64,000 nucleotides of DNA from positions 38 through 64,037 of the forward strand of contig JASEEY010000005.1 in assembly GCA_030018435.1 (NCBI GenBank), in the 5' to 3' direction. The position numbers and the translations under genes were made by a program. The notes beneath the pieces are model-generated. The model was not told the DNA's origin and searched no databases. It worked only from the letters and a program-made list of their open reading frames with translations. The stretch is from Methanocellales archaeon (GTDB lineage Archaea > Halobacteriota > UBA148 > JAUWXC01). Below are positions 1 through 64,000 of the stretch, piece after piece; positions within the stretch are counted from its first letter, which is position 1, and each line of letters opens with the position of its first letter.

Positions 1-513
1 TTCACTACATTTGACAGAGAGTTAGACCAGGCATATGTAAAGGGGGCCAAGAAATCCGTGGAGCTCGTTAGGAGACCGCTCACTACATTTGACAGAAAGT
101 TAGACCAGGCATATGTGGAAGGAGCCAAGAAAGTCTCCAGGGTTGCTAAAAGACCTGCTGTGAGAGCAGAGAGAGTAGATCTCACAGAGATGTACGACAG
201 ACTCATCAGATTTGGCGCAGATCCGATCCCGACGATTGCGGTGTTTTTCTCCAACTTATTTATAAGGATAAGTATGTCGCTCATCGGAGTTGTTGCGTAT
301 CCTTACGCTTTCATCAACTACATAATTGAATTAATAACTAAGGAACCAGGAACAGCCATCACAAGCATTAGCGAAAAGAGAAACCAACTTAAGGAAACAT
401 TTAAACCGACCATGCCCTATATCGAGAGCATCGGATTTGCGTTATTCATAGTGGCGATCATGCTCACGATATATATCATATACATAGCGCTGGAATACAT
501 CCTTCACTTTTAG
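1..513 (+). CDS. 5'-truncated CDS (continues upstream of window); repeat-containing protein with C-terminal TM helix
   Basis: Frame 1 is open from nt 1 with no stop before 513. It contains a tandem 26-aa repeat (LVRRPLTTFDRKLDQAYVEGAKK) and a hydrophobic C-terminus. Confidence 0.45.
   Translation, partial: FTTFDRELDQAYVKGAKKSVELVRRPLTTFDRKLDQAYVEGAKKVSRVAKRPAVRAERVDLTEMYDRLIRFGADPIPTIAVFFSNLFIRISMSLIGVVAYPYAFINYIIELITKEPGTAITSISEKRNQLKETFKPTMPYIESIGFALFIVAIMLTIYIIYIALEYILHF
3..133. repeat. Tandem direct repeat, two copies of about 52 nt with 78-nt period (3-55 and 81-133), in-frame within the CDS
   Basis: Near-identical strings cactacatttgacaga[g/a]agttagaccaggcatatgt... seen at both positions. 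Confidence 0.7.
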
Positions 514-681
514 ATGACACCTAACACATATAGAAGAAGCATGACAGCGCCGATTATTATACACGCTACTGCACAGATCTGTCCCACTAAAAAAAGCAGG
601 TAGATTTTAGCTCGCATGTCTGGCTTTTTGAGAAGCTCCTTTAACCACTCGTCACCCAAAGCCATAGTCATCTCCTATGCT

Positions 682-1071
682 TTAATGGTGCGCATGCCTG
701 CCCTCTACCGCATAAAACACCAGAAAAGCCGTTGCAATCATCATCACGACAAATGTTATGTACCCAATAACAGATGGCAGGTGCTCCACATACTCTGCTA
801 CCGCTTTTTCCCTAGAGATGATGATGGCGCTTGAGGCTATGATGGTGATCAGAACTGCAAATTCGATGTCTTCTGCTTTGCCAGCATGTCTTGCGTAAGC
901 TGCCAGCAGCACTATGGTCACCAACAGCGCTGCCCAGAAGAGCCAGTATAATAAGTACAACACAGTGGGCGACATAGTTGGCTCGTGATGGACCTCATGT
1001 GAGACTTCGGCAGCGGCAAAGATTAGTGGCAAAAACATATTAAAGACCATATTGGTGGACATACTCGCCAT
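682..1071 (-). CDS. Hypothetical small membrane protein (His-rich termini, about 3 TM)
   Basis: 129-aa ORF, strongly hydrophobic; no family recognised. Confidence 0.35.
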   Translation of the reverse strand: MASMSTNMVFNMFLPLIFAAAEVSHEVHHEPTMSPTVLYLLYWLFWAALLVTIVLLAAYARHAGKAEDIEFAVLITIIASSAIIISREKAVAEYVEHLPSVIGYITFVVMMIATAFLVFYAVEGRHAHH

Positions 1072-1112
1072 AGCTTGCGACTCTCCTTTAAATGATATTC
1101 TTTTACCTATTT

Positions 1113-1760
1113 CTACATTTCTTCCAGCAGTGCCTTGATCCTCTTTCTCCTGAAGAAATCTTCTCTTTCGAGTTCTTCGAGGTGCATCTCAATGTAATTT
1201 TGCGTTGCGCTGAGCTGGGGTATGAAGACATTTTCCAGCGCGTTGACCCTTCTTTTGGTCTTTTCTACCTCATGGGCCAGCATTCTTATTGCGCCATCGT
1301 TTTCTGCCAGTTTGAAGATGTGCTTTAGCACCTCCTCAAAACAACTCGCTGCTTCATCCAACTTTACTGATGTACCTGCATAGCCATATCCTCTTTCTCT
1401 GCCTTCTTGAAGTGGCATCTCCTCTATGATTGGGATATTTGCGCCCATAATATTCTTGGTGTCGACTGCCACATCAGCCATCTCCGCAACTGAATAGGAA
1501 GCGCCCTCCACGCCAGAGCGCCCCATTATCATTTGCGCCTCTATCAAGGATTCATATGCTCTTTTGATTTTTTCCTCCAGCTCTTTTTTGAGCTCTCTGC
1601 GCATCTCTATAAACTTGAAGAACTCCATGACTAAAGCGTCCCTCTTCTCCTCCAACAGGTCATGCCCCTTTTCAGCCAGCACCCGTCTTTTTCTTAATTT
1701 TAAAAGCTCCATCCTTGTCGGTCGGATGCTGGTGATGATCTCCCTAGCCAGTTTTACCAC
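1113..1760 (-). CDS. atpD: A-type ATP synthase subunit D
   Basis: 215 aa, coiled-coil-rich, last gene of the aha operon after subunit B. Confidence 0.85.
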
Positions 1761-3147
1761 CCCGGCGTTTGGGATGATACTTTTTGATAAACTCTGGGTC
1801 GATCCTCTTCAACTCGGACTCTGGAAGCATCGATAACAGATTCCAAGCGATTTCAAGCGTTTTCTCGATCGACCTGTCTTCATCGACGGCTTGATTCACA
1901 AACTCCGCCTCAAATCGATCGGCGAATTCCAAATAGGTTCTATCAAGATCGGTTAGTGCCTCCTCTCCTACAACTGCGACCAAGTCGCGCAATCTTCGTC
2001 CTTCAGCGTAGGCGGAATAAAGTTGGTCGTTTACATCGGCGTGATCCTCTCTGGTTCTCCCTTCGCCAATTCCACCCTGCATCAACCGCGAGAGGCATGG
2101 AAGAACATCAACTGGGGGATAGATGCCTTTTCTGTTAAACTCTCTGAATAACACGATTTGTCCTTCTGTAATGTAACCCGTCAGATCAGGAATTGGATGC
2201 GTTATATCATCATCCGGCATCGTCAGCATCGGCATCTGGGTGATCGATCCTTTCTTTCCTTTTATCCTACCGGCTCTTTCGTAAATCGACGCCAGGTCGG
2301 TGTACATGTAACCAGGATACCCTCTTCGTCCTGGAACCTCTCCCCTAGCGGCTGCGATTTCCCGGAGCGCTTCGCAATAATTTGTCAAGTTGGTCAAAAT
2401 GACTAGTATATGCATATCCTTCTCAAATGCAAGGTACTCCGCTGTAGTCAATCCCAATCTAGGAGTTATAATCCTCTCTATAGCAGGATCATCAGCAAGA
2501 TTGAGAAACATCACCGCTCTTTCCAAGGCACCTGTCCTCTCGAAATCCTGAATGAAGAAGTTCGCCTCTTCATGGGTAATGCCCATGGCTACAAACACGA
2601 CCGCAAACTCCTCCTTTTTTCCTAGAACTTTTGCTTGCCTGGCTATTTGTGCTGCCAGTTCATTGTGAGGTAGCCCTGCACCGGAGAATATGGGGAGCTT
2701 CTGACCCCTGACGAGCGTATTCATCCCATCAATGGTCGAAATGCCAGTTTCGATAAAATCTCGTGGAAACTCCCTCGCGTATGGGTTAATCGGAGCACCA
2801 TATATATCCAGCACTTTTTCCGGAATGATTGACGGGCCGCCGTCGATTGGCGTTCCGGTGCCATCGAACACCCTTCCCAGCACCTCTATTGACACTGGAA
2901 TTTTCATGGTCTCGCCGGTGAACCTGACCGATGTCCAATCGGTATCAAGGTCACGTGTGCCCTCAAATACCTGGATGATCGCTTTATCAGTCTGGGCTTC
3001 GAGCACCTGCCCTCTCCTTCTTTCGCCGGAGGGCGTCTCAATCTCTACAACCTCGCCATATGCCACGTCTGAAACTTTCTCCACGACCATTAGTGGTCCG
3101 CTTACCTCTGTTACGGTCGTATATTCCTTGCTTTTTGATACCGCCAT
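1744..3147 (-). CDS. atpB: A-type ATP synthase subunit B (regulatory)
   Basis: 467 aa with typical A/V-type B subunit sequence ([19 protein letters not shown]...). Confidence 0.95.
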
Positions 3148-3150
3148 TGA

Positions 3151-4911
3151 TCATCCCACCATGTCTTTAAACTGAGCCTCCATTTCTTTTTCGATCTCCT
3201 CAAATCTCCTTTGATACTCAGCATCTGGAACGGTGCCCATCCTGGCTAATTTTTCCTTAACTGGCAACCCCCTGATCCTCTCGATTGGAACGTCCTTTTG
3301 AATTGCTTCATACATCAACTCGTTGAATTTCAGCAGGATCTCGAGCATCCTGTATTGTTTCTCTTTAGGACAATAAGTATCCACTTTGTGAAATGCGTTT
3401 TGCATGAGGAATGCTTCTCTAATAGCTTTCGCCCCATCCAGAGCGGCCTGATCGCTTTCTGGAAGAGCGTCTGGCCCAACTAATTGCACGATCTCCTGTA
3501 ATTCGCTCTCTTTCTGAAGCAGGCTCATCGCTTCATTTCTCATTTTCTCCCATTTTGCCCCTACCTCTTTGTGCCACCAATCCTTGACTCCATCAAGGTA
3601 GAGTGAATATGATTGCAACCAGTTGATCGCTGGGAAGTGGCGCTTGTTTGCCAGGTCAGCGTCCAGCGCCCAGAAGACCTTCGTAATCCTGAGCGTATTC
3701 TGCGTCACGGGCTCTGAGAAGTCCCCTCCAGGAGGAGATACCGCCCCGATAACGGAAATGGATCCTATCTTCTCATCCTTTCCGTTTAACATAGCGCGCC
3801 CCGAGCGCTCATAGAAATCCGCCAGTCTGGATGCCAAGTACGCAGGATAACCCTCCTCGCCTGGCATTTCCTCTAACCTGCCGGAAATTTCCCTCATAGC
3901 TTCTGCCCACCTTGACGTGGAGTCGGCCATCAACGCTACATCGTATCCCATGTCCCGGTAATATTCTGCAAGCGTCATTCCTGTATACACGCTTGCATCT
4001 CGTGCTGCGACTGGCATGTTGCTGGTATTGGCGATGAGCATCGTTCTGTTCATCAGAAGTTCGCCCGTTCTTGGGTCCTCCAACACAGGAAATTCCCTGA
4101 GGACGTCTGCCATCTCATTCCCCCTCTCGCCACACCCAACGTAAACGATTACATCCGCATCTGCCCATTTGGCAAGCAGCTGCTGCACCACGGTCTTTCC
4201 ACTTCCAAAGGGACCTGGAATCGCAGCCGTTCCACCCTTTGCTACGGGAAAGAACGTATCGATAACCCTCTGGCCAGTGATTAAGGGAACACTCGGATCC
4301 AGTTTCTTGACATACGGTCTTCCTGTTCGGACAGGCCATTTCTGGAGCATCTGGATTTTCTTGACTCCTTCAGCCGTTTTTATCTTTGCTATGGTTTCTT
4401 CGATGGTGTATTTGCCCTTGGGAGCTATCTCGAGAAGTTTCCCCGTGATGCCCGGCGGAACTAAGATTCTATGCTCGATCGTTTTCGTCTCTTGTACGAC
4501 TCCCAATATGTCGCCAGGACCCATCGTTTCACCTTTTTTGGCAACAGGTGCAAACTCCCATTTCTTGTCTCGCTCCAGTGCAGGTGCTTCAACCCCTCTT
4601 TTTATGTAGTCCCCCATCTGCAATTTGATCAAATCAAGGGGGCGCTGAATGCCATCATATATCTTTCCAAGCAGTCCTGGCCCCAGTTCAACGGAAAGCG
4701 GCATGCCAGTTGAGATGACTTCCTCGCCAGGGGTGACACCACCAGTTTCCTCGTATACCTGTATTGTCGCTACATCTTCATCCAACCCAATTATCTCTCC
4801 GATTAATCGCTCATTTCCTACGCGGACCAACTCGTACATCCTCGAGCCCCTCATGTTTTTGGCAGAAATGACCGGACCGGTGACCCTGGTGATGATGCCT
4901 TTTTCTGTCAT
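3151..4911 (-). CDS. atpA: A-type ATP synthase subunit A (catalytic)
   Basis: 586 aa with P-loop GPFGSGKT and the non-homologous-region insertion typical of A/V-type A subunits. Confidence 0.95.
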
Positions 4912-5234
4912 TTAACCTCACTCCTTTCTACATCGATGCCGACTGCCTTCCGAATCAGTCTGTTTATGGGGTCGATTGCTCTGGAGCCTTCTTTTCCTGG
5001 CACTTCAACTACGATGGGATAAACCTCTTTTCTTCCTTGAACTTTATTCATGAACGGTCTGATGCTCTCTGCCAGACTATCCAATAGCATTATTATGCCT
5101 ATCTCGGGATCGACAAGAAAATGTTTTAACGCCTCTTCCGTTTCTCGGGGGGTTTCTGCTACTCTCATCTTTTTCACTCCTGCGAGCGAGAAACCAAGTG
5201 TCATATTCCTATCTCCTATCACAGCCGCTTTCAT
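4908..5234 (-). CDS. atpF: A-type ATP synthase subunit F
   Basis: 108 aa; position between C and A; ATGA overlap with atpA. Confidence 0.8.
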
Positions 5235-6418
5235 ATGCCTTCCTCACATATCACGATATCCTTCATCTTTTCCAACGACAAATGCTCCCGAATTCCATGG
5301 AGAGCTGCCCTGATATTCCTAACTTCATAATCTTTTGCTACTATGAATCTCATTATCGGTCCTACGTCAAAGACTTTCTTTCTAGCAAACTCGAAGACCG
5401 TATGCAATAAGCGTCTATCGAAAATTGCCTCAAATGCATAGATGCTCCCGCTTTTCTCATATTCAGACATTGCCTTCTTGAGAAGCTCTACGTATCCCGT
5501 ATTCTCCAGCGTTGCGACTATTTCTGCTATATCTCTGGACTCTGTAGCTTGGGTGAGCATCCACGCTGGAAGAGTTCCACCCGGCAACAGGTATTTTCGG
5601 ATCGTCTCAGGTTCGAAACCCTCCTTTTTAGCTCTCATGAGCGCTTTTATATTTGTCACATCAACATACGTGTCAACGAACTTGCTTACAGGCGCAACTA
5701 TCGATGCAGGGATTTTAGGTGCGGACTCGCTAAGTCCTTGAAATACGCACCCATCCAATGCTAACTCGAGAGGCAGCACCGACTTCGTCCTCTCGTAATC
5801 GAGGAGGGCGTTTGAGAGCTCTTTTCCATACGGCATATCCGACAATATCTGAACGATTCTGCCCATATCATCCGCTTCTGCCAATTCTCCTATCAGGTCT
5901 GGAGTGATATTTCCCACCGAAATCATTTTTTTCTTAATCCCATCCGGTGAAAGCCCTGCATTTTTACCCTTTATGGCGACCTTCAGCTGCTCTGCCTCGA
6001 ACTTCATCATGTATGCTTCCAAGAAGGGTTTTATGCACTTCGGCACTCTGGTGATGGTGCTTTTATATGTTTTAAAAAGAGCCAGATTTAGCGCCTTTTC
6101 GATCTCATCAGGATCCTCACCGGTCGCATCGAGTTTATAGCTATCCGCAATTCTCGATATGACCTCGGAGACGTTTTTTGATTCTAAGAGTGGGTGTACG
6201 TTATCAGCAAGAACGTAGGGCACACCAATAGCTCTGACCCTTGCGTTAGGATATGCAAAGCGCATGGCATTTACGATTATTTTTGCTTTGGGAGCGATTA
6301 CCTTCACGACGATGACGGCAAAGACCCCTAGCGCTATCGCGTATAACCATTCGATTGACACTGCGCCTAAAAGTTTGTCAAATTGGTTCAATGAATTGAG
6401 TAAATCGCCAAGCATCAT
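5231..6418 (-). CDS. atpC: A-type ATP synthase subunit C
   Basis: 395 aa; operon position and size. Confidence 0.8.
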   Translation of the reverse strand: MMLGDLLNSLNQFDKLLGAVSIEWLYAIALGVFAVIVVKVIAPKAKIIVNAMRFAYPNARVRAIGVPYVLADNVHPLLESKNVSEVISRIADSYKLDATGEDPDEIEKALNLALFKTYKSTITRVPKCIKPFLEAYMMKFEAEQLKVAIKGKNAGLSPDGIKKKMISVGNITPDLIGELAEADDMGRIVQILSDMPYGKELSNALLDYERTKSVLPLELALDGCVFQGLSESAPKIPASIVAPVSKFVDTYVDVTNIKALMRAKKEGFEPETIRKYLLPGGTLPAWMLTQATESRDIAEIVATLENTGYVELLKKAMSEYEKSGSIYAFEAIFDRRLLHTVFEFARKKVFDVGPIMRFIVAKDYEVRNIRAALHGIREHLSLEKMKDIVICEEGI

Positions 6419-7026
6419 TTCTCACCGTATAAAATCCTCGATATTTCATACCGCAACTCGTTCTTTTGCCGTTCTAATCTGGCCTCGAACGTATTGTTCA
6501 CCATGATATCTCCGGATTTTGATTTGATAGCGACACCACCAATGGTATCGATGTCTTTCTTGCCAACGCTGATTTTTGCGCCTTTCTTGGACATGCTTGA
6601 AATGACCTTTTTAACGACACTCTTGTCCTTCTTATTTGACAGGATGATAACATCGTTTCCTACTAACTTCGCTCCATCGGTCATCAAATTTCTTAGAACG
6701 GTTTCGTATTTTTTAGTAGCAGTCAATTTGCTCAGCGCTTCCCTTGCCTCGGTAAAGCACCGGGAGATAACCTGGTCTTTTGCACCTATGACAGTCCGCA
6801 TAGCATCGATTCTCGCCCCGGATTTGATCCTGTTAACCAGTGCATCGATGTCCTTCCTGCCTCTCTCGAGTATTCTGGAGTGCTCCTGCTCTCCCCTCCT
6901 TCTTGCGTCATCTAAAATCTTCTTTGCCTCTTGCATGGCATCTGCTTTGATGCGCTGCATCTCTGCTTTTGCATCGCTCTCGATCTTGGATATAATTTTA
7001 TCTATGCCATCCATCTGATCACTCAT
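6415..7026 (-). CDS. atpE: A-type ATP synthase subunit E
   Basis: 203 aa, charged coiled-coil N-terminus; operon position. Confidence 0.8.
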   Translation of the reverse strand: MSDQMDGIDKIISKIESDAKAEMQRIKADAMQEAKKILDDARRRGEQEHSRILERGRKDIDALVNRIKSGARIDAMRTVIGAKDQVISRCFTEAREALSKLTATKKYETVLRNLMTDGAKLVGNDVIILSNKKDKSVVKKVISSMSKKGAKISVGKKDIDTIGGVAIKSKSGDIMVNNTFEARLERQKNELRYEISRILYGEK

Positions 7027-7070
7027 GTTATGCGCTATGATGTATAGGATGTTGATTTCTTACTGTTACA

Positions 7071-7298
7071 TCAGATCAATCCCATGCCGACCATCATCAG
7101 GATCGCTATCAGCAAGGCGTAGATGGCCTGCGTTTCAGGCAGTACCGCAAAGACCACGTTCTTACCAAATGCTTCTGGGTTTTCCGCGGTTGCTCCTACT
7201 GCAGCTGATGCTGCCATTCCTTGTGCCAGTGCAGAACCCATGATTGCGATACCACATCCTATGATCGCAATCCCAAGGCCGATTCCAAATTCTACCAT
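7071..7298 (-). CDS. atpK: A-type ATP synthase proteolipid subunit K (c subunit, 2-TM hairpin)
   Basis: 75 aa, Gly/Ala-rich hairpin with a conserved Glu (LPETQAIYALL). Confidence 0.85.
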   Translation of the reverse strand: MVEFGIGLGIAIIGCGIAIMGSALAQGMAASAAVGATAENPEAFGKNVVFAVLPETQAIYALLIAILMMVGMGLI

Positions 7299-7320
7299 TT
7301 TCTACCTCCTTTTGTTTATT

Positions 7321-9285
7321 TTACGTCTTTAGTTTGGTGTATCTTCTAATAGACTTGAATGGGATAAAGTACTTGCCATCACCGCTATAGAACTGATTAA
7401 AGAACTCCACATAATGCAAACGCAGTGAGTGGACGAACGCTCCCAGCGCTTGTAACACGCAGTTGAATATCTGCCCAAATACGAAGATAAATGCCGCCAA
7501 AATGACCATTGCGGGATGGATGCGTGCTACCAACTCGACGAATATGTTTACAGTCATCGCTATGCCGCTGGTGGCTAGCGCTAATGCGAGAATCCTGGCA
7601 TACGATAGCCAGTTGCCAACAAATCCAGTGAAACCGAACACCCCGAGAGGGCCTTCTTTGAGGGCGATCAGGATTACCCCGATAAGAATTCCCACGCCTC
7701 CAACGATCTTTAAAGAAGGCGCTATTGCCGCCCACTTAAAGAAGTCGAGGATCAGTATGGCGGCACATGGCTGGATGATGAACATCGATATCTGCTCACC
7801 TAAAAGATTTCGATACGCTTTCTTTCGTGCATTCTGATAGGCCGCCAAAAGCAGACCAACGTTGAGGTGAACGATTCCTATTACCAAGGCGATGAATAGG
7901 ACTTTTTTTGGCTCCCTCAATGGATCTATCAGCATGAATGGAGAGTTCATACCCCAAAATCTGGGGAATACATCTCCACAGTAGCTCCCTTGTATTGCTC
8001 CTAATACAATGGTCGATGCACCTATTGCCATCAGGATGATGCTCATGTCGTGCATCGACTCGCTTACCTTTCCGGCGCCCCTGTAAAGCAGAAATCCCAC
8101 TAGGACGATAATCAACCCATAGATGGCATCTCCAAGCATCAATCCAAAGAACGCGACGAGGGTTGTACCAAAGAATATCGTGGGGTCTACTTCCCCATAC
8201 TTGGGATGACCGAACATCTTCGTCAACGTTTCGAATGGGCGCAGCCATGAAGGATTAGCGTATTTGATCGGAATCTCCTCTGGCGCCGCCTCTGGCTCTC
8301 TGGATTCGTAAAAAGCGTGTCCATCTGATGCGTTATCACACAGTTTCTTCAACTCATCGACATTTTTGGCAGGAACCCATCCTTCAATAACACTCGTGTT
8401 TACGGTCTTGCCAAACTTAGAGGGCAACTCCATTCTCTCCTTTTCGATTTTCAGTTCTTCTCGAAGGGTCAGAAGTTTCTTGTTCCACTTGTCATGCACG
8501 ATTTTGAGCTCTTTAGATAACTCTTTTTTACGACCCTCCAGCTTTTTTATTTCATCGTCTATTTGCCCGAGAAGTTGGCTTGCCTTGCCTTCTGGATGCT
8601 CAACCTTAATCGCACTGAAAATACGTCCTCTCAGGATATCGTCAAGCTCTTCCCTTGCACTGGCTGGCACTGCGATGACCACCGTATATAACTCACCAAT
8701 TCGACGTTTGAGCAACAGGATGTCCTCAATTGTGAAGAGCGTCTGTACGAACAGCTCATAATCCCCAACCCTGACCGTTCCTGCAACGATGTACAGGTAT
8801 TTTGATTCCCCCAAGTGACGAAGGTCAAAGTCGAATGGCTCCAGCAATTTAAGGGGCACTCGTTGCGCTTGCAGTGTACCAATTTTTTCATCTATACTAG
8901 CCAATTCATCTTGGATGGAAATTGCCCTTCCAGCCTTCTCTAAAACAGACTCGACCTCATCAAATAACTGATTGGGCGCCCTCTCCTCCACAGAAGTTTT
9001 AGCGACGGGCTCAGGAAAGAGGAACTGCTTTAGCAGACTTTCCTTAGACTCTTGAAAACCCTTTAATGCATCCAGCACGCGGCTAACTCGCAACTCATAT
9101 TCTGCACACTTTCCGGTCAAGGGGTGGGATTCTCCTGGTTCCAAGGTTGCGCTGACCTCGCCCTTTGAATCCTGGACATTTGTAATCTCCATGACTCCAG
9201 CCTCATGAAGAGCGGAAATTACCCTTTCCCGATAGTCATCATGAGTAACTATCGTCACATTTTTCATTTCTGCTGGAAAGAACAC
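7321..9285 (-). CDS. atpI: A-type ATP synthase subunit I (a subunit)
   Basis: 654 aa; soluble coiled-coil N-terminal half and polytopic C-terminal half. Confidence 0.9.
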   Translation of the reverse strand: MFFPAEMKNVTIVTHDDYRERVISALHEAGVMEITNVQDSKGEVSATLEPGESHPLTGKCAEYELRVSRVLDALKGFQESKESLLKQFLFPEPVAKTSVEERAPNQLFDEVESVLEKAGRAISIQDELASIDEKIGTLQAQRVPLKLLEPFDFDLRHLGESKYLYIVAGTVRVGDYELFVQTLFTIEDILLLKRRIGELYTVVIAVPASAREELDDILRGRIFSAIKVEHPEGKASQLLGQIDDEIKKLEGRKKELSKELKIVHDKWNKKLLTLREELKIEKERMELPSKFGKTVNTSVIEGWVPAKNVDELKKLCDNASDGHAFYESREPEAAPEEIPIKYANPSWLRPFETLTKMFGHPKYGEVDPTIFFGTTLVAFFGLMLGDAIYGLIIVLVGFLLYRGAGKVSESMHDMSIILMAIGASTIVLGAIQGSYCGDVFPRFWGMNSPFMLIDPLREPKKVLFIALVIGIVHLNVGLLLAAYQNARKKAYRNLLGEQISMFIIQPCAAILILDFFKWAAIAPSLKIVGGVGILIGVILIALKEGPLGVFGFTGFVGNWLSYARILALALATSGIAMTVNIFVELVARIHPAMVILAAFIFVFGQIFNCVLQALGAFVHSLRLHYVEFFNQFYSGDGKYFIPFKSIRRYTKLKT

Positions 9286-9602
9286 TATACCGCCCCTGTT
9301 ATCTTTTCAATGACGTATTTAACCGCATTTGGAATCCTTCCCTCTGCCTTTTTTCTGAGTTTCTCCGCCTCTTCTTTGCCCTGCTGTCTGAGTTTCTCCG
9401 CCTCTTTCGTTGCAGCCTTCTCTGCTTTTTCCTTGTCCTTCTCGATGATCTCTCTCGCCTTTTCTTGGTGTTCCAAAATTAGTTTTTCAGCATCCTCGTA
9501 CGCTTTTTTGATGGTTTCTTCAGCCTCTGCTTGGGCCTTCTCTACCATTTTTAAGGCCTTCACCTCTGCCTTTTTGATTTGCTCAATCTCGCTTTGTACC
9601 AT
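9285..9602 (-). CDS. atpH: A-type ATP synthase subunit H
   Basis: Lys/Glu/Ala-rich about 105 aa. Start placed at the internal ATG (MVQSEIEQIKKAE); the ORF track's longer start at 9659 is less likely. Confidence 0.7.
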   Translation of the reverse strand: MVQSEIEQIKKAEVKALKMVEKAQAEAEETIKKAYEDAEKLILEHQEKAREIIEKDKEKAEKAATKEAEKLRQQGKEEAEKLRKKAEGRIPNAVKYVIEKITGAV

Positions 9603-9667
9603 CTTCGAGCCTCTGGGCTGCTGGTATGCTGATAAATATGTCGGATAAAATATGAACATACGACTTA

Positions 9668-9685
9668 TGATTTAAATTTTTGTTT
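9668..9685 (-). promoter_or_regulatory. Candidate TATA-like element upstream of the aha operon
   Basis: AT-rich tttaaat motif in the intergenic region upstream of atpH. Confidence 0.25.
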
Positions 9686-9735
9686 TTCAACAGCAACGAC
9701 GAGCGGTTCTATTGTACTTGCACTAAAAAATAAAA

Positions 9736-10215
9736 TTAACCCCTAACACGTATATCCGCAATCAATTGCTCGCTTGCGATGTCCACGATTTTTACTGTGG
9801 CGGTCTTTCCATTCTCAGGCAATGGATAATCGGGATTCGCTGCTGCTTTATCCTCGCTCAGATGATATTTTCCGCCCTCTATCCAGATATAGCAGCTTTC
9901 TCCAGCCGTCAGCTTTCCACCCGGGAGCGTTTCTATTACAGTTCCATTGACAATAACCCTTATAGAAGCACCCGTCAGGGTAATTTCCTCTCCACCCTGA
10001 TGCTCCAACTTGATGCAATTGTAATTATGAATCTGTTCCACAGAACCCCTGATGCTTGCCTGCGGTGCAACATTCATCGGCGCCATCCCGAACAGGTATG
10101 CTGCCATGACCGCAGCCAAAATCACCACGACCGCGACCATCAAAATCTCGCCGATTACCGGGGATACTCCCTCGTCCCCTCTAAAACCTTTAGCGAAGTC
10201 CTTCATCCTTTTCAT
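9736..10215 (-). CDS. Archaeal type IV pilin-like protein (DUF1628 type, class III signal peptide)
   Basis: N-terminus FRGDEGVSPVIGEILMVAVVVILAAV is the archaeal prepilin (FlaK/PibD-processed) signature; 159 aa. Confidence 0.7.
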   Translation of the reverse strand: MKRMKDFAKGFRGDEGVSPVIGEILMVAVVVILAAVMAAYLFGMAPMNVAPQASIRGSVEQIHNYNCIKLEHQGGEEITLTGASIRVIVNGTVIETLPGGKLTAGESCYIWIEGGKYHLSEDKAAANPDYPLPENGKTATVKIVDIASEQLIADIRVRG

Positions 10216-10282
10216 TGCCTACACCCATTCAATCATATTTACATACCCATCTAATCATTCATCTAATCATAAGTGAATCTAA

Positions 10283-10327
10283 TCAAAACAAAAAGGGAGA
10301 AAAGGGGCTGACGTGCAAATCAGCCCC
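10283..10327 (-). terminator. Hairpin (GGGGCTGA..TCAGCCCC) followed by a T-tract on the minus strand; putative terminator between the two pilin genes
   Basis: Perfect 8-bp stem at 10304-10327 with an oligo-T run downstream on the transcribed strand. Confidence 0.5.
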
Positions 10328-10380
10328 AATTGGCAGGTTTCTAACCACTTGTGCTTGTGTTAGCTTATTTGCGTTACAGC

Positions 10381-10860
10381 TCAGCCTCTTACGGTTATGT
10401 CTGCAATCAGCTGCTGGCTTGCGACATCAACGATCTTGATGTTGACTGATGCGCCAATTGCAGGCAGACTAACCTGCGCTTCAGCAGTGGTTGGTACTGT
10501 TAGCGTCAAGACACGGTCTGTAGTGCTGTTGTATATATACATGCTCTCGCCTGTCGATAATTGGTCAGTGGTTGCAAGGGCATTAGTCACCTCTTTACCG
10601 TCTACCAAGACTTTTATAGACGAACTCGCTAGAGTTATCGTGTCTCCGCCTTGGTGATCCAACTTGATGTAATTTGTGGTATCAACTTGTGCCACCGTAC
10701 CCCTAATGCTCGCCTGGGGCGCCATCGCTGGGGGCGCCATGCCGAAGACGAAGGCTGCGATGATGGCTGCGAGAATGACCGTAATGGCGACCATTAGAAT
10801 GACGCCAATGACTGGGCTCACTGCATCTTCGTTCGCTCTGAATTTCCTATTTGCTTTCAT
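10381..10860 (-). CDS. Archaeal type IV pilin-like protein (DUF1628 type), paralog of 9736-10215
   Basis: N-terminus DAVSPVIGVILMVAITVILAAI; C-terminus (SQQLIADITVRG) shared with the first copy. Confidence 0.7.
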   Translation of the reverse strand: MKANRKFRANEDAVSPVIGVILMVAITVILAAIIAAFVFGMAPPAMAPQASIRGTVAQVDTTNYIKLDHQGGDTITLASSSIKVLVDGKEVTNALATTDQLSTGESMYIYNSTTDRVLTLTVPTTAEAQVSLPAIGASVNIKIVDVASQQLIADITVRG

Positions 10861-10911
10861 TTTTCTACACCTCTTATGTTCTTTTTTAGCACAGACGGAT
10901 GCTTAGGACGA

Positions 10912-11103
10912 CTATCGCTTCTTTTCTACCAGATGCTCCAATCGCCTTTGCCATAGCTCACCCACTTCTGTGCTATCACACTCGAGGTAATGTTGGACTG
11001 CTGTTGCGAGTGCCTCCTTTGTCGAATCTGTACCGGTCTTCTTCTTCAACCGTTTCAGATCTTCATCGGTAAGCACGGTCTGCGCGTAGATTATTTTGAC
11101 CAT
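10912..11103 (-). CDS. Small hypothetical protein (63 aa)
   Basis: ORF with GGTGAGG RBS directly upstream of the ATG. Confidence 0.35.
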   Translation of the reverse strand: MVKIIYAQTVLTDEDLKRLKKKTGTDSTKEALATAVQHYLECDSTEVGELWQRRLEHLVEKKR

Positions 11104-11214
11104 TACCTCACCTCATAATGATAATAATGATGAGGTGATATATAAAACTTTCGTAAAATTGCAACTGCAATATGACTTTATACTAATTGTTGATAATTAC
11201 TCTCTGCTAATCAG

Positions 11215-12012
11215 GTGGGAGGCATGACCGACAAGCTCAAGGTTGCAGATTACATGACCCATGACGTTGTGACCGTTTCACCCAAGAACACTGTGGCAGA
11301 TGTCATTAACCTCATCCGCAAGACCGAACATGAAAGTTTTCCTGTAGTAGAGAACGGAAAGGTGATCGGCTATATTTCATCTGCGGATTTGCTGCGGCGC
11401 AACCCAAAAGACCGCATATCCAAGATCATGTCAACTGACCTTATAGTCGCCAACCCTGCCATGGACCTTACAGATGCGGCAAGGGTGATGTTTAGAACCG
11501 GCTTCTCCAAATTACCCGTTGTAGATGATGAGGGGCGCTTAGTGGGGTTACTCAGCAACTCAGATGTCATACGCTCGCAGATCGAAAGGGCTACGCCCGA
11601 AAAAGTATGGAAGTTAAAGAGGACCTTGGAGACCGTTCATGATACAAAGATAAATGTGGAGAGAGGCGAGGTGACAATAAACCAACTCGTGCCAACGCAA
11701 CCGAAAATCTATGCAGATGAACTCGAGGGCAGGATATACGAACTTAAAAAAGGTCTGACAGAGCCGTTAGTGGTCATACAAAAACCAAACAGGATGGTAT
11801 TAGTAGATGGTCATCACAGGGTCGTTGCAGCTAAAAAGCTTGGTATAGATATGATGGATGCATACATACTCACGCTGGAAAAAGATGTCCCACTGGGGAT
11901 GGAAAGAACCGCCAGAGATATAGGGCTTCATTCATTGGCAGACATCAATATACTTGACTATGCCAGACATCCGCTAGCGGAAGCAACCAAGTTACGGAGG
12001 AGGAAGAAATGA
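11215..12012 (+). CDS. CBS-pair domain protein fused to a ParB/sulfiredoxin-like domain
   Basis: Two CBS motifs at the N-terminus; C-terminal LVDGHHRVVAAKKLG resembles the ParB/Srx fold. Confidence 0.7.
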   Translation: MGGMTDKLKVADYMTHDVVTVSPKNTVADVINLIRKTEHESFPVVENGKVIGYISSADLLRRNPKDRISKIMSTDLIVANPAMDLTDAARVMFRTGFSKLPVVDDEGRLVGLLSNSDVIRSQIERATPEKVWKLKRTLETVHDTKINVERGEVTINQLVPTQPKIYADELEGRIYELKKGLTEPLVVIQKPNRMVLVDGHHRVVAAKKLGIDMMDAYILTLEKDVPLGMERTARDIGLHSLADINILDYARHPLAEATKLRRRKK

Positions 12013-12293
12013 AAGATTTGTCGATAATTCAAGAGGTTTATGATGTGATCCTCGACAGAAGGGAAAATCCAAAAGAAGGTTCTTACGTTTGCTCGTTGCT
12101 GAAGGATGAGGACAGAATTCTGGAAAAGGTCAGCGAAGAGTCGGGCGAACTAATACTCGCAGCCAAAAGTGGAAATAAAGACGAAATCGTTCATGAGTCC
12201 GCAGATTTGATATTCCATACTTTGGTACTCATGGCGTCCAATGACGTATCCCTTGAGGACCTATCAAACGAACTGAAGAAACGCAGAAAATAG
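12009..12293 (+). CDS. hisE: Phosphoribosyl-ATP pyrophosphohydrolase (MazG-like)
   Basis: 94 aa with HisE motifs (SYvcsLL ... ESADLIFHTLVL); ATGA overlap with the upstream gene. Confidence 0.75.
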   Translation: MKDLSIIQEVYDVILDRRENPKEGSYVCSLLKDEDRILEKVSEESGELILAAKSGNKDEIVHESADLIFHTLVLMASNDVSLEDLSNELKKRRK

Positions 12294-12297
12294 AGCG

Positions 12298-13170
12298 TCA
12301 ATATACAACCAGCTCACTTAGAACATCGGTCTTCGTGATAATCCCTATCGATTTTCCTTTTTCAGTTACCACAAGACGTCCTATTTTGTGCTCATTTAAG
12401 ACTTTGATGGCATCGTTAAGAGTCTGTCCTGCATCGATTGTGATGATATCTCTGGTCATTATATCCCTGACCAGAGACTTCAGTTTTTTCTCTGCTATCG
12501 CTCTTCCAATGTCAGTGAACGTCACAATTCCAACTATTTTTCCTCTATCCTTCACAGGTGCACCATGAATGCCATGTTCGATCAGGGTGCATGCCGCCTC
12601 TTGTATTGTCGTGTCGGGGGTGACAAAAACCATCTTGTCGGGTACGTAGTACTTGATCGGTCTTTTCGGCAGGGATATCATCTCTGAGATGGAGCACAGT
12701 ATGACGTTATCCGTGTCGTCGCGTCCGCGTACATCACCTCTGATCATCAATTTGTTGACCGGTGTGGGTCCAAGTTGAATCTTATCTCCCACGTTAAAAT
12801 TCCGTATATCTCCAAGGACCTTTATGGCAGCGTAACATAAGTAGGGATGTCTCACCGTCGTAAAATTGATTTCCGCAACCGTCGCCCCCTCAACCAAGGC
12901 ACCATTCCTATAGATGGGAACAGCCGCCTCCTCCTCCACCTCTTCGATGCTGAGAGCTTCATACGCCTCTCTAGTTGGCTTATATCCCCCCTTAGGTCCT
13001 GGGACGCCCTCCGCGAGCCCCAGCGCCTTCAAGGCCTGCATTTGATTTCTAATCGTACCAGGGTTGCGGTCGATAACCCTAGCGATTTCCTCGCCCCTTA
13101 CGATTCCTTTCTGCCGAGCCAGGTTAATCAGAGCTGTCAGAATCTCCCTTTGTATCGGTGGAAGTTCCAT
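12298..13170 (-). CDS. Winged-HTH + CBS-pair regulatory protein
   Basis: N-terminal HTH-like domain and two C-terminal CBS domains. Confidence 0.6.
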   Translation of the reverse strand: MELPPIQREILTALINLARQKGIVRGEEIARVIDRNPGTIRNQMQALKALGLAEGVPGPKGGYKPTREAYEALSIEEVEEEAAVPIYRNGALVEGATVAEINFTTVRHPYLCYAAIKVLGDIRNFNVGDKIQLGPTPVNKLMIRGDVRGRDDTDNVILCSISEMISLPKRPIKYYVPDKMVFVTPDTTIQEAACTLIEHGIHGAPVKDRGKIVGIVTFTDIGRAIAEKKLKSLVRDIMTRDIITIDAGQTLNDAIKVLNEHKIGRLVVTEKGKSIGIITKTDVLSELVVY

Positions 13171-13252
13171 GATTTCACCATTATAATGATTAATAGTAAT
13201 ATTTATAGGGTACGTTAAATACGTTTCGTGAGATTGTCATGTTTCATATGGT

Positions 13253-14248
13253 ATGCAGGGCATCAGATACATGGGGGTTGCGTTGATATTTGAAAAGATA
13301 CCGACAGTTCCCACGGCGGATGAGCTGGTCGATAAGGCGTTCAGAAGGGCATCGCGCGCAGGAAGGGCGAAGCCCAGGGACAGGAGAGAGGCGGCAGAAT
13401 CGATGATAATGACGGCATCGAATATCCTTTCCGACAATCTGATTTACGTTGTAAAGCAATTCCCAAATCTTGATGATTTGCCACCATTTTATAGGGATCT
13501 AACTGACATTCTGGTCGGCGTGGACAGGCTCAAGATGTCCTTAGCATCGGTACACTGGGCGGGCGCCAAGGTCAAGGAAATATCCAAGGGCCACATCGGA
13601 AAGCTGCGGAAGGGGGGAAACCCTTCCGTGATTAGGCGGGGGGCATTTGGACGCATTGCTTCGATCGTTCTGGAGGTGGATTCAGACCTAGCGCTTTTGA
13701 ACAAGGCAAGAGATGCGCTGCGCTCCCTTCCAGACGTAAGCGAGGCGCCCACAATAGTAGTATCGGGATACACCAATGTCGGCAAATCGAGTTTCGTCGC
13801 CACGATCAGTACTGCAAAACCAGAGATAGCGGAGTATCCATTTACGACGAAAGGGATTTCTATCGGGCATTTTATGCATGAAAGACATAAGTATCAAGTG
13901 ATAGACCTGCCAGGGCTATTGGATAGGCCCCTGTCAGAGAGGAACAAAATTGAGCTGCAGGCCATATCTGCTCTCAGACATCTTGGTGATGTAGTCTTGT
14001 TCATGCTGGACCCAAGCGAGACGTGTGGATATTCGCTGGCATCACAAAAGCATCTGCTGGATGAGATCAAAAGTGAGCTGAAGATTCCAGTGCTGGTGGT
14101 GGCGAACAAGTGTGATTTGACGAGCGATATGAAAAAGGCAGAGGCAGATGCGCTCATGTCTGCGAAGACGGGCGAGGGCGTAGCAGAGGTGAAGGCGAGA
14201 TTGATAGAGATGCTCAAAGAACGCCAGCGCTCAAGCACCCGACCGTGA
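13253..14248 (+). CDS. Nog1/NOG-family GTP-binding protein
   Basis: Nog1 N-terminal domain (FEKIPTVPTADELVDKAFRRA) plus G1 GYTNVGKSS and G3 DLPG motifs. Confidence 0.8.
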   Translation: MQGIRYMGVALIFEKIPTVPTADELVDKAFRRASRAGRAKPRDRREAAESMIMTASNILSDNLIYVVKQFPNLDDLPPFYRDLTDILVGVDRLKMSLASVHWAGAKVKEISKGHIGKLRKGGNPSVIRRGAFGRIASIVLEVDSDLALLNKARDALRSLPDVSEAPTIVVSGYTNVGKSSFVATISTAKPEIAEYPFTTKGISIGHFMHERHKYQVIDLPGLLDRPLSERNKIELQAISALRHLGDVVLFMLDPSETCGYSLASQKHLLDEIKSELKIPVLVVANKCDLTSDMKKAEADALMSAKTGEGVAEVKARLIEMLKERQRSSTRP

Positions 14249-15095
14249 ATCCGATTATAGCACCAGTGTTTAAGAATGGCAGCCCTGGCTGTGGCTTTCC
14301 TTTTGCGACAAATTTCGCCAGTACACCAAAACCGATTAAGGTGCCGATGATGGTGCCAAGCGCTGGAAGATTAAGGAACCCCATAGGAGGAACTGTAAAG
14401 ACCTTGGCGGACACCACGAGAATCGAGGGTATGACCGCATCGCCCAGCCCCATGAAATACGCACCCCTCTCGCCTTTTTTAGGTTCATCCTTCAAAAAAG
14501 AGTAGCCCCTGCGCTTTGGAACGACGAATATGACCGGAAGTCTCAGCTCCATCATACCCTCTGCCAGCGCAATCATATGCTTGGTCTTGTAGACCGCTAC
14601 GGCATCATATACAGCCAAGCCTATCAGCAGAAGCAACGTGGGCGCGATCGCCAGTGATATGCCGAATATAGCGGTAACACCAGCACCTATCAAAACGCCC
14701 GTGACATCGATGACATACCATTCTGGGAATTTGTATACCAGTACTGTGAGGATGCTCGCTCCAAGTAGTGAACCGATTACAGAAATCTCAAGCGGGGATG
14801 CAAAAATTAGCAGTCCAAAGAGCACGATCCACAGCGTAGACCATATGGCGAGCATGATAAATGCACGGAAAACCCATCTCAACTTCAACTTTATGATGAA
14901 CAGCGTGGCAAGCGTGAAGAGCAGGATCAAACCCATGTACCAGATAGGATTCCAGACGGACTGGGGGTCTTCAAATGCCTGCATCTCATGAGCGATCATC
15001 TGGGGAGTTAGCAGTAAAGCGAGGACTTGCACGATTATCAAGAAGGCGCTCATGCAGATAAACGGCAGGTAATTTGCGATGGTTTTGGATCTCAT
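14214..15095 (-). CDS. Presenilin/signal-peptide-peptidase family intramembrane aspartyl protease (PSH-like)
   Basis: Polytopic; YD (LAVYDAVAVY), GxGD (FMGLGDAVIP) and PAL (LNLPALGT) motifs in the canonical order. Confidence 0.75.
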   Translation of the reverse strand: MRSKTIANYLPFICMSAFLIIVQVLALLLTPQMIAHEMQAFEDPQSVWNPIWYMGLILLFTLATLFIIKLKLRWVFRAFIMLAIWSTLWIVLFGLLIFASPLEISVIGSLLGASILTVLVYKFPEWYVIDVTGVLIGAGVTAIFGISLAIAPTLLLLIGLAVYDAVAVYKTKHMIALAEGMMELRLPVIFVVPKRRGYSFLKDEPKKGERGAYFMGLGDAVIPSILVVSAKVFTVPPMGFLNLPALGTIIGTLIGFGVLAKFVAKGKPQPGLPFLNTGAIIGFTVGCLSAGVL

Positions 15096-15140
15096 TTTGC
15101 TCCTGGCATGCTAGTTAGTGAAGATTTATAATATATAGGT

Positions 15141-15509
15141 GTGTTATTACCTATAGACATGGAGTTAGTCTTTGCCAAACGAGGTGTAATAATGGAAGCA
15201 AGGGACATTTTACTTTCGGCCGTCATGGTGATTTCTGCATTCGTGCTCACATATAGGTGGCTTGGCCAATATGGTTTGGGAGATTCTGTCGTAGTTCTGG
15301 CAGCAATGGTGTTAGTGGGAGCACTGGCTGCGCTGCTCCTGAGCATCGATATCAGGCTGGGGATAGTGGAGAATAAGGTCGACGCCAAGGAAAGGTCCCT
15401 CAGGGTCAACATCCAAGGCGTGGAGGATAATGTAGACAGGAAACTGAATATGATGCTCAATAGGGTTAACGAGGCACTAGAATCCCTGACGCGACGACAA
15501 TATCGGTAG
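15141..15509 (+). CDS. Hypothetical protein, N-terminal TM and C-terminal coiled coil
   Basis: ORF only. Confidence 0.3.
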   Translation: MLLPIDMELVFAKRGVIMEARDILLSAVMVISAFVLTYRWLGQYGLGDSVVVLAAMVLVGALAALLLSIDIRLGIVENKVDAKERSLRVNIQGVEDNVDRKLNMMLNRVNEALESLTRRQYR

Positions 15510-15510
15510 C

Positions 15511-15798
15511 CTATTCAAATGCGGGATTTGTCATCTCCCTGATCTTGGTCATAATCGCTTTGGCATCGCGTAAATCCTTTACCCGCCTTATGTCTATTCG
15601 TCCGTTTCTGTAAAGCATCACAGTTCTGCCATCCATCTCGAATTTGGCCACGCCAAGACTTTCAGAGCATTTTAGATCGGTGACGTGCTTTTTTAGTAGC
15701 GAGCAGAGACGTCTCATAGAGAATGATCTACCAAAACTGCCCTCCGCTATAAATTCGTTTGGGTCTTCGGAGCATGGACGAGATATTTTAATCCCCAT
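15511..15798 (-). CDS. Hypothetical protein (95 aa)
   Basis: ORF only; no family recognised. Confidence 0.3.
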
Positions 15799-15903
15799 GA
15801 TGGCACCTTTGCTGCTGGGATATATGCGGTTGTAGTTATATGTAGTTTGGGAGAGGAAAAACGTAATAAAGACGTTAAAGACATATTGAATTTGGAGAAA
15901 TCG

Positions 15904-16917
15904 ATGGGCGTAGATCTCGGAGATCTGGTCGAAAAGCGGGAGATCTCCTTAAAGGATTTATTTGGAAAGACAATAGCCATAGATGCACACAATATTCTGT
16001 ATCAGTTTCTCAGCATCATTCGCCAGCCAGATGGCACGCCGTTAATGGATTCCAAGGGAAATATCACATCGCATCTTTCTGGGTTACTTTACAGGACGAC
16101 GAACCTTGTCGAAGAAGGCATCCGCCCCCTCTTCGTGTTCGATGGGGAGCCGCCTGAGTTCAAGGCTACTACGATTAAAGAGCGGAGGGAAATCAGGAGT
16201 ATAGCGGAAAAGCAGTGGATCGAAGCGAAGGAGAAAGGGGAAGCGGCTCTAAAGTATGCGCAGGCATCTGCAAGAGTGACCGGGCAAATAATCGAGGATG
16301 CCAAAGCGCTCCTGGGACATATGGGAATCCCGTGCGTTCAGGCACCATCAGAGGGAGAGGCACAAGCTGCGTTTATGGTCAGCAACGGTGATGCTGATGC
16401 TGTAGGCTCACAAGATTACGATGCGCTGTTGTTTGGCGCCCCCAGACATGTGAGAAATTTGACGATCACCGGGCGCAGGAAGCTGCCGGGAAAAAACGTC
16501 TATATAGATGTGAAACCGGAAATGATAGAACTGAAATCGATGCTTGATGCGCTGGAGATAACGAGAGAGCAGCTGGTCGATATTGCGATTTTAATAGGCA
16601 CGGATTACAACGAAGGCATCAAGGGCATAGGACCCAAGAGTGCGCTAAAACTAATCAAAAAGCACGGCTCAATAGAAGGAGCACTGGCCGAACTCGACAA
16701 GGACATCGAGAATTTTGATGCCATCAAGGATGTCTTCTTGGACCCTGACACTACATCTGACTATAAGATAACATGGCATGAGCCAAAAGAGGTTGATGTC
16801 GAAAGATTTCTATGTGACGAGCACGATTTCTCTGAGGACAGGGTGCGCAAGGCATTAGCACGATTAACGGAGGCATCTGGCAAGGGACAGAAGACCTTGG
16901 ACCAGTGGTTGGGATGA
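15904..16917 (+). CDS. fen: Flap endonuclease 1
   Basis: [31 protein letters not shown] is a classic FEN-1 N/I domain; start moved to the ATG at 15904. Confidence 0.9.
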
Positions 16918-17831
16918 GTCTGTCTGAGCTGGCAAAGGAGCATATAGATCACATCATGCGCCCGTATGGTCATACGGATGTTCTATTGTTTTACGGCGTG
17001 GTGGCGCCAAAATTGAGGAAATTTTTAGATAAGAAAGAGATCGCGAGCAAGGTCTGGCTGCCTTCCGGAAAAATCAAGTACTTCCTCAAGAGAGGTTCGA
17101 AGGAAAAGCCACTTTACATTGCTGAGTTGATAGATTCAGTCACGCCAGAGTTGCTGGAGGTTAGAAGTGAAAAGAAATTGTCTGATGCAAGAGGCCCACT
17201 AACGCCTGAACAAGAAAATGTCTGGACGTATTTCCCGCCGCGAAAATTGTCAGACTTCTTCTATGCCACAAACTCAGAAAGAGCGAATAGGCCCATAGAG
17301 CGTATCTTCTTTGATATAGACAGGGGCGAAGGTGTCTCGGCCAAAGATGCGCAAGAGGTGACAAAAGCCTTCGTGGAGGTAATCCAGGATGAAGAGCTAT
17401 CCTTTACATCGCCTCTCTGGGTATGCTGGACCGGGGCATCGTTCCATGTTTATTTGTTCCTGAAGAAAGAGATGCCACCCACATTCTACGAGAAGCATTT
17501 TAAGTTTACAAAGGACTCGATGTCAACCTTTACCGAAAAATGGGTTGCAGAAGTAGGTAAGAACGTCGCTGTAAAGGTCAAGGGTGGTCATGAGAAAAGT
17601 GCTAATGCGATCAACATCGACTCTTCGCAGACGCCATCCGGCAAGTTGTGCAGGGTTCCATTCTCATTGCACATGAAGGATGCAAGGACAGTCGATGGTG
17701 TCTCGATCCCGCTCGAACTGAAGATGTTAAACGAGCCGGGCCTGATAAGCGATCTGACATCATACTCCCCAGAAAGGGTCATAAAAGAGTTGGATGAACT
17801 AGCGAGAAGGTTGCCCGAAAAATTCAGATGA
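16914..17831 (+). CDS. Archaeo-eukaryotic primase (AEP) superfamily catalytic protein (PriS-like / LigD PolDom-like)
   Basis: AEP motif [10 protein letters not shown], motif [13 protein letters not shown], motif [22 protein letters not shown]-coupled to the fen stop. Confidence 0.55.
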
Positions 17832-18467
17832 TCACTTGTGAAATCCATATTTCCCTATCAGCGGGACGAACATCACGCCCCCCTTTCCATTCCTGATGAT
17901 GCCATTCTTCTTTTCGATTAAGTACAGTTCTTGGAAATATCGCCCGATGGGTATGACCATCTTTCCATTTGGTTTGAGTTGCTCCAGCAAGGGTGGCGGA
18001 GCGTCTGGTGCTGCGCATGCAACGCTAATTCGGTCATATGGAGCGTGCTTGGCATAACCCAACGTGCCGTCTCCCTTGATGATGGTCACGTTTTTATAGC
18101 CTGTGGCCTTGAGATTCTTCCGCGCCATTTCAGCTAACGACTTCCAGCGTTCTATGGCATAGACACGTCCTTTTCCGACCAATTCTGCCATGACAGCCGC
18201 ATGATAACCACATCCAGCGCCGACCTCAAGTACTTTCATGCCATCTTGTAAATCCAACAAATCGCACATCATTGCAACCATATGCGGCGCCGAAATAGTT
18301 TGGTTTTGCCCTATTGGAAGCGGACAGTCAGCGTATGCGTGACTTCTAAATTCCATCGGGACGAACTCATGTCTTGGCACCTTCCTCATCGCCTCCACCA
18401 CGCGCTCGCTTATGCCATATGACCTGAGTTTTTCTATCAATTTGTCCCTTTCGGTCTCGTATTTCAT
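17832..18467 (-). CDS. pcm: Protein-L-isoaspartate O-methyltransferase
   Basis: SAM-binding motif [13 protein letters not shown] and PIMT family sequence. Start trimmed to the ATG at 18467 because the longer ORF overlaps a tRNA. Confidence 0.85.
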
Positions 18468-18480
18468 GCCGCCTCGTAAA

Positions 18481-18593
18481 CGCCGCCAACAGGACTCGAA
18501 CCTGTGACAGCCTGGTTTCCGCGCAACTTTGATCAAACTTTCTCAAAGTTTGTGGTTAACAGCCAGGCACTCTACCAACTGAGTTATGGCGGC
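18481..18593 (-). tRNA. tRNA-Asn (anticodon GTT) with an approximately 40-nt intron at the canonical 37/38 position
   Basis: Manual fold: acceptor GCCGCCA/TGGCGGC, D-arm ACTC..GAGT, anticodon stem CCTGG/CCAGG with loop CTGTTAA, T-arm ACAGG TTCGAGT CCTGT. Confidence 0.6.
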
Positions 18594-18636
18594 TTGTAGT
18601 ACTTTTTACGTCGCAAATCACAAAAAGAGTTACGCC

Positions 18637-18930
18637 TCATCTTAAGGTTTTTGATACACGACTCAACTTTTTCTCCAGTGGATTCATCTTTGATTCGAAT
18701 TGAGCGATGAATTTTGTCGCTTTTTTCGTCGTTATCGCACCCCTGGGGGATGGTTCAATTAAGCCCTCGTGCTCTAACACCCTCAGCGAATACCTCACCT
18801 TGTGCTTGGGGAATCCGACCTCTTCAGCGAGCTTAAGTATTCCGATGGGTTCCTCCCGTGCTACTGTTCTCAGGACAATCAGGTGGCGCCCTAGCATATC
18901 CATTTCGCGCTCTAACCTTTTGACCAACAT
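18637..18930 (-). CDS. Small winged-HTH transcriptional regulator
   Basis: 97 aa; HTH-like LKLAEEVGFPKHKVRYSLRVLEHEGLI. Confidence 0.5.
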   Translation of the reverse strand: MLVKRLEREMDMLGRHLIVLRTVAREEPIGILKLAEEVGFPKHKVRYSLRVLEHEGLIEPSPRGAITTKKATKFIAQFESKMNPLEKKLSRVSKTLR

Positions 18931-18979
18931 GCGAATACCATAACTATTATACTCATACTAAGAATATTACCTATTCGCT

Positions 18980-20260
18980 ATGAAAGTTAGGGTCCGGCCC
19001 TCCGTAGTTCGGGGGGACATCTATGCGCCCCCGTCCAAGAGTTACACGCACAGGGCGATAACGATTGCTGCTCTTGGCAAGAAGGCGGAAATTTCGTATC
19101 CACTCCTCTCTAAAGACACGATGGCCACTGTTAGGGCCTGCGAGGCGTTTGGGGCAACGATACATGCGCCCGAGGAAAAAGAGGGCGTTTTGAAGATCGC
19201 CGGCGTTGACGGGCACCCTAAAACGCCGGAGGATGTGATCGATGCCGCGAACTCCGGTACGACGCTCAGGTTTATGACCGCAGTGGGAAGTTTGATGGAT
19301 GGAGCAGTGGTTCTGACTGGAGATGATTCACTGCGGAAACGCCCTAATGGGCCTTTGTTAAAAGCAATTAACGATTTAGGAGCAGTTGCGTTCTCCACCA
19401 AAGATGATGGGACTGCGCCAATCGTGGTCAGGGGCAAGATCAGGGGAGGTGTGACTACCGTTAGCGGGGAGATTAGTTCACAGTTCATCTCTGCGCTGTT
19501 ACTTGCCTGTCCTTTTGCGAGTGAGAACACCATAATAAGAGTGGACGGTGAATTGAAATCCAAACCATATGTGGAGATGACGTTGGATGTATTGGAAAGT
19601 GCTAGTGCCAAGGTAGTTACGGATTTAACCAAATTCGAAATCCCCCATAAGCAGGCGTTTAATCTTGGTTCATACGTCATTCCAGGCGATTTCTCTTCGG
19701 CATCATATTCGCTCGCAGCAGGAGCGATTACCAATTCAAAAGTTGTGGTGAGAAATCTATTTCCATCTAAACAAGGAGATGTTGCCATTGTTTCCATCCT
19801 TCAGCAAATGGGCGCGAATGTGATGTGGAATCAAGACAAAGGCATGGTGACCGTTGATGGAGCAGAGTTGAAGGGCATTAGGATCGATGTAGGTGCCCAT
19901 CCGGACTTGGTTCCAACTCTTGCAGTACTGGGAGCTTGCGCAGAAGGCGTTACACAAATCACCAACGCCGCCCATCTGCGCTACAAGGAGACCGACAGGT
20001 TAAGAGCGATGTCGACGGAGTTAAGAAAGATGGGTGCGAAGATAAAGGAGTTACCAGATGGCTTGGTCATTGAGGGATCGCGCTTGCATGGCGCCAAGTT
20101 GCATGGGTACAACGATCATAGGATTGTGATGGCACTTACTATCGCCGGTTTAGCCGCGAAAGGAGAGACGATCGTCGATGATGCGGAATCTGTGGAGGTA
20201 TCATATCCAGACTTTTTCGATGACTTATTTAGCATGGGAGCGAATATAGGGGTGGAATGA
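18980..20260 (+). CDS. aroA: 3-phosphoshikimate 1-carboxyvinyltransferase (EPSP synthase)
   Basis: 426 aa; LPxSKSxxxR-type N-terminus ([11 protein letters not shown]) and EPSPS family sequence. Confidence 0.9.
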
Positions 20261-21354
20261 TGTCTGGAAATTCATTTGGTCAGGTGTTTAGACTTACGAC
20301 ATGGGGCGAGAGTCATGGTCCCGCAATAGGTGCCGTCGTAGATGGCTGCCCAGCTGGATTGCCCTTAAGTGAGAAAGATGTCCAGGCTGAATTGGATAGG
20401 AGGCGACCTGGGCAGAGCGAGGTTACTACACCTAGGGGAGAGCCAGATGTCGTGGAAATCCTGTCAGGCGTGTTTGAGGGCAAGACGACCGGAACACCAA
20501 TCTCGATGCTGGTCCGGAATAAGGACGTTGAGTCTGGCGTGTACGAAGAGTTGCGGTATACGCCGCGACCTGGGCATGCTGATTTCACATATGAGATGAA
20601 ATACGGTTTTAGGGATTATAGAGGGGGAGGGCGCTCTTCTGCACGAGAGACAGTTGGCAGGGTTGCTGCTGGTGCCATAGCCAAGAAGCTGCTCGGGACG
20701 AAGAACGTGGAAATCTTGGGTCATGTCGTTGAGGTGGGCGGCATCTCGGTCGGCGGTGTTACCATAGACCAAATACGAAAAAATGTGGAAAAGAACCCAG
20801 TCAGGTGTGCTGACGTCAAGATAGCAGAGAAGATGCGCAAGCGCGTAGAGGGGGCAAAATCAGAGGGAGATAGCATCGGCGGTGTTGTTGAAATTTTAGC
20901 GCTTAACGTGCCCCCAGGCGTCGGTGAGCCTGTATTCGACAAGTTAGATGCGGATCTGGCAAAAGCGTTGATGAGCATAGGTGCCGTCAAGGGCATTGAG
21001 ATTGGAGCTGGTTTTAGAGCAGCAAAGATGAAGGGGAGCGAGATGAACGATCCGTTCAGGATTAAGGGCGGCGTTGTGATGACAGGGACGAACAATGCAG
21101 GGGGCATCCTTGGCGGAATATCCAACGGCATGCCCATCACATGCAGAATCGCAGTCAAACCAACATCCTCTATCTCCAAAGCGCAGAAGACCGTGGATTT
21201 GTCGAAGAAGGTTAACACTGAAATACAGATCAAAGGACGCCACGATCCATGCATATGCCCACGAATCGTTCCGGTGGCAGAGGCGATGGTTGCGCTCGTC
21301 CTGGCAGACCACATGATCCGGGGAGGGTTTATTCCCACTGTTTTAAAGTCCTAA
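20257..21354 (+). CDS. aroC: Chorismate synthase
   Basis: 365 aa; GESHG and GRSSARET motifs; ATGA overlap with aroA. Confidence 0.9.
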
Positions 21355-21394
21355 TTTGCCAAAAAGATATTTAGGATAGAATAATAATAGGTGC

Positions 21395-23239
21395 ATGATG
21401 AAGAATATGACGATACCAAAGACGATTTGGCGGCTTCTAATTATAGCAATACTCATAGCGATTGTATCTGCTTTGGGGATATCGTTATTAACCGTAAGTG
21501 TTTCTGCGGATGGAGGGATGGGTGGACCCGATTGTGTTCACTGTCATGATATCAAAGGAGGAGATGAGGGGCATAAGGGACATGTGGACGTTTCCGCGAT
21601 GAATCAAACGAATTCAATTCACGTCAATTTAAACAGCGGTGTTAGTACGTCCTTAAATCCTGATAATAAGCGTTGCTGGGCATGTCACGGCAATGGCACT
21701 CAACCCTCTGGACACGGGCACCCATCTAATTACAAGAGCCCTTACATCTGCTTGGATTGCCACATTTCTGGTGGCTCTCAGGTTGAGAAGTATAATGCTC
21801 CAATCGTCTTTGAGCACTACAGGAATGGCATGGACATAAAGGCGGCAACAAATGCATCAACAGACGTATTGGCCTGTATATCCTGTCATCAAAACGTGAA
21901 TGAGATGGTCTTATCAAACTCTGACCCTGATTATGGTCACAACATAACTGATGTAGATAAAGACGGAGTCCAAGGTGGCCCTAACTGTACCTATCACTAT
22001 GGCAGAAAGAGAACTGATCTGCAAACTGGTACTCCTCCCTATACCAACTGTTCATACTGCCATCAGAACGCCTCGACGGCATTTCCCTTTGTCAATGCAG
22101 ACCTCAAGAACCTTGAGAATCACACGCCAAGGATTACGAATCCCAGTTGTGTTGATTCCAGATGTCATGATGTTGGCCGGATACACAATTCAACACTGAA
22201 GATGCCGACGACCGTGGATTATACGCTGTGTACTGACTGTCATGGAGGCAAGAGCAGACATAACGATACTCTGGATTGCACAAAATGTCACGGGAATGCC
22301 ACGAACAAGATTCATCCAATCTTATATCTTGCATCTGACGGTACTTTTTCCACTTCGAACGTTTCGGCAGTGAACTGTATATCATGTCATCAGGAAGGAT
22401 ATATGGGCCCGCAAGTTTCTGATCCACTTCACCACAGCGAAGTAAACACAGGACAGCGCTGGGGCGATTATTGGACAGACGATTTATCCGCATGCACATA
22501 CTGTCATGACGATACAAAGCATGACGCAATAGCATTGGGAAGACCGGCAAATTGGAAAGGAGACAACATCGTTGGCTCATCCGTCAACAACAGCTACTGG
22601 TGTGCAGGCTGTCATTATCAGGGATACCAAAGTGGTGCACACAGCTACGAAAATATGGTTAACACATTCAATGGCTCTGGCTTAAACATCCCGCCAGAAA
22701 TCACCAACGGCACGTATGCACCCAACGTAACAGGATTCTATGAACACGTATGCGCTAACTGGTCAGATGCGCTCTGCAAAGAATGTCATGGCAAGTTTGT
22801 CAGCGGTTATAATGTAACCGAACTCATGCACAACGTTTCAGACGGCAGCTGCGGTAACTGCCACTATGACTTTGCATATATGAATGATGCCCGAAATGCG
22901 CCCACGAAATACGTGAACAGCACGATGTTCAATGCGAGCGTGCATGGGCCATCGTCGGGAATAGGGTGCGTAGACTGCCATACTACCTCAAATCATCCTT
23001 ACCCGGAGTATTACTGGAAGTGGTGCGAGTGCTGCCATGCCGTACAATCTAACCCTGTCGATGATACGGACAGGCACAACGTCACATCTGATGTGCGGAA
23101 CAACATGGTTGACGGTGTTTCAGTCCTCAGCATAATCGACTGTAAGACATGCCACAATGCAACCTCTTACGAAAATGCAAAGACCAATTTTGGATTGTGC
23201 AGATGGTGCCATACATATCCTGATAAAACATATGAGTGA
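21395..23239 (+). CDS. Multiheme c-type cytochrome, about 16 CxxCH plus one CX4CH, N-terminal signal anchor
   Basis: Counted CxxCH: CVHCH, CWACH, CLDCH, CISCH, CSYCH, CTDCH, CTKCH, CISCH, CTYCH, CAGCH, CKECH, CGNCH, CVDCH, CECCH, CKTCH, CRWCH, plus CVDSRCH; hydrophobic N-terminus. Confidence 0.85.
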   Translation: MMKNMTIPKTIWRLLIIAILIAIVSALGISLLTVSVSADGGMGGPDCVHCHDIKGGDEGHKGHVDVSAMNQTNSIHVNLNSGVSTSLNPDNKRCWACHGNGTQPSGHGHPSNYKSPYICLDCHISGGSQVEKYNAPIVFEHYRNGMDIKAATNASTDVLACISCHQNVNEMVLSNSDPDYGHNITDVDKDGVQGGPNCTYHYGRKRTDLQTGTPPYTNCSYCHQNASTAFPFVNADLKNLENHTPRITNPSCVDSRCHDVGRIHNSTLKMPTTVDYTLCTDCHGGKSRHNDTLDCTKCHGNATNKIHPILYLASDGTFSTSNVSAVNCISCHQEGYMGPQVSDPLHHSEVNTGQRWGDYWTDDLSACTYCHDDTKHDAIALGRPANWKGDNIVGSSVNNSYWCAGCHYQGYQSGAHSYENMVNTFNGSGLNIPPEITNGTYAPNVTGFYEHVCANWSDALCKECHGKFVSGYNVTELMHNVSDGSCGNCHYDFAYMNDARNAPTKYVNSTMFNASVHGPSSGIGCVDCHTTSNHPYPEYYWKWCECCHAVQSNPVDDTDRHNVTSDVRNNMVDGVSVLSIIDCKTCHNATSYENAKTNFGLCRWCHTYPDKTYE

Positions 23240-23245
23240 TGAAAT

Positions 23246-23668
23246 ATGCTGTCAAGTAGAAGAAAAGCGGTCATAATCGGCATTGCGATGGTGATGGTTG
23301 CCACATCACTGACAGCATATGCCCTATTTTTCGGCGGTCACACGCTCTACACTAGGAAGGATTCTCCAGATTACGGCTCTGCAGAGTTCTGCGTTAAATG
23401 CCATCCGGATGTCGTCGCCACAGCGATGGTCGGCGCGCATCAAAACGCAGGATGCATCTGCCATGGCTATCGTCCAGAAGAGGGCATCAATTTAGCGCAC
23501 AACCTGACCAAGCAGATATACTGCACGAACTGCCATTCGAACTATGACGCAGAAGGAAACATCACCATTCATGAAGGGGTGAGCGGATTAAATCAGTCAG
23601 GGCATTATATTACGAACTATACCGCTACGCTTTACAATAATTCACAACAATTCTTCAGCGGTAGTTAA
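23246..23668 (+). CDS. Small membrane-anchored c-type cytochrome (2-3 heme sites)
   Basis: N-terminal TM; CVKCH, CTNCH and an atypical CICH. Confidence 0.6.
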   Translation: MLSSRRKAVIIGIAMVMVATSLTAYALFFGGHTLYTRKDSPDYGSAEFCVKCHPDVVATAMVGAHQNAGCICHGYRPEEGINLAHNLTKQIYCTNCHSNYDAEGNITIHEGVSGLNQSGHYITNYTATLYNNSQQFFSGS

Positions 23669-23670
23669 CT

Positions 23671-24171
23671 ATGGTCAGAAGAGCGTTAATTTTGTTCACG
23701 GTATTAATTTTACTGGAAGCGTTGGTTCCTATAACGAGCGCCACCGAGATTCAGTGGCATGGATATGAAGAGGGTATGGCGCTTGCCAACTCCAACAATA
23801 TGTCAGTTATGATCGATTTCTATACGGAGTGGTGTGGGTATTGTAGAAAACTGGACGACGAAGTGTACGTGGATGACGAGATCATCGCGTTATCTGAAAA
23901 TTTTGTGAATATCAAGGTCGATTGTAATGCCCGTCCTGATCTACGGCAGAAATATGCTGTAACGGGCTACCCGACGATCGTGTTTTTAAATTCCAATGGA
24001 GACGAGGTTCATAGAGTGTATGGATATGTACCAGCAGATGAGTTCAAAACAGACATGCAAATCGCCTTAAACCTAAAAGATGCAACACCAACACCCACGC
24101 CTGGATTTGAAGCAGTACTTGGCGTAGCGGCGTTGATTAGTTTGGCGTTCAGGAGAAAATCGAATGACTGA
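23671..24171 (+). CDS. Secreted thioredoxin-fold thiol:disulfide oxidoreductase with PGF-CTERM sorting signal
   Basis: Signal peptide; WCGYC active site; Thr/Pro linker then PGF + TM + RRK tail (TPTPTPGFEAVLGVAALISLAFRRK). Confidence 0.75.
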   Translation: MVRRALILFTVLILLEALVPITSATEIQWHGYEEGMALANSNNMSVMIDFYTEWCGYCRKLDDEVYVDDEIIALSENFVNIKVDCNARPDLRQKYAVTGYPTIVFLNSNGDEVHRVYGYVPADEFKTDMQIALNLKDATPTPTPGFEAVLGVAALISLAFRRKSND

Positions 24172-24816
24172 TATATCTCCTTTAATCGCATTTTCTGCCG
24201 GAATCGTGAGCGTACTATCACCGTGCGTGCTCCCTCTTATTCCTGCGGTGATGACATACTCTACAGGAAAAGGACGGCTCAGGCCGTTGGCGATAGTGAT
24301 TGGACTATCGATGGCCTTCACCTCCATGGGCATAGTAGCCTCAGCCTTGGTATGGCATTCATCAGTTATGCACAATACCTGCGAATGGCTGCTGCTCTCA
24401 TAATCGTTTTTCTTGGACTTTACATGTTGTCCGAGTCACTAGAACGGAAATTGTCGATGCTAAAAAGCAGGATACTACCGAGTTTGAATCTTCCTACATC
24501 ATCTTCTAGCGTTTTAGGAGGGTTTATACTCGGACTATCGCTGGGCATCGCATGGGTGCCCTGCATAGGTCCGATACTCGGCACCATCTTAGTATTGGTA
24601 ACAATAAAAGCCAGCCTGTTCTATGGCGCGATGATGCTATTCATTTACTCACTTGGGCTAGGTATTCCGATACTTGTAATCGGCTATGTCACAAAGTCAT
24701 CTATGCAACTCGGCAAATTTGCTCGATACGGTGCAACCATCAAACGTGTTACCGGGGCAGTGCTGATCGTCGTTGGGTTATATATGATGTTACATTTTCT
24801 ACCCATAACGTTTTAA
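24164..24816 (+). pseudogene. ccdA: Cytochrome c biogenesis protein CcdA (DsbD-like), interrupted by a 1-nt frameshift near 24345-24356
   Basis: The N-terminal half (SPCVLPLIPAV) is ORF 24164-24403 and the C-terminal half (WVPCIGPILG) is ORF 24223-24816 in another frame. The junction at ttgg(g)tatggc suggests loss of one G. Confidence 0.7.
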
Positions 24817-25050
24817 GTTTCGACCGTTTTACTCTCGTCCTCTCCTTAAGACGTGGCTGATGTACTCTCTGCCCCTGCTCATTAATTCAACTAATAATTC
24901 AGCGGCATTCTTAACCAATCTGATGATGTACTCTATTAGGTACTTGGTCAATTGAAAAGGATCTCTAAGCGATTAGATAAGCCCACCATGTCAAAACAAG
25001 GGTTATCTTTTTATGTATGCAATTTATTAAAGTATACACAGTGAAAAGAT

Positions 25051-25356
25051 ATGCCTGCTACCGTATCTGTGCGATTGGACGATGAAATGATAAAGGATAT
25101 CGAGCTATTAAAGGAAGAGTCACAAGTGGACAGGTCTGAGATGGTGAGGAAACTATTGGACAGGGCATTAAAGCAAGCCAAGATCGAAAAAGCCATAGAA
25201 CTGCTCAGAAAGCATAAAATCTCAATTGGAAAAGCCTCTGAGTTAGCCGGGATGACTTTGTATGAAATGATCGAGCTGTGCAAGACGCGTGACATACATA
25301 TCGGGTACTCTATAGGGGACTTAAAAAAGGACTTGGATCAGTTTCCGATCAGATAA
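25051..25356 (+). CDS. UPF0175-family antitoxin (RHH-like N-terminus + UPF0175 domain)
   Basis: Sequence pattern ..IGKASELAGMTLYEMIELCKTRDI. Confidence 0.55.
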   Translation: MPATVSVRLDDEMIKDIELLKEESQVDRSEMVRKLLDRALKQAKIEKAIELLRKHKISIGKASELAGMTLYEMIELCKTRDIHIGYSIGDLKKDLDQFPIR

Positions 25357-25366
25357 GGTGTCTTAG

Positions 25367-25876
25367 TTGAGAGCAGTGTTGAATTCTACTCCGCTCATCT
25401 ATCTAGCCAAGATAAATCACTTAGACTTGTTAGGAAAAGTTTATGATCAAATCTACATCCCCACTCCTGTTTATGAAGAAACTGTCCAGAGGGGTCTGGA
25501 AAAGAAATTTTTGGATGCTGATATCATCAAGAATGCCGTTGACAGGGGAACCATTGAAGTTAGAGAGTTGACCTCGGAACAAAAGGCTGAAGCGAGGAGA
25601 CTAATCCAATTTGCAAATATAGGCGGAGGAGAGGCTGAAGCAATAGTGCTGGCAAAACATCTTAACATCGAATTGATGATAGATGATGTGGTTGCCCAGG
25701 GCGTTGCCAGAACTTTAGGATTAGATGCACACTGGACAACCAGTTTTATAATCAGACTGGTCAGCAAAAAGTTAATTTCTCGAAAAGAGGCCAGAAAAAT
25801 GATTGAAGATTTGGTGAGCAGTGGATACAGGATAAGTGAAGAAGTGCTCATCGAAATACTAAAAGTGTTGAGTTAA
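25367..25876 (+). CDS. DUF3368/COG2405 PIN-like toxin
   Basis: 169 aa; partner position downstream of the UPF0175 antitoxin; paralog of 28006-28503. Confidence 0.55.
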   Translation: MRAVLNSTPLIYLAKINHLDLLGKVYDQIYIPTPVYEETVQRGLEKKFLDADIIKNAVDRGTIEVRELTSEQKAEARRLIQFANIGGGEAEAIVLAKHLNIELMIDDVVAQGVARTLGLDAHWTTSFIIRLVSKKLISRKEARKMIEDLVSSGYRISEEVLIEILKVLS

Positions 25877-26199
25877 ATGAACTCCTCATCATAAACCAAG
25901 GGTAATACTAACCCAGGACTGAACTTAGCCCATCTATTTGCTCTTTTGTCCATTTTCTAGAGTTAGATTTTCAAAGACAAAGTTAGCCTTCTGTAGAGGT
26001 TCTTCTGCATCCTTTCTTCCCTATTTCTCTTATGTTTCTCTTATATCTGGGGGGGAGGGGATTCAGATAGGTAGATCGGGCTTACTAGATGGGGTATTTT
26101 GGTTTTGTTCCTTGAGCATTTCCGCTTAGGTTAGCAGCACCCGAAGACCTCTATAAATATTTAAATAGTCACTTAACGATGTGAAACATTGGTGATGGC

Positions 26200-26388
26200 A
26201 TGGAGAATCGCATTGAGATTAACCCAAGGGTTATGGCAGGGAAACCTATGATAAAGGGTACGAGGATTCCCATTTACCTTATTTTAGATTTGCTTGCAGC
26301 AGGGTATAAGAGCAAGGATATCGTAGCTGCAATAGAATATGCCTCAGGCATTCTCAAAAGGGAAGAGGTTGTAGAAGTAAAGGCATGA
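26200..26388 (+). CDS. DUF433-family small protein (orphan antitoxin-like)
   Basis: INPRVMAGKPMIKGTRIPIYLILDLLAAGYKSKDIVAAIEYAS matches the DUF433 pattern. Confidence 0.5.
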   Translation: MENRIEINPRVMAGKPMIKGTRIPIYLILDLLAAGYKSKDIVAAIEYASGILKREEVVEVKA

Positions 26389-26475
26389 GTTATCAATAAC
26401 TGACTCCCTTCAGTTAACACCGCTCCCTATTCCGCCTATAATGTTTTAAGTCATGAAGTAGCAGTTTGAGTTAGC

Positions 26476-27336
26476 ATGACTTTAAGAGGATGCGCATCAG
26501 CCTGCGGCGCAGGCACAATCATAAACGCCATCGCAACGTGGAAAGGTTCAGCCTTTGCCATTGATCTGCGAACCACCGCCGAGGTCGAGTTAGGCGAGGA
26601 TATGAAGCGCATTCAAGGAGAGATTAAAGGCGGTGGCGATGCTACGCTGATAGAGCGCTGCGTGGAGTTGGTGCTGCAAAAGTTCGGTTATGCAGGCGGT
26701 GCGCACGTTAGAACGAGCAGCGAGATACCCATCGCCAGAGGGCTAAAGAGCAGTTCTGCAGCGGCAAATGCAACAGTCCTAGCAACGCTGAGTGCGCTGG
26801 ACAAGAAAATGGAGGCTTTGGAAGCAGTACGCTTGGGAGTTCATGCCGCTCTCGATGTAGGAGTGACGGTAACCGGCGCCTTCGACGATGCTGCAGCCTC
26901 TTTTTTAGGTGGCATCGTGGTCACCAATAACAAGACCATGCAACTCGTGAAGAGGGTTGAAAGAGACGAGGATGTGCTGATTCTGGTGCCCGAGGAGAAG
27001 GTATTCACCGCGGAGACAAACGTGGAAAAGATGAAGTTAATCGCCCCCTGGGTGGAGCTGGCATACGATTTAGCATTAGAAGACAGATTCGAAAAGGCGA
27101 TGACGTTAAATGGTATTTTGTATTGCGTCGCTCTGGAATTTGACCCATGCATCATCATCAAGGCATTAGAAGCGGGTGCAAGCGGTGCCAGTCTATCAGG
27201 AACGGGTCCAGCGTTTTGCGCTCTTGTGAAAAAGGATAGAATAAGCGCTGTGAAAGAAGCATGGAGCGACTTCAACGGAAAAATCATTAGGACGAAGATC
27301 AATAATGAAGGTGCAAGGGTGGAAAGATGTCGTTAA
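26476..27336 (+). CDS. aroK: Shikimate kinase, archaeal GHMP-kinase type
   Basis: 286 aa with GHMP kinase motifs; archaeal-type shikimate kinase. Confidence 0.8.
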   Translation: MTLRGCASACGAGTIINAIATWKGSAFAIDLRTTAEVELGEDMKRIQGEIKGGGDATLIERCVELVLQKFGYAGGAHVRTSSEIPIARGLKSSSAAANATVLATLSALDKKMEALEAVRLGVHAALDVGVTVTGAFDDAAASFLGGIVVTNNKTMQLVKRVERDEDVLILVPEEKVFTAETNVEKMKLIAPWVELAYDLALEDRFEKAMTLNGILYCVALEFDPCIIIKALEAGASGASLSGTGPAFCALVKKDRISAVKEAWSDFNGKIIRTKINNEGARVERCR

Positions 27337-27614
27337 AGGATGTTCGGGAGAAAATCCAGAATATCGATGACCAGATCGTAGAACTCATAGCTCAACGTAC
27401 TAATCTGGCGGAAGATGTGCTGGAGGAAAAGAAAAAGGAGGGCATAGGCATCGACGATGAGGAGCAGAGGGAGATCGTGCTCAACCGGATGGTGGAAGCG
27501 GCAACAGAGCGCAATCTTGACGCGGGTGCAGTAAAACAAATCTATGAAATACTCATAGAGATGAACGTTGAACGTCAGCGCGAGCTGAGCGGAAAAGGAA
27601 AGTTGCAGCCATAG
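27327..27614 (+). CDS. Chorismate mutase (AroQ class)
   Basis: 95 aa; LKDVREKIQNIDDQIVELIAQR is a typical AroQ helix 1. Confidence 0.8.
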   Translation: MSLKDVREKIQNIDDQIVELIAQRTNLAEDVLEEKKKEGIGIDDEEQREIVLNRMVEAATERNLDAGAVKQIYEILIEMNVERQRELSGKGKLQP

Positions 27615-27680
27615 CTATCGTATTTTTCCGCCAATCCCCTCCAATAAACTAAGCGACATGTTTAAGTGTAATGAAAAGTA

Positions 27681-28022
27681 ATGATTTGTAATGTGATGAA
27701 GATGGGCAACGTCCAGGTAAGAATATCTAATGAGATGTTAGGCGAGATAGACAGGCTGAGCAGGATGCTCGAAAGCTCAAGATCAGAAGTGATCAGAAAA
27801 GCCCTTGATGATGGCATAAGTCGCATAAAAATGGAGGCGACTCTGAGAGATTACATAGATAACAAGATAACGTTGTGCAAAGCAGCTGTACTGGCTGGAA
27901 CGTCTGTCATGGAGTTTGCAGAGTACGCTGCAGAAAAGGGCATCCCATTCATGAGATATGGGGCAGAGGAGGCTGAAGAGGATCTGTTAAGGTTGAGGAA
28001 ACGGCATGAAAGTGCTGATTGA
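27681..28022 (+). CDS. UPF0175-family antitoxin (second copy)
   Basis: RISNEMLGEIDRLSRM.. RHH-like then ..LCKAAVLAGTSVMEFAEYAAEKGIP. Confidence 0.55.
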   Translation: MICNVMKMGNVQVRISNEMLGEIDRLSRMLESSRSEVIRKALDDGISRIKMEATLRDYIDNKITLCKAAVLAGTSVMEFAEYAAEKGIPFMRYGAEEAEEDLLRLRKRHESAD

Positions 28023-28503
28023 CGCTTCTTCACTGATAGCGTTAACAAAGACAGGATCGCTTGACCTCATCAAGGACGTCTTCGGCAGAGTTTTTATAAC
28101 CAAAGAGATCGAGAAAGAGATCACATCTGGCACTTTAGCTGACGTTGCAATCCTGAAGGGGAAGATCAAAGACTGGATTGAGGTCATCGAATCTCCCAGT
28201 TCCAAAGAATATTACACGAAACTAAAAGGACTGGATGAGGGAGAGTGCAGCATCCTCGGATATGCAAAGGAAAATAAAGACGTTTTACTCATATTAGATG
28301 AGGTAGAGGGCAGAGCAGTCGCAGAAGCCGAAGGTTTTACTCACACCGGAACTCTTGGATTGATCGTCTATGCCTGTGAAAAACGCATAATATCAAAATC
28401 CAGGGCGATGGGAATAATCAAGAAGCTATCCAGAAGTGAGTTCAGAATGACCACTGAGCTATATGACTGGGCCTTGACCAAGATAGAGGCTGTCAAGAAG
28501 TGA
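28006..28503 (+). CDS. DUF3368/COG2405 PIN-like toxin (second copy)
   Basis: MKVLIDASSLIALTKTGSLDLI.. PIN-like N-terminus; overlaps the antitoxin stop. Confidence 0.55.
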   Translation: MKVLIDASSLIALTKTGSLDLIKDVFGRVFITKEIEKEITSGTLADVAILKGKIKDWIEVIESPSSKEYYTKLKGLDEGECSILGYAKENKDVLLILDEVEGRAVAEAEGFTHTGTLGLIVYACEKRIISKSRAMGIIKKLSRSEFRMTTELYDWALTKIEAVKK

Positions 28504-28531
28504 TGTGGACCGCCTGAAACAAACGTATTGA

Positions 28532-29836
28532 TTATCGTATTTTTCCGGCAATCCCCTTCAACAATTCTTCGACTGCGCCCTGCACATCTTTTGGATTTTT
28601 ATCACCAAGAATGGCGACCCTGAGCGTGATGCTGAGGTGTCCCTCCCTGAGTTTGAATGTGTCTATCACTTCTGCCGATGTGACGCCATCCACGCCCTTG
28701 ACAACTTGGGCGATGATGTCTGGCTTGACGTTTTCAGCTAAAACGACGGATATGTCTCGCCTGTGATGCACCAGATTCTCAACCTTCCACTGTCGCAGCT
28801 CATCCGGACTGAGCAGCTTAACGTTCTCGATTTTCAGCTTGGTGCATTTCCCGTTTCTTTCCAGCACGAGGGTTTGAGGTGTGACCTTCCTGATAACGCC
28901 AATGTGCACAACACCGGAGTAGATGTGCTGCAGCGCCCTCTCAGTCCCAATTGAGTGCATCAGCTCCTCTATCTCGGCGATCTTTGCGTTCACGAGTTTG
29001 TCTGATCGCCTGAGTGCTGCCTCGGTATCGCCAAAGTGAGCCGCGGCCTTTCTCATCGAGCGGACAAACTCATCTACGTCATCCTTTTTGATGCCTTTCG
29101 AAAGCTCCTTACACTGGGCTATGAACGTGCTGCGCACCTTCTCCACCTCTGGATTGGTCTGAATCGTCGCATACAGGTGTGGATTCTGCGCCAGGATTCT
29201 GCCCACAAAATCGATCATGATCTCGTAGACAGGACTCATGAATCTCCGCGATTTGCCTATGTCGAAATCCAATGCGTCCAGGGTTGCACCCGTCGAGATG
29301 TATGCAAAGTGCGTCAGCCCTTGGACGACTGCCATTATTCTATCATGCTCCTCTGCAGAGAGTATCTCCACGTGTGCCCCGTTATCCTCAAAGAGGGTCC
29401 TTATCTTTGGCAGCCATCTCTCGTCCCGCCCTTCTACGGGCACCAGGATCACGGTCTGTCCTTTTATATCCGGCACCATGGGACCGAACATCGGATGCGT
29501 TCCAATTAACTCGACACCCTTTGGCGCCTTTTTCATTGCCTCCATAGGGCCTTTCTTGACCGATGTCACGTCCGTGAGCAGGCTGCCTGGCCTCATCTTT
29601 GGCGCTATCCTGGATATCACCTCCTCTGTGACATCGATTGGAACTGATATCAGCACGATATCAAAGTCTCCTGCATTTTGGGCATCGCCCAGGGCAACCC
29701 CCAGTTCGTTCGCTATTTCAGATGTGTGAGGGTCGATGTCCGCAATGGCGATGTCCATGCCCTGCCCTTTTAGAAATCGTGCGAACCACTGCCCCATCTC
29801 ACCGGCGCCGCCTACGATTAGCGTTTTAGCGCGCAT
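28532..29836 (-). CDS. tyrA: Prephenate dehydrogenase with C-terminal ACT-like domain
   Basis: 434 aa; Rossmann GxGxxG at the N-terminus; TyrA family. Confidence 0.85.
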   Translation of the reverse strand: MRAKTLIVGGAGEMGQWFARFLKGQGMDIAIADIDPHTSEIANELGVALGDAQNAGDFDIVLISVPIDVTEEVISRIAPKMRPGSLLTDVTSVKKGPMEAMKKAPKGVELIGTHPMFGPMVPDIKGQTVILVPVEGRDERWLPKIRTLFEDNGAHVEILSAEEHDRIMAVVQGLTHFAYISTGATLDALDFDIGKSRRFMSPVYEIMIDFVGRILAQNPHLYATIQTNPEVEKVRSTFIAQCKELSKGIKKDDVDEFVRSMRKAAAHFGDTEAALRRSDKLVNAKIAEIEELMHSIGTERALQHIYSGVVHIGVIRKVTPQTLVLERNGKCTKLKIENVKLLSPDELRQWKVENLVHHRRDISVVLAENVKPDIIAQVVKGVDGVTSAEVIDTFKLREGHLSITLRVAILGDKNPKDVQGAVEELLKGIAGKIR

Positions 29837-30639
29837 CTCACAGCATCCTCCATTACCTTTACTGGTGCTTCTCGTCCAGTCCAGATCCTAAACGACTCTG
29901 CGCCCTGGTGTACAAGCATGTTGACCCCGTCTATCGTCAAAGCGCCGGCCTTCCTTGCTTCTTTCAGCAGACATGTCTCGATGGGGTTGTACACGATGTC
30001 GAATACGACCAGATCAGGGTGCATCATGTCAGCCGTGACAAGCGTTTTATCCACATCAGGGTGCATTCCCACCGAAGTCGAGTTGATCAGTATGTCGACC
30101 TTCTTCACCAGTGTGGCAAGGTCGCCCATATCGGTACCTATTGCATCGCCTACACCCCTCACGTCCTGTGCGAGTTTGACCGCTCGCGGCGCCGTTCTGT
30201 TGACGATGATGAGACCGGCGCCGTCATGCGCGAGTTGAAATGCTATCGCCCGCGCAGCGCCACCAGCACCCAAGAGCAGGACCCGCTTATCCTTCACGCT
30301 GATGTTGTGCTTTTTCAGTGCGCGTTTGGCGCCGATGCCGTCGGTATTGTAACCAATGATGCCATCCTTAAAATCGATGGTATTGATTGCGCCGATTTCC
30401 TCGGCTATAGGGTCGGCGTTTACAATTTCTAAAGCCCTTTCTTTGAGTGGTATGGTTACGTTCAGCCCGCCAAAGCCGAGTGCTTTCGCTCCCAGGATGG
30501 CATCCCTTACATCCTCAAGAGTGACCCTAAAAGCATAGTATACACAATCCATCCCCAAATGCCTAAATGCCGCATTATGCATGACCGGCGACAGGCTATG
30601 CTCTATAGGGTCTCCGATCACTCCATATACAGTTTTCAT
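29818..30639 (-). CDS. aroE: Shikimate dehydrogenase
   Basis: 273 aa; VIGDPIEHSLSP N-terminus and GAGGAARA NADP site. Confidence 0.85.
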   Translation of the reverse strand: MKTVYGVIGDPIEHSLSPVMHNAAFRHLGMDCVYYAFRVTLEDVRDAILGAKALGFGGLNVTIPLKERALEIVNADPIAEEIGAINTIDFKDGIIGYNTDGIGAKRALKKHNISVKDKRVLLLGAGGAARAIAFQLAHDGAGLIIVNRTAPRAVKLAQDVRGVGDAIGTDMGDLATLVKKVDILINSTSVGMHPDVDKTLVTADMMHPDLVVFDIVYNPIETCLLKEARKAGALTIDGVNMLVHQGAESFRIWTGREAPVKVMEDAVRCALKR

Positions 30640-30645
30640 CTCAAC

Positions 30646-31329
30646 TTACCGCCTCAGTAATACGTCCAGTGTATTCCGCAGTTCGCTCACAGAAAGCTGC
30701 CCGGGCGCTTTGGCCCTGCCGGCATGACCGTATGTCAACGCAGAGCCATACAGCGGTGCAATAATTCTCGAGTGAACGCCGAGGGCGCCCATGGCAATCG
30801 TGCACAAGGGCTTTTGCGCCAGGAGCGTGACCTCCAGCAACTTGAGTACGTCGCCGAGCGAGTTTGCCATGACCGCTAATTTCGGTATATCGCCTGCGCC
30901 ACGTGCTTCTTCTAACATGCGCATCATCTGCTCCTTGGGCGGCGTTTTGTCAAAATCGTGATAGGAGATAATCGATGGCATCCCTTGCTTTTTTGCCCCC
31001 TCTGTCACGACATTTCTTTCCGCAGCTCTCAGCTCAATGTCCACAGCATCAGAGTGCTCCATCGCAGATAACAGCATCGAAATTCTCTCCTCTTCTGAAC
31101 CGGTAAACGAGCCGCCCTCTTTTGACCAACGATTGGTTGCGATAACTGGCAACGGTGAGGATAGATGAACATCCTTGAAAAACTGGTCCACATTCTCCGT
31201 CCTATCGAGCAGGTCTATCCGTATTTCCAGCAGATCAGCGCCTGCTCTTTCTGCGTTGATAACTTCATCGATGGTACTGACCACTCCAACTATTCTGGGC
31301 ACCGAAAGATCGACATCGCCTATCTTCAT
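30646..31329 (-). CDS. aroD: 3-dehydroquinate dehydratase, type I
   Basis: 227 aa; type I DHQase family. Confidence 0.8.
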   Translation of the reverse strand: MKIGDVDLSVPRIVGVVSTIDEVINAERAGADLLEIRIDLLDRTENVDQFFKDVHLSSPLPVIATNRWSKEGGSFTGSEEERISMLLSAMEHSDAVDIELRAAERNVVTEGAKKQGMPSIISYHDFDKTPPKEQMMRMLEEARGAGDIPKLAVMANSLGDVLKLLEVTLLAQKPLCTIAMGALGVHSRIIAPLYGSALTYGHAGRAKAPGQLSVSELRNTLDVLLRR

Positions 31330-31338
31330 AATCGCTCC

Positions 31339-32478
31339 CTACTTCTCGATGATCGTCTCTTCTACCTTCATGCCAAAATGTCTGCCGCCTTCTTCGTAGT
31401 GCACCAGTACCTCATCGCCTGGCTTGAGCGCTGTGACCGCTTTTGGCGTTCCATCCTTGGACACGAGTTTGATTGTCTCTGCATTCTGAAGGATCGTCTT
31501 TATCTTATCTCCTTTTATTTCGGCTTCGACGAGCATGAGCGGTCTTCGCTCGATCTTTACTCGCCCTATTATTGCCTTCTTTGAGGTGCCCTTGGCACTC
31601 ACCACCAACACCTCATCCCCCGCCCCTAATTCGGAAAGGTACTTAGTTTTATCACCCACCTTGACGTACGCATGAACCGCCCCAGCATTCACCCTGAAGG
31701 GGCGGGATGCTACATACGGGCTCTCTTCCGTCTCAGCGTGTACGAGGAATAACCCATTGGATTGTGAGCCAACCAGCATGCCCTCTCCTTTGGATAACAG
31801 CGAGCACGTATCCACACAGACCCTGTCGCCCATTCCGACTGATTTCACCAAGGTGATTTTTGCCGAGGCTAGAGTTATGCCCTTGGCCCCTATGCCTTCG
31901 ATGATGCTCGCCACCTTTTTTACCTCTGGCGCATCAGCATCTAAAAGCACTCCATCTGCACCGTGCTCCAGCGTCTCGAGGGCGACTTTGGCCTCTGCGG
32001 CACTTCCAACTCCTGCGATGATGTCCACATCGTGCTCTTGGAGTGTTGCAATTAGATTCTCCAAGGGGATGACTTTCCAGTCGGTACCTATGACTATTAA
32101 ATGGTCGCAGATTTTTCCCAGCGCAGCCGCAAACTCTTCGTACCTCTTTCCTTTGATTACAACGTACGCTGCGGTCTCCTTCCCATCTATAGACAAACAC
32201 TTGAGCCTGTTCAAATCCGGGGAATCCTTAAGATCGTCTGGCAGCACCCTTGTTCCATCGCCCTCGCTGTTCTTTCCTATCACGGCGATGTCCGCATCGC
32301 TTTTCTCGTCTTTGAGAGGCGCTGCTACCTTGATGCTGCCCAGCGTTCTCACCTTTTCCACATCTTCCTCGTTCACGAGCACGACATCAGCACCAGATTC
32401 CAGGGCAGTCGTAATCCTTGACTTTCTGTCTTCCCACGCCCCTTCATCGGCTTTGACCCACAGGGATTTCCCCTTCAT
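31339..32478 (-). CDS. aroB': 3-dehydroquinate synthase II (archaeal)
   Basis: 379 aa; archaeal DHQS-II family; adjacent to the ADH synthase gene. Confidence 0.8.
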
Positions 32479-33272
32479 TTGAGCACCTCCAGCGCATCCT
32501 CCACGGATGCGTTCTTATGAACTATCTTACTTACTGCCCTGGTCATCTTTGTCGGGTTTGCATGTTGGAATACATTTCTTCCAACAGCCACGCCTTTCGC
32601 GCCTGCATCTATCGCCCCTCTGACCATCTCGAGGATATCCCTGTCGGTTTTTGTCTTTGGACCGCCGGCTATTACCACCGGCACAGGGCATCCCTGAACG
32701 ACTTTCTTGAATGTATCTGGGTCGCCCGTGTAGTTGGTCTTAATTATGTCAGCGCCGAGTTCTGCTCCCGCTCGCGCTACATGTGCCACCGTTTCTGCAT
32801 CGAAAGGATCCTTGATGTTCTTCCCCCTGGGGTACATCATCGCCAGTAACGGCATCCCCCAGACATCGCAGCGTTCTGCTACATTTCCCAGTTTCTGCAG
32901 TTGTTCCGCCTCCGTCTCGGAACCAATGTTGATGTGTACGCTGACAGCATCCGCACCCATCTTTATTGCCTCTTCCACAGTACAGACCTGCACCTTATTG
33001 TTTGGGTCTGGACCAAGAGATGTCGAGGCGCTCATGTGTATGATCAGACCTATATCCCTGCCGTATCCTCTGTGACCGTAGGCGACCATTCCTTTTTGCA
33101 TCAGGACTGCATTTGCGCCACCTTCTGCCACCTTGTCTACGGTTTCCGCGAGGTTCGTCAGCCCCTTGACAGGACCTATGGAGATGCCATGGTCTAAGGG
33201 GATGATCAATGAGTTCCCACTCTTCCTGTCCGTTATCCTTTCTATCCGTACTCTTTTTCCGATTTTGAACAT
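32475..33272 (-). CDS. aroA': 2-amino-3,7-dideoxy-D-threo-hept-6-ulosonate synthase (aldolase-type)
   Basis: 265 aa class-I aldolase-like; archaeal shikimate pathway entry enzyme. Confidence 0.8.
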
Positions 33273-33343
33273 ATTATCGCCTCCAGTATTATGCTACTGT
33301 GTCACATAGTAGCACGCTAAAAACATTTAAACCTATCGGTGCA

Positions 33344-34120
33344 TCATTTCGTGGCCGACTTGAGCGTCGCTGCTAAGCCTGCTAAGTCTTCCAGCATTTT
33401 TGGCTCATTTTTCGCGATGATATTCACAAAAGCAGAGCCAACAATCACACCATCCGCTCCCGCCTCTAAGATCTTCTTGACGTGTCCTGGCTTGGATATA
33501 CCAAATCCAACCGCCTTGGGAATGGGCGCCTTTGTGCGCTTTAACAGCTCTCTCGTTGATGTCGCGACGTCCTCTCGCATACCGGTCACGCCCAGCCGCG
33601 ACACGAGGTATAAAAAGCCAGATGCCTTACTTAGGATTAAATTTATTCTCTCCTCTGTTGTGGTGGGCGCCACAAGGAAAATCAGGTCTATTTCAGAGTC
33701 TTGGCAACATTGGTGTAATTCTTCGGATTCCTCCACGGGCAGGTCAGGCACGATAATGCCAGTGATGCCGGCAGATTTGCAATCAGATACAAATCGTTCA
33801 ACCCCCCTCCGGAATATGATGTTATAATAGGTCATCACGATCAGCGGAACAGCGACGTTCATGGAGCCAACAAGTCTGAAAAATTTGTCCGGATTCATCC
33901 CTGATGTCAGCGCTCTGTCTATCGCCGCCTGAATCGTGGCTCCATCTGCTATGGGGTCTGAGAACGGCAGTCCCAATTCGATCATGTCCACACCGCCTTT
34001 GACTAGTGCATCTACGATCTCAACGGTTTTCTCTGCTGTAGGGTCTCCTGCGCAGATATATGTAATGAGTGCTCTCTCTTTTTTCCTCATCAACGCGTCG
34101 AACTTTTTCTTTATCTTCAT
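33344..34120 (-). CDS. trpA: Tryptophan synthase alpha chain
   Basis: 258 aa TrpA family. Confidence 0.9.
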
Positions 34121-35280
34121 CTCAACCCTGCCACTATCTCAACGTCCTTGTCTCCTCGGCCCGAGAGATTGATGATCACCAAGCGTCCTACATCCTCTGC
34201 CTTTTGAACATATGCAATGGCATGTGCACTCTCGAGGGCAGGAACGATTCCTTCCAATCTGCTCAGCAGGTGAAACGCATCTACCGCTTCCCCATCGCTG
34301 ATGTTCCTTGCTTTCACCCTACCAATATCGACGAGACGTGCCAGTTCGGGACCTACGCCGGAGTAATCCAATCCAGGAGCGATAGAATGCGACTCCAAGA
34401 TCTGTCCATACTCATTTTGCAAGATCTTGGTGCGCGCGCCGTGAAGTATGCCTTCCTCACCAGCACACAAGGAGGCAGAGTGATATGCCACCTTTTCTGT
34501 TTTCTTCAGTCCTTTGCCGCCCGCCTCCACGGCGAACAGGGCAACATCGTCTTTGAGAAATGGATAAAATATGCCCATGGCATTGCTGCCACCGCCCGCA
34601 CATGCTACAATGGAGTCTGGTAATCCACCTTCTTTTTCAAGGATTTGCTCTCTCGTTTCATGACCGATGACGCTCTGAAAATCCCTGACAATCGTCGGAT
34701 ATGGATGTGGACCCACGACGGAGCCTATCAGATAATACGTGTCGCCAACGTTCGTCACCCAATCCCTAAGCGCCTCGTTGATGGCATCCTTCAGCGTTCG
34801 AGAACCAGACTTCACGGGTATGACCTCTGCGCCAAGCAGTTTCATTCTGAACACATTCATCTTCTGGCGCTCCACATCCTTTGCGCCCATATATATCACT
34901 GTCTTCAAGCCCAGGACGGCTCCCGCCATTGCAGTTGCCGTGCCATGTTGACCGGCGCCGGTTTCTGCGATGATACGTCTTTTTCCCATATACTTAGCCA
35001 GTAATGCCTGCCCCATCGTGTTATTTAACTTGTGAGCGCCTCCATGCACGAGATCCTCGCGCTTTAGATATATCCTCTTGTCAAATTGCTCGCTCAACCG
35101 TCGGGCATAATATAATGGAGTGGGGCGCCCCCCAAAATCCTCCAGGTAATGGCGCAACTCTGCTATGAACGTGGACTCATTCTTATATCTCTCATATCCC
35201 TCTGCAAGCTCTTCCAGTGCAGGCATCAGGACCTCAGGGACAAATTGCCCGCCATATCTTCCGAACGTCTTCTCCATCAT
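34117..35280 (-). CDS. trpB: Tryptophan synthase beta chain
   Basis: 387 aa PLP enzyme; HGGAHK-like motif. Confidence 0.9.
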
Positions 35281-36035
35281 TTCCCCCGGAATGCGTCGAC
35301 CATCTCTTTAGCCTTACCGATATCCTGCATGATCGCTGTGCCGACCAGTATGCCGTCCACACCGGCTTCGATCACCCTGCGGGCATCTTTTGCACTGCTA
35401 ATGCCGCTCTCGCTGATTATGAAGCGTGCAGGATCGGCCTCTTTGATGCACGATACCAGCCTCTCGGTTACAGACAAATCGACATTTAGCGTGTTAAGGT
35501 CTCTGTTGTTGATTCCTATGATTCTCGTAGGGGTATTCAAAGCGGAGCGTATTTCTTCTTCCGAGTGGACTTCCACGATGGGCTCAAAACCATAGAATTG
35601 CGCCTTTGTCACGAAGTAGTCCAGCTCATCCCCCAAGATTCTTGCAATAAGCAGGATTAGGTCCGACTCAACCTCCTGCAGCTGTAGTTCGTCAATGATA
35701 AAGTCCTTGCGCAGCACTGGTATATCAACGGCGTTTCTTACTGCCGTCAGAAGATCAATGCTGCCGCCAAAGAACTTGGGTTCAGTAAGCACTGAGATCG
35801 CAATAACATCTTCAGCCAACATTTTTGCGATGTGCACAGCATCTGCCTGCGAAATATCCTTGATTCTACCGTAAGAAGGCGATGTGGGCTTGATTTCTGC
35901 AATAAGAGGAATTTTTTCCTCCTCCCACTTTGCCCTCATCCCGCTTATGATATCCCTAGTCTGAACCTTAAACGATCTGGGCTTTATGTCCTTAACCCTC
36001 TTTTTCGTTTCCGCTACAATGTCATCGATCAACAT
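35277..36035 (-). CDS. trpC: Indole-3-glycerol phosphate synthase
   Basis: 252 aa; [10 protein letters not shown] motif. Confidence 0.9.
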
Positions 36036-36601
36036 ACCCTCTCCATGAAGTTTTGGATAATCTTCTTTCCAGCAGGTGTCAGCACGCTCTCTGGATGAAA
36101 CTGTACACCCTCAATGGGGTATTTGATGTGGCGCGCTCCCATTATTATGCCATCCTCATCAACAGCCGTCACCCTAAGATCGCTTGGCAGTTCTATGACG
36201 GCCAACGAATGGTACCGCCCTCCAATCAGTGGATTTTCTACCCCATCGTATATCGCCTTGCCATCGTGTACAATCTTGGATGTCTTGCCATGGACTGGAC
36301 CAAAGGGGGAATGCGCAACCTTTCCGCCAAACGCGATGCATATCGCCTGATGGCCGAGACAAACCCCCAACATCGGTGTTTCTTTAAACTCTCTAATGAT
36401 CCCTAAACACGAACCGATGTCTTTTTGGTTATGAGGATTACCCGGCCCCGGCGAGATGATGATCGCGTCTGGCTTGATTTGTCTTACCTCTTCTATGGAA
36501 ACTGTGTTCGGCACGACGACCACGTCTGGCTCGATTACTGCTACATAATCTACCAGATTGTATATGAACGAATCCCTGTTGTTGATGAACAGCGTCTTCA
36601 T
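36029..36601 (-). CDS. trpG: Anthranilate synthase component II (glutamine amidotransferase)
   Basis: 190 aa class-I GATase (GVCLGHQ). Confidence 0.9.
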   Translation of the reverse strand: MKTLFINNRDSFIYNLVDYVAVIEPDVVVVPNTVSIEEVRQIKPDAIIISPGPGNPHNQKDIGSCLGIIREFKETPMLGVCLGHQAICIAFGGKVAHSPFGPVHGKTSKIVHDGKAIYDGVENPLIGGRYHSLAVIELPSDLRVTAVDEDGIIMGARHIKYPIEGVQFHPESVLTPAGKKIIQNFMERVC

Positions 36602-38085
36602 ACGCCCTCCAGCGTTTCAATCGCTCTGAGCATTGCACCCATCTTCTTTTCAGTCTCATAGTACTCATTCTCAGGAACTGAATCTGCAACGATCCCGGCA
36701 CCGGCTTGGATATGGAGTTTATTGGCCTCCTTCACGATTGTCCTGATGATGATTGCAAAGTCGGCATCCCCATTAAACGAGAAATAGCCGAGCCCTCCTG
36801 CATAGACGTCTCTTGCGTCTTTCTCCAGCTCATCTATGATTTCCATTGCCCTGATCTTTGGCGCTCCAGAAACGGTCCCTGCGGGAAAGATTGCCCGGAT
36901 AGCATCAAACATGCTGCATTCATCCTTCAGAATTCCTGTCACGGTGCTCTCGAGGTGCTGGACGTGCGAGTACTTCAGCACTGACATATAGTCATCGACT
37001 ACAACGCTTCCTGGCTTGGACACTTTCGCGACATCATTTCTTCCCAAGTCGACCAACATGATGTGCTCAGCAACCTCCTTTGGATCGTATCGCATCTCTT
37101 CTGCCAGCCTTTCATCCTCCTCCCTGGTAGCACCCCTTCCACGCGTACCTGCAATTGGATTCGTGATGACCCTTCTGCCGTGAACTGTCACCAGCGTCTC
37201 CGGGCTGGCACCGATGATTGCACCATCGCCAAACTGAACGCAGTACATATAGGGAGATGGATTAACATCTCGCAATCTCTTGTAAACCTGCAACGCATCG
37301 CTTTCGCCATCAAACTCATACCGTCTGGAAAGAACCACCTGAAATATGTCTCCATCGTAGATGTGTTCTTTTGCCTTTCTGACCATATCCTCGTATTCGT
37401 CCTTGCTTGTGTTTGAGTGTGGGGTGTCAACTGAAACCTTGGGCGCATGCGCAGACTTGACGTTCATTCGTGCCTCTATGCGCTTTATGTTCTCTACCGC
37501 ATCAGCATATGCCTCTTCTGGAGAGATGTCCGGCGTTATCAGCGCGTTGAACAGTATGTACGTCTTATTCTCCAAATGGTCAAACAGGATTGTCGAAGGG
37601 GAGAACATGAATTTGAAATCGTCCTTCTTCTCATGCCTGCTCTTTATATTCTCCCATCTGAGCGCTGCGTCGTAGGCGATGTAGCCGATCAAACCGCCCA
37701 CAAATACGTGCCTATCAAAATGGATGCTGGAGTGATGCTCAATGCTCCTGAAAAGAGATGATAGTGCATTGAACGCATCTGTACACTTGAGATAGGGGCT
37801 AGCCATCGCAAATAGCCGCTCGCCTGCATCGTCCAGCGCCTCCAATTTCATTCCACCGTCTGCGGATATGATTGCGCTCGGACTGACACCCACAAACGAA
37901 AAGCGCGCATGCCTCTTCTCCTTCTCCACAGATTCCAGGATATAGGACTCACCCTCAGAATACAGCGCCTCGTAGCATTCCAATGGCGTCTTGTCTAACG
38001 TCACCTCTTTGTGCAGGGCGATTGCACACGGCTTTTTCGCTTTTTCTGCCATTTTCAGGAATCGTCTTTTGTCAGAATGAAGCAC
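36598..38085 (-). CDS. trpE: Anthranilate synthase component I
   Basis: 495 aa chorismate-binding enzyme family. Confidence 0.9.
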   Translation of the reverse strand: MLHSDKRRFLKMAEKAKKPCAIALHKEVTLDKTPLECYEALYSEGESYILESVEKEKRHARFSFVGVSPSAIISADGGMKLEALDDAGERLFAMASPYLKCTDAFNALSSLFRSIEHHSSIHFDRHVFVGGLIGYIAYDAALRWENIKSRHEKKDDFKFMFSPSTILFDHLENKTYILFNALITPDISPEEAYADAVENIKRIEARMNVKSAHAPKVSVDTPHSNTSKDEYEDMVRKAKEHIYDGDIFQVVLSRRYEFDGESDALQVYKRLRDVNPSPYMYCVQFGDGAIIGASPETLVTVHGRRVITNPIAGTRGRGATREEDERLAEEMRYDPKEVAEHIMLVDLGRNDVAKVSKPGSVVVDDYMSVLKYSHVQHLESTVTGILKDECSMFDAIRAIFPAGTVSGAPKIRAMEIIDELEKDARDVYAGGLGYFSFNGDADFAIIIRTIVKEANKLHIQAGAGIVADSVPENEYYETEKKMGAMLRAIETLEGV

Positions 38086-38716
38086 GTTTTACCTCCCTGA
38101 TGAACGCGTTCAACTTGGATGCATCTTTTCGTCCATTCGTTTCTACGCCCGATGCCACATCTACCGCATAAGGCTTGACGATGGAGACCGCTTGAAACAC
38201 GTTTTCCGGTCTCAACCCTCCTGCCAGGATTACTGGAATGGAGCACCTCCTCACAATTTCGGCGCTGATTCTCCAATCGTGAGTCGTTCCAGTTCCACCA
38301 GGCCCGTCTCCAACGGTGTCCAGTAGTATCGCATCGGCGAAATCCTCTACTTCGTTAATTCGCGATATCGCGCCAGCAAAATCCGAAACACCAACCGTTT
38401 TGATGACGGGTATGTCCATCTGCTCTCTCAAGTATTGAATTTCCTTGACCGCCAAATCACTATGAATCTGAACTGCCCTGGGCCTGACTTTTTTGATTAG
38501 CGAAATCGCCTCATCGGCGCTTTTTGGCATGGTCACCAGCACAGATGTCACAAAGACTGGCACTTTCTTGCTCAGCGAAGCCGCGGTTGCGGCATCAATC
38601 TTGCGCGGTGTGTCCACTGGAACGTCTGTTATGAAGCCGATGGCATCAGCGCCGCATTCTATTGCCAAACCCAGGTCTGTAGCGTTCGTGATGCCGCATA
38701 TCTTAACCTTCGTCAT
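38072..38716 (-). CDS. trpF: Phosphoribosylanthranilate isomerase
   Basis: MTKVKICGIT.. start at the ATG 38716; ATGA overlap with trpD. Confidence 0.85.
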   Translation of the reverse strand: MTKVKICGITNATDLGLAIECGADAIGFITDVPVDTPRKIDAATAASLSKKVPVFVTSVLVTMPKSADEAISLIKKVRPRAVQIHSDLAVKEIQYLREQMDIPVIKTVGVSDFAGAISRINEVEDFADAILLDTVGDGPGGTGTTHDWRISAEIVRRCSIPVILAGGLRPENVFQAVSIVKPYAVDVASGVETNGRKDASKLNAFIREVKRASF

Positions 38717-39747
38717 AAAAATCTCTTCAGTTTGCCGGGATCGCCAGTGCACTCTACTAGCTCCTTCAACTTGGACAGGGCGGCACCGCTGTCTATCGAT
38801 TCCTCCGCCCTTTGCACGCCCCCTTTTAGACTCTTAGCACCACCGCCGACGAATATGGCGGCTGCGGAATTCATCACGATGATGTCGCGACATGCACCTT
38901 TTTCGCCACTTAAAACCCTGACCAAAGCAGCGGCATTTTCCTCTGGCGTTCCACCTGCGATATCCTCCGGCGTTGCAACCTCAAATCCCAGTTCGTCAGG
39001 CGTGATGGAATACGTCTTTATGCGTCCGTCGCTGAGCTCTGCTACCATCGTCTCTCCTATGTTCGATATCTCATCCAACCCATCTCCATTGACCACCAAC
39101 GCCTTTTTTGTGCCAAGCACCCGCAGCACATTGGCCAATTTCTCGCACAGTAACCCATCATATACGCCTATTAGCTGCGCCTCTGCATTGGCAGGATTGG
39201 TAAGAGGCCCTAGGATGTTGAAAATGGTGCGCACGCCGATCTCCCTTCTCGGCTGCACCACTCTTTTCATGGTGGGATGAAATACCGGTGCGAGCATGAA
39301 ACCTATGCCAATGGATTCGATTAGGCGTTTCACCTCAGGTGGAGATAGATCGATTTTCACCCCTAGCTCCCTAAGCACATCAGCGCTGCCACACTTGGAT
39401 GTGATGGAGAAGTTCCCATGCTTCGCCACGGATATGCCCGTAGATGCAGCCACGATGGCCGCTGCCGTGCTGACGTTAATCGTGTCATACCTATCACCAC
39501 CGGTGCCACACGTGTCTATCAATGGACTGACGTTAGGCGAGATGGTGTGCGCCACTTTTTTCATGCCTCTAACAAGACCGGCGATCTCATCGGGCGTCTC
39601 CCCTTTCATCTTCAGCCCCATCAGGAAAGCACCGATCTGTGCATCTGTTGCCGATGTGAGTATGAGCCCCATCGCCCTCTCGGCTTCCTCTACCGAGAGA
39701 TTTTCGCCGCTGCTTACCTTTGATATAAGTTCTTTCATTTCAATCAC
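38713..39747 (-). CDS. trpD: Anthranilate phosphoribosyltransferase
   Basis: 344 aa TrpD family. Confidence 0.9.
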   Translation of the reverse strand: MIEMKELISKVSSGENLSVEEAERAMGLILTSATDAQIGAFLMGLKMKGETPDEIAGLVRGMKKVAHTISPNVSPLIDTCGTGGDRYDTINVSTAAAIVAASTGISVAKHGNFSITSKCGSADVLRELGVKIDLSPPEVKRLIESIGIGFMLAPVFHPTMKRVVQPRREIGVRTIFNILGPLTNPANAEAQLIGVYDGLLCEKLANVLRVLGTKKALVVNGDGLDEISNIGETMVAELSDGRIKTYSITPDELGFEVATPEDIAGGTPEENAAALVRVLSGEKGACRDIIVMNSAAAIFVGGGAKSLKGGVQRAEESIDSGAALSKLKELVECTGDPGKLKRFL

Positions 39748-39841
39748 TGTATAAATTTATACGTCAGTGCATAATAATGTGCATTATATTTAAAGGTTGT
39801 GTCAATCCTATTTATATCACCACGTAGCATATGCCCTTAGA

Positions 39842-40651
39842 ATGATCATAGGCGTACTGGGTCCAGAAGGAACGTTTTCTGAGCAGGCAGCAAAAAAGTG
39901 GGATGACAGAGCAGAGTTGAGGTATTATGAGGATGTCTTCGACGTGTCAAAAGCCGTGGTTGACGGCGCCGTAGATCATGGCATCATCCCCATAGAGAAC
40001 TCTCTCGAAGGATCAGTTGGAATGACACTCGATGCACTGCTGCAACATGAGGTTAAGATGATAGGAGAGGTCATCATTCCCATCAGGTACTGTTTGCTTT
40101 CAAGAGGGGATCTTTCAGATATCAAGACAGTTCTTTCACATCCTCAGGCGCTGGCTCAGTGCAGGCACTTTATCAAGTCGCGTCTTAGAGGCGTGGAAAC
40201 GAGAGAAACGGCAAGCACCGCCCTCGCTGCTCAAATGGTATCTAAGTCAAAAAAGATGGCTGCCATCGCATCCGAGGAGGCGACTGACAAGTATGGTTTG
40301 AGGGTACTTATGCGTGACATTCAAGACCGGAAAGAAAATTACACGCGATTTGCCGTACTCGGAAAAGATATGTCTGGACCAAGCGGCAAGGACAAGACTT
40401 CTGTGATCGTGTATTTGCGAAAAGACAGACCGGGCGCACTCTATGAGATACTGGGTGAGTTCGCATCCAGGGGTATTAACCTGACGAGAATCGAGTCCAG
40501 ACCCACCAAGAAGGTATTAGGGGATTACCTGTTCTTCATCGACCTGGAGGGGCATATTGAGGATGTTATTATCAAGGAAGCGCTGGAAAATGTCGAGACA
40601 AAGGCCGGCATGTTAAGAGTGCTCGGGTCGTATCCTGTGGCGGTAGAATGA
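39842..40651 (+). CDS. pheA: Prephenate dehydratase with ACT domain
   Basis: MIIGVLGPEGTFSEQAA start; TRF and ESRP motifs. Confidence 0.85.
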   Translation: MIIGVLGPEGTFSEQAAKKWDDRAELRYYEDVFDVSKAVVDGAVDHGIIPIENSLEGSVGMTLDALLQHEVKMIGEVIIPIRYCLLSRGDLSDIKTVLSHPQALAQCRHFIKSRLRGVETRETASTALAAQMVSKSKKMAAIASEEATDKYGLRVLMRDIQDRKENYTRFAVLGKDMSGPSGKDKTSVIVYLRKDRPGALYEILGEFASRGINLTRIESRPTKKVLGDYLFFIDLEGHIEDVIIKEALENVETKAGMLRVLGSYPVAVE

Positions 40652-41433
40652 GGCGAAAACTCGTTGCAATTCTTCTTGTCGTTTTTATGCTCACCTCCAT
40701 GCTCACGATCTTCATGGCGAACTGGGGGGAGAACGACGCATGGGAAGACCGGAGCATCAATTCCATAGCGGGAGCACTGAATATGACGCCACAAGGCGTT
40801 TCTCTTGCCCAATACATCGACGTTCAAAAGACGCACAACACGCCCTTGGGTGATTTGCTAGCCAGAGGTGGTGCAATCAAGCCATACTCACTATACAATG
40901 CGGAAATCACAGAAATGTGCGTGGTGAGGCTTGAAGACGGGAGCTGGGTGGAATTTCATCAAACCGCCACCATGCCCCGTGTGACGAACTACGTCAATGC
41001 CATTGACTACCTTGGTCATAATATCTTGATAAGGGATGTAGGTGGCGCCAGGGTGGCCAATGTGTTGGGGTCTCCAAACATCTACGGTCCGCTTGAGAAC
41101 GTTAAAAGGGTGCTGGATGTCATGGAGGGCAATGCCTCGTCCGCTAAGGACGACTTTGAGATACTGAAAAAAGCGCGTTCAGCCGAGTTTGAAAGACTTG
41201 GCGTCGAGGAGTTCGCCGATTGCTTCTACCTCAATATCCATCAACTGGAGAGCGGGAGATACCAGAGCATCCGTGTATATCAAAACCCGTCCATGGATAA
41301 GGCGACGGATCTAACAAAACTCGCTGAAACCGCCCCCTCGCATGGGTTAACGTACAACATTAGGCAGTATGATGGATATGTGATCGTCACCATCATAGGG
41401 GAATTTGAGGCGGTGGCAAGCGAACAGCCCTAA
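40648..41433 (+). CDS. Hypothetical secreted/membrane-anchored protein, ATGA-coupled to pheA
   Basis: N-terminal TM, 261 aa, no family recognised. Confidence 0.4.
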   Translation: MRRKLVAILLVVFMLTSMLTIFMANWGENDAWEDRSINSIAGALNMTPQGVSLAQYIDVQKTHNTPLGDLLARGGAIKPYSLYNAEITEMCVVRLEDGSWVEFHQTATMPRVTNYVNAIDYLGHNILIRDVGGARVANVLGSPNIYGPLENVKRVLDVMEGNASSAKDDFEILKKARSAEFERLGVEEFADCFYLNIHQLESGRYQSIRVYQNPSMDKATDLTKLAETAPSHGLTYNIRQYDGYVIVTIIGEFEAVASEQP

Positions 41434-42458
41434 CGAATTCCTGCGTCAAACCATATCTTGCACATTCCTTCGCGACTCACCATGCATGGACCAATTGGAC
41501 TGGTAGGAAGACATTTTTTGCCGAATAACGGGCAGTCTGTCGGCGTTGCCAATCCTCTGAGCAACTCGTCGCACCTGCACCCTTTTGCAGGTTTGCCCTC
41601 TTTTAGCCTGATCCCATACTTCTTGACCGCATCATATTGTTGAAACTCATCCTTAAGCATGAGCCCAGATTTTGAGATGGTTGGAAAGCCTCTCCAGACC
41701 GCATCTACTTGGTTGAATACATCATTCATCATTTTCAGCGCCTTTACATTGCCATCATATCTAACCGCCCTGGGGTAGGCATTCTCCACCGTCGCCCGGC
41801 CTTCCACGACTTGTTTTACCAGCATGTGCAACCCGTATAAAACATCAAGAGGTTCAAATCCCGCTATAACTTGAGGCACGGGAAACGCCTCATATGGTCT
41901 AACGCCTATGATCGTGGATACGTGTCCAGGCAGTAAGAGACCATTCAGTTTCGCCTCGCCTCGCTCGAGAAGCCATTTTATTGCAGGTGGAATTAGCCTG
42001 TGCGAGCACAATATCGAGAAATTGTCTGGAGGGTGTCGCAATATGGCAGATGCGGTTGTGGGTGCCGTCGTCTCAAAGCCGATCGCCATAAAAACCGTTT
42101 CCTCATGCTCTGCAATTTCAGCCGCTCTGCTCACACTCTGAACGATTTTCGCCTTACCAGTGGATGCAAGCGAGCCATTCGAACCCGGCACCCTGAGCAA
42201 ATCGCCGAAGGTGGTTATCGTAACGCCTTCTTCAGCGAGTTTCATTGCCGCGTCGATCTCCGATTTTGGTGTGATACATACCGGACAGCCGGGACCCATG
42301 ATGACGTTAAGATTTTCAGGCAGAAGCGCTCTAATTCCGTGCTTGACTATCGCGGCCTCATGAGTGCCGCAAACGTGCATGAGTTTGATTTCCCTATCTC
42401 CAACTGTGTCGTGTATCTTATTGGAAAGCGCCCTCGCGATTTTTTGACTTGACTGCAT
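41430..42458 (-). CDS. hypD: [NiFe]-hydrogenase maturation factor HypD
   Basis: CGTHE, GPGCPVC and a C-terminal Cys cluster. Confidence 0.85.
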   Translation of the reverse strand: MQSSQKIARALSNKIHDTVGDREIKLMHVCGTHEAAIVKHGIRALLPENLNVIMGPGCPVCITPKSEIDAAMKLAEEGVTITTFGDLLRVPGSNGSLASTGKAKIVQSVSRAAEIAEHEETVFMAIGFETTAPTTASAILRHPPDNFSILCSHRLIPPAIKWLLERGEAKLNGLLLPGHVSTIIGVRPYEAFPVPQVIAGFEPLDVLYGLHMLVKQVVEGRATVENAYPRAVRYDGNVKALKMMNDVFNQVDAVWRGFPTISKSGLMLKDEFQQYDAVKKYGIRLKEGKPAKGCRCDELLRGLATPTDCPLFGKKCLPTSPIGPCMVSREGMCKIWFDAGIR

Positions 42459-42459
42459 C

Positions 42460-43740
42460 TCAACCCCACTTTTCCATGGCGACTTTCAGTTCTTTATGGG
42501 TGCGCGAATAGTCCTCCAATGGGATGTCGCCCAATGCTGCGTCGAGAGCCTGTCTAACTGCCATAGCGCCAGCCCTTGTCCCCCATGGATGTCCATGGAC
42601 ACCACCGCCAAATTGCATTATTATATCCATTCCAAAAATTTCAATTAATTTTGGCACCATGGTCGGCTGTAAGCCGCCAGAAGCTACGGGAAATAAAGGT
42701 TTGATGCTGCCCCAATCCTGCTCTAAAACATTCAATCTGCGATTTTCCTTGACATGATTTAGAACACAACTATCCCTTATTGCCAAAACCTCTTCTTTTT
42801 CTCCGTGCATTTTTCCTATCACAGTTCCGATGTGCAGTTGGTCCAATCCGATCAGTCTCACCAATTTTGCGATGATCTGCATTGAAATGCCATGTCTCGG
42901 GTTTCTCGTCATAGCAGAATGCATGCATCTGTGTGCGTGCAAAACAAGGTCTAACGTTTCGTTTTCTTCTCTCAACGTTTGCAGCGCAGTAAAGCCTGTT
43001 GGGATGATATCGATCATGGCATATTCTCCCCCCTGTTCTTTGATGAATTGCGCCCTCCTTAGCATCTCATCGCATGTGGGAGCGGTGATGTTCGCTGCAT
43101 ACACCTTTCTATCCCCTGTCTCTTTTTCTGCTTTATCTCTCAATTTTAACGTTTTTATGACCCGCTTCTCAAAAGGATTGAATGTCTGGTTCGTCAGATT
43201 TTCGTCATCCTTCACCAGATCAATGCCACCGAGCCACGCTTTATAAGCGACCTGCGCGTGTTTTTCAGAACTTAGCCCCACCTTTGGTTTAACGATGGTC
43301 CCGCATAGCGGCCTGTTTTTAACGTTCAGCAGCTTTCTAACTCCAGGAATCCCGAATTTTGGGCCTTTGAAGTTTTTGATGACCTTCTTGGGAAACGACA
43401 CATCCTGCAGTCTTAGGTTGGTCAAAAGTTTCATGCTGAATATGTTGCCTGCGATGCTGCTCAGCAATTGGGGTATGCTGTTGATCTCGAACAAATCCAT
43501 ATGGTAGGCGATTTTTACGGTCTTCGTTTTCTGATTTACATCAAAAGCATGTGGTTTAAGCTTTTTAGCCAGCTTCGGGCTCAAGGTCAAGATGTCCGTC
43601 CACGTGTCTATGGAGGATTCCCCGGCTATGTTCACACAAGTCCTCTCAAAGTCAATCCCTCTAGCAGGCTCTACGTAATACTCGCAGACCAGATCGTTCT
43701 TTGCCGGTTCGTATCCCAGGTCTATATATTCTTCCCGCAT
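42460..43740 (-). CDS. rbcL: Ribulose-1,5-bisphosphate carboxylase large subunit, archaeal form III
   Basis: 426 aa; GGIDLVKDDEN RuBisCO active-site motif. Confidence 0.9.
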   Translation of the reverse strand: MREEYIDLGYEPAKNDLVCEYYVEPARGIDFERTCVNIAGESSIDTWTDILTLSPKLAKKLKPHAFDVNQKTKTVKIAYHMDLFEINSIPQLLSSIAGNIFSMKLLTNLRLQDVSFPKKVIKNFKGPKFGIPGVRKLLNVKNRPLCGTIVKPKVGLSSEKHAQVAYKAWLGGIDLVKDDENLTNQTFNPFEKRVIKTLKLRDKAEKETGDRKVYAANITAPTCDEMLRRAQFIKEQGGEYAMIDIIPTGFTALQTLREENETLDLVLHAHRCMHSAMTRNPRHGISMQIIAKLVRLIGLDQLHIGTVIGKMHGEKEEVLAIRDSCVLNHVKENRRLNVLEQDWGSIKPLFPVASGGLQPTMVPKLIEIFGMDIIMQFGGGVHGHPWGTRAGAMAVRQALDAALGDIPLEDYSRTHKELKVAMEKWG

Positions 43741-43748
43741 TCTTTCCC

Positions 43749-44819
43749 TTAACCATTTATCTTCTTCAAATACGATTCATATTCTTCGACTACTTCACCA
43801 AGATCGTGAACATCGAACAGATTAAGCCCTGTGAACTCGTTGGCTGCTGCCATATACATCCTGCCGACTATTTCTCTTAGCCCAGGGTCCAATTTTGGCG
43901 GCTGAGATCTACATAAACCCTTCCAGTCTTTGAGCCCTTTGGCATCCGCCTCTCTTTTTGCCTCCTCGACATCTTGGGACCACTTGGTATTCTTGTAGAA
44001 CTGTCTTGCGATCTCTTTGCTTACATGCAGGCCTTTGTACGTAAATCTGCATTCGTCCAAGGTTCCAATGACGTCCACGACCATTAATCTCCTATCGGGA
44101 TCGAGTGCCAGCTCAATTTTCCCATCCTCGTTTTTTAGGTCGGCTTTGGCGGCGATCTCCGTGATCAAATTGTCTGCGTGCAGCAATATTTCCTTGGCTT
44201 CTGCAATTTCATCGTCCCTCATACCCGACATCCGCTGTGCTTCCGACCAGGTTATGTACCTATCCCTTTCCTCCAACTTCGTGCTTACCTCAAAAATCGG
44301 CGTTTTAAGTTTTTCCTCTGGTTTGGGGTAATAGTCCAATCCTAAATCCTGATAGGTGATCTCTCCTTTCTTTAACCGTCGGAAGATGCTCGAACCTGGG
44401 GGCAGAGCGTTCCTATATATGACTTCCAGAGGGAGCAAAAAATTGCCTTCATCGTTTTCAGCCAGTTTGGCGAATATGTCGTAGTTGTATGCACCCCCAT
44501 GGAATTCGGGTTTAAATACCCTCACCAAACTGATTTCCATGACACTAATGGGCTCTTCCAGCTCCATAGTCGTAACGAGTTTCCCATTGGGTGATACCAG
44601 ACCTTTATAATGCGTCTTTATCCCTCGTTTCTCTAACTCCTCGAAACAATAAGCGCCCATCATGCACAAGGCTTCACCCTTATTCTCAATGAGATCGGGC
44701 ATCTCCCCCCAGTCAAAAACAGAATATCGGTCTGAGAAATGAAATCTCGCTACTCCCATATCACCCTTTGTCGGTGGCTTCATGATCTCCAAATCCTTTA
44801 CACTGCCCATCTTGTTCAC
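43749..44819 (-). CDS. SAICAR-synthetase (PurC) family protein, long form with internal insertion
   Basis: N-terminal GSVKDL..ARFHFSDRYSVFDWG and ..DVIGTLDECRF resemble the PurC ATP/substrate motifs; 356 aa. Confidence 0.5.
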   Translation of the reverse strand: MNKMGSVKDLEIMKPPTKGDMGVARFHFSDRYSVFDWGEMPDLIENKGEALCMMGAYCFEELEKRGIKTHYKGLVSPNGKLVTTMELEEPISVMEISLVRVFKPEFHGGAYNYDIFAKLAENDEGNFLLPLEVIYRNALPPGSSIFRRLKKGEITYQDLGLDYYPKPEEKLKTPIFEVSTKLEERDRYITWSEAQRMSGMRDDEIAEAKEILLHADNLITEIAAKADLKNEDGKIELALDPDRRLMVVDVIGTLDECRFTYKGLHVSKEIARQFYKNTKWSQDVEEAKREADAKGLKDWKGLCRSQPPKLDPGLREIVGRMYMAAANEFTGLNLFDVHDLGEVVEEYESYLKKING

Positions 44820-46276
44820 CCTAAGAATTTTCTCATCTGCGCAGCCTCGATGATAAGCTCTTGCATATCGCTAAACTGCTCCTTTTTTAAGCGATTTATT
44901 ATCTGATTTGTCGCTCGTTCGTGTTCCTCATTAGTTTCAAACTCGACGATGTCTAACCTTAATCTTTTTGTCAGTGATGACGGCAGAATTTTCAGGACAT
45001 CTTTATTAAAATAACATAAAGCATCTTTTAGGTCGTTCTCAAAACCCCTATAAATGCTTCTGAAATACTCTATGTCCTCATCACGTAACATATTTATGCC
45101 TAAGATCTCTGGCGGCAAGCCTATAGAGTATAAAGAAGCGCAAAACACTATTGCCCTGGGCAAAGATACTTTTCCAAGAGAGCGGGGGTATCCAAACAAA
45201 CCTATGTGTAATTTCCTCCTTCTTCGTTGAGGAACGTATGTAGCTACCTGATTGATCAAAGGAGCTAAAATTTGGATCTGCTTTCTGTACTCCTTTGAGA
45301 TTCTCGCGACTATTTCTAAGCACCTCTCTTCATCGACTGTTATCGGTTCACTCCTTTTTCTCCTCTTAATCTCGTCAATGGCTTCCTTCACTTTTTCCTC
45401 TGGATGATCATATTTAAAGGTTGATTGTATTGTAAATGTTTGTACACTTGGATAACCCCCAAGACAATTGTCTACATTTGTCGGTTTGAAATTGCCCCTA
45501 AAGGGTGCAGAGCCTGCCCCAATAATGGGCAGAATATCCACGGAAATTTGCTCCGCAAGCTCCTGAAGCCTTTGCAAAGCTATTTTATTGATCAGTATTG
45601 CACTTGTAGAGCCGTAATTTTCGGCCGGGTCGCTCCTCGCCAGAAAGACGCGCTGATAATCAACTTTTTTATTTTTGAGATACTCTTTGACTATATTGTG
45701 TGCATTTAGTATGTGCTCTTTTTCTTCTAGTAGGGGGATTACATTGATTTCCCTTGGCTTGAATTCGCCGATCCACTTGGCAATCGTAATGTCTCCCTTA
45801 AAGAACAGCTTATTTTGTTTTCCTACAACGAAATTTTTGTAATACTGGTAAACTCTGTTCAAACACTTCGACGATGTCGTCATGGGTAAGATCACCTCAA
45901 ATATCGGCGAGATGTCTTCTTGGTAAAAAAGCTTGGCTATATCAAAAGAGCGTGGGATGCTCTCCAAAGTTTCCAATAATATTTTTGCCTCACCCTTTTC
46001 AACGGTAGGATTAGGGACCCTTAACGTGAGGAATACATCTTCCCCCAATTTGTTATCCTCAAAGAAGCGTTCGTACTTCGTTAATAACTTTTTAACTACA
46101 AAATTGTCAACCTCTTTACCTTCATGATCCCACATTTGCTCTTCGCATCCCAAATGAGAGAATGCATAGTATGCTTCCCTTATTTCATCCTCTCCTCCGA
46201 GGGTGGTATCCTCTGCAAAAAAGGGGGATGTCACATTGTCTGGATGCTGTGAACTCATACACCTTGGTACTCTCAT
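44816..46276 (-). CDS. ppcA: Archaeal-type phosphoenolpyruvate carboxylase
   Basis: N-terminus MRVPRCMSSQHPDNV matches the atPEPC hallmark; 486 aa. Confidence 0.8.
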   Translation of the reverse strand: MRVPRCMSSQHPDNVTSPFFAEDTTLGGEDEIREAYYAFSHLGCEEQMWDHEGKEVDNFVVKKLLTKYERFFEDNKLGEDVFLTLRVPNPTVEKGEAKILLETLESIPRSFDIAKLFYQEDISPIFEVILPMTTSSKCLNRVYQYYKNFVVGKQNKLFFKGDITIAKWIGEFKPREINVIPLLEEKEHILNAHNIVKEYLKNKKVDYQRVFLARSDPAENYGSTSAILINKIALQRLQELAEQISVDILPIIGAGSAPFRGNFKPTNVDNCLGGYPSVQTFTIQSTFKYDHPEEKVKEAIDEIKRRKRSEPITVDEERCLEIVARISKEYRKQIQILAPLINQVATYVPQRRRRKLHIGLFGYPRSLGKVSLPRAIVFCASLYSIGLPPEILGINMLRDEDIEYFRSIYRGFENDLKDALCYFNKDVLKILPSSLTKRLRLDIVEFETNEEHERATNQIINRLKKEQFSDMQELIIEAAQMRKFLG

Positions 46277-46357
46277 CTCATCGTCATTCTACGTATGAGC
46301 ATTATATAGTTAATGTTGATTGAAAGGCTTAATATTCTATAAAACCATGATAAGGCG

Positions 46358-47281
46358 ATGATGTCTATATGGCTACACCTATTGCTTTTCTTGGTTGGGC
46401 TCGTTTTACTGGTCAAAGGGTCTGATTATCTGGTAGATGGGGCATCTCATTTGGCTATGAATCTGGGCGTATCTTCCATGGTTGTCGGGTTGACTATCGT
46501 CGCATATGGAACATCGCTGCCAGAATTTGCGGTGAGCTTTGCGGCATCTTTAGGTGGCATGGATGATATCGCCCTTGGAAACATAATCGGGTCAAACATA
46601 GCAAACATCTGCTTAATTCTGGGTCTTAGTGCGGTGATAAGACCGTTGAAAGTGCACATCTCTGTTGTAAAAAAAGAGATGCTCATCATGTTGGGAGCTG
46701 CGCTTGCCATGACTTTTATGCTATGGGATGGGGAGATGGATAGAATAGATGGCGCGATATTACTAATCGGCTTTGCTGCGTACCTAACTTTTTTCGTGCA
46801 CGAAGTCATTAAAGCGAACAAAAGCGAAGCAAAGCACCAGCACGCCCCTTTTTGGCGCAACGCCCTTATAATCGTCGGCGGTCTGGTGGCGGTTTCATTA
46901 GGTGCCAGGTTATTAGTGGACTCATCAGTGAGCATAGCTCGACAAATAGAGGTGAGCGAGTACATAATCGGCTTGACGGTCATCGCAGTAGGGACATCGC
47001 TGCCAGAACTCGCGACGTCGGCAATGGCATCGTACAAAAATAAAGGCGACATTGCAGTGGGCAACATCATAGGAAGCATTTCGTTTAACATACTGCTCGT
47101 TCTCGGCGCATGCGCCGTGATACTGCCCCTCGTCTTGCATACATTCTTCGACTTGTATCTGATGTGTGGGGTGTGCGCGCTCATACTGGGGCTATTTCGG
47201 ACGGGGTTGACACTGACGCGCTTGGAGGGTGTGTTGTTGCTGATTGGTTATGGCGCGTATATGGCGTATCTATTTCTCTAG
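46358..47281 (+). CDS. Ca2+/cation antiporter (CaCA / YrbG family)
   Basis: Two internal alpha-repeats with GTSLPE motifs; 307 aa polytopic. Confidence 0.85.
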   Translation: MMSIWLHLLLFLVGLVLLVKGSDYLVDGASHLAMNLGVSSMVVGLTIVAYGTSLPEFAVSFAASLGGMDDIALGNIIGSNIANICLILGLSAVIRPLKVHISVVKKEMLIMLGAALAMTFMLWDGEMDRIDGAILLIGFAAYLTFFVHEVIKANKSEAKHQHAPFWRNALIIVGGLVAVSLGARLLVDSSVSIARQIEVSEYIIGLTVIAVGTSLPELATSAMASYKNKGDIAVGNIIGSISFNILLVLGACAVILPLVLHTFFDLYLMCGVCALILGLFRTGLTLTRLEGVLLLIGYGAYMAYLFL

Positions 47282-47330
47282 ATTGACAGCGCCAGCTCTA
47301 ATTCCTAATACGATAAAAAGATGTCTCCAC

Positions 47331-47639
47331 TCACGAACTTATCTGTTCAGCTGCAAACCCCCTATTTATAAGCAGTTCCTTTACTCGGTCTTTGTGGTTC
47401 CCCTGTAGTTCTATCCTCCTGTCTTTGATCGTCCCTCCGCACGCAAGTTTCGACTTTAGATGACTGGAAAGTTCATCGATATCAATCTCATGTGGGTCCA
47501 ATCCCTCAATGATGGTAACCTCCTTTCCGTATCTCCTGGTATCCACTTTTACCACTATTCTCTGCTGTTCTTTTGCAACCTCCTCGCAGATGCAAAGTTC
47601 GCTTGGTAGGCCGCAAATCGGACACATTTCTGAACTCAT
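47331..47639 (-). CDS. Translation initiation factor aSUI1/eIF1 homolog
   Basis: N-terminal CPICG..CIC zinc ribbon plus SUI1 domain (LACGGT). Confidence 0.85.
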
Positions 47640-47721
47640 CTTTGTGAAGACCTCCAGAAGCCACTATATATCTTATATTAGATAAACTTATGATGTGCCA
47701 AGGATACTATGGTTTATGTGA

Positions 47722-47795
47722 GGGCTCGTGGTCTAGTTGGTTATGACGTCGCCTTGACATGGCGGAGGTCGCCGGTTCGAATCCGGCCGGGCCCA
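47722..47795 (+). tRNA. tRNA-Val (GAC)
   Basis: Manual cloverleaf; anticodon loop TTGACAT; T-arm GGTTCGAATCC. Confidence 0.8.
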
Positions 47796-47857
47796 TCAAA
47801 AGGTATAAACTTGAAAAACGTACAAGATAACGTCGGTTAAAAGGTGCCGACACTTTT

Positions 47858-47931
47858 GCCCTGGTAGCTCAGCCTGGGAGAGCGTGCGGCTGAAGACCGC
47901 ATTGTCCCCGGTTCAAATCCGGGTCAGGGCA
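47858..47931 (+). tRNA. tRNA-Phe (GAA)
   Basis: Manual cloverleaf; anticodon loop CTGAAGA; T-arm GGTTCAAATCC. Confidence 0.8.
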
Positions 47932-47951
47932 TGCGCATTCGCTCAAACTTT

Positions 47952-48023
47952 GCGCTGGTAGTGTAGTGGTTATCACTATGGCTTGCCAAGCCATAAACCC
48001 GGGTTCGAATCCCGGCTAGCGCA
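47952..48023 (+). tRNA. tRNA-Gly (GCC)
   Basis: Manual cloverleaf; anticodon loop TTGCCAA; T-arm GGTTCGAATCC. Confidence 0.8.
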
Positions 48024-48049
48024 TGACGAAGGAATGCGATGGCCGGCAT

Positions 48050-49261
48050 CTAAAAGCTGGCCAGTGTTTTCTGAAATTTAAAATCGTGTATGAGTTTTGC
48101 CTCTTTTTTCCATCTGCGCAACGGAGTTCTTATTCTTGTAGCGACATCGTTGAGCGCGGCATCAGCAGTCTCAAACCGCTTTGGCTCTTGCCTCATCGCG
48201 TCTCTGACCGCCTCCCTAATCACCCAGACACCCAGCGGCGCCCAATAGTCTGGGAGGATTTCCCGCACGATAAAAATCGATGCCTGCCTTTTGATATTCT
48301 CCAGATATTCAACAACGCCAAGACGCGCGGCATAGTATCCTCCAGCCAAAAGAGAATATGTCCTCTTGCCGCCATATCCCTCTCTATCGGCGCCGACCCA
48401 CGTTCCCTCACCCACCCATACAGACCTCGGCATCCATATCTCTATCAGTTCAAAGGAAAATGGACGAGGAAGCAAAAGTATCTCGAACCTATTGCCGAAT
48501 CTCTGTGTGCTGAAAAGCCGGATCTCATCTAATACGGAGTGGTCTTTCACCCTTGCGATTAATTCCTTGCCAACTATGTCGTCCGTGGCAGTAATTGCCC
48601 ACCTCGTTGGAACGAGTCTGCGATCTTTCTTCCGCCCCAACAGTCCGACGGAAAGGAGTCTGTTGATATGATAAACTGAGATATCGCTCTCGTACAACTC
48701 TGTAGTAGCATTTGCAGCCAAGACATCTTTATCAGAGACCAGATAGTCGACCTTTCGCGGAACGGATGGGTTTTCAGTTATGCTCATATCCTTGAGTGTG
48801 CCAGAAGGCCCCATTGGGCTTAAGATGCCGTCAAAGCGCAACTCCATCTTAGGCGGCTTGAGAAATTTGACCTCTGTGTCAACAGGCGCAGACGCCATCG
48901 CGAGCATTTGCGTTTTAATCAGAAGGCGATCACTCAGCACGCGTGGGCTTCTGACATTCAACCGAGTATTGGATCGAACGAGATTTGAGCGCAATCCAAT
49001 TACATCTTCTATCCCTTTGCCCAACCATTGGGCTGGGTCATCGTATATCCGTGCATCTTTGGCAGCGATCTCCGGAGGAACCAATGGACCTAATCTAACG
49101 TCCGGATACCCAACTCGCCCGACGAATACCGATGGAGGAGAGGCACCAAAGATGCTGTCACCTATTGAGGCACGTTTAATCGCGCAAAATTTTGCAAGTA
49201 TGGGGCAAAAAGGTCGCCCGCACAATCCCCTGCCCTTGCATATGACACACCGAGTTTCCAT
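48050..49261 (-). CDS. Nre-family (NreA-like) DNA repair protein
   Basis: N-terminal CxxCxGRGLCGRPFCP zinc motif at the trimmed start METRCVICKG, typical of archaeal Nre proteins. Confidence 0.55.
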   Translation of the reverse strand: METRCVICKGRGLCGRPFCPILAKFCAIKRASIGDSIFGASPPSVFVGRVGYPDVRLGPLVPPEIAAKDARIYDDPAQWLGKGIEDVIGLRSNLVRSNTRLNVRSPRVLSDRLLIKTQMLAMASAPVDTEVKFLKPPKMELRFDGILSPMGPSGTLKDMSITENPSVPRKVDYLVSDKDVLAANATTELYESDISVYHINRLLSVGLLGRKKDRRLVPTRWAITATDDIVGKELIARVKDHSVLDEIRLFSTQRFGNRFEILLLPRPFSFELIEIWMPRSVWVGEGTWVGADREGYGGKRTYSLLAGGYYAARLGVVEYLENIKRQASIFIVREILPDYWAPLGVWVIREAVRDAMRQEPKRFETADAALNDVATRIRTPLRRWKKEAKLIHDFKFQKTLASF

Positions 49262-49328
49262 ACATGAATTCGTTTGAATACGACAAGATTTAAGTTTTGT
49301 TAACGTCGTAACGTTAGCGAGTGAGAAT

Positions 49329-50114
49329 ATGGCTTTGTTAGAGATCAAGGACCTTCATGTGAAGGTAGACGGCAAGGAGATTTTGAGGGGGGTCAACTTG
49401 GAGATAGACAAGGGGGAAGTACACGTTCTTTTGGGCCCCAACGCATCCGGCAAGACGACCCTGGCCATGACGATAATTGGAATGCCCGCCTATAAGGTAT
49501 CAGAGGGCAAGATGCTTTTTGATGGAGAAGATCTTGCCAATTTGGATCCCACACAGCGCGCGAAAAAGGGGATAGGTTTCGTATTCCAGTTCCCGCCTGC
49601 AATCAGGGGAGTAAAACTCCGCGACATAATCAGGCTTTGCGGTGGGAAAGATGCCTGGGACCCGAGCAAGGAGCCCGAGGAAAAATTTGCCATCGAGATG
49701 CTTGAAAAGGTCGGACTTCCCTCCAATTTTAGGGAGAGAGATGTAAACGTTGGTTTTTCTGGGGGCGAGAAGAAAAGGTCTGAGCTGGCGCAAATTTTGG
49801 CAATGAAGCCACGTCTCATGGTTTTAGATGAGCCCGACTCCGGCGTGGATATCGATTCTCTTAAACTGATCGGAAAGCGGGTAGACGACTTTGTCAAGGA
49901 AACCGGGAGCTCACTGCTTCTGATTACCCATTACAGGCACATCCTGCAATACGTCGAGACTGGCTTTGCCCATGTAATGTGCGGGGGCAAAATAATCGTC
50001 ACAGGCGACCCAGAAGACATTTTATCGAGGATAGAGGAGGAAGGGTACTGCGCATATGTCGATGTCTGTCCGCCGGAGATAAAGAAAGACATGGAAAAAT
50101 TCATGCATGTCTGA
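49329..50114 (+). CDS. sufC: Fe-S cluster assembly ATPase SufC
   Basis: ABC ATPase Walker A GPNASGKTT and SGGEKKR signature. Confidence 0.9.
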   Translation: MALLEIKDLHVKVDGKEILRGVNLEIDKGEVHVLLGPNASGKTTLAMTIIGMPAYKVSEGKMLFDGEDLANLDPTQRAKKGIGFVFQFPPAIRGVKLRDIIRLCGGKDAWDPSKEPEEKFAIEMLEKVGLPSNFRERDVNVGFSGGEKKRSELAQILAMKPRLMVLDEPDSGVDIDSLKLIGKRVDDFVKETGSSLLLITHYRHILQYVETGFAHVMCGGKIIVTGDPEDILSRIEEEGYCAYVDVCPPEIKKDMEKFMHV

Positions 50115-50122
50115 GGGGGTAC

Positions 50123-51382
50123 ATGTTTCCAAAATGGTATGCTGACAAAAGAGGAAAGGCAAAAGAGCTTTTAAAGGAGGCGAAACCCGCCAAATATGGC
50201 CCGGATGTAGACCTGGGCGCTTTTAATTTGCAGGCACCTTCCCATGTGAAAATAAACGGACTGGCGGACCTTGAAAAAGATGTTAGAAGCGCTTCCAAGG
50301 TGGTGGGAACCAGGGATGACGAACAATACAGAAGTGGCACCTATTTTCAGTACGACAACGATGTGGTATACTTAAAGTACAGCGAGCAGTTGAAAGAACA
50401 CACCCCAAAAGGATTAATCGTTCTTAACACGGATGATGCAGTTCAAACGTATCCATGGCTGGAGAAGTACTGGTTCAAGGAATTGCCCATGGGACTGGAC
50501 AAATACACTACCTACGTAGCGGCAAACTCAGTTGGCGGAGCCTTCGTCTGGGTGCAGGAAGACGTCAGGATAGAGCATCCCATCCAAGCGTGTTTGTTTA
50601 TGGGAACCAATAGGATGGTCCAGACTCCCCACAATATCATCATCGCCGAGCCCCGCTCGAAGGTTCACCTGATAACCGGCTGCACCGTCCATCCCAAATG
50701 TGAGACGGCAGCGCACGTCGCTGCAACCGAGATTTATGTCAAGGAGGGGGCAGAAGTTACTTGGTCGATGATACACTCCTGGGGGGAGGGGTTTCACATA
50801 AGACCGAGGATGGGGGCCGTCGTCGAAGATGGGGCAACCCTCATGATAAATTATATCCTGTTATCACCGGTCAAATCCATCCAGATGTATCCCACTGTGG
50901 TCCTTAAAGGCAAAGGAGCAAGGGTGAACTTCAGAAATCTGATTTTCGGCAGGGGGAAATCGAACGTCGATGTCGGCAGTGGCGTCATTTTATCGGGTGA
51001 AGAAAGCAGGGGGGAAATCAACAGCAGAGCGGTCATAATGGACGAGGCGACAATAGATATGAGAGGTCTGTTGCGCGGAAATAAACCGAACACGAAAGGA
51101 CATCTCGAGTGCAGGGGATTGTTGTTGAGCGATAGGGCAAAGGCCAAGGCGCACCCGAGCCTGGATGCCAGAACAAATGAAGCTGACCTGACTCATGAAG
51201 CGGCGGTCGGGAAGATCGCTGAGGAGGAGCTATTTTATCTCATGACCAGGGGGTTGAGCAAGGATGAGGCGACTTCCCTGATAGCAAGAGGATTCCTCGA
51301 CACGGATATCCCCGGCCTGCCGCCAACACTTCAGGCGGAAATCGGCAGGATAGTCTCAATGACGACAAAGGAAGTTATGTAA
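50123..51382 (+). CDS. sufB: Fe-S cluster assembly protein SufB/SufD
   Basis: SufBD family; start trimmed to the ATG at 50123 after the sufC stop. Confidence 0.85.
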   Translation: MFPKWYADKRGKAKELLKEAKPAKYGPDVDLGAFNLQAPSHVKINGLADLEKDVRSASKVVGTRDDEQYRSGTYFQYDNDVVYLKYSEQLKEHTPKGLIVLNTDDAVQTYPWLEKYWFKELPMGLDKYTTYVAANSVGGAFVWVQEDVRIEHPIQACLFMGTNRMVQTPHNIIIAEPRSKVHLITGCTVHPKCETAAHVAATEIYVKEGAEVTWSMIHSWGEGFHIRPRMGAVVEDGATLMINYILLSPVKSIQMYPTVVLKGKGARVNFRNLIFGRGKSNVDVGSGVILSGEESRGEINSRAVIMDEATIDMRGLLRGNKPNTKGHLECRGLLLSDRAKAKAHPSLDARTNEADLTHEAAVGKIAEEELFYLMTRGLSKDEATSLIARGFLDTDIPGLPPTLQAEIGRIVSMTTKEVM

Positions 51383-52192
51383 ATAATGGTGTTGTGATTT
51401 TGGTTGAGCCGATTTTCCCAGGATGCCCACCGCATCGGCCCTGCACTGCTTGCAACGGGTTAAAAGCCGCATGTGCTTTTTAACCGCTAACCTGGCCCTG
51501 TCCATTTGCGCACAGGTCGGTCTCCTCTTTCCAGCAAACTCGCCCAAGGGGACCAGCGGCATGACGTTCATGATGTACGCGTATTTAGATGCCCATCGCG
51601 CTATCTTCTCGACCTCACGTTCGTTTATGCCCGGAATTAACACGGTGTTTATTTTTACGGTAATGCCCAGCTCGTGCGCGAGTCTAACGCCCAGTTGCTG
51701 ATTTTCAAGCAGCACATCAAAATCTTTCTTCCGTTGACCGTCAACAGTAATCCACTTGTAGATTTTTCTGGCAGGATTTACGTCCAGAGCATTAATCGTG
51801 ACGGTCAGGAAGTCCAGGCCCATTTCATGAAGCAACCCGACCTTGTCCGGCAGCAGAAGTCCGTTGGTGCTTAAACACGTTTTCAACCTGGGGAAGTGTT
51901 TCTTGACGAGTGTCAGCGTCTCAAACGTTTGGCGATTTGCCAGAGGCTCGCCCGGTCCTGCAACGGCTGCGATCTTGTTGCAGGGCTCTGCCCTGATGGC
52001 GCGTCTCACAACGGAGATTGCCTCTAAAGGGGGTATGACCTTCAGGGTTGCACCTGGCACACCGGACAGTCCATCGGTGCAAACGCCTGCCTCGCAGTAT
52101 CTGCACCTTATATTGCATTGGGGTGCGACCGGCAGATGTATCCTCCCAATGCGATAATGCGCCTCATCATCAAAACAGGGATGCTCTATCAT
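51356..52192 (-). CDS. NifB-family radical SAM protein
   Basis: HPCF..AHYRIGRIHLPVAPQCNIRCRYCE matches the NifB N-terminal radical-SAM signature. Confidence 0.65.
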   Translation of the reverse strand: MIEHPCFDDEAHYRIGRIHLPVAPQCNIRCRYCEAGVCTDGLSGVPGATLKVIPPLEAISVVRRAIRAEPCNKIAAVAGPGEPLANRQTFETLTLVKKHFPRLKTCLSTNGLLLPDKVGLLHEMGLDFLTVTINALDVNPARKIYKWITVDGQRKKDFDVLLENQQLGVRLAHELGITVKINTVLIPGINEREVEKIARWASKYAYIMNVMPLVPLGEFAGKRRPTCAQMDRARLAVKKHMRLLTRCKQCRADAVGILGKSAQPKSQHHYLHNFLCRH

Positions 52193-54607
52193 TCATGCCT
52201 CGCGCAGCATTTCCACTTTGGATTTCTCCTCTGGCGTCATGTATACCCTGACCTTGCTGGGGAATCTGTCTGCCACTTCTGTCAGATGCGTGATCAGTAT
52301 GACTTTGTCGAAGAACGCACCCATGTCAAATAGTTTCTTGACGAAGAGTTCTCTGCTGACCTCTGTGTCCAGAGAGCCTAAATCGCCTTCATCGATGAAC
52401 AGCGTTTTCATCCTTCCGAACGTTCTGCCAACCTGCGGCATGCTCGCAAGTTCCTTTGCAATCGCGAACCTCAATGCAGCGTTGATCTGCGTCTTCTCAC
52501 CACCGCTGAACTCCTGCACGTCATGGAACTCTCCATCCGCACCCCCAACTTCGATGCGCACACCATATCTGTTGTTCTCCTCGTATGGGTTGATCCTGAC
52601 ATTGTTGAAACGCCCGTCCGTTAAATCAGAGAGGTTGGAGGACGCTTCCCTGGCAAGTTGTGGGAGCAATTGCTCTATCGCGTACATCACAATCCCCTTC
52701 TTGTGGAGTATCTTCTCCTTCAGCAGCGTCAGCACCTCGGCGCTCTCCTGCAGGTCTTTAAGAGTGGCTTCAAGCGTCTCTATTTGCTGGGTAATCGCCT
52801 GAAGGTCCTCTATTTCCTTTCCCAGTCGCTTCGCCTCTCCTTCTTTTCCATGAATGGTGGCCTCAATACTCCTCCTCTTTTCCTCCAGCTCCTTCAGCTC
52901 GCGCTCTGTTACGTCATACTGACTTTCAGGTACTTCGAGCGCTTTCAGCGAGTGTTGCAACCGCTCCAATTCCTTTTCCTTTTGCTCCTTTTGACTGGTC
53001 AGATCCTCAATAAGTTTCGAGACATCGCCAATCCCGTCAAGTTCGTTTCTCTTCTGCTCGAGTTCGTCCCTCTTCTGGCGCATGTCCTCTAATTTCCGCT
53101 CTAACTCCCTGAGCTGCGCTTGCTCTGAAACTCCAAATACAATGCGCTCTACTCCGGCCTGAATTTCTCGTATCTTCTCATCGATTTCTCCCAGTCTTAC
53201 GCGATGCGTCTCATCCTCCCTTCTCTTATCATCCTCGATTCTTTTCAGCTGCTCCTGTAGCTCGGAAAGTCTGAAGGAGTCCACATTTATTCTCGCCGTC
53301 TTGGAACAAACGATGTCCAGCTCATTTTTCGAGGATTCTTGCTCCTTGACGAGACTTGCGATGAGTTCGTCTCTGCCCCTCAGCCATTCCATCTCTTTTT
53401 CTATCCTTGTGATGCGCTCGCCAAGTGCGCCCTCTTTTCTGAGGAGCGAGAATGCCTCCCCTGCCCCTATGTCAGTCGTGATTTTGCCGAGTCTTTCCTC
53501 CTGTGCGCTTATCAAGGAGGAGAGACGCTCCAACTCGCGTTGGTACTCATCCGTAACCGTGCGCTTCTGATTTTCGTATATCTGTACCCGCCCCTCCAAC
53601 TCCGTGATTTTGCGCTCCTTCTCCTTCAGCGCATCCCACCTGGATCGCATCGATTCATAGTCCTTTGTCTCCTCGCTCAATTTTGTAATCAATTTCTTTA
53701 TATCCACGGCCTTCTGATTGTCTCCGCGTGCCTTTTCAATCTTTATACCCATTTCCTCCATAGCCCTGGATGTCTCGGATGTCTTGGCCCTTATCTCCAA
53801 AAATTTCTCATGCTTGCCCTTTAAATCCGCCAGCAAACCCCCTTTTTCCGCAATCGCCTTCTCCAACTCATTTAATCTTGCCCTTTCGTCCTCGATCTCT
53901 TTTTTCATCGCAGAAAGTTCTTCTTGCTTCTCTGGGAGTTTTGCCTGCTGCTCCCTTCGCACGGTTAATTCTGACGTCGTACCCTCTATGTCCAATCTGA
54001 TGACATTCAATTTATCTGCCACAACGGTTTGCGCTTTTTCAAAAACCTCCAGCCTGAAGAGTTTCTGAAATATCTCGAGCCTGTCGGCGCCGCTCTGTGC
54101 GCCCAGTTCTTTCATTTCGTCCTGCCTGACGAAAGTCGAGTTTCTGAAACCCACATAATCCAGACCTATGACCTCCTGTATTTTCGCGTCCAACGTCGGA
54201 ATGGCACCGCTAATCGGCAATCCATTCCTTTTGAGGGTTATATAGGAGTTCCCAGAAGAGGTCAGTCCGCGCGTCACCTCATATTGGTCGCGCCCCTGAG
54301 CAAACGTTATCCTGACATAGCCTCCTGGCCGGCATATGTCCTCAATCCTGACATTCGGCAAATCCGTCCTAGAGGTGCGCTTGTATAACGCAAAGGTGAT
54401 TGCATCCAACAAGGATGTCTTGCCCGAGCCCGTTTTACCCACAATCACGGTAAATTTGTGAGGAAAATGAATCGTTGATTTGTCCAGGTACCTCATGAAG
54501 CCCTTGAGCTCGATCTCGCCTATGACAAAACCATCACCGCTTCCAAGAGCCTCGACGGGTGTTTCCCTCACATCCTCAAGGAACGATGTCAGCGTCCTAC
54601 TCTGCAT
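52193..54607 (-). CDS. rad50: Rad50 ATPase, hook-less variant
   Basis: Walker A GKTGSGKTS, long coiled coil, signature FSGGEKT, Walker B/D-loop FIDEGDLGSLD, H-loop ILITH. Only 2 Cys overall and no CxxC hook. Confidence 0.85.
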   Translation of the reverse strand: MQSRTLTSFLEDVRETPVEALGSGDGFVIGEIELKGFMRYLDKSTIHFPHKFTVIVGKTGSGKTSLLDAITFALYKRTSRTDLPNVRIEDICRPGGYVRITFAQGRDQYEVTRGLTSSGNSYITLKRNGLPISGAIPTLDAKIQEVIGLDYVGFRNSTFVRQDEMKELGAQSGADRLEIFQKLFRLEVFEKAQTVVADKLNVIRLDIEGTTSELTVRREQQAKLPEKQEELSAMKKEIEDERARLNELEKAIAEKGGLLADLKGKHEKFLEIRAKTSETSRAMEEMGIKIEKARGDNQKAVDIKKLITKLSEETKDYESMRSRWDALKEKERKITELEGRVQIYENQKRTVTDEYQRELERLSSLISAQEERLGKITTDIGAGEAFSLLRKEGALGERITRIEKEMEWLRGRDELIASLVKEQESSKNELDIVCSKTARINVDSFRLSELQEQLKRIEDDKRREDETHRVRLGEIDEKIREIQAGVERIVFGVSEQAQLRELERKLEDMRQKRDELEQKRNELDGIGDVSKLIEDLTSQKEQKEKELERLQHSLKALEVPESQYDVTERELKELEEKRRSIEATIHGKEGEAKRLGKEIEDLQAITQQIETLEATLKDLQESAEVLTLLKEKILHKKGIVMYAIEQLLPQLAREASSNLSDLTDGRFNNVRINPYEENNRYGVRIEVGGADGEFHDVQEFSGGEKTQINAALRFAIAKELASMPQVGRTFGRMKTLFIDEGDLGSLDTEVSRELFVKKLFDMGAFFDKVILITHLTEVADRFPSKVRVYMTPEEKSKVEMLREA

Positions 54608-55805
54608 GCAACACCTCCTTCAACGCATTCCTACCTTCCTCAAGTAGCTTTTCGCGCTTGGGGTGGCTCTGATAGTTAGAATCGATGAATTTTCTGAGCA
54701 GTTCAAAGGGGTCCATTGTGTAGCTGGCAAAACCAACCTTTTCTCCTGCCTTCTCGGTCCAGTGCACATCATAATTGAATGCGCCTTTCAGCCTTTCAGC
54801 GATCTTATACTCGGCGACCTTGCCCCTCAGCCCTTCATCAATTTCTATCTCTAAACGGACCAACTTTTCCGTCACATCCGGTATGGTATCCAAAATCTTT
54901 TGGGTCGGGTCATCGTTTGCGGTCACTTCCACGTTAATCTTCAGCATGTCTCTTGTAGGCAACTCCACAAATCGCCATTTCTCCTGCTCGAGAGGATTGA
55001 CTACAATAAAACCCTTCTTGTCGTCTTTTTCTCCCCAGTCGATCCTATCGATGGCACCTGTGTATACAATCTCAGTTCCCTGAGCGTGCATCACCTGATG
55101 CAGGTGAATGTGTCCAAAAACCGCAAGGTCCACAGCAGGAACCATATCCTTTCTGAACGAGAACTCGCCTGGCAAGACCTCCGGATATGCGATTCTCTCT
55201 CCCAATCTCGCGCCTTCGATATAGTAATGAGCAAGCAGAAGTTTAAAATCCACGTTTAGCTCATCGGACCTACCGTGAATCCATTGCTTCAAAAATTCCT
55301 GACCCTGGGGGAAAAGTCGCTCTTGTGAGATTTCTCTGCCTGATTCGCCAACCAAGCCTGCGATATCTGCTGGATGCAGGTAGGGAACGATAATGCAGCC
55401 TACGACCTTGTCATCGATCTCAAAATTCTCCACCGCTGGCCGGCGGTACACGCTGACGTGAGGGTAGCCCCTGAAATCGTCGATGGAGGTGCCCCTGTTG
55501 CCGTGGGGCTGGTCGTGATTGCCCGCAAGTATCCAGACCTTGATATTTGCCTTCGCTAACGGCTCGATGACATCCCTTCTGACCAATTCGCGAAAGGTTG
55601 GACTGACATGCGTTCTGTCAAAAAGGTCGCCGAGGATGATGAAGAGTTTTGCATCGTTATTGATGGCAAACTGAGTTGCCCTAGCAAAATTGTCATGGAT
55701 GTCGAAAACCCTCTTTGAAAGACCCGTATCCGGGTCAATCTGGTACCCGAAATTAATGCCCTCGTGAACATCTCCTACGACGATGATTTCGTTCATTGTG
55801 GTCAC
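54597..55805 (-). CDS. mre11: Mre11 nuclease
   Basis: Phosphoesterase motifs GDVHEG, GDLFD, GNHD, GHIH; overlaps the rad50 start. Confidence 0.85.
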   Translation of the reverse strand: MTTMNEIIVVGDVHEGINFGYQIDPDTGLSKRVFDIHDNFARATQFAINNDAKLFIILGDLFDRTHVSPTFRELVRRDVIEPLAKANIKVWILAGNHDQPHGNRGTSIDDFRGYPHVSVYRRPAVENFEIDDKVVGCIIVPYLHPADIAGLVGESGREISQERLFPQGQEFLKQWIHGRSDELNVDFKLLLAHYYIEGARLGERIAYPEVLPGEFSFRKDMVPAVDLAVFGHIHLHQVMHAQGTEIVYTGAIDRIDWGEKDDKKGFIVVNPLEQEKWRFVELPTRDMLKINVEVTANDDPTQKILDTIPDVTEKLVRLEIEIDEGLRGKVAEYKIAERLKGAFNYDVHWTEKAGEKVGFASYTMDPFELLRKFIDSNYQSHPKREKLLEEGRNALKEVLHAE

Positions 55806-55909
55806 TGACTCTTTATATCATCCAGTTAAAAGGTTTGTCGATGTGGAGTGAAACTGATTAAGCGATAACCTTTTTGCCATCTACATCATATCTTGGAGCG
55901 GTGGATAAC

Positions 55910-56140
55910 ATGGTTGTCGGAGTTACGATGATAAACGTCGTTCCAGGGGAGGAGAAGTCAGTCTACAACGAACTGACAAAAATTGGGGATATCAGAGACG
56001 TCTTCCATGTGTTTGGCGAATATGACTTCGTCGTGGTCATGGAAGTTGAAGGTTTGAGCACCCTGAACAAGCTGGTGGACCGGATAAGGGAAGTAAATGG
56101 CGTCACGGCAACCAAGACCATCGTCGGTGCTGAACTTTAA
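55910..56140 (+). CDS. Stand-alone Lrp/AsnC C-terminal (RAM) domain protein
   Basis: 77 aa beta-alpha-beta-beta-alpha-beta-like pattern (VFHVFGEYDFVVVMEVEG). Confidence 0.45.
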   Translation: MVVGVTMINVVPGEEKSVYNELTKIGDIRDVFHVFGEYDFVVVMEVEGLSTLNKLVDRIREVNGVTATKTIVGAEL

Positions 56141-56320
56141 TTTGCGTATTTTAAATACATTTCAGAAGATAGATTTAGATGAGATGCTAAACGCAGTGAT
56201 GCTAAGGTGTAAACTCGGAAAAACAGCAGTAACAGTTAAATAATCGCCCAGCATATCATACATAGGGGTGGGCAGAAACACCTCTTTTTGACTTTATCGG
56301 TCGCATGAAAGGGTGAGTGA

Positions 56321-58192
56321 ATGACGAACTTGATTGCAGAGGAATTAGCAAAGAAGCAAAAAGCAATAAGCGTCGCTGAGTTCTTTGAAAAGAACAAGCA
56401 GATACTCGGATTTGACTCGGCACCGAGATGTCTTATTACATGCGTCAAAGAGGCAGTAGATAATGCATTAGATGCCTGCGAGGATGCTGACGTTCTTCCG
56501 GATACTTTAGTGCAAATTGAGAAAGCAGACAGGAACAACCTTAGAGTCATAGTCGAGGATAATGGTCCTGGAATCGTCAAAGCACAAATACCGAGAATTT
56601 TTGCCAAGTTGCTCTATGGCTCGCGATTTCATGAACTAAGGCAGAGCAGGGGGCAGCAAGGCATCGGCATCTCAGCAGCAGTGCTTTATGCACAGCTGAC
56701 ATCTGGAAAGCCCACCAAGATCACCTCTAAAATCGGGAAAAATCAACCCGCGCATTATTATGAATTGATCATCAATACCAAGACCAACGAGCCAGAGATC
56801 GTAGCCGAAAATGTGGTCGAGTGGGATAGACCGCATGGAACCAGAATCGAGATGGAACTGGAGGGTGCATATGTCAAAGGGCGTCGCCAGTCCGTCTATG
56901 AATACCTCAAGGACACGGCAATCGTGAACCCACATGCACGGATCACGTTAATCGAGCCTGATGACAATGAAGAGGTTTTCGAGCGCGTAGCGGATCAAGT
57001 GCCCACAAAACCGGATGCGATCAGGCCGCATCCAGAGGGGACGGAACTGGGCACTTTGATCAAGATGCTCAGATATACAGACCGCTACAAGTTGATATCC
57101 TTTTTGATGAATGAGTTCGTAAGGATAGGGCGAAAGACGGCTGAAGACCTGTGCAAAGTTGCAAACCTGGACCCAGAGGCAAATCCAAACGACCTGTCAA
57201 GAGACCAAGCATTGCGATTGCTGGAGGCGTTCAAGATCGTCAAGATAACGGCTCCGCCCACTGACTGTCTGTCACCTATAGGTAGGGATTTAATCTATAA
57301 AGGGTTGGAAAAGGAGTACAACGTAGACTTTATCGCAACCACCACGAGACCACCCGCGGTGCATTCTGGTAATCCATTCGTGGTCGAAGCTGGTATTGCA
57401 TATGGCGGCAGCCTGCCAAAAGAGGAGAAAATCACCATACTCAGGTTTGCTAACAGGGTTCCTCTACTATATCAGCAGGGCGGATGTGCCATTACGCATG
57501 CAATCGAGAGGATGAATTGGAGGCAGTACGAACTTGATCAGCCAGGAGGAAATGGAGTTCCGGTTGGTCCTGTAGTGGTGTCTGTCCATGTCGCCTCCAC
57601 GAAGGTCCCGTTTACATCGGAATCCAAGGATGCAATAGCAGATATACCGGAGATAATAGATGAGGTCGAATTAGCGGTCAGGAACGTTGCCAGAGATTTG
57701 AGAAATTACCTCTCGAGGCAGAAGTTACTGGAGAAGCGCAAGGAAAAAGAGGAGATTATCAAAAAGGTTCTGCCAAAAATGGTCACAAAGATATCTTCAA
57801 TTCTCAATAAGAAAGAGCCCGACATCATGCCGATAGTGGCGAACATCATGGGCAATGTCCTCGTCCAGCGAAAAATCACAGGAAAGAACGATAAACGCGA
57901 GATAACGATTAGACTCAAAAACTTTGGTGAACACACGAGAACGTTCAAATTGCATGAACTGTCTAAATATGAGCTCGTGAAGGGTGATCCAGCGGCAAAA
58001 ATTGTGGATATGGATGGCGAGATCGACCAGATATGGAAGATATCGCTTAAGCCAGACGAGGAGAGAACGCTGCAATACGGCATCAAGCATGATGGGGTGC
58101 CGGAATTATCCATGCCCATAGTCGAGGATATAGATGAAGAGCTCGTAACTGGGGCAAGGGCATTAGAGCCAAAAAGGGTTGAGGAAGAATGA
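56321..58192 (+). CDS. top6B: DNA topoisomerase VI subunit B
   Basis: Bergerat/GHKL ATPase motifs ([15 protein letters not shown], GxxGxG) and transducer domain; 623 aa. Confidence 0.9.
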
Positions 58193-59289
58193 GCGCAGAA
58201 GCGAAAACGGAAGGAAAGGATGAACTGACAAAGAAAAAGCTGATTGACATCATAGGAGAATTTTACGGTCAGCTACAGAGCGAGAGAGTTCCTTACCTCA
58301 ATCTGCCGACCAGAACCAAGGCTAACATTGAATACAATGATGCGTCAGAGGTGTGGGTTTACGGCGACAGAGAGAGTGTGAGGAGTGCAAAAACCGTCAG
58401 GGGGGCATACCAGTTACTCAAAACCTCATATGTAGTGGATTTTCTGAACGCCCAGTTAGATCAGGCAAAATCTTCCACGTTGAGGGAGTTGTACTATATC
58501 TCCGAGAACTGGGACTTGGCAAAGTTTAGGGAACAGCAGGAAAGCGATAGGTTGATAGAAGACCTGGAAATCGTGAGTGAGCTACAAAGGGAGAACTTCC
58601 ATATCAGGCCGGAGGAGGATGGCGCCTCTGTTTTGGGTCCCATCAAGATCAAAGAGCAGACGAGAAGGGGCACAAAGATCATCCATTGCCAAGATGACGT
58701 TGGCGAAGGGGGGTACCAGATACCCAACAACGTCGATAACCTGGAGTTTTTGGAGCACGATGCAAAAATGATCATAGCGATAGAGACTGGTGGTATGAAG
58801 GATAGGCTGATTGAGAACGGCTTTGACGAAAAGTTTAACACGATCATAGTGCACCTGAAGGGTCAGCCGGCCAGAAGCACAAGGCGATTGCTCAAACGGA
58901 TGAACGAAGAGCTGAAGATACCCGTAGTGGTGTTCACCGATGGGGACCCGTGGTCGTATAGGATATTCGCTTCCGTCGCATATGGGGCGATAAAGAGCGC
59001 CCACCTATCAGAATACATGGCGACTCCTGCAGCACAGTTCATCGGCATTCGCCCCTCGGACATAGTCAACTATGAATTACCAACGGATAAGTTGTCTGAC
59101 CAGGACATAAGAGCTTTGCATTCGATGCTCTCTGATCCAAGATTCGAAAGTGAGTTCTGGCAGAGCGAAATCAATCTGCAACTTGAATTAAACAAGAAGA
59201 GCGAGCAACAGTCGTTAGCGAAGTACGGATTGGATTATGTGACGGATACATATCTGCCAGAACGGTTGAGTGAGATGGGTGTCATCTAA
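58189..59289 (+). CDS. top6A: DNA topoisomerase VI subunit A (Spo11 homolog)
   Basis: 366 aa; Toprim region IAIETGG; ATGA overlap with top6B. Confidence 0.9.
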
Positions 59290-60185
59290 AGTCTCTCGGT
59301 TTTTCTAAACGTGGATACCTCGCGCAGTAGATTGTGCAGTGTAGGGGGCAATTTTCCCTTCAGCATGTAAATGCTCCATGCGTAGTATATGTATGCATAG
59401 ATACCGAGAACGATGTAGAGAGAGCTGAACATGATCTCGCTCGGCAGCAGGATGTCCATGAGGATTGTGACGGTCGGGATTATCAAGATAGGTACAGAGC
59501 CCCAGACCCAGACGCCAACATTATGCCACAGATTATACTCAGTAGTGATGCCAATCCACCATATGAAGAACATCGCCGTCACCACATAGGGCACAAAGCC
59601 CCTGGGATATTGTACCATGAACAGAAATGCTGCGAAGGTGATGTTTATCAGCACGACGATTTTGATGAGAAACAGTATTGGATCAGAAGGATATGTCCCG
59701 CCCCCCAACCTTGAAGACGTTCCTTTGCTAACAGCTCCTCTGCCACCAAACGCGCCAACGCGCTCCTTTAGGTCGTCGATGCTGACGTCGATCGTATTCA
59801 TCTTCTTGGTTGCTTCTTCCAGCCTAGCCTGTACGCTAGCAATCTCCTTGAGTAGCGGCTTCAGCCGCCTGTACACGCCTTCCTCAAATGCGGTGTCAAT
59901 CATGCTCTCGAATAGAAGCGCCTGTTTGACCAAGGAGAAAGCGCCAAGCCCTGCGCCTATTCCAATAAACAAGATGATCGAATTCTTGATGAGCTCCAAC
60001 TTGCTGAATTCATAGGTAAAAACGCGGATGAGTGGGAAAATTGAGATATAAATCAGGAATAACGATGCGCATAGTGCGCAAGCGATGTTCAATTTTTGTA
60101 ATAACGACAAACGCTTCTCTTGCATTGTCACGTGCTCTCTCCACCCGTTATTTAGGGCATTATGTATATCTTTTCTTCGGTGCAT
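59286..60185 (-). CDS. Hypothetical polytopic membrane protein with internal coiled coil
   Basis: ORF hydropathy only. Confidence 0.4.
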
Positions 60186-60981
60186 CTGGATTGCTATGCA
60201 AATAATGATCGGTGCTCACTGAAACAGGGCTAACCTCGGTATGGCTATGACATCCCAGACAAGTCCAGAAGCCCTTGGATATGTACTGTCCATCCGGAGC
60301 GATGTTTCCGCCTGGCTGCCCGAAGGGGTTTCCGTCCATGTACGATGAGCTCTCACTGTTAGCGCTGGTATAAAACGGCACGTGAACATTGTCCTTGCTT
60401 AACAAGTAGCCCACATGTACGACACTTGAAGAAGCATTCGGGAATAGATCTGGATCGTTGTATTGATGCACTGCATTGCCGTGACACCTGTCATCATCAC
60501 AACCCCTCGCGGTCGTGTTCGTGTGCGTTGTGCTCAAACCAAAAAGCGTTGCCTTGTGGCACAGGAAGCACATCTCATCGACGTTGATATATCCATCTCC
60601 ATCGTCGATGCTCACGAGCAACAGTTTTCCATCACTACTTCTCTGCCACTTTTCCTCGGTGGCGTTCCATATCCATACATCGCTGACACCATTACCGTCT
60701 CCATCGTAATTCGTCCATATGGTCGCATTGGTTTTGTCATAATCAATCCCGCCGACCGATAGATAGGTGAGATAGTCGGTGTTGTTTGCAGCCCTCCGAT
60801 GCGCTTCGTAAACATCACCCATGTCAGCGCTCAACTGATCTGCCACATCAATATGGCAGCGCAGGCACCCTACATTGGTTCTGAAGGTATGCTGACCTGC
60901 GAATAAGGAGTAAACTGCCGGTAAAACAAATAAGATGATGGCAATCGCCGCTAGGATTAATAGCACGGTTTTTTGTTTCAC
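60160..60981 (-). CDS. Membrane-anchored c-type cytochrome (3 CxxCH + 1 CX4CH) with two dockerin/EF-hand-like Ca-binding loops
   Basis: CLRCH, CFLCH, CLGCH, CDDDRCH; loops NYDGDGNGVSD and DDGDGYINVDE; N-terminal TM with LFAGQH motif. Confidence 0.7.
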   Translation of the reverse strand: MKQKTVLLILAAIAIILFVLPAVYSLFAGQHTFRTNVGCLRCHIDVADQLSADMGDVYEAHRRAANNTDYLTYLSVGGIDYDKTNATIWTNYDGDGNGVSDVWIWNATEEKWQRSSDGKLLLVSIDDGDGYINVDEMCFLCHKATLFGLSTTHTNTTARGCDDDRCHGNAVHQYNDPDLFPNASSSVVHVGYLLSKDNVHVPFYTSANSESSSYMDGNPFGQPGGNIAPDGQYISKGFWTCLGCHSHTEVSPVSVSTDHYLHSNPDAPKKRYT

Positions 60982-61019
60982 GCTCTCACCGATTATGTTA
61001 ATTTATCTTACTAATTATA

Positions 61020-61754
61020 TTAAACGCTTTTTACCTTAAACTCTTCCAGCGTCATGTAGAGATAAAGCGCAATCATGATGATGAATAGCAGGAGCCCAGA
61101 ACTCTTCACCATCTGCACCAGCGATTTGATGAGTCCATATTCCCCTCCATACTTGGTGACGTAGATTGGATTGGCTGGATCCTCGATGAAGTAATAGCCG
61201 AGATTCTCGATGATGATGGGTTTTTCATTTAGTAGGATTGCCTGACCCTCGATCTCGTTTCTGCGCACAACCCAGGGATCAACTCTGGGATTGGCATCAC
61301 CTTTTGTCCTGTATATCCCATCCTCAATGGAGTAAATCCTGTGCACCACAGGATGCACGACGTATGCAGTCTCAAATTTGATTATGTCGCCCTCCTGGGG
61401 ATTCACGAAAAGGTTCTGCATCAAAACCAAGTCACCCTTGTTGAACGATGGTGCCATACTACCAGAGCCTATAGCAACGAAGTAGATTATGTTCAGGTAA
61501 AGGATGATTCCCAGCAACATCACGATGATGAGCGGAAGCGCAGACGTCACGATGCGCGGCTTTTTGGAAAGTTCCTCATACCTGCGCATGATCATGTTGA
61601 TGCGGTCTTCCCTGCTGCGCTCAATAAATCTATCTGCGATTTTTCCGAGCAGGGCAAATGGGTAGATGGCGCTCCTTCTCTTGATCATATACAGCGTGCA
61701 AAAGATGGCGATTAGAACGCCCATCCAGATGACTAAGCCAATCGTATTGCTCAT
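61020..61754 (-). CDS. Archaeal type I signal peptidase (S26B/Sec11-like)
   Basis: Catalytic-Ser motif AIGSGSMAPS, conserved His/Asp region; two flanking TMs. Confidence 0.75.
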   Translation of the reverse strand: MSNTIGLVIWMGVLIAIFCTLYMIKRRSAIYPFALLGKIADRFIERSREDRINMIMRRYEELSKKPRIVTSALPLIIVMLLGIILYLNIIYFVAIGSGSMAPSFNKGDLVLMQNLFVNPQEGDIIKFETAYVVHPVVHRIYSIEDGIYRTKGDANPRVDPWVVRRNEIEGQAILLNEKPIIIENLGYYFIEDPANPIYVTKYGGEYGLIKSLVQMVKSSGLLLFIIMIALYLYMTLEEFKVKSV

Positions 61755-61868
61755 ACCAACCTCAGATGATCATTGACCCTTCAATAAAAAGGAAGAATAA
61801 ACTAAAAAAAGAAAAAGATGGTGGTCTAAGACCACCATTTTTGTTTTTAGTCAGTAGTCGCAGTTAGC

Positions 61869-62405
61869 TTATGGATAACCGCCACCAGATGTCGTGGTTG
61901 TGTTAGTGCCTTCTGCAGTGAAGTTACCAATAACCCATCCCGTCACTGGATCGTGATCTGCTGTGAACGTCAATGTAGTCGCTCTGATCCATGTGATGTT
62001 CACGCCGGTGTGGGTGTGGCATCCAATGCATGCTTCATTTGCCCCTGTTTCAAGTCCAGATGTCATCGCACCCTGATAGAACTCTGTGTGGGATTCGTTT
62101 GCGTGGAGAAGTTCATCGTCCACCTTGTCATGGCAAGCTACGCACGGCGGTGATATTGAAGCATGTTGGGTTGCATTATCGAAGCCAGCTTTAGGGGTTT
62201 GGTGACAGGCCCCGCACTTAAAATAATAGTGCGGCCCACCCGCAGCCAATTCATCGTATTCTGCACCGTGACACTTGGAACAATCCACATCCTTGGGTCC
62301 TATGAATGCGTGCTGCCCTGCAAACAACGAAAGCACTGATGGCAGTACGAACAGACCGACTGCTAACACTGCTGCTACTAACACAAGCGTTTTGTTTCCT
62401 ACCAT
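61869..62405 (-). CDS. Membrane-anchored tetraheme c-type cytochrome
   Basis: CSKCH, CGACH, CVACH, CIGCH; N-terminal TM plus LFAGQH motif. Confidence 0.75.
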   Translation of the reverse strand: MVGNKTLVLVAAVLAVGLFVLPSVLSLFAGQHAFIGPKDVDCSKCHGAEYDELAAGGPHYYFKCGACHQTPKAGFDNATQHASISPPCVACHDKVDDELLHANESHTEFYQGAMTSGLETGANEACIGCHTHTGVNITWIRATTLTFTADHDPVTGWVIGNFTAEGTNTTTTSGGGYP

Positions 62406-62559
62406 TTTTGTTCTCCCTTTAAATCATTCACAATTCTATACGGACGCCTTGCACTTGGCGTCATGAAATCCTACTTTTAGGATTCCTTGAACGGGATTAT
62501 TTACTTTGTTAATATATAAGTTCTTTGCTATTATTGTTATGCCGTTCAGATGTGATCGT

Positions 62560-63939
62560 TCACCATTTGATGTAAATCTTCGTCCTTACCTCGTACCTGT
62601 TATTGTGGTTGTCTTCGATTAGAATCCTTACATCACGCTCTCCTGTCCTCGCCCTGCTTAGGTCATACTGATCGACCGGTATGTTGGAGCCGTGACAGGA
62701 GTCACACCACCCTTTGCCCATATGCTTATCATGAAGTCTATATGTCGAACTGTAATCTTTATAGCGGTGGCAAATGTAGCACTGCTCTTTTGGATTTACG
62801 TTTAGCACCTCATCCTGATCATGACATCCCACGCAAGTGATCTCATCACCGTGTTTCTCGTGAATTCGCCTGGAGTCTCCATCGTACGATTTGCCGCTGT
62901 GACAGTTATTGCATGATGTTATCGGCGTGATATCAGGCACATCTAAACCATGACACCAATAACAGAAATCACCGGATTCACCAATGTCCTTCTTGGCGTG
63001 CTTCATGTGCACATCCGAGTAAACCTTGTTAGGATCGTATCTCTCTGGCGAGCCATGACAGATGGCACAGTATTCCCCGGAAGGTTCTAGGGTAGTGCTT
63101 GCCGGAATGGCGTGACAATCGCCACACAGCGCTTTATCATCATGCTTCTTGTGCATGCTCGCATACCGGCTTGAGTAATAAGCTGGATCGTACTTGCTCC
63201 CATGACATAGTTGGCAACTGTAATCATGCGGCATGCTTGGATGACATGAGTAACAATCCGCTGTCGTCGGTGTCACGCTTGGATTTTCATGGCATAGTGC
63301 GCAGTTATCATTGTGCGTGACCATCAAGTTCGAGTTGTGGCAGTAGATACAGTCGCCCGTGGTGGATACATGCACCGCTTCTATGTCGCCATGGATCACG
63401 TGACACGCATCACAGGCAGTGTTCTTAGTTGATATGGCATTCTGAACTGTTGGATCCATACTGGCGTGACATGTCGAGCAGTTATAGCCTCTATTCTCAT
63501 GCTCTATCGTTAGGTCATTGTCATGACAACTCAGGCAATCGGGGGTTAAACTTGATTGATGTATCTCTGTCATGTTGTGCACTGCTTCATGACAATTTTC
63601 GCATGTATATACAATGGGGACCCCCGCCGGCGTCCCGTGCGAGCCGTGTGGTACATTTGCAGGGTCATGACAATCAGAACAGATAATGTTTAAGTGACAT
63701 TGATTGCAGGTCTCGTCCATTCCAAAATCTTTTTCTATATGAGGATTATGCACCTGATTCGCAGTGAGATTCGTAGGATCGGTTCCAAGTTGGAAATATC
63801 CACATGGAGTGTATACCGCAGGCCATGTATATTCTGGGGGAGACCAAGTCTGCCATACCGTTTTGGCCTTATATTCGGTATGACAATTCCAACAAACGGT
63901 GGATCGGTCTATAGGTGGCGTCGTAAAAATCGACAACAT
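62560..63939 (-). CDS. Multiheme c-type cytochrome with 18 CxxCH in 459 aa; 5' end probably frameshifted/extends past window end
   Basis: 18 CxxCH counted. No signal peptide on the annotated ATG; an alternative frame just upstream encodes a hydrophobic stretch plus CSQCH. Confidence 0.75.
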   Translation of the reverse strand: MLSIFTTPPIDRSTVCWNCHTEYKAKTVWQTWSPPEYTWPAVYTPCGYFQLGTDPTNLTANQVHNPHIEKDFGMDETCNQCHLNIICSDCHDPANVPHGSHGTPAGVPIVYTCENCHEAVHNMTEIHQSSLTPDCLSCHDNDLTIEHENRGYNCSTCHASMDPTVQNAISTKNTACDACHVIHGDIEAVHVSTTGDCIYCHNSNLMVTHNDNCALCHENPSVTPTTADCYSCHPSMPHDYSCQLCHGSKYDPAYYSSRYASMHKKHDDKALCGDCHAIPASTTLEPSGEYCAICHGSPERYDPNKVYSDVHMKHAKKDIGESGDFCYWCHGLDVPDITPITSCNNCHSGKSYDGDSRRIHEKHGDEITCVGCHDQDEVLNVNPKEQCYICHRYKDYSSTYRLHDKHMGKGWCDSCHGSNIPVDQYDLSRARTGERDVRILIEDNHNNRYEVRTKIYIKW

Positions 63940-64000
63940 GACATTGAGAACAGGTGGTGGTATCGATCGCCAACGTGGAAGGAGATAAAAAGAGCATTAT

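What the first reader, a model, noticed from the sequence alone, without database searches (positions are those of the whole stretch)
15904..17831. FEN1 translationally coupled (ATGA) to an AEP-family primase/polymerase
The downstream 305-aa protein has the three AEP catalytic motifs (DxD, SG/FH, and the SLH/R motif) and is PriS-sized or LigD-PolDom-sized. A flap endonuclease plus primase-polymerase operon is a compact Okazaki-fragment or gap-filling (NHEJ/MMEJ-like) module. Whether this is the replicative PriS or an accessory PolDom-type repair polymerase changes the interpretation.
Basis: partly seen in the sequence, partly recalled or inferred. Interest (0 to 1): 0.6.

Follow-up and report, generated by a model that had tools for sequence, protein, structure and literature searches.

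The report
FEN1 plus acquired LigD-like repair polymerase
A normal archaeal flap endonuclease gene is followed, with a 4-base overlap, by a recently inserted gene for a small LigD-type repair primase-polymerase from an unstudied archaeal family that elsewhere sits beside ligase, 3'-phosphoesterase and DNA glycosylase genes, so it is most likely a gap-filling repair enzyme and not the replication primase.

Summary
FEN1 (15904-16917) and a 305-aa AEP (16914-17831) overlap by ATGA, and the AEP has all three catalytic motifs.

The AEP is not PriS. A confident model (pLDDT 92) matches the Mycobacterium tuberculosis LigD polymerase domain best (E 4.5e-9, TM about 0.6). CAPP Prim-Pol (3e-5) and Prim-PolC (1e-4) follow. 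PriS structures reach only 6e-3 to 0.07. Pfam and NCBIfam LigD-pol models hit it only below their cut-offs.

It belongs to a small, sharply bounded, unannotated archaeal family (112 clusters at 50% identity, none longer than 355 aa), found in DPANN archaea, Methanobacterium and a few other lineages.

The fen linkage is lineage-specific. None of 80 related loci has FEN1 within 10 kb. A syntenic relative (FEN1 86% identical) has no AEP in the slot, so the gene was inserted between fen and pcm. It is nevertheless under purifying selection (dN/dS 0.11).

Elsewhere the family sits beside LigD-type 3'-phosphoesterase (12 loci), a dedicated ATP-dependent ligase subfamily, Fpg/Nei, EndoIII, UDG, DUF72 and UvrB. 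Ku occurs once.

Best reading: a Ku-independent gap-filling repair polymerase resembling mycobacterial Prim-PolC/LigC, here co-expressed with FEN1. Interest is moderate.

The parts
15799..15903 (+). Intergenic region upstream of fen. Likely promoter and 5' UTR of the fen-AEP bicistron, with TATA-like TTATAT near 15836-15841 and GGAG at 15894-15897, 7 nt before the ATG.
   Evidence: Read by eye. Inferred only; no archaeal promoter tool was available.
15904..16917 (+). Flap endonuclease 1 (FEN1), 337 aa. Housekeeping type, with a C-terminal PCNA-binding (PIP-like) motif QKTLDQWL.
   Evidence: TIGR03674 512 bits (cut-off 352). XPG_N, XPG_I and HhH domains. Orthologues 64-92% identical in Methanocellales, Methanosarcinales and Methanoperedens. 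The PIP motif was read by eye.
16914..16917 (+). ATGA: the AEP start codon overlaps the FEN1 stop codon by 4 bp.
   Evidence: The same junction occurs in the 89%-identical relative. This is a common overlap type, seen in 13 of 47 same-strand pairs in the window.
16914..17831 (+). Stand-alone 305-aa AEP primase-polymerase of the LigD-PolDom / Prim-PolC clade. It is a member of an unannotated archaeal family.
   Evidence: PF21686 26.8 bits (gathering score 27.4) over residues 22-283. TIGR02778 29.7 bits. AF2 model pLDDT 92.2. Foldseek best hits are Mtb LigD PolDom 2iru, 2r9l and 4mky at E 4.5e-9. 501 homologues were found and 112 clusters at 50% identity. dN/dS is 0.109.
17313..17321 (+). Motif I, D134-I-D136. 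These are the metal ligands and align to the LDLD motif of LigD PolDom.
   Evidence: Invariant in 41 sequences. Aligned by phmmer to 2iru and by hhalign to Tsukamurella LigD.
17439..17447 (+). Motif II, S176-F177-H178. It aligns to the GLH of SGSKGLH in LigD PolDom.
   Evidence: Invariant S176, F177 and H178. Alignments.
17619..17672 (+). Motif III, D236[17 protein letters not shown]253. It aligns to VDWSQNSASKTTVAPYSLR of LigD PolDom and contains the third metal-binding Asp and the SQ...K nucleotide-binding signature.
   Evidence: Invariant D236, S238, Q239, K244, R247, L252 and H253. hhalign.
17832..18536 (-). Convergent protein-L-isoaspartate O-methyltransferase gene (pcm). It marks the downstream edge of the variable slot into which the AEP was inserted.
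   Evidence: PCMT Pfam in the gene calls. In L087, fen is followed 38 bp later by this gene with no AEP. Other cargo occupies the slot in L088 and L089.

Best explanation
The 305-aa protein is an accessory, stand-alone primase-polymerase of the LigD polymerase-domain (NHEJ/Prim-PolC) branch of the AEP superfamily. It belongs to a compact, uncharacterised archaeal family. In this Methanocellales lineage the gene was inserted into the convergent fen/pcm intergenic slot. It is now translated from the fen transcript through the ATGA overlap.

Proposed mechanism (inferred): it fills short gaps left after damaged-base or abasic-site excision or at single-strand breaks. Where synthesis displaces the downstream strand, the co-expressed FEN1 removes the 5' flap so that a ligase can seal the nick.

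In other members of the family the same polymerase is encoded with a LigD-type 3'-phosphoesterase, a dedicated 3-domain ATP-dependent ligase and bifunctional glycosylases (Fpg/Nei, EndoIII). That gives a coherent pathway:
1. A glycosylase/lyase leaves a 3'-blocked one-nucleotide gap.
2. The phosphoesterase cleans the 3' end.
3. The AEP fills the gap.
4. The ligase seals it.

This is the archaeal counterpart of mycobacterial Prim-PolC/LigC excision repair. It is not Ku-dependent end joining and not replication priming.

Shown here: identity, fold, motifs, insertion history, purifying selection and neighbourhood statistics. Inferred: substrate, partners in this genome, and the FEN1 hand-off.
For: Fold and motifs:
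- AF2 model has pLDDT 92.2 and pTM 0.90.
- Foldseek against the PDB gives Mtb LigD PolDom E 4.5e-9 (TM 0.59-0.63), P. aeruginosa LigD pol 2e-5, CAPP Prim-Pol 3e-5 and Prim-PolC 1e-4. Human PriS reaches 6e-3 and Pfu PriS 0.07.
- Viral primases are weaker, with best E 2.7e-4 and TM 0.3-0.4.
- PF21686 is the only Pfam hit and is hit by 16 of 41 family members.
- hhalign is colinear with a LigD PolDom and aligns DxD, H and the DxSQ...K...S-L-(R/H) motif.

Accessory status:
- L087 has the same synteny, with FEN1 86% identical, but no AEP.
- The slot holds unrelated cargo in L088 and L089.
- DPANN lineages that carry the family have canonical or fused PriS/PriL (PMC7414124).
- The gene is functional: dN/dS is 0.109, against 0.111 for FEN1.

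Neighbourhood, in 80 genome loci:
- PE domain in 12 loci, often overlapping or within 35 bp of the AEP.
- ATP-dependent ligase in 19 loci, Fpg/Nei in 15, UDG4 in 16, DUF72 in 15, EndoIII in 9, UvrB in 2 and Ku in 1.
- L064 has a single-strand operon DUF72-PE-AEP-Fpg-ligase.
- AEP-adjacent ligases from Methanobacterium, a Hadarchaeota MAG and L064 are 50-60% identical to each other. They are only about 30% identical to the second Methanobacterium ligase.
- Repair genes are 7.7-fold denser within 3 kb of the AEP than at 3-10 kb in 65 non-Methanobacterium loci (p = 1.6e-7).

Precedent: Prim-PolC/LigC fill 1-3-nt 5'-phosphorylated gaps in BER. Their operons contain FPG and lie near UvrB (PMC5663958).
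Against: - No ligase, PE, Ku or glycosylase lies next to the AEP in this window, so the partners in this genome are unknown.
- About half of the related loci show no repair neighbour at all.
- The neighbour families used for the enrichment test were chosen after seeing them near the AEP, and the loci are not phylogenetically independent.
- The lysines of the 5'-phosphate pocket of LigD PolDom (Mtb K16, K26) and R53 are not obviously conserved in the low-confidence N-terminal alignment. Gap or 5'-phosphate recognition may therefore differ.
- The fen adjacency is young and could be only a convenient expression site.
- No biochemical data exist for any member.
Confidence: 0.6

Rival explanations
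1. It is the polymerase of a Ku-dependent archaeo-prokaryotic NHEJ system like that of Methanocella paludicola (Ku, Pol, PE and Lig as separate genes). Ku, PE and ligase would be encoded elsewhere in the genome.
For: The best structural match is the NHEJ PolDom of LigD. PE domains are adjacent in 12 loci. One Aenigmatarchaeota locus (L009) carries PE-AEP plus a Ku and LigD-type ligase operon 5.3 kb away. The host order, Methanocellales, contains the one archaeon with a characterised NHEJ system (PMC4797286).
Against: Ku was detected in only 1 of 80 loci, although a Ku HMM found that one at E 2e-51. The usual partner ligase is a 3-domain Lig1-like enzyme, not the 2-domain LigD/LigC type. Recurrent partners are BER glycosylases. 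Neither phmmer nor the family profile hits the solved Mpa Pol sequence at E<=10 in the PDB, so this is not the Mpa-type NHEJ polymerase.
Confidence: 0.2
2. It is a damage-tolerance primase (PrimPol-like repriming or translesion synthesis) acting at stalled forks. Co-expressed FEN1 would process the resulting primers or flaps.
For: It has the AEP fold with an intact triad. AEPs of several clades reprime or bypass lesions (PMC4538821). Association with the lagging-strand enzyme FEN1 here and with a Lig1-like ligase elsewhere would fit primer or flap processing.
Against: There is no zinc-finger, PriL-like or helicase module, which de novo priming Prim-Pols normally need. All family members are single-domain and no longer than 355 aa. 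The closest folds are the gap-filling and end-joining enzymes. The PE and glycosylase neighbours point to excision repair.
Confidence: 0.12
3. It is the replicative primase catalytic subunit (PriS), forming an Okazaki-fragment module with FEN1.
For: It is PriS-sized with an AEP triad and is adjacent to FEN1. One of 41 family members gives a weak PF01896 hit at E 3e-4.
Against: PriS structures match only at E 6e-3 to 0.2. The gene is absent from a closely related syntenic genome. Its distribution is patchy, and the DPANN lineages that carry it have their own PriS/PriL. No PriL is nearby, and no Pfam PriS or PriL family was found among the window ORFs tested.
Confidence: 0.03
4. It is a remnant of a mobile element's replication primase, carried into the fen/pcm slot with no host function.
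For: The slot is variable among relatives: Fic in L089 and an unknown ORF in L088. Family distribution is patchy and suggests horizontal transfer. A 'phage metallopeptidase'-family gene neighbours it in 7 Woese-/Pacearchaeota loci.
Against: No integrase, helicase or repeats accompany it here. dN/dS is 0.11, equal to FEN1. GC and GC3 are within one SD of the window genes' mean, and codon-usage distance is unexceptional (rank 33 of 46). Viral structural matches are weak. The family sits in chromosomal repair-gene contexts.
Confidence: 0.05

Closest known systems
LigD polymerase domain (PolDom; NHEJ AEP), e.g. M. tuberculosis LigD 2iru/2r9l/4mky and P. aeruginosa 2fao
   Same: It is the best structural match, at E 4.5e-9 and TM about 0.6. 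The domain size is the same. The alignment is colinear, with the same DxD, H and DxSQ...K...S-L-(R/H) catalytic and nucleotide-binding motifs. Family members are frequently adjacent to the LigD-type 3'-phosphoesterase.
   Different: Identity is only 16-17%. Scores fall below the Pfam and NCBIfam family cut-offs. It is never fused to ligase or PE domains. Ku is almost never nearby. The 5'-phosphate-pocket lysines and R53 are not evidently conserved. The partner ligase is a 3-domain Lig1-like enzyme.
Mycobacterial Prim-PolC with LigC (excision-repair gap filling; PDB 5op0, 6sa0)
   Same: Both are stand-alone PolDom-like AEPs (Foldseek E 1e-4, TM about 0.5). Both are genomically linked to an ATP-dependent ligase and Fpg, and lie near UvrB (PMC5663958). 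Both contexts are Ku-independent.
   Different: It is archaeal and a distinct sequence family. The ligase partner is of a different type. Additional partners are PE, DUF72, EndoIII and, in this genome, FEN1. It is not known whether its C-terminal helical tail (residues about 269-305) plays the ligase-binding role of the Prim-PolC C-terminus.
Methanocella paludicola AP-NHEJ Pol (Mpa Pol) with Ku, PE and Lig
   Same: Both are archaeal stand-alone PolDom-type enzymes encoded apart from ligase and PE, in the same host order. Strand displacement by such polymerases creates flaps that need nuclease remediation (PMC4797286).
   Different: Mpa Pol is reported as strictly conserved with bacterial PolDom. 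The present family is too divergent for phmmer or its own profile to reach any solved PolDom other than a marginal 2iru hit. In the window the operon partner is FEN1 (a 5'-flap nuclease), not PE (3' resection). No Ku is present.
Archaeal/eukaryotic PriS
   Same: Same AEP superfamily fold and catalytic triad.
   Different: Structural match is weak. There is no PriL partner or zinc motif. The gene is accessory and patchy.

Membership tests
AEP superfamily (primase-polymerases) | AEP catalytic fold with motif I DxD, motif II (s)xH and a third acidic residue in motif III. | tested here: met
   A confident model matches AEP structures only. D134/D136, H178 and D236 are invariant in 41 homologues.
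LigD PolDom / NHEJ-type AEP (Pfam PF21686, TIGR02778) | Score at or above the curated family thresholds. | tested here: not met
   PF21686 scores 26.8 bits against a gathering score of 27.4. TIGR02778 scores 29.7 against 214.7. Only 16 of 41 family members reach E<=0.01. The family profile retrieves no LigD protein among 1.84 billion representatives.
LigD PolDom / NHEJ-type AEP | PolDom-specific motif III signature (D-x-S-Q-N...K...P-Y-S-x-R) and overall colinearity. | tested here: met
   hhalign aligns [19 protein letters not shown] with VDWSQNSASKTTVAPYSLR across 225 colinear columns. Foldseek gives E 4.5e-9.
LigD PolDom / NHEJ-type AEP | 5'-phosphate-binding pocket (Mtb N13, K16, K26) and the strand-displacement arginine (R53). 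| tested here: inconclusive
   In the hhalign alignment the equivalents are not Lys or Arg: V47 aligns with R53, although K46 aligns with K52. The N-terminal alignment confidence is low. Other invariant basic residues (K46, R60, R84, R110, K111, R130) could substitute.
AP-NHEJ system | Genomic or operonic association with Ku. | tested here: not met
   A Ku HMM finds Ku in 1 of 80 related loci (L009) and none in the window. The rest of the host genome could not be searched.
Prim-PolC/LigC-type excision repair | Stand-alone PolDom-like AEP operonic with an ATP-dependent ligase and linked to BER glycosylases. | tested here: met
   Met at family level. A ligase lies directly downstream in Methanobacterium, Hadarchaeota and L064. 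Fpg, UDG4, EndoIII and UvrB are linked. Not met in the window itself, where the only linked repair gene is fen.
Prim-PolC/LigC-type excision repair | Preferential binding and filling of 1-3-nt 5'-phosphorylated gaps, and preference for rNTPs. | not testable with these tools
   Requires biochemistry.
Replicative PriS | PF01896 membership, a PriL partner, and universal single-copy presence. | tested here: not met
   The window protein has no PF01896 hit. PriS folds match only at E>=6e-3. The gene is absent from syntenic relative L087. No PriL was found among the window ORFs.
Archaeal FEN1 (upstream gene) | TIGR03674 equivalog above cut-off, XPG_N and XPG_I domains, and a C-terminal PIP motif. 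| tested here: met
   512 bits against a cut-off of 352. Domains. QKTLDQWL at the C-terminus, read by eye.

The most novel reading that the evidence does not exclude
The family may define a previously undescribed, Ku-independent 'split LigD-like' excision and single-strand-break repair system of archaea. Its parts would be a PolDom-like AEP, a LigD-type 3'-phosphoesterase, a dedicated Lig1-like ligase subfamily and DUF72, operating downstream of Fpg/Nei, EndoIII and UDG. It appears to be spread by horizontal transfer and is retained even in sub-megabase DPANN genomes. In the window lineage the polymerase has been rewired to FEN1, giving a long-patch variant: strand-displacing AEP synthesis followed by 5'-flap cleavage.
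Probability: 0.4. Interest if true: 0.65.

Novelty: new variant of a known kind. Interest (0 to 1): 0.5.

Why it matters
Archaeal base-excision and single-strand-break repair lacks a clearly assigned gap-filling polymerase in many lineages, and NHEJ is thought to be rare in archaea. A conserved PolDom-like family with its own ligase, 3'-phosphoesterase and glycosylase partners would provide that missing polymerase for DPANN archaea and some methanogens. It would also extend the Prim-PolC/LigC paradigm beyond Actinobacteria.

The family offers compact, testable operons for reconstitution, such as DUF72-PE-AEP-Fpg-Lig in L064 and fen-AEP here. It also gives DUF72 a candidate repair context.

For genome annotation, about 500 proteins (clusters at 90% identity) now labelled 'hypothetical protein' can be named LigD-PolDom-like primase-polymerases.

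Tried and rejected
- **PriS identity.** Rejected on fold ranking, on the absence of the gene from a syntenic relative, and on the lack of a PriS Pfam hit.
- **Conserved fen-AEP module.** tblastn of FEN1 against 80 related loci gave 0 hits.
- **Direct sequence link to solved structures.** phmmer gave only a marginal 2iru hit at E 0.47. The family profile gave nothing relevant.
- **Family fusions or bacterial members.** A profile search of 1.84 billion representatives returned only 112 clusters, all no longer than 355 aa and none a LigD.
- **Degenerate AEP in L088.** The 251-aa ORF in the fen/pcm slot of L088 gave no blastp or HMM similarity.
- **Compositional evidence of recent transfer.** AEP GC is 0.467, against 0.480 +/- 0.029 for window genes. 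GC3 and codon usage are unremarkable.
- **Viral or MGE origin.** BFVD matches are weak.
- **Literature.** Searches found no description of this archaeal family.
- **Not attempted.** I did not search for the partner ligase or PE elsewhere in the host MAG, because no whole-genome search of that assembly was possible.
Full report
**Observation**

The region contains two co-oriented genes.
- 15904-16917 (+) encodes a 337-aa flap endonuclease. It scores 512 bits on the archaeal FEN1 equivalog model TIGR03674 (cut-off 352) and has XPG_N, XPG_I and HhH domains.
- 16914-17831 (+) encodes a 305-aa protein. Its ATG overlaps the FEN1 TGA in the tetranucleotide ATGA at 16914-16917.
- Homologues start at the same 'MSLxxLAKK', so ATG 16914 is the true start rather than GTG 16905.

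The overlap is real but ordinary. 13 of 47 same-strand neighbour pairs in this window overlap by 4 bp.

**What the downstream protein is**

- Sequence models recognise it only weakly, and only as a LigD polymerase domain. PF21686 scores 26.8 bits, just under its 27.4 gathering score, but covers residues 22-283. TIGR02778 scores 29.7 bits.
- An AlphaFold2 model built on 41 homologues is confident, with pLDDT 92.2 and pTM 0.90.
- Foldseek against the PDB ranks the matches as follows:
  - M. tuberculosis LigD polymerase domain first (2iru, 2r9l, 4mky; E 4.5e-9; TM 0.59-0.63; 16-17% identity);
  - P. aeruginosa LigD pol, 2e-5;
  - CRISPR-associated Prim-Pol, 3e-5;
  - M. smegmatis Prim-PolC, 1e-4;
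  - human PriS, 6e-3;
  - Pyrococcus PriS, 0.07.
- Viral primases match poorly.
- hhalign against a Mycobacteriales LigD PolDom, taken from a Tsukamurella plasmid record, is colinear over 225 columns. It aligns FDIDRG with LDLDPG, SFHVY with GLHVY, and [19 protein letters not shown] with VDWSQNSASKTTVAPYSLR.

The protein is therefore a PolDom-type AEP, not PriS. The lysines of the PolDom 5'-phosphate pocket and R53 are not evidently conserved in that alignment, but the N-terminal part of the alignment has low confidence.

**The family**

- The identical protein is annotated 'hypothetical protein QMC78_03010 [Methanocellales archaeon]'.
- There are about 500 homologues (clusters at 90% identity), 45-57% identical and 290-320 aa long, nearly all unnamed.
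- Scanning one genome per GTDB species gave 80 loci. They come from Micr-, Aenigmat-, Woese-, Pace-, Nano-, Alti- and Iainarchaeota, Methanobacterium, Hadarchaeota, Hydrothermarchaeota, Bathyarchaeia and one Methanosarcinales MAG.
- A full HMMER scan of 1.84 billion representative proteins with the family profile found only 112 clusters. All are no longer than 355 aa, and none is fused to ligase or PE or belongs to bacterial LigD.

The family is thus small, discrete and always stand-alone.

**Is the fen linkage conserved?**

It is not.
- FEN1 is absent within 10 kb in 80 of 80 related loci.
- Only the 89%-identical relative keeps fen-AEP, with the same junction and the same flanks.
- The next relative, L087 (FEN1 86% identical), has the same gene order: CBS, PRA-PH, HrcA-like, NOG1, SPP, AF_1457, fen, convergent pcm, EPSP synthase, chorismate synthase. 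It has no AEP, and fen is followed 38 bp later by pcm.
- More distant relatives carry an unrelated 251-aa ORF or a Fic gene in that slot.

The AEP is therefore a lineage-specific insertion into a variable slot. The 'GGATGA' at the fen 3' end pre-exists in the AEP-less genome.

The inserted gene is maintained. dN/dS between the two AEP-bearing genomes is 0.109, the same as FEN1 at 0.111. Its composition is not anomalous.

**What the family is linked to elsewhere**

I clustered neighbouring ORFs and ran targeted HMM/phmmer searches, then confirmed the families with Pfam.

| Neighbour | Loci out of 80 | Notes |
|---|---|---|
| LigD-type 3'-phosphoesterase (PF13298) | 12 | Several DPANN phyla; often overlapping or within 35 bp of the AEP |
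| ATP-dependent DNA ligase | 19 | Directly downstream in Methanobacterium, a Hadarchaeota MAG and L064 |
| Fpg/Nei | 15 | |
| UDG family 4 | 16 | |
| DUF72 | 15 | |
| EndoIII | 9 | |
| UvrB | 2 | |
| Cas4-like nuclease | 1 | |
| Ku | 1 | L009, where a Ku and LigD-type ligase operon lies 5.3 kb from PE-AEP |

- L064 carries a compact same-strand operon: DUF72-PE-AEP-Fpg-ligase.
- Methanobacterium has two 3-domain ligases within 7 kb. The AEP-adjacent one is 50-60% identical to the AEP-adjacent ligases of Hadarchaeota and L064, but only about 30% identical to the second Methanobacterium ligase. A dedicated ligase subfamily therefore travels with the AEP.
- In 65 non-Methanobacterium loci these repair families are 7.7-fold denser within 3 kb of the AEP than at 3-10 kb: 27 hits in 331 kb against 6 in 567 kb (p = 1.6e-7).
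- Two caveats apply. The families were chosen after inspection, and the loci are not independent.

**Mechanism**

The recurrent partner set gives a coherent excision-repair route.
1. A bifunctional glycosylase (Fpg/Nei or EndoIII) leaves a one-nucleotide gap with a blocked 3' end.
2. The PE domain, a 3'-phosphatase/phosphodiesterase, restores a 3'-OH.
3. The PolDom-like AEP fills the gap.
4. The dedicated ligase seals it.

This parallels the mycobacterial Prim-PolC/LigC pathway. That pathway fills 1-3-nt 5'-phosphorylated gaps, and its operons contain FPG and lie near UvrB (PMC5663958).

PolDom-type enzymes strand-displace (PMC4797286). In the window lineage the co-expressed FEN1 could remove the resulting 5' flap. 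This last step, and the identity of partners in this genome, are inferred.

The window contains no ligase, PE or Ku and no PriS or PriL. The rest of the genome could not be searched.

**Rivals**

- **Ku-dependent NHEJ** remains possible (about 0.2) because of the fold match, the PE linkage and L009. The near-absence of Ku and the Lig1-like partner argue against it.
- **A repriming or translesion role** (about 0.1) is disfavoured by the lack of any zinc-finger, PriL or helicase module.
- **Replicative PriS and an inert mobile-element remnant** are effectively excluded. The grounds are fold ranking, accessory distribution, the presence of canonical or fused PriS/PriL in DPANN (PMC7414124), and purifying selection.

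**Novelty and verdict**

I found no paper describing this family. It falls below the curated thresholds of the LigD-pol models and is annotated as hypothetical. It is best filed as a new, divergent variant of the LigD-PolDom/Prim-PolC kind with a distinct partner set, not as a categorically new system.

The PriS-versus-PolDom question resolves to PolDom. The 'FEN1 + primase module' is a recent, lineage-specific arrangement rather than a conserved system. Interest is moderate (0.5). It would be higher if the family-level split-LigD excision-repair system is borne out.

Noticed in passing
window 48050-49348 (-): A full-length archaeal Nre protein (Nre_N 348 bits, Nre_C 138 bits). Nre proteins are PCNA-associated DNA repair factors of poorly understood function. 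It lies 30 kb from the fen-AEP pair.
   Followed up: partly
window 52193-55805 (-) and 56321-59289 (+): A Rad50-like ATPase (804 aa) overlaps an Mre11-like phosphoesterase (402 aa). Immediately next to them, on the other strand, are genes that by eye look like topoisomerase VI B and A. No HerA or NurA is adjacent; a radical-SAM gene (51356-52192) follows rad50.
   Followed up: partly
window 21395-23668, 60160-60981, 61869-63939: Several large proteins are packed with CxxCH motifs (multihaem c-type cytochromes) in a MAG labelled Methanocellales. The orthologous gene in L087 has weak MtrC/MtrF-type Pfam hits. The closest FEN1 relatives include Methanoperedens, so the taxonomic label or the physiology may deserve a look.
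   Followed up: no
window 25051-25876 and 27681-28503 (+): Two small antitoxin-like plus PIN-like gene pairs, identified by eye, lie beside the shikimate kinase and chorismate mutase genes (26476-27614). They sit within an otherwise contiguous aromatic amino-acid biosynthesis cluster running from about 18980 to 40651.
   Followed up: no
L087 6015-6051; L088 6333-7088; L089 6078-6584: The convergent fen/pcm intergenic slot is variable among relatives. It is empty in L087, holds an unknown 251-aa ORF with no Pfam hit in L088, and holds a Fic-domain gene in L089. It behaves as a small cargo-insertion hotspot.
   Followed up: partly
L008, L012, L021, L023, L027-L029, L032, L033, L035, L042 (Methanobacterium), about +0 to +7 kb from the AEP: A conserved Methanobacterium island: AEP, ligase A, two ATP-cone proteins and DUF72 on one strand, UDG4 and Fpg/Nei on the opposite strand, then a second 3-domain ligase B at about +6 kb. 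Ligases A and B are only about 31% identical.
   Followed up: partly
L064 5031-10364 (+): A tight same-strand operon of DUF72 (with a 200-aa N-terminal extension), PE, AEP, Fpg/Nei and a 3-domain ligase, in an unclassified GC-rich archaeal MAG. It is the most complete version of the putative repair system and gives DUF72 a repair context.
   Followed up: partly
L039, L041, L046, L047, L050, L051, L061 (Woese-/Pacearchaeota), 0-2.8 kb downstream of the AEP: A 129-aa HExxH protein matching Pfam 'PhageMetallopep' (76 bits) recurs next to the AEP. A related 129-aa cluster (c31) occurs in 4 more Woesearchaeota loci. It could be a SprT/Wss1-like protease for DNA-protein crosslinks, but this is speculation.
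   Followed up: no
window 17715-17831 (AEP residues about 269-305): The family has a conserved helical C-terminal tail ending in 'LAKRLPxxF' (L293 and P301 nearly invariant). It has no counterpart in the LigD PolDom alignment. It is a candidate partner-binding element for ligase or PCNA and is unexplained.
   Followed up: no
window 15141-15509 (+) and 15511-15798 (-): Two small conserved genes lie just upstream of fen. One is of the AF_1457 family. The other is a 95-aa ORF with no Pfam hit. The AF_1457-family gene is syntenic with fen in all Methanocellales-like relatives examined.
   Followed up: no

Follow-up and report, generated by a model that had tools for sequence, protein, structure and literature searches.

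A stretch of 64,000 nucleotides from a Methanocellales archaeon (hereafter the window) raises the question of how a set of electron-transfer genes came to interrupt an aromatic amino acid (aro) operon, and whether it is a recently acquired island. As shown in Table 1, positions 21395–24816 encode a 17-haem multihaem cytochrome (MHC), a small cytochrome, a PGF-CTERM thioredoxin (Trx) and the thiol-disulfide transporter CcdA; this cassette lies between aroA-aroC and aroK-chorismate mutase (CM), and toxin-antitoxin (TA) genes come next. An earlier note on this DNA had described this arrangement, which was found in full, and had interpreted it as a horizontally acquired extracellular-electron-transfer island. 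The host is related to Ca. Serpentinarchaeum (Met12, MAG-838), the non-methanogenic 'Serpentinarchaeum'. We consider, with a probability of about 0.68, that the cassette is an accessory locus, old and fixed in the chromosome, composed of two sub-modules between aroC and aroK, and that it serves as an envelope electron conduit.

Table 1. Features of the cassette and its surroundings in the window
Feature	Position	Strand	Basis or remarks
aroA	18980-20260	+	NCBIfam aroA, 448 bits; upstream half of the interrupted aro operon
aroC	20257-21354	+	NCBIfam aroC, 493-510 bits; upstream half of the interrupted aro operon
aroC-MHC spacer, 40 nt	21355-21394	+	conserved among relatives
MHC, 614 aa	21395-23239	+	16 CXXCH and 1 CX4CH; N-terminal signal or anchor helix; 24 N-glycosylation sequons
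Small membrane-anchored cytochrome, 140 aa	23246-23668	+	2 CXXCH and CXCH; one N-terminal TM helix
Thioredoxin	23671-24171	+	signal peptide, WCGYC active site, C-terminal PGF-CTERM sorting signal
CcdA (DsbD_TM) thiol-disulfide transporter	24164-24816	+	broken by 1-nt deletion at about 24349
ParA/CbiA-like pseudogene remnant, last ~45 codons	24829-24960	-	blastn against L004
TA pair 1 antitoxin, UPF0175/RHH	25051-25356	+	Pfam
TA pair 1 toxin, PIN/DUF3368	25367-25876	+	Pfam; GC 0.406 (z -2.6)
Orphan DUF433 gene, 62 aa	26200-26388	+	Pfam DUF433, 52.8 bits
Duplicate of the ~20-nt CcdA 3' end	26430-26449	+	immediately upstream of aroK
Archaeal shikimate kinase (aroK)	26476-27336	+	NCBIfam Shik_kin_archae, 289 bits; downstream aro half
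Chorismate mutase (CM)	27327-27614	+	NCBIfam, ~62-70 bits; downstream aro half
TA pair 2 (UPF0175 27681-28022; PIN/DUF3368 28006-28503)	27616-28564	+	repeat-bracketed

The earlier description of the MHC as an about 17-haem protein was confirmed by the motif count, and the protein carries 22 further His residues; when its residues were shuffled 2000 times, CXXCH motifs arose at a mean of 0.13 and a maximum of 3. Pfam matches above the cut-offs were obtained to Cytochrome_C7 (65 bits, cut-off 24.8), MtrC/MtrF domain II/IV (PF22113, residues 273–414, 56 bits) and Cytochrom_CIII (31 bits). Since haem is attached to c-type cytochromes outside the cytoplasm, an export signal is to be expected, and a single N-terminal hydrophobic segment (residues 14–32, by hydropathy estimate only) was observed, followed by SVSA/DGG. 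By these motif, His and export features the MHC is a multihaem c-type cytochrome with predicted haem binding. Both cytochromes are densely supplied with N-glycosylation sequons (3.9 and 3.6 sequons per 100 aa, the window median being 0.10), which together with the single N-terminal hydrophobic helix of each suggests an extracellular location. The AlphaFold models, two in number and including the small cytochrome, were of low confidence (pLDDT 59.8 and 54.6) and offered no support from structure.

As to its class, the MHC alone gave no match in a single-sequence search against solved structures, and its family profile matched MtrF (PDB 3pmq, E=7e-18) and Hmc (E=2e-10). The match to MtrF is confined to one region (MtrF residues 448–631); with one domain matched, without the four-domain architecture, and with 17 motifs rather than 10, membership in the MtrC/OmcA/MtrF decahaem family was rejected. 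The ANME MHC types A and B, which form S-layer conduits, were likewise dismissed, Pfam having given no S-layer domain and the sole hydrophobic segment being N-terminal. The classes OmcZ, OmcS and hydroxylamine oxidoreductase, proposed in the earlier note for an HMM check, found no support, as the family profile, at E<=0.01, matched 51 PDB sequences of which none belongs to these classes.

The small cytochrome was without any match in a Pfam search. Its family carries an invariant CXCH motif, here C70-I-C72-H73 (CICH), which is undescribed. Comparison of the small cytochrome with the MmcX-like protein of the window by hhalign gave a probability of 77% (E=1.9e-5), and its profile aligned with PDB 8E5G at E=0.026 over the N-terminal helix and the first haem only; the small cytochrome would thus be at best a remote relative of MmcX.

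The third gene product was matched by the Pfam profiles Thioredoxin (58.5 bits) and PGF-CTERM (22.5 bits, cut-off 18.8), and its score against the NCBIfam model PGF_CTERM (TIGR04126), 22.7 bits, fell slightly under the cut-off of 24.5. With its thioredoxin fold, CXXC site, signal peptide as the one N-terminal hydrophobic segment, and C-terminus of PGF, TM segment and basic tail (PTPTPGFEAVLGVAALISLAFRRKSND), it is predicted to be a PGF-CTERM-anchored thioredoxin, in agreement with its original assignment. The adjoining gene was correctly recognized as CcdA and keeps its cysteines, but the split in its reading frame had been overlooked: DsbD_TM was matched by two ORFs in different frames (24164–24403 and 24223–24816), which cover PF02683 profile positions 7–69 and 84–217, respectively. 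DNA alignment with the intact 654-nt orthologues of L004 and L078 located one missing G in a GGG run. Upon repair of the frame, the protein has 217 aa and six TM segments, its cysteines lying within SPC and VPC motifs. Downstream of the frameshift dN/dS remained at 0.23–0.31, as in pairs of intact orthologues, and the lesion is therefore either very recent or an assembly error.

Thiol-reducing pathways of this kind are CcdA-ResA in Bacillus and CcdA/DsbD-CcmG in proteobacteria, and by this analogy the notion that the cassette carries its own thiol-reducing pathway is plausible. What did not hold is an obligatory link, and CcdA is frameshifted here. L078 has kept Trx-CcdA though its cytochromes are deleted, and Met33H, L002 and L082 have kept the cytochromes without Trx-CcdA. 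Furthermore, Methanosarcina carries this gene pair too (Trx2-CcdA; PMC6262447), Met12 has a Trx-CcdA pair at another genome site, and Methanocella species have CcdA (PMC11176372, Suppl. Dataset 5). Trx-CcdA is general among archaea as a gene pair and occurs independently of cytochromes.

The history of the site can be read from its state in relatives, which are represented mostly by metagenome assemblies. The proposal of one ancestral aro operon was borne out by L089, in which aroA-aroC-aroK-CM-tyrA(-)-aroE(-) are contiguous, aroC and aroK overlapping by 11 nt (87% and 81% identity to the window, respectively), and by the more distant L007, in which aroC adjoins aroK. Measured against such an empty site, all four genes of the cassette are additions. 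In L089, aroC ends in a shorter C-terminus (…GGFIDI*) that differs from that of all other relatives (…GGFIP…), and the contiguity of the L089 genes could therefore also stem from a deletion; the polarity of the events is a matter of parsimony over few genomes. The sister clade has other genes at this site: in Met12, a membrane protein and an opposite-strand DtxR (Suzuki et al. 2024, PMC11176372, Suppl. Dataset 5), and in MAG-838 (L076), FeoB/FeoA/DtxR.

The cassette occurs at the identical aroC-MHC junction in at least five other genomes, the junction being seen in Met33H, L002, L004 and L086. Met33H is represented by L001 and L003, which share 4.6 kb at 100% identity and may derive from the same data; L086 and L088 were taken as one genome because they overlap by 41 nt, giving the full order aroA-aroC-MHC-small cytochrome-Trx-CcdA-aroK-CM. 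The spacer between aroC and the MHC is identical at 37–38 of its 40 positions in the relatives aligned, L003 and L004 among them; within it lie an AGGTG Shine-Dalgarno-like motif and, about 25 nt before the MHC ATG, an A/T-rich TATA-like stretch (ATATTTAG), which may represent a ribosome-binding site and a promoter, respectively. Elsewhere the cassette has been reduced. In L078, TCAGCGGTAGTTGA, the S-G-S-stop of the small cytochrome gene, remains as a scar after the aroC stop and before the start of Trx, and the small cytochrome genes of Met33H, L002 and L082 end with those codons, no Trx following. L086 carries a replaced N-terminal half in its MHC and a frameshift in aroC, and another frameshift lies in the MHC of Met33H; these single-base frameshifts, like that of CcdA in the window, may be assembly errors. 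Taken together, this pattern indicates a cassette that is eroding differently by lineage, an accessory behaviour.

Downstream of CcdA the layout is younger. The ParA/CbiA-like remnant (81% identity over 227 nt to L004 14425–14649 by blastn) has a translation ending in ...REYISHVLRRGRE, as compared with ...REYIRRVLRRGRE in L004, and its giant parent gene converges on CcdA in L004 and comes after the small cytochrome in Met33H. L078 and L088 lack TA pair 1, aroK there following CcdA after about 26 nt; given this absence and the position of the pair beside the remnant, its insertion was a separate, later event, and the TA genes cannot be counted as part of an island as previously supposed. The sequence of window 26430–26520 is 87% identical to L078 1574–1664, starting 20 nt before the stop of the L078 CcdA, so that the second copy of the CcdA end marks, as judged by this alignment, the original CcdA-aroK junction. 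TA pair 2, shared with L088 (94% and 88% identity), is flanked by a 32-nt direct repeat (27616–27647 and 28533–28564) that is a duplicated 3' end of tyrA; L089 and L076 are without it, CM adjoining tyrA. Short duplications of this kind were seen only around the later insertions that carry TA genes.

These results bear directly on the view that a recent mobile island for extracellular electron transfer, TA genes included, entered the aro operon of this genome. The empty site of L089 and the adjacency of the TA genes speak for it, as does the GC content of the cassette region, which is slightly lower (0.44–0.48) than that of the aro flanks (0.50–0.53). However, GC, GC3 and codon usage of the cassette genes stayed inside the window range (codon z-scores -1.5 to +0.9, within about 1.5 SD of the window genes), the sole outlier being the PIN toxin gene, so that the atypical composition looked for on the strength of the earlier note was not found. 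The dS values of the cassette genes (0.23–0.79) were of similar order to those of aroC (0.64–0.88), and the MHCs that share the junction and spacer are only 70–80% identical. Across all four genes dN/dS was 0.05–0.32 (0.21–0.26 for the MHC, 0.16–0.24 for Trx), indicating purifying selection. No integrase was found among the window ORFs and no direct repeats bracket 21355–24816; tRNA genes of the window occur only at 47.7–48.0 kb, the nearest 23 kb from the cassette; and a search of viral contigs and plasmids found no relatives. With TA pair 1 being a separate addition, a recent island is largely refuted and highly improbable. The shared junction, host-like composition, purifying selection and lack of integrase, tRNA and repeats instead argue for an old insertion. 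Of the original interpretation, acquisition is supported by the empty site, the accessory behaviour and the Methanoperedens-type kin described below; recency and self-mobility are not.

Two further explanations concern the origin and the fate of the locus. The cassette, or at least Trx-CcdA, might be ancestral to this clade, L089 and Serpentinarchaeum and have been lost or replaced elsewhere, nothing having been inserted. Deletions are proven at the locus by the L078 scar and by the loss of Trx-CcdA in three relatives, the …GGFIDI* end in L089 fits a breakpoint inside aroC, and Suzuki et al. hold some small cytochromes to be ancestral to these orders (PMC11176372). This history would nevertheless require that the cassette was cleanly lost or replaced at least two or three times independently, namely in L089, in the Serpentinarchaeum clade, whose site holds the opposite-strand DtxR filler, and in the outgroup L007 with its adjacent aroC and aroK. 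In addition, aroC lies far from aroK-CM in cultured Methanocella species, the aroC-aroK interval of Ca. Methanoperedens nitroreducens includes SepRS and not cassette genes, and aro, Trx or CcdA genes neighboured the small cytochrome in 0 of 61 metagenome loci; we therefore regard an ancestral cassette as unlikely. Alternatively, the cassette of the window might be a decaying, physiologically idle relic with CcdA inactivated, in line with the frameshifts in CcdA here and in the Met33H MHC, the deletion of the L078 cytochromes, the missing Trx-CcdA of three relatives and the altered L086 MHC. Against this, the window has unbroken ORFs for the MHC, the small cytochrome and Trx, the selective constraint extends to all four genes and is unaltered past the CcdA frameshift, and the upstream spacer is conserved, which renders a relic quite improbable. 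An old insertion, restricted to one small clade and lost piecemeal, thus points to an accessory electron-transfer locus of a known kind rather than a fresh island.

The cytochrome pair has recognizable kin. The nearest relatives of both cytochromes outside the clade are from Methanoperedens/Methanosarcinales-type archaea: MHC homologues named Ca. Methanoperedens show 34–45% identity over most of the length, and the MHCs of the window clade are nested among them in an NJ tree. On the Methanoperedens-like contig L084, an MHC-small cytochrome pair (41% and 47% identity) stands beside mcrBDGA. Of 31 metagenome loci, 19 have the small cytochrome immediately downstream of a large MHC, and no Trx, CcdA or aro genes were found in these loci. 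These comparisons identify MHC and small cytochrome as a conserved two-gene unit of Methanoperedens/ANME-2-type cytochrome clusters, and the pair most probably came from that gene pool by transfer or relocation.

In the old accessory locus that we favor, sub-module A would consist of the 17-haem cytochrome and the small N-terminally anchored cytochrome, and sub-module B of the PGF-CTERM-anchored thioredoxin and CcdA, carrying reducing power across the membrane; both would have landed in an otherwise contiguous aroA-aroC-aroK-CM operon. Sec would export both apocytochromes, CcdA and the surface thioredoxin would keep their CXXCH cysteines reduced, and a Ccm system encoded outside the window, in which no Ccm genes were found, would attach the haem. 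The small cytochrome, held in the membrane by its single helix, could then exchange electrons in either direction with the 17-haem protein, which is heavily N-glycosylated and would span the cell envelope as a putative haem wire, taking up electrons from outside the cell or disposing of them there. We infer that a surface electron conduit is the most likely function of the cassette. Sequence comparison shows that the ParA-like gene block and then the UPF0175/PIN TA pair were inserted at the CcdA-aroK junction, after which the cassette eroded lineage by lineage, the 1-nt CcdA frameshift included.

Compared with the CcdA-thioredoxin pathway of Bacillus, proteobacteria and Methanosarcina, the window shows the same order of Trx then CcdA, a thioredoxin with CXXC and signal peptide, and a CcdA with six TM segments and two cysteines as in known CcdA proteins; it differs in the archaeal PGF-CTERM surface anchor of Trx, the frameshifted CcdA, and the absence of an obligatory cytochrome link in this clade. 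With Shewanella MtrC/MtrF/OmcA (PDB 3pmq), the MHC shares a haem-packing domain that is characteristic of surface electron conduits, whereas it has only this one domain matched, 17 haems instead of ten and no partner porin or MtrA, and its host has an archaeal envelope. The large MHCs of Ca. Methanoperedens/ANME-2 (PMC9012536) resemble it in the conserved CX4CH site, the motif pattern, the small cytochrome downstream and the proposed role as a haem conduit across the archaeal envelope. In the metagenome loci the MHC ORFs upstream of the small cytochrome carry 8–38 CXXCH as against 17 haem motifs here, and 20–80 were reported for large ANME MHCs (Chadwick et al. 2022, PMC9012536). The host differs in being of a Methanocellales lineage, and the cluster found elsewhere as one, MHC-small cytochrome-3-haem cytochrome-MmcX-like-signal peptidase, is split in the window between 21.4 kb and 59–64 kb, where an MmcX/AvECN-like tetrahaem gene lies at 61869–62405 (PDB 8E5G, E=6.5e-13). 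Met12, of a related group, shares the idea of cytochrome-mediated extracellular electron exchange (PMC11176372) and has no cytochrome at its aroC-aroK site (Suzuki et al. 2024, PMC11176372, Suppl. Dataset 5). According to the authors, its five cytochromes are all unlike the large ANME MHCs (PMC11176372); the MHC of the cassette is of that large Methanoperedens type.

The open reading frames at 21395-24816 matched the description in the earlier note, namely a multihaem cytochrome (MHC), a small cytochrome, a PGF-CTERM thioredoxin (Trx) and CcdA, to which a frameshift in CcdA is to be added, and the flanking genes were verified as aroA, aroC, archaeal shikimate kinase (aroK) and chorismate mutase (CM). 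The MHC (614 aa) contains one CX4CH and 16 CXXCH motifs, the latter against a mean of 0.13 after shuffling of its own residues, and matched the Pfam domains Cytochrome_C7, MtrC/MtrF domain II/IV and Cytochrom_CIII above cut-off. Its only hydrophobic helix is N-terminal, and its 24 N-glycosylation sequons correspond to 3.9 per 100 aa versus a window median of 0.10. The small cytochrome (140 aa), which gave no match in the Pfam search, has one N-terminal transmembrane helix, two CXXCH motifs and one CICH, while the Trx (166 aa) combines a thioredoxin domain carrying a WCGYC site with a signal peptide and a PGF-CTERM anchor. CcdA is split over two frames; aligned with intact orthologues of 654 nt, it lacks one G at about 24349 (GGG to GG). 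Since the sequence beyond this point is still evolving under purifying selection, the frameshift must be of very recent origin or else an error of assembly.

Features of the cassette, its surroundings and the second cytochrome cluster
Feature	Window position	Strand	Remark
Archaeal type IV pilin gene	10381-10860	-	Pfam Pilin_N, 87 bits
Aromatic amino acid supercluster, ~22 kb	18980-40651		cassette at one end
MHC	21395-23239	+	cassette
Small cytochrome	23246-23668	+	cassette
Trx	23671-24171	+	cassette
CcdA	24164-24816	+	cassette
UPF0175/PIN pair (TA pair 1) and orphan DUF433 gene			3' of cassette
ParA/CbiA-like gene remnant, last ~45 codons	24829-24960	-	C-terminus of L004 gene
Second copy of CcdA's last ~20 nt	26430-26449		directly upstream of aroK, as in L078
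Second UPF0175/PIN pair (TA pair 2)			after chorismate mutase
32-nt direct repeat, 91% identical	27616-27647 and 28533-28564		flanks TA pair 2
Second cytochrome cluster	59286-63939	-	36 kb from cassette
273-aa cytochrome, 3 CXXCH	60160-60981	-	second cluster
Signal-peptidase-like membrane protein	61020-61754	-	second cluster
178-aa tetrahaem protein, MmcX-like		-	second cluster; Archaeoglobus veneficus cytochrome nanowire PDB 8E5G, E=6.5e-13
299-aa 6-TM protein		-	second cluster; no match in Pfam search
MHC, at least 459 aa, 18 CXXCH	62560-63939	-	second cluster

The supercluster putatively comprises aroA, aroC, aroK, CM, tyrA, aroE, aroD, archaeal DHQ synthase, a DeoC-type enzyme, trpA, trpB, trpC, trpG, trpE and further trp genes, with the functions past aroE assigned from ORF sizes and an order matching the Pfam-annotated contigs L088 and L089 of relatives. 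We presume that it also includes prephenate dehydratase.

The earlier note had interpreted the cassette as a horizontally acquired island set into an aro operon and equipped with its own thiol-reducing pathway. The insertion itself was supported by L089, which carries aroA-aroC-aroK-CM-tyrA(-)-aroE(-) with an 11-nt overlap between aroC and aroK (87% and 81% identical to the respective window genes), and whose aroC-aroK junction is the empty site. The two genes adjoin each other also in the more distant L007. In the Serpentinarchaeum clade, the slot is filled by other genes on the opposite strand, consisting of FeoB/FeoA/DtxR in MAG-838 and of a membrane protein and DtxR in Met12, Ca. Serpentinarchaeum aceticum (PMC11176372, Suppl. 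Dataset 5); in Methanocella, aroC is distant from aroK-CM. The candidacy of Trx-CcdA as the two aroC-aroK genes of Ca. Methanoperedens nitroreducens was rejected, one of them being SepRS and the other absent from the gene table. The accessory nature of the locus was likewise upheld by the loss of different parts in different relatives, and so was the foreign affinity of the cytochromes, as homologues of the MHC from beyond the clade, at 34-45% identity, belonged mostly to Ca. Methanoperedens. A neighbour-joining tree of the conserved MHC core nested the window clade among these homologues, and a Methanoperedens-like contig (L084) carries, beside mcrBDGA, an MHC (41% identical) with a small cytochrome (47% identical) after it.

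Cytochromes and toxin-antitoxin (TA) genes within an operon tempt one to read the locus as a fresh mobile island, a reading that the comparison with relatives corrects. Within the window's own clade, aroC is followed by the MHC in Met33H, L002, L004 and L086, and the 40-nt aroC-MHC spacer is identical at 37-38 of its 40 positions in L003 and L004. The contigs L086 and L088, which overlap by 41 nt, jointly give the order aroA-aroC-MHC-small cytochrome-Trx-CcdA-aroK-CM, that is, the window layout minus TA pair 1. In composition and codon usage, the cassette genes fell inside the range of the window, and their dS was of the same order as that of aroC (dN/dS 0.05-0.32). The shared junction, host-like composition and aroC-like dS thus argue against recent acquisition. 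Self-mobility fared no better, as neither an integrase nor a terminal repeat marking the cassette was found in the window and no tRNA gene lies closer than 23 kb; scans of viral contigs (small-cytochrome profile and MHC) and plasmids (MHC) yielded no relatives and identified no mobile vector. The insertion of the cassette is old, and the TA genes do not form one unit with it but are unrelated later arrivals.

The later history of the locus was one of erosion and further insertion. In L078, with the order aroC-Trx-CcdA-aroK-CM, the stretch from the aroC stop to the Trx start retains TCAGCGGTAGTTGA, with which the small cytochrome gene ends (final codons and stop); as the same codons are present also where no Trx follows, the cytochromes were evidently lost in L078. 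This retention of Trx-CcdA without cytochromes, together with the lack of the pair in Met33H, L002 and L082, spoke against a dedicated maturation pathway. The gene pair occurs in Methanosarcina too (PMC6262447) and elsewhere in the Met12 genome (PMC11176372, Suppl. Dataset 5), and CcdA is present in Methanocella. In Met33H (L001/L003), a frameshift interrupts the MHC after about 70 codons; the two records show 100% identity over 4.6 kb and perhaps share one data source, so that the frameshift is not independently confirmed. The aroC-adjacent MHC of L086 (2453-5347; 964 aa) shares 71% identity with the window MHC over its C-terminal 334 residues and carries non-haem Ig-like domains (Pfam Big_7, Big_13) and different haem motifs in its N-terminal part, and is therefore a mosaic protein whose N-terminal half was replaced; this contig also has a frameshift that splits aroC. 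As a separate observation, positions 7336-9805 of L004 (CSMAG_2511) hold a 450-aa aroA only 43% identical to that of the window, with an extra 110-aa HTH gene upstream; given that the adjacent aroC is 89% identical, this looks like a xenologous replacement of aroA.

At the CcdA-aroK junction, the window preserves two scars of earlier insertion/deletion, namely the ParA/CbiA-like remnant, whose giant counterpart in L004 (1615 aa) converges on CcdA, and the duplicated CcdA end. These scars mark 24817-26429, with TA pair 1 and DUF433, as a later insertion or replacement. The second copy of the repeat around TA pair 2 is the 3' end of tyrA, which suggests that this pair was inserted with duplication of its target; a duplication of about 20 nt likewise accompanies TA pair 1. 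TA pair 2 is common to the window and L088 and absent from L089 and MAG-838 (L076). The two pairs were rejected as duplicates of each other, being only 25-31% identical. Altogether, the empty site, full cassette, deleted cytochromes, deleted Trx-CcdA, frameshifted CcdA/MHC and domain-swapped MHC constitute a natural variant series from which haem-protein content and electron-transfer capacity could be related to genotype.

Of all leads, the most novel is a CXCH motif that is invariant across the small cytochrome family. The family is narrow, with 165 matches among 5.8 billion proteins and 22 clusters at 50% identity (1.84 billion representatives searched), and its named members derive from Methanoperedens and Methanosarcinales MAGs. 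Invariant positions are H32, C49xxC52H53, H65, C70xC72H73-G-Y, H85, C93xxC96H97 and H120, and the CXCH (GC[I/S]CHGY; C70-I-C72-H73 in the window) is conserved in 48/48 aligned members. It aligns, one residue short, with the second CXXCH of the MmcX-like tetrahaem protein, MmcX being a cytochrome of Met12. In a full-text literature search for CXCH with haem, at the level of the match list, no such spacing turned up for haem c attachment. Among 31 metagenome loci whose upstream sequence was long enough, a large MHC directly precedes the small cytochrome in 19, and in many such loci the genes that come next encode a 3-haem cytochrome, an MmcX-like tetrahaem protein and a signal-peptidase-like protein; Trx, CcdA and aro genes were found in none of the small-cytochrome loci. 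Perhaps, at odds that we put near one in four, the small cytochrome represents an undescribed family of membrane-anchored trihaem proteins, with the middle haem bound via CXCH, serving as a dedicated membrane-side entry/exit point for ANME/Methanoperedens-type giant cytochromes. If so, the variants of the Methanocellales clade (without cytochromes, Trx-CcdA, or CcdA alone) would be a ready comparative system for the functions of the parts. The conserved small cytochrome with its CXCH offers a testable lead on the membrane wiring of giant archaeal cytochromes.

In the mechanism that we propose, Sec would export both apocytochromes, CcdA and the surface thioredoxin would hold their cysteines reduced, and Ccm proteins encoded elsewhere would attach haem; the membrane-anchored small cytochrome would then be wired to the glycosylated 17-haem conduit through the envelope. 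For Met12, a model of electron uptake has been proposed, and a pilin gene and MmcX were its two most highly expressed genes (PMC11176372). Met12 is grouped with MAG-838 from Lost City in Ca. Serpentinarchaeum (Suzuki et al. 2024, PMC11176372), non-methanogenic archaea of serpentinizing systems with genomes of about 1 Mb, and was reported to have no large Methanoperedens-type multihaem cytochrome (PMC11176372). A further relative is Met33H (CP061209), a 'complete genome' of 987 kb. The database protein identical to the cassette MHC carries the label 'Methanocellales archaeon'. The occurrence of such an MHC in relatives of Ca. Serpentinarchaeum points to a wider set of archaea possibly exchanging electrons with minerals or partner cells.

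Among known systems, the MHC family profile matched MtrF (3pmq, E=7e-18), Hmc (E=2e-10) and cytochrome c554 in the PDB, and did not match OmcS, OmcZ or hydroxylamine oxidoreductase; single-sequence PDB searches with the MHC and the small cytochrome returned nothing significant, matches being obtained only with family profiles. The AlphaFold2 models of the MHC (pLDDT 59.8, pTM 0.40) and the small cytochrome (54.6 and 0.32) were too poor for use. Beyond the 18-CXXCH MHC of the second cluster, more CXXCH-coding sequence extends in another frame to the window end; a paralogy of this protein with the cassette MHC was not detectable, the BLASTP match (23% identity, E=0.001) being motif-driven. The cassette MHC differs from ANME MHC-A/MHC-B as defined by Chadwick et al. 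2022 (PMC9012536), and is not one of them, because it has neither an S-layer domain nor a C-terminal helix. In the ANME/Methanoperedens-type metagenome loci, homologues of the second-cluster genes share a single cluster with the MHC and the small cytochrome, whereas in the window they are divided between two sites.

Follow-up and report, generated by a model that had tools for sequence, protein, structure and literature searches.

Profile matches, predicted fold and gene order indicate that a thioredoxin gene (hereafter Trx) and the ccdA gene directly behind it are a DsbD that has been split into two genes, gamma then beta, without an alpha domain. Both genes lie in the window, i.e., the whole 64-kb stretch of DNA that was analyzed. 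The component systems are known; what is new is that DsbD is divided over two genes, with a sortase signal, here of the PGF-CTERM type, as the probable tether of its gamma domain. Our favored reading, held with reasonable confidence, is that the exported, PGF-tailed Trx, most likely reduced by the adjacent CcdA, may keep the heme-binding cysteines of exported cytochromes reduced. The features on which this reading is based are as follows, all on the forward strand (+).

21395 to 23239 (+), multiheme c-type cytochrome, 614 aa, with 16 CxxCH motifs and an N-terminal signal/anchor (Pfam Cytochrome_C7, 5e-18; MtrC/MtrF domain II/IV, 3.7e-15)
23246 to 23668 (+), small cytochrome of 140 aa; membrane helix at the N-terminus; two CxxCH motifs (CVKCH and CTNCH); weak NrfH/DmsE-type matches
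23671 to 24171 (+), PGF-tailed Trx, predicted exported thioredoxin of the DsbD-gamma type, 166 aa
23671 to 23742 (+), Trx signal peptide, aa 1-24, cleavage predicted by inspection after TSA
23743 to 24078 (+), thioredoxin fold of Trx, aa ~25-136 (Pfam, NCBIfam and the AlphaFold model)
23830 to 23844 (+), Trx active site W54-C55-G56-Y57-C58 (WCGYC), read from the sequence
23971 to 23973 (+), cis-proline P101 of Trx in the GYP101T loop, read from the sequence
24079 to 24099 (+), Thr/Pro-rich linker DATPTPT of Trx, aa 137-143, read from the sequence
24100 to 24168 (+), tripartite PGF-CTERM signal of Trx (PF18204, TIGR04126 and a Methanosarcinales PGF HMM)
24100 to 24108 (+), P144-G145-F146 of Trx, read from the sequence
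24109 to 24150 (+), hydrophobic helix E147-F160 of Trx, 14 residues, read from the sequence
24151 to 24159 (+), basic R161-R162-K163 of Trx, three residues from the end, followed by SND and the stop codon
24164 to 24816 (+), ccdA (DsbD_TM, equivalent to the beta domain of DsbD), identified by Pfam DsbD_TM matches on both of its pieces and by DNA alignment with an intact ortholog

The Trx open reading frame lies exactly where the sequence-only reading had placed it, and the description given there, an exported CxxC protein with a thioredoxin fold, agrees with the signal peptide, the WCGYC active site and the fold matches. The N-terminus (MVRRALILFTVLILLEALVPITSA followed by TE; aa 1-24) resembles a secretion signal when inspected by eye, with a basic n-region, a hydrophobic core and a cleavage site between TSA and T, and A24 is nearly invariant in the alignment of homologs. 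The AlphaFold (AF2) model of Trx places a helix at residues 2-17, is of low confidence over residues 19-24 and has a plain thioredoxin topology with a core pLDDT above 90 (mean 78.7). Taken together, the sequence and the modeled fold make it almost certain that Trx is exported and has thioredoxin chemistry. The current annotation of such proteins goes no further than ‘thioredoxin domain-containing protein’. The AtpA encoded in the window is 69-73% identical to its nearest named relatives.

The thioredoxin subfamily was sought by profile and structure comparison. The best NCBIfam matches of Trx were to the C-terminal domain of TsoB (7e-23, profile positions 443-569 of 572) and to DsbD (1.6e-15, positions 467-570 of 574), with DsbH and PDI domains next in rank; Trx stayed below the cut-offs for full-length DsbD, as a single domain should. 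Pfam returned Thioredoxin_2 (4.5e-16) and Thioredoxin (7.2e-16), together with Thioredoxin_7 and DsbH, and the score for Thioredoxin_8 (18.6 bits) fell short of its threshold of 27. Foldseek matched the model to PDB entries for ERp19, a Thermus thioredoxin, DsbH, the gamma domain of DsbD (1uc7, 2fwg, 1vrs and 6dnl) and 3f9u, the C-terminal domain of an ‘exported cytochrome c biogenesis-related protein’. By profile, by modeled fold and by its fused bacterial relatives (described below), Trx is of the gamma type, the thioredoxin domain at the C-terminus of DsbD.

Membership of the dedicated cytochrome reductant families was examined and rejected. The ResA model PRK03147 matched Trx with an E-value of 0.012 and 15.5 bits against a cut-off of 170, over only ~17-25 residues around the CxxC motif, and the DsbE/CcmG model TIGR00385 matched with an E-value of 0.11 and 12.1 bits against a cut-off of 123, again in the CxxC region only. 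No structure of ResA, CcmG or TlpA was among the 50 best Foldseek PDB matches of the Trx model, whose plain topology is at odds with the N-terminal hairpin and central insert of ResA and CcmG. The protein had earlier been called CcmG/ResA-like, a label that these comparisons do not sustain.

The link between Trx and CcdA is apparent in the arrangement of their genes. The ATG of ccdA (24164) overlaps the stop codon of Trx by 8 nt (ATGACTGA), an overlap that is also found in locus L088, and judged from this overlap ccdA is translationally coupled to the Trx gene. For an intact CcdA ortholog, the match to the DsbD model covers positions 170-382 of 574, which is the beta region, and the beta region of TsoB is matched as well. 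The window ccdA keeps both membrane-cysteine motifs, SPCVLP and WVPCIGP, though a 1-nt deletion splits its reading frame. In a species-level genome scan, few archaeal relatives of Trx were found and many bacterial ones (Ignavibacteria, Bacteroidota and others), at 31-39% identity. In most of the bacterial relatives, the stretch that corresponds to Trx is the last domain of an open reading frame of ~550-680 aa that also contains a CcdA/DsbD_TM domain, i.e., a full DsbD fusion; one Sumerlaeota protein has a beta domain followed by two gamma domains. Trx is tied to CcdA by this fusion of the two domains in bacterial relatives, and it is the combination of the gamma-beta fusions with the match of CcdA to the beta region that identifies the archaeal pair as a split DsbD.

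A PGF-tailed Trx is followed directly by CcdA in five archaeal lineages: the window clade, L004/L009, L010, L005 and L093. Within the window clade, the Trx of L002 and L003 is 91% identical to that of the window and the Trx of L088 is 82% identical; L004/L009 and L010 are two Halobacteriota MAGs from a tar biofilm, and L093 was the only further close relative among the at least 600 matches listed from a metagenome scan. Fusion in bacteria and synteny in archaea together provide a strong indication that Trx is coupled to CcdA, which we consider very probable.

The resemblance to the DsbD of E. coli and Neisseria extends from Trx, which matches gamma by profile and by fold (1uc7, 2fwg and 6dnl), to the neighboring CcdA, which matches beta, and to the closest bacterial homologs, in which gamma is fused to beta; the presumed electron path would also be the same, from a cytoplasmic thioredoxin through beta (CcdA) to gamma (Trx). 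Unlike DsbD, the window system is encoded by two genes, of which the gamma gene comes first, and a PGF-CTERM signal at the C-terminus of gamma, in place of covalent fusion, would keep this domain at the membrane; the active site also differs, being CGYC in Trx and CVAC in the gamma domain of DsbD. The window system also lacks the alpha (Ig-like) domain, so the gamma-type Trx would have to meet its substrates directly.

The same logic is found in the pairing of CcdA with ResA or StoA (in Bacillus) or with CcmG/HelX, where a CcdA with six helices passes reducing power to a thioredoxin-like protein that is tethered to the membrane on its extracytoplasmic side, the reductant keeps the CxxCH cysteines of apocytochromes reduced, and the same need for anchoring arises where there is no outer membrane. 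Unlike ResA, StoA, CcmG and HelX, however, Trx belongs to a different thioredoxin subfamily, and for ResA and CcmG the anchor is a helix at the N-terminus, in place of a sortase signal at the C-terminus. A closer parallel in gene order is provided by Methanosarcina, in which the thioredoxin gene of MaTrx6/MmTrx2 lies immediately upstream of ccdA and a functional relation has been suggested (PMC6262447). MmTrx2 differs from Trx (WCGYC) in having WCGPC and insertions (PMC6262447), and no Methanosarcina locus was among the 80 best genome relatives of Trx. Given the WCGPC motif and this absence, the Methanosarcina thioredoxin upstream of ccdA is probably not an ortholog of Trx.

The case for cytochromes as clients comes from the genes upstream. 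The gene for the 614-aa cytochrome is the first of a tight cassette, in which it is followed after 6 nt by the gene for the 140-aa cytochrome, then after 2 nt by Trx and, with the 8-nt overlap, by ccdA. The sequence-only reading was therefore right to place Trx between cytochrome genes, which lie upstream, and a DsbD_TM/CcdA gene, which lies downstream. The ortholog of the large cytochrome has 605 aa in L002, the large cytochrome of L089 has 964 aa, and the 140-aa cytochrome upstream of Trx is conserved in L002 and L003. The 140-aa cytochrome also carries an unusual C70-I-C72-H73. No Ccm genes were found within the 64-kb window.

Cytochrome genes precede Trx only in the window clade, which in this respect comprises the window, L002, L003 and L089. 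The contigs of the other Trx-CcdA lineages, which are short, carry no cytochrome genes, and the neighbors there encode GAPDH, a radical SAM protein and RNase HII. The cassette had previously been taken as support for a role in cytochrome maturation; the cytochrome neighborhood is, however, specific to the window clade, where cytochrome genes lie upstream of Trx, and only the Trx-CcdA pair is conserved more widely. Because the cytochromes precede Trx in the window clade alone, a maturation role is plausible there and less secure than the coupling to CcdA. The chances that reduction of apocytochromes is the main task of Trx, as the clade-specific gene order suggests, are about even.

The same distribution bears on the strongest alternative, namely that Trx is a general extracytoplasmic disulfide reductase or isomerase, similar to DsbC or PDI and kept reduced by CcdA, and that its cytochrome neighbors are incidental. 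The conservation of Trx-CcdA on contigs without cytochromes, beside GAPDH, radical SAM and RNase HII genes, would be expected under this explanation. The strongest PDB sequence matches of Trx are to PDI-family a-domains, NCBIfam reports local similarity to the active-site region of DsbC, and Trx shares with both an active site of the CG-aromatic/His-C type. CGYC is the motif of E. coli DsbC, and a CG[YWF]C dipeptide resembles those of DsbC and PDI, not those of the dedicated cytochrome reductants; across the Trx family, the dipeptide drifts from GY to GW, GF, PA and SW, which also fits a general role. However, the tight four-gene cytochrome cassette, with gaps of 2-6 nt, is present in at least three members of the clade. 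Moreover, Trx would be a monomeric, membrane-tethered single domain, in contrast to DsbC and PDI, and lacks the dimerization domain or the b-type, substrate-binding domains typical of isomerases. As the general and cytochrome roles are compatible, the two need not compete; as an account in which the cytochromes are incidental, the general role is possible but rather doubtful.

The C-terminus of Trx had been read as a PGF-CTERM architecture, and the family models bear this out. The Pfam model PF18204 was passed (22.5 bits against a gathering score of 18.8), and the NCBIfam model TIGR04126 was borderline, with 22.7 bits for the whole of Trx, just under the cut-off of 24.5, and 25.7 bits for the last 45 aa alone. 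TIGR04126 is the NCBIfam model that matched; TIGR03024, which had been named in its place and which we take to be the PEF-CTERM model, was absent among the matches. A Methanosarcinales-specific PGF-CTERM HMM, rebuilt from 406 sequences in the supplement of PMC9723798, was also passed: it gave Trx 18.0 bits (E 6.7e-5), and the next best of the 520 six-frame open reading frames of the window scored 4.5 bits. In the first 87 loci (3,893 open reading frames), only Trx orthologs exceeded 5.5 bits with this HMM, at 11-22 bits, and in the 85 later loci (3,963 open reading frames), only three further Trx orthologs matched at E<=1, at 10-16.5 bits. No hidden PGF tails were found behind stop codons or frameshifts of the window cytochromes.

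A profile search with Trx returned 58,776 relatives at E<=0.001. Among the best 150 cluster representatives, a motif scan found a PGF-type tail in six (P0003, P0008, P0028, P0032, P0036 and P0113), to which the Methanosarcinales HMM added P0083; the tail of P0113 scored strongly with TIGR04126 (33.9 bits). Pro-Gly-Phe was invariant in all 12 tail-bearing homologs that were aligned, some of which are only 41-46% identical to the window Trx. The linker before PGF varied among tailed homologs both in sequence and in length (~9 to 27 residues), and the helix after PGF was poorly conserved. As the PGF models were passed, and as PGF is invariant in spite of the variable linker and helix, the PGF-CTERM signal of Trx is, on this comparative evidence, real and under selection. 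Processing of Trx by archaeosortase A (ArtA) is likely, given the conserved signal.

An alternative is that the C-terminal segment is a mere transmembrane tail anchor that is never cleaved or lipidated by an archaeosortase, PGF being a helix-capping motif. This would account for the score of full-length Trx below the TIGR04126 cut-off, for the low scores of the orthologous tails (only 17-19 bits with TIGR04126), for more distant tails that match only the Heimdall- or Loki-CTERM models, below threshold, and for P0083, in which PGF is present and the basic tail is absent; nor was artA found in the window or in the 172 loci. It would not be expected, however, that PGF would be kept in every tailed homolog while linker and helix vary freely, that PF18204 would be passed, or that the Methanosarcinales HMM would give these tails 11-22 bits against at most 5.5 for thousands of background open reading frames. 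Moreover, work on Methanosarcinales reported that real PGF-CTERM domains escape TIGR04126, published lineage-specific HMMs and placed ArtA in these organisms (PMC9723798); ANME-2a and ANME-2d have ArtA as well (PMC5244752). For the window genome, these reports are indirect evidence of ArtA. A mere tail anchor is thus an improbable explanation of the conserved segment.

The sortase itself was sought with a local ArtA profile and with the M. blatticola ArtA from the proteome in the supplement of PMC9723798 (225 bits on TIGR04125). No archaeosortase A was found in the 64-kb window or in the 172 loci, where the best match of any open reading frame had an E-value of 0.096, and the multi-helix open reading frames of the window gave no exosortase/archaeosortase family match in Pfam or NCBIfam. 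The best 120 matches in a homolog search with the M. blatticola ArtA were all Methanosarcinaceae-like. An orphan six-helix protein at 59286-60185 was considered as a candidate sortase and rejected, since it had no sortase match in Pfam or NCBIfam and was outside the ten best ArtA-profile matches.

The substrates that ArtA processes are known to be diverse (PMC7157517). The signal on Trx had been associated with S-layer proteins, but PGF-CTERM is already known on others: NCBIfam model TIGR04281 comprises curated PGF-CTERM-anchored ABC substrate-binding proteins, which makes enzyme- or binding-type cargo an established category, and PGF-CTERM has been reported for small ANME cytochromes (PMC9012536). 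With these substrates and the Haloferax S-layer glycoprotein, Trx shares an N-terminal Sec or Tat signal and a tripartite C-terminal signal behind a Thr/Pro-rich linker. It differs from them in carrying a redox-active thioredoxin on a very short tether, with processing that is predicted only. No description of a PGF-anchored thioredoxin was found in the literature or in curated families. The sequence-only reading had envisaged a stalk directed toward the surface layer; only ~7-10 residues separate the folded domain from PGF, and with so short a tether the processed Trx would sit on the membrane surface beside CcdA and not on a stalk toward the S-layer.

The ccdA gene that adjoins Trx is, in the window, interrupted by a frameshift, which counts against the earlier interpretation. 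Alignment of the DNA with a 217-aa ortholog located a 1-nt deletion, by which the GGG of this relative is shortened to GG (24349-24350). The gene is thereby divided into an N-terminal piece (24164-24403) and a C-terminal frame that extends to 24816 and contains an in-frame ATG at 24352. The same split is found in the separately assembled Logan contig L001, and ccdA is intact in L002, L003 and L088 and is a 217-aa gene in relatives. As a result of the frameshift, the proposed electron donor may be inactive in the window population, unless there is a second copy or the two halves assemble; it is speculation that the second half restarts at the ATG at 24352. That the module is decaying in this population, with ccdA a pseudogene and Trx a remnant without an electron supply, would fit the deletion in both the MAG and L001 but is quite unlikely. 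Apart from the deletion, Trx (91% identical to its L002 ortholog), the two cytochrome open reading frames and the two ccdA halves are undamaged and close to intact relatives; translation of the second half could start again at the ATG at 24352, both assemblies may come from the same reads, and a second ccdA elsewhere in the genome is possible.

The preferred reading, in which Trx is an archaeosortase-anchored reductant fed by CcdA, implies the following sequence of events. Trx would be exported through Sec and its signal peptide removed. ArtA would then recognize the PGF-CTERM signal, remove the helix and basic tail and attach a lipid, which would leave the thioredoxin domain within a few nanometers of the membrane. 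There, CcdA would carry electrons from a cytoplasmic thioredoxin across the membrane and reduce the disulfide of WCGYC, with Trx in the role of DsbD gamma; this coupling is strongly indicated by the split-versus-fused gene architecture. Reduced Trx would in turn reduce disulfides of exported proteins. In the window clade, the favored clients would be the CxxCH cysteines of the multiheme apocytochromes encoded upstream, so that Trx might act as a thiol-reducing arm of their maturation, although this is the weakest step of the scheme.

There is a real gap that a role in cytochrome maturation would close. Among ANME archaea (anaerobic methane oxidizers), most have CcmABCEF and lack CcmH (PMC9012536), and both CcdA and CcmG are absent from a review of how archaea mature cytochrome c (PMC4429474). 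The PGF-tailed Trx-CcdA pair could plausibly serve this maturation as its thiol-reducing arm. In other archaeal lineages, the same thioredoxin has another downstream neighbor, an unrelated membrane polyferredoxin of the NapH/MauN type, as in Ca. Methanolliviera. A broader and more tentative proposal is that Trx and its conduit constitute the missing thiol-reducing arm of the archaeal System I (CcmABCEF without CcmH, and with no CcmG described), anchored by ArtA and plug-compatible with either CcdA or a NapH/MauN-type polyferredoxin. If this were true, there would be two alternative routes by which reducing power crosses the archaeal membrane to a single acceptor.

For the organism, these observations indicate that the function of DsbD gamma is retained, where there is no outer membrane, by a separate tethered protein, and the archaeosortase A pathway gains a redox enzyme among its probable substrates. 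How archaea keep the cysteines of extracellular apocytochromes reduced has hardly been addressed, and Trx-CcdA, encoded behind multiheme cytochromes, is a concrete candidate for this function. The module may also be needed for the heterologous production of archaeal multiheme cytochromes.

The cassette of cytochromes, thioredoxin and CcdA is enclosed by a large aromatic amino-acid biosynthesis cluster (window 18980-40651). Genes for EPSP synthase and chorismate synthase precede the cassette within this cluster, and it is followed by those for a GHMP-type kinase, chorismate mutase, prephenate and shikimate dehydrogenases, dehydroquinase, the trp genes and prephenate dehydratase. The features around the thioredoxin gene are as follows.

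Window 23246-23668: membrane-anchored cytochrome of 140 aa with two CxxCH motifs
Window 24164-24816: ccdA, adjoining the thioredoxin gene
Window 25051-25876: first toxin-antitoxin-like pair, UPF0175/RHH and PIN-DUF3368
Window 27681-28503: second toxin-antitoxin-like pair, UPF0175/RHH and PIN-DUF3368

The 140-aa cytochrome carries an additional, unusual CxCH motif (C70-I-C72-H73). At 24349-24350 a G run has lost one nucleotide, which breaks ccdA into two pieces, and an identical split is found in L001, a separately assembled Logan contig. In L002, L003 and L088, loci from the window's clade, ccdA is unbroken and encodes 217 aa. An in-frame ATG at 24352 could serve as a restart for the C-terminal half of the window's gene. 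L088 has one toxin-antitoxin-like pair, compared with two in the window, and its kinase gene directly abuts ccdA.

The window contains five c-type cytochrome genes, two of which bear 16 and 18 haem motifs. Cultured Methanocella are not known to have cytochromes of this sort. The metagenome-assembled genome is labelled ‘Methanocellales archaeon’ at NCBI, and its AtpA shares at most 73% identity with that of any named relative. The 18-haem protein belongs to a second cytochrome cluster (window 59286-63939, minus strand).

Window 62560-63939, minus strand: 18-haem protein
Window 61869-62405, minus strand: 4-haem protein
Window 61020-61754, minus strand: archaeal signal peptidase I paralogue with three membrane helices
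Window 60160-60981, minus strand: 3-haem protein
Window 59286-60185, minus strand: orphan six-helix membrane protein, for which a family search returned no match

Three ordinary tRNAs (Val, Phe and Gly) lie at window 47722-48024. A further, 113-nt tRNA match in Rfam (window 18481-18593, minus strand), for which ARAGORN made no call, is probably intron-bearing.

Many of the top profile matches contain tandem copies of the gamma-type thioredoxin, from 2 to 17 per protein. One bacterial relative, a DsbD-like protein of 555 aa from Sumerlaeota (L013 4181-5848), has no alpha domain; after its membrane beta domain come two gamma thioredoxin domains in tandem. Two further archaeal lineages have a gene for a NapH/MauN-type membrane polyferredoxin, in place of ccdA, after the orthologue of the exported thioredoxin, at these loci.

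L006 8709-9446
L007 2792-3529
L011 1743-2507
L014 10507-11271

The thioredoxin has a strong PGF tail in one of these lineages and none in the other, Ca. Methanolliviera. As the NapH/MauN-type gene takes the place of CcdA after an orthologous thioredoxin, this gene order suggests that the polyferredoxin may be an alternative membrane electron conduit to the same thioredoxin acceptor.

Follow-up and report, generated by a model that had tools for sequence, protein, structure and literature searches.

Pairs of COG2886 (UPF0175) and PIN-domain proteins, as well as DUF433 proteins, were predicted to be toxin-antitoxin components (Makarova et al. 2009, PMC2701414). COG2405 proteins were described as potential toxins, with UPF0175 found only next to COG2405 and with 2-5 conserved residues listed for the family (Matelska et al. 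2017, PMC5499597). As toxin-antitoxin modules such pairs are thus routine, having been predicted in 2009 and classified among the PIN domains in 2017. The family is mainly archaeal with a patchy distribution, and its antitoxin gene precedes an overlapping or abutting PIN-fold gene of ~165 amino acids. To my knowledge, no COG2405/UPF0175 protein has ever been tested by experiment, and the published assignments are predictions. Toxin-antitoxin genes also occur as integron gene cassettes, for example in Vibrio superintegrons. According to You et al. 2011 (PMC3119797, citing Guo et al. 2011), many VapBC pairs of the PIN type cluster in variable regions of Sulfolobales and undergo gain and loss there; identity between paralogues of a single genome is below ~30%, and near-identical pairs are found in other genomes. 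The mobility of chromosomal toxin-antitoxin pairs has long been assumed but rarely documented. In the locus described here it can be read directly, in a natural experiment with four occupancy states, empty sites exact to the base, and cassettes that appear younger than their flanks.

The locus lies in a 64,000-nt stretch of DNA (the window) from a Methanocellales archaeon (assembly GCA_030018435.1, contig JASEEY010000005.1, positions 38 to 64,037 of the forward strand). The open reading frames of the region 25051-28503 were found at the positions given in an earlier note on this DNA. That note was also right that two UPF0175/DUF3368 (COG2886/COG2405) pairs of the same architecture bracket aroK and the chorismate mutase gene (CM), as judged from the open reading frames, the Pfam matches, and the predicted PIN fold. 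Each pair consists of a predicted antitoxin gene encoding an N-terminal ribbon-helix-helix (RHH) domain and a C-terminal UPF0175 domain, followed by a predicted DUF3368/COG2405 PIN-fold toxin gene. A degenerate DUF433 gene also lies between the pairs. In pair 1, the A1 gene (25051-25356, plus strand, 101 aa) is separated by 10 nt from the T1 gene (25367-25876, plus strand, 169 aa, TTG start). In pair 2, the longest open reading frame of A2 spans 27681-28022 on the plus strand, while the calls in other assemblies make 27696 or 27702 the more likely true start; the T2 gene (28006-28503, plus strand, 165 aa) overlaps it by 17 nt. It is probable that both pairs belong to the COG2886 (UPF0175)/COG2405 (DUF3368, PIN-like) family of predicted type II toxin-antitoxins, and that they are separate, anciently diverged paralogues which entered two intergenic junctions of the aro cluster independently, as self-contained units of ~0.9 kb, each with a promoter, an antitoxin gene, and a toxin gene.

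Besides sharing the gene order and toxin size of known COG2886/COG2405 pairs, both antitoxins match UPF0175 (PF03683) above the gathering score of 27.9 bits, with 48.4 bits for A1 and 39.9 bits for A2. The RHH_1 scores are 28.2 bits for A1, again above the gathering score, and 31.8 bits for A2. T1 (25.2 bits) and T2 (21.3 bits) fall just under the gathering score of DUF3368 (PF11848; 27.3 bits), and the precomputed database annotation assigns PF11848 to a protein identical to T2 and to all homologues. AlphaFold2 models of the toxins have pLDDT values of 93.8 and 97.1, and nearly all of their best Foldseek matches in the PDB are PIN or VapC structures, including 2mdt (SSO1118), a solved COG2405 member. 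At the level of these models, the predicted PIN-like fold of T1 and T2 is confirmed. Unlike the known pairs, the antitoxins have an extra N-terminal RHH domain, which replaces the first ~15 positions of the UPF0175 model. This RHH-UPF0175 architecture is common to the partners of all T1-like and T2-like homologues inspected, and the antitoxin of the second pair in one comparison locus (L089) is UPF0175 alone. All the comparison genomes are metagenome-assembled.

On the basis of family membership, the antitoxin would repress the operon with its RHH domain and neutralise a PIN-fold RNase toxin with its UPF0175 part; the pairs would behave as selfish addiction or stress modules. For pair 2, repression would probably act through three GTAATG direct repeats with 10-nt spacing immediately before the A2 start, a candidate RHH operator (27668..27693, plus strand). 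No second site of this kind exists in the window, and none occurred in 100 shuffles; the triple repeat is conserved in the loci L003, L082, L090, and L126. T2 has conserved residues D6, E38, G79-E80, and D98. T1 retains the conserved E38, E89, and D106 and differs from the known pairs in having an asparagine (N6) where the first catalytic aspartate of PIN domains sits, as does most of its subfamily. Since this aspartate is replaced, T1 may lack nuclease activity. The substitution, together with the predictive nature of the published assignments, would suit another reading, in which the pairs are not toxin-antitoxins but a DNA-binding regulator and a PIN-fold host protein for RNA processing or nucleic-acid binding, the PIN protein of pair 1 being possibly inactive. 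That reading is very unlikely, however, given the features that are typical of selfish toxin-antitoxin modules: overlapping genes of small size, patchy presence and absence among close relatives, occurrence in arrays of other toxin-antitoxin modules (MazE-PIN, HEPN-MNT, HicAB), and horizontal transfer to distantly related archaea, Hydrothermarchaeota and Thermoplasmata among them.

How are the two pairs related to each other? The earlier note called their sequences clearly related. This holds, weakly, for the proteins: A1 and A2 are 31% identical (E 3e-12), and T1 and T2 are ~20-27% identical overall (20% by BLASTP with E 6e-7; 26% in a multiple alignment). It does not hold for the DNA, where identity between the pairs is at chance level and no shared repeat exceeds chance length. 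T1 and T2 retrieve different sets of homologues, and the nearest relatives of the two pairs fall into different subfamilies. In relatives without the other pair, each pair has orthologues with ~85-97% identity (92-97% for the antitoxins, 85-91% for the toxins). Divergent paralogues within one genome versus close matches in other genomes is the pattern described for the Sulfolobales pairs. The low mutual identity would also prevent cross-neutralisation between the two modules.

The identical gene order, orientation, and domain architecture of the pairs, and their position on either side of aroK-CM, would fit the model of the earlier note, either a duplication that captured these metabolic genes, with direct repeats through which they could be excised by recombination, or addiction modules holding a cytochrome island in place. 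This model is extremely improbable, being refuted by the DNA alignment and the occupancy states of relatives. Because of the low protein identity and the absence of DNA similarity, the pairs are neither a recent duplication nor a recombination substrate; alignment shows them to be very divergent, a result that the earlier note had itself set against its model. The occurrence of each pair's orthologues without the other pair also speaks against it. So does the gene order of the aro cluster, which reads aroC ... aroK-CM, convergent with tyrA-aroE-aroD-DHQS (dehydroquinate synthase). The archaeal GHMP-type shikimate kinase gene aroK (26476-27336, plus strand; TIGR01920, 288.8 bits) overlaps CM (27327-27614, plus strand; a CM_2 match), and relatives missing one or both pairs (L006 has neither) still carry the two beside tyrA-aroE-aroD. 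By this comparison of gene orders, aroK and CM (26476..27614) are residents of the aro cluster and not cargo. As for the cytochrome island, the cytochrome cluster and pair 1 are each found without the other. In L082, the trx-ccdA genes directly adjoin aroK without pair 1; in L003 and L005, pair 1 is present without cytochrome genes within 10 kb; and in L125, the pair 1 cassette sits in a different toxin-antitoxin island. A general caution follows from this locus, namely that toxin-antitoxin pairs of the same architecture need not mean a duplication or a structure like a composite transposon.

Four occupancy states were found among the relatives: L006 has neither pair, L005 has only pair 1, L082 and L083 have only pair 2, and the window, L003, and L126 have both. 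The pair 2 cassette (27648..28531, plus strand, ~885 nt) consists of a candidate promoter/operator region, A2, T2, and a 28-nt tail, and is the sole stretch with raised identity between lineages. It is flanked by two copies of the 3′ end of tyrA, 32-33 nt in length and identical at 29 of 32 positions. The left copy (27616..27647, minus strand) directly follows the CM stop codon and is a non-functional remnant covering the last 10 codons; the right copy (28533..28564) is the functional 3′ end of tyrA itself (28532-29836, minus strand). The insertion thus left tyrA intact and left behind a second copy of its last ~33 nt. The tyrA end is also duplicated in L003, L082/L083, L090, and L126 and is single-copy in L005 and L006, whose empty sites are precise, with the stop codons of CM and tyrA abutting. 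L003 and L005, with and without pair 2, respectively, differ by 5.4% over 3.9 kb of aro genes. Unlike the Sulfolobales pairs, the two pairs lie inside a conserved biosynthetic cluster and not in a large variable region, and their borders, empty sites, and flanking repeats can be read to the base, the scars of insertion being exceptionally clean. Toxin-antitoxin pairs can evidently occupy an essential biosynthetic cluster without disrupting it, since with each insertion the end of the gene next to it was apparently copied.

Divergence at four-fold degenerate sites suggests that both cassettes are younger than the surrounding genes. For pair 2 it is 0.12-0.15, the flanking genes having 0.29-0.36 (p = 3e-6 to 3e-3), and for pair 1 it is 0.20-0.24 versus 0.36, the counts of synonymous sites per cassette being small (83-99). 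The step up in identity falls at the cassette borders. A purely vertical history would need one insertion of each pair in the ancestor of the clade, followed by precise deletion between the repeats (pair 2 in L005 and pair 1 in L082/L083), with the low synonymous divergence explained by constraint or gene conversion. Pair 2 is accompanied by the same tyrA remnant in all three sub-lineages, with the absence in L005 nested inside; deletion between the repeats would recreate exactly the junctions seen. Much of the data could be accounted for by one old insertion followed by precise deletions and a degree of gene conversion. Nevertheless, I regard this history as unlikely. The four-fold-site divergence of the cassettes lies below that of the flanks (put at less than half) with a sharp step at the borders, and the protein divergence of T2 is ordinary while its synonymous divergence is low, which is the opposite of strong constraint. 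Moreover, the two tyrA-end copies within a genome share lineage-specific bases (CTC in L082, GGGG in the window), and the pair 1 cassette is found at another locus in L125.

Independent entry of the two pairs, the reading preferred here, is also consistent with the borders of pair 1. Its core cassette (24988..25930, plus strand) comprises a promoter region, A1, T1, and a ~54-nt tail, and this is the unit that recurs in other genomic contexts. A copy at a different genomic site in a sibling genome, L125 5622-6567, matches it with 90.7% identity over 946 nt. The left border of the core is the same in L126 and lies at 24992 in L003 and at 24964 in L005; in L126, the shared sequence stops slightly sooner on the right, at 25897. 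On both sides of pair 1 plus DUF433 (~1.6 kb) stands a 17-nt sequence from the 3′ end of a DsbD/CcdA-like gene (ccdA, 24223-24816), the two copies being identical at 15 of 17 positions. The left copy, CCCATAACGTTTTAAGT (24802..24818, plus strand), includes the ccdA stop codon, and the right copy, CCTATAATGTTTTAAGT (26435..26451, plus strand), forms a TATA-like motif that precedes the aroK ATG by 25-41 nt. Between the left copy and the cassette lies a 168-nt filler (24820..24987), for which no homologue was found in any of the fetched loci. The empty site in L082 has ccdA 26 nt from aroK and a single copy of the 17-nt motif, where two blocks of homology overlap by 18 nt. The motif is short and doubles as the promoter motif of aroK, and it also precedes aroK in L003 and L005, neither of which has a ccdA gene close by. 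Thus, the 17-nt repeat may stem from recombination with a donor that already had pair 1 upstream of aroK, and not from target duplication.

Flanking repeats were also found around related cassettes elsewhere. A related ~870-nt cassette, 92-95% identical, occurs in at least four unrelated contexts with sharp borders. The pair 1 cassette in L125 is flanked by ~115-nt repeats, and L127 has a further arrangement. In L089, another UPF0175/DUF3368 pair lies between perfect 37-nt repeats within the 3′ end of an epimerase gene. Flanking repeats scoring at least 16 were found in 6 of 27 cassette contexts versus 2 of 397 random positions of the same geometry (Fisher p ~1e-6). Across the cases the repeats are 17, 29, 33, 37, ~50, and ~115 nt long, and their sequences differ as well. 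If this pattern is general, it would point to a specific way in which the cassettes move.

An insertion sequence or MITE was rejected: inverted repeats were sought at the cassette ends and none were found, the repeat length is not fixed, and there is no transposase ORF. An integron gene cassette was likewise rejected. The L125 island does resemble one, being an array of small units of a promoter and a toxin-antitoxin pair with recurring short sequences between them. However, the recurrent junction motif of L125 folds no better than shuffled sequence (z-scores from -1.3 to +1.4) and forms no attC-like hairpin, no integrase ORF was found in the region and no IntI gene nearby, and the cassettes of the window are single insertions in a housekeeping cluster. 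Pair 2 shares features with the integrative elements that enter the 3′ ends of protein or tRNA genes, with direct repeats of the target 3′ end, an intact target, and a precise empty site. Direct repeats of a gene 3′ end around an insert, with the gene restored, are the classic att signature; a toxin end beside an intact convergent gene is also seen in L089 and L125, and the same site is filled in several lineages by a cassette younger than its flanks. The cassettes might be small non-autonomous elements on which an integrase encoded elsewhere acts, with the 33-nt tyrA 3′ end as the att core. This is quite unlikely, since no integrase or transposase ORF lies inside any repeat-bounded segment (only A2 and T2 lie between the pair 2 repeats), the repeats vary in length and sequence from case to case, the L125 junction motif lacks hairpin potential, and no relatives of the toxin were found in the viral contigs searched. 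In addition, the insert is only 0.9 kb, unlike those of the known elements.

For independently entering units, a circular or recombinational intermediate combined with host recombination would be the probable route, with no recombinase encoded by the cassette, and the short flanking repeats would allow precise loss and re-entry. A broader conjecture, which I consider unlikely, is that UPF0175/DUF3368 cassettes are discrete mobile units of ~0.9 kb with a defined route of entry and exit and no recombinase encoded within them; the same might apply to other small toxin-antitoxin cassettes of archaea. Insertion would frequently fall within the final few dozen bases of a convergent gene and would duplicate 17-40 nt or more of the target; one site could be filled repeatedly by the same cassette in diverging lineages, and arrays could form with target copies between the units. 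A cassette protein, either the PIN-fold nuclease or the RHH/HTH DNA binder, might have a role in the reaction.

The DUF433 gene (26200-26388, plus strand) encodes a COG2442-type predicted antitoxin and, as reported in the earlier note, is an orphan with no partner gene. It is degenerate and lacks 12 internal residues that are present in the 81-aa orthologue of L003. The gene is partially deleted in L005 and completely deleted in L126.

It was found from the ORF list that two antitoxin-toxin pairs are present at the positions claimed in the earlier note, with a DUF433 ORF and the aroK and chorismate mutase (CM) genes between them. Pair 1 consists of the antitoxin gene A1 (25051-25356, 101 aa) and the toxin gene T1 (25367-25876, 169 aa; TTG start, with a GGTG ribosome-binding motif ahead of it). 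Pair 2 consists of A2 (27681-28022 as the longest ORF; start at 27696 or 27702 in other assemblies) and T2 (28006-28503, 165 aa). The intervening genes are the DUF433 ORF (26200-26388, 62 aa), aroK for an archaeal GHMP-type shikimate kinase (26476-27336; TIGR01920, 288.8 bits), and CM (27327-27614). The convergent neighbour is tyrA for prephenate dehydrogenase (NF006411, 583.6 bits), and the chorismate synthase gene aroC (20257-21354) lies to the left of the aroK locus. The protein database has no entry identical to T1 of this genome (best match 91%), while T2 is represented; the TTG-started T1 gene was probably left uncalled in the deposited annotation. Farther left, Rfam gives a 113-nt tRNA match at 18481-18593 (minus strand), which is probably an intron-containing archaeal tRNA; ARAGORN gives none.

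The identification of both pairs as UPF0175/DUF3368 toxin-antitoxin modules is supported by Pfam, by predicted folds, and by the literature. A1 and A2 have RHH_1 and UPF0175 matches over the Pfam gathering scores, the DUF3368 and PIN model matches of T1 and T2 are slightly under them, and no NCBIfam model matches T1 or T2. Since solved structures gave no meaningful sequence matches to either toxin, a fold search was needed. AlphaFold2 models built on homologue alignments were confident (pLDDT 93.8 for T2 and 97.1 for T1), and nearly all of their top Foldseek matches in the PDB are PIN/VapC proteins, including 2mdt (SSO1118), the solved COG2405 member according to Matelska et al. (PMC5499597). 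As modelled, T1 and T2 are PIN-like. Residues D6, E38, G79-E80, and D98 are (nearly) invariant in the T2 subfamily. In T1, Asn replaces the first Asp (motif NSTPLIYLAK), as in most of its subfamily. COG2405/DUF3368 proteins have been listed as "potential toxins" of the VapC group, and UPF0175 was found only adjacent to them (PMC5499597); a role as toxin-antitoxin components has been predicted for COG2886-PIN pairs and for DUF433 (COG2442) (PMC2701414). An experimental test of the COG2405/UPF0175 family was not found in the literature. The two pairs are newly described members of an already known, predicted family and are of modest interest as such; their further worth is that the entry of two cassettes into a housekeeping cluster is cleanly recorded here.

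Judging from these families, each toxin-antitoxin operon would be transcribed from its own promoter, and the RHH domain of the antitoxin would bind promoter repeats. The candidate operator of pair 2 is a set of three GTAATG repeats with 10-nt spacing (27668-27693), a site that is unique in the window and kept in the orthologues. The UPF0175 part of the antitoxin may keep the PIN-fold toxin inactive, and loss of the labile antitoxin would set the RNase free, although for T1 such an RNase release is in doubt.

Are the two pairs products of a duplication? On sequence grounds, they are related only distantly. A1 and A2 are 31% identical, BLASTP gives 20% identity for T1 and T2 and a multiple alignment 26%, and the DNA of the two pairs aligns at chance level with no common repeat. 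The alignment proposed in the earlier note confirmed a weak relationship at the protein level but no similarity above chance at the DNA level. Furthermore, T1 and T2 have separate homologue sets, about 85-91% identical in sister genomes and, beyond these, 50-62% identical in distant archaea such as Hydrothermarchaeota and Thermoplasmata. Together, these results rule out a recent duplication. The low protein identity and the chance-level DNA similarity also rule out homologous recombination between the pairs, by which aroK-CM had been suggested to be excised. The pattern matches that of the vapBC genes of Sulfolobales, in which paralogues of one genome have less than about 30% identity but other genomes contain near-identical pairs (PMC3119797).

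Pair 2 has left a clear scar. The final 10 codons of tyrA are copied at 27616-27647, immediately after the CM stop codon; this copy is identical to the real tyrA end (28533-28564) at 29 of 32 positions. Only a short promoter region, A2, T2, and a 28-nt tail make up the 885 nt that separate the two copies. Two comparison loci, L005 (CP061209.1) and L006 (JAJOKI010000088.1), have the empty site, with the tyrA end present only once and the stop codons of CM and tyrA adjoining. The tyrA remnant was also found in L003 (JAUWQV010000001.1), L082/L083 (JGI), L090, and L126 (JGI 3300029811), and within one genome both tyrA-end copies have lineage-specific bases in common. L003 (12245-12478, minus strand) and L126 (5349-5582) have an extra 77-aa zinc-ribbon ORF of the YgiT/MqsA type, which lacks the HTH half and has no partner gene, between CM and the tyrA-end remnant. 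This ORF is a third insertion at the CM/tyrA junction; a flanking repeat was not found for it in either locus.

The relatives were collected by a tyrA scan of species-representative genomes, exact-protein look-ups, and tblastn/blastn. Both pairs are present in the window, L003, and L126; L005 has pair 1 only, L082 and L083 have pair 2 only, and L006 has neither. In all compared loci, the right side is syntenic (tyrA, aroE, aroD, the genes for dehydroquinate synthase and a DeoC-type aldolase, and trp genes). Between aroC and aroK, the aro cluster has a slot with variable cargo. In the window, this slot holds genes for a multihaem cytochrome c, a small cytochrome, a thioredoxin (PGF-CTERM), and a DsbD-CcdA protein (21395-24816), so that ccdA is upstream of pair 1. 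In L082/L083, trx-ccdA directly adjoins aroK; only the thioredoxin/CcdA end is seen, as L082 begins at window position 23306. L006 has dtxR-feoA-feoB (7282-9662) in the slot. In L003 and L005, neither the cytochrome cluster nor dtxR-feoAB was found within 10 kb, aroC is not within the fetched flank, and further toxin-antitoxin modules come after pair 1. Thus, aroK and CM are resident genes and not cargo, and they occur in relatives with or without the pairs, which speaks against the idea that a duplication captured metabolic genes. Nor is pair 1 linked to the cytochrome genes it had been proposed to stabilise, since the two occur apart: pair 1 without cytochrome genes in L003 and L005, and trx-ccdA without pair 1 in L082/L083. 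As for population variants lacking the intervening segment, an exact-protein look-up for CM matched the source contig alone, and thus no variants of this very strain were found.

Around pair 1, the window aligns with L082 in two blocks (23306-24819 and 26435-31998) that overlap by 18 nt in L082, and thus 24820-26434 is an insertion/deletion difference. It is bounded by a 17-nt repeat (24802-24818 and 26435-26451, 15/17 identical) that is the 3′ end of ccdA and at the same time a TATA-like motif, located 25-41 nt ahead of the aroK ATG. Since this motif also precedes aroK in L003 and L005, where ccdA is missing, the repeat may result from recombination with a donor having pair 1 ahead of aroK and not from target duplication. 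Within the segment, the unit common to other contexts is 24988-25930, and no homologue was found for the 168 nt to its left (24820-24987). The DUF433 gene is decaying. Compared with L003, the window copy has a 12-residue in-frame deletion (36 nt, codons IKEYPGLKEKDI) between two KDI-coding repeats, which looks like a microhomology deletion; it takes out part of the domain (Pfam match to model positions 1-40 of 56). The gene is mostly deleted in L005 and absent in L126. L003 also has a third pair of ~865 nt (14804-15476, plus strand), convergent to T1, that encodes a DUF3368-like protein and an RHH antitoxin without the UPF0175 domain. A clean insertion was rejected for this pair because ~60-100 nt (window 25900-25962) are replaced and a flanking repeat is absent.

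When did the cassettes arrive? In a neighbour-joining tree from 3.9 kb of aro genes, the group ((L003, L005), L082/83) is sister to (window, L002), and L006/L004 fall outside. The aro genes of L003 and L005 differ by 5.4%, yet of these two loci only L003 has pair 2. A single old insertion of pair 2 followed by precise losses is also conceivable. However, the four-fold-site divergence of A2+T2 is 0.12-0.15 versus 0.29-0.36 in six flanking genes (three genome pairs; p = 1.7e-5, 3e-6, and 2.6e-3), and that of pair 1 is 0.20-0.24 versus 0.36 in the flanks (p = 0.005 and 0.03). In a sliding window, identity goes up only between about 27676 and 28515. Moreover, the pair 1 cassette recurs in L125, from the sibling assembly GCA_030019435.1, with 90.7% identity along 946 nt. 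There, it belongs to a toxin-antitoxin island close to ftsZ and has on either side a direct repeat of ~115 nt, in which the 3′ end of a convergent PIN gene is included. L127 has yet another gene order around this cassette. The low cassette divergence, the bases shared by the tyrA-end copies, and the placements in L125 and L127 indicate that the cassettes were exchanged or re-inserted after the species split.

Is flanking duplication a feature of the family? In 37 loci with COG2405/UPF0175-family pairs and usable flanks (about 27 independent contexts), the 720 nt ahead of the antitoxin gene were compared with the 740 nt behind the toxin gene, and the best direct repeat without gaps was scored. 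As a control, 397 random positions in archaeal loci were scored with identical geometry; their median was 10 and their 99th percentile 14, and 2/397 reached 16 or more. Six of the ~27 independent cassette contexts reached 16 or more (Fisher p about 1e-6): L089 (37; a 37-nt perfect repeat within the 3′ end of an epimerase gene), L125 (36), L119 (26), L099 (25), pair 2 of the window (23), and L113 (16; part of a ~50-nt repeat). This is a statistical hint that flanking duplications are common around such cassettes. L099 was rejected as a clean target duplication, as its repeat proved to be a neighbouring RHH gene present twice, in diverged copies and with a small inversion. A related ~870-nt cassette, 92-95% identical, was found in at least four unrelated contexts with sharp borders, which lie ~50-80 nt ahead of the start codon and ~22 nt past the stop codon. 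The flanking repeats vary in length and sequence from case to case. No terminal inverted repeats were found at the cassettes, no recombinase gene in any repeat-bounded segment, and no relatives of the T2 family on viral contigs; Rfam and tRNA scans of the insertion sites and their surroundings detected no RNA gene in the window, L089, L099, L113, or L119.

In L089 (904-1026 and 2048-2110), the pair is inserted 27 nt ahead of the epimerase stop codon. The epimerase has acquired a new 28-residue C-terminal tail, and its original end (…FTHKEGKIYK*) is kept as the second repeat copy. In L125, a junction sequence of ~60-115 nt with the core CCAACGATCAACTTAGCC ... GTCATTTTWAGGCWTTAAACGTTTTCTGA recurs between the modules of one 7-kb island (1119-1136, 2177-2250, 3104-3148, 5491-5606, and 6524-6640). 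Motif searches did not find it in the window; weaker copies only lie at window 25887-25962 and downstream of T1 in L005. An attC/integron reading was rejected because neither strand has hairpin potential; the sequence may stem from repeated target duplications, may be a regulatory region common to the modules, or may be a small repeat element. The loci L118 (3500-4850), L119 (3512-4113), and L120 (3500-6471) differ by further modules downstream of one cassette. These modules are parted by recurring GC-rich stretches of 300-400 nt, which have spurious ORFs only and no Rfam match, and the inserted modules are of the HicA-HicB and AbrB-PIN types.
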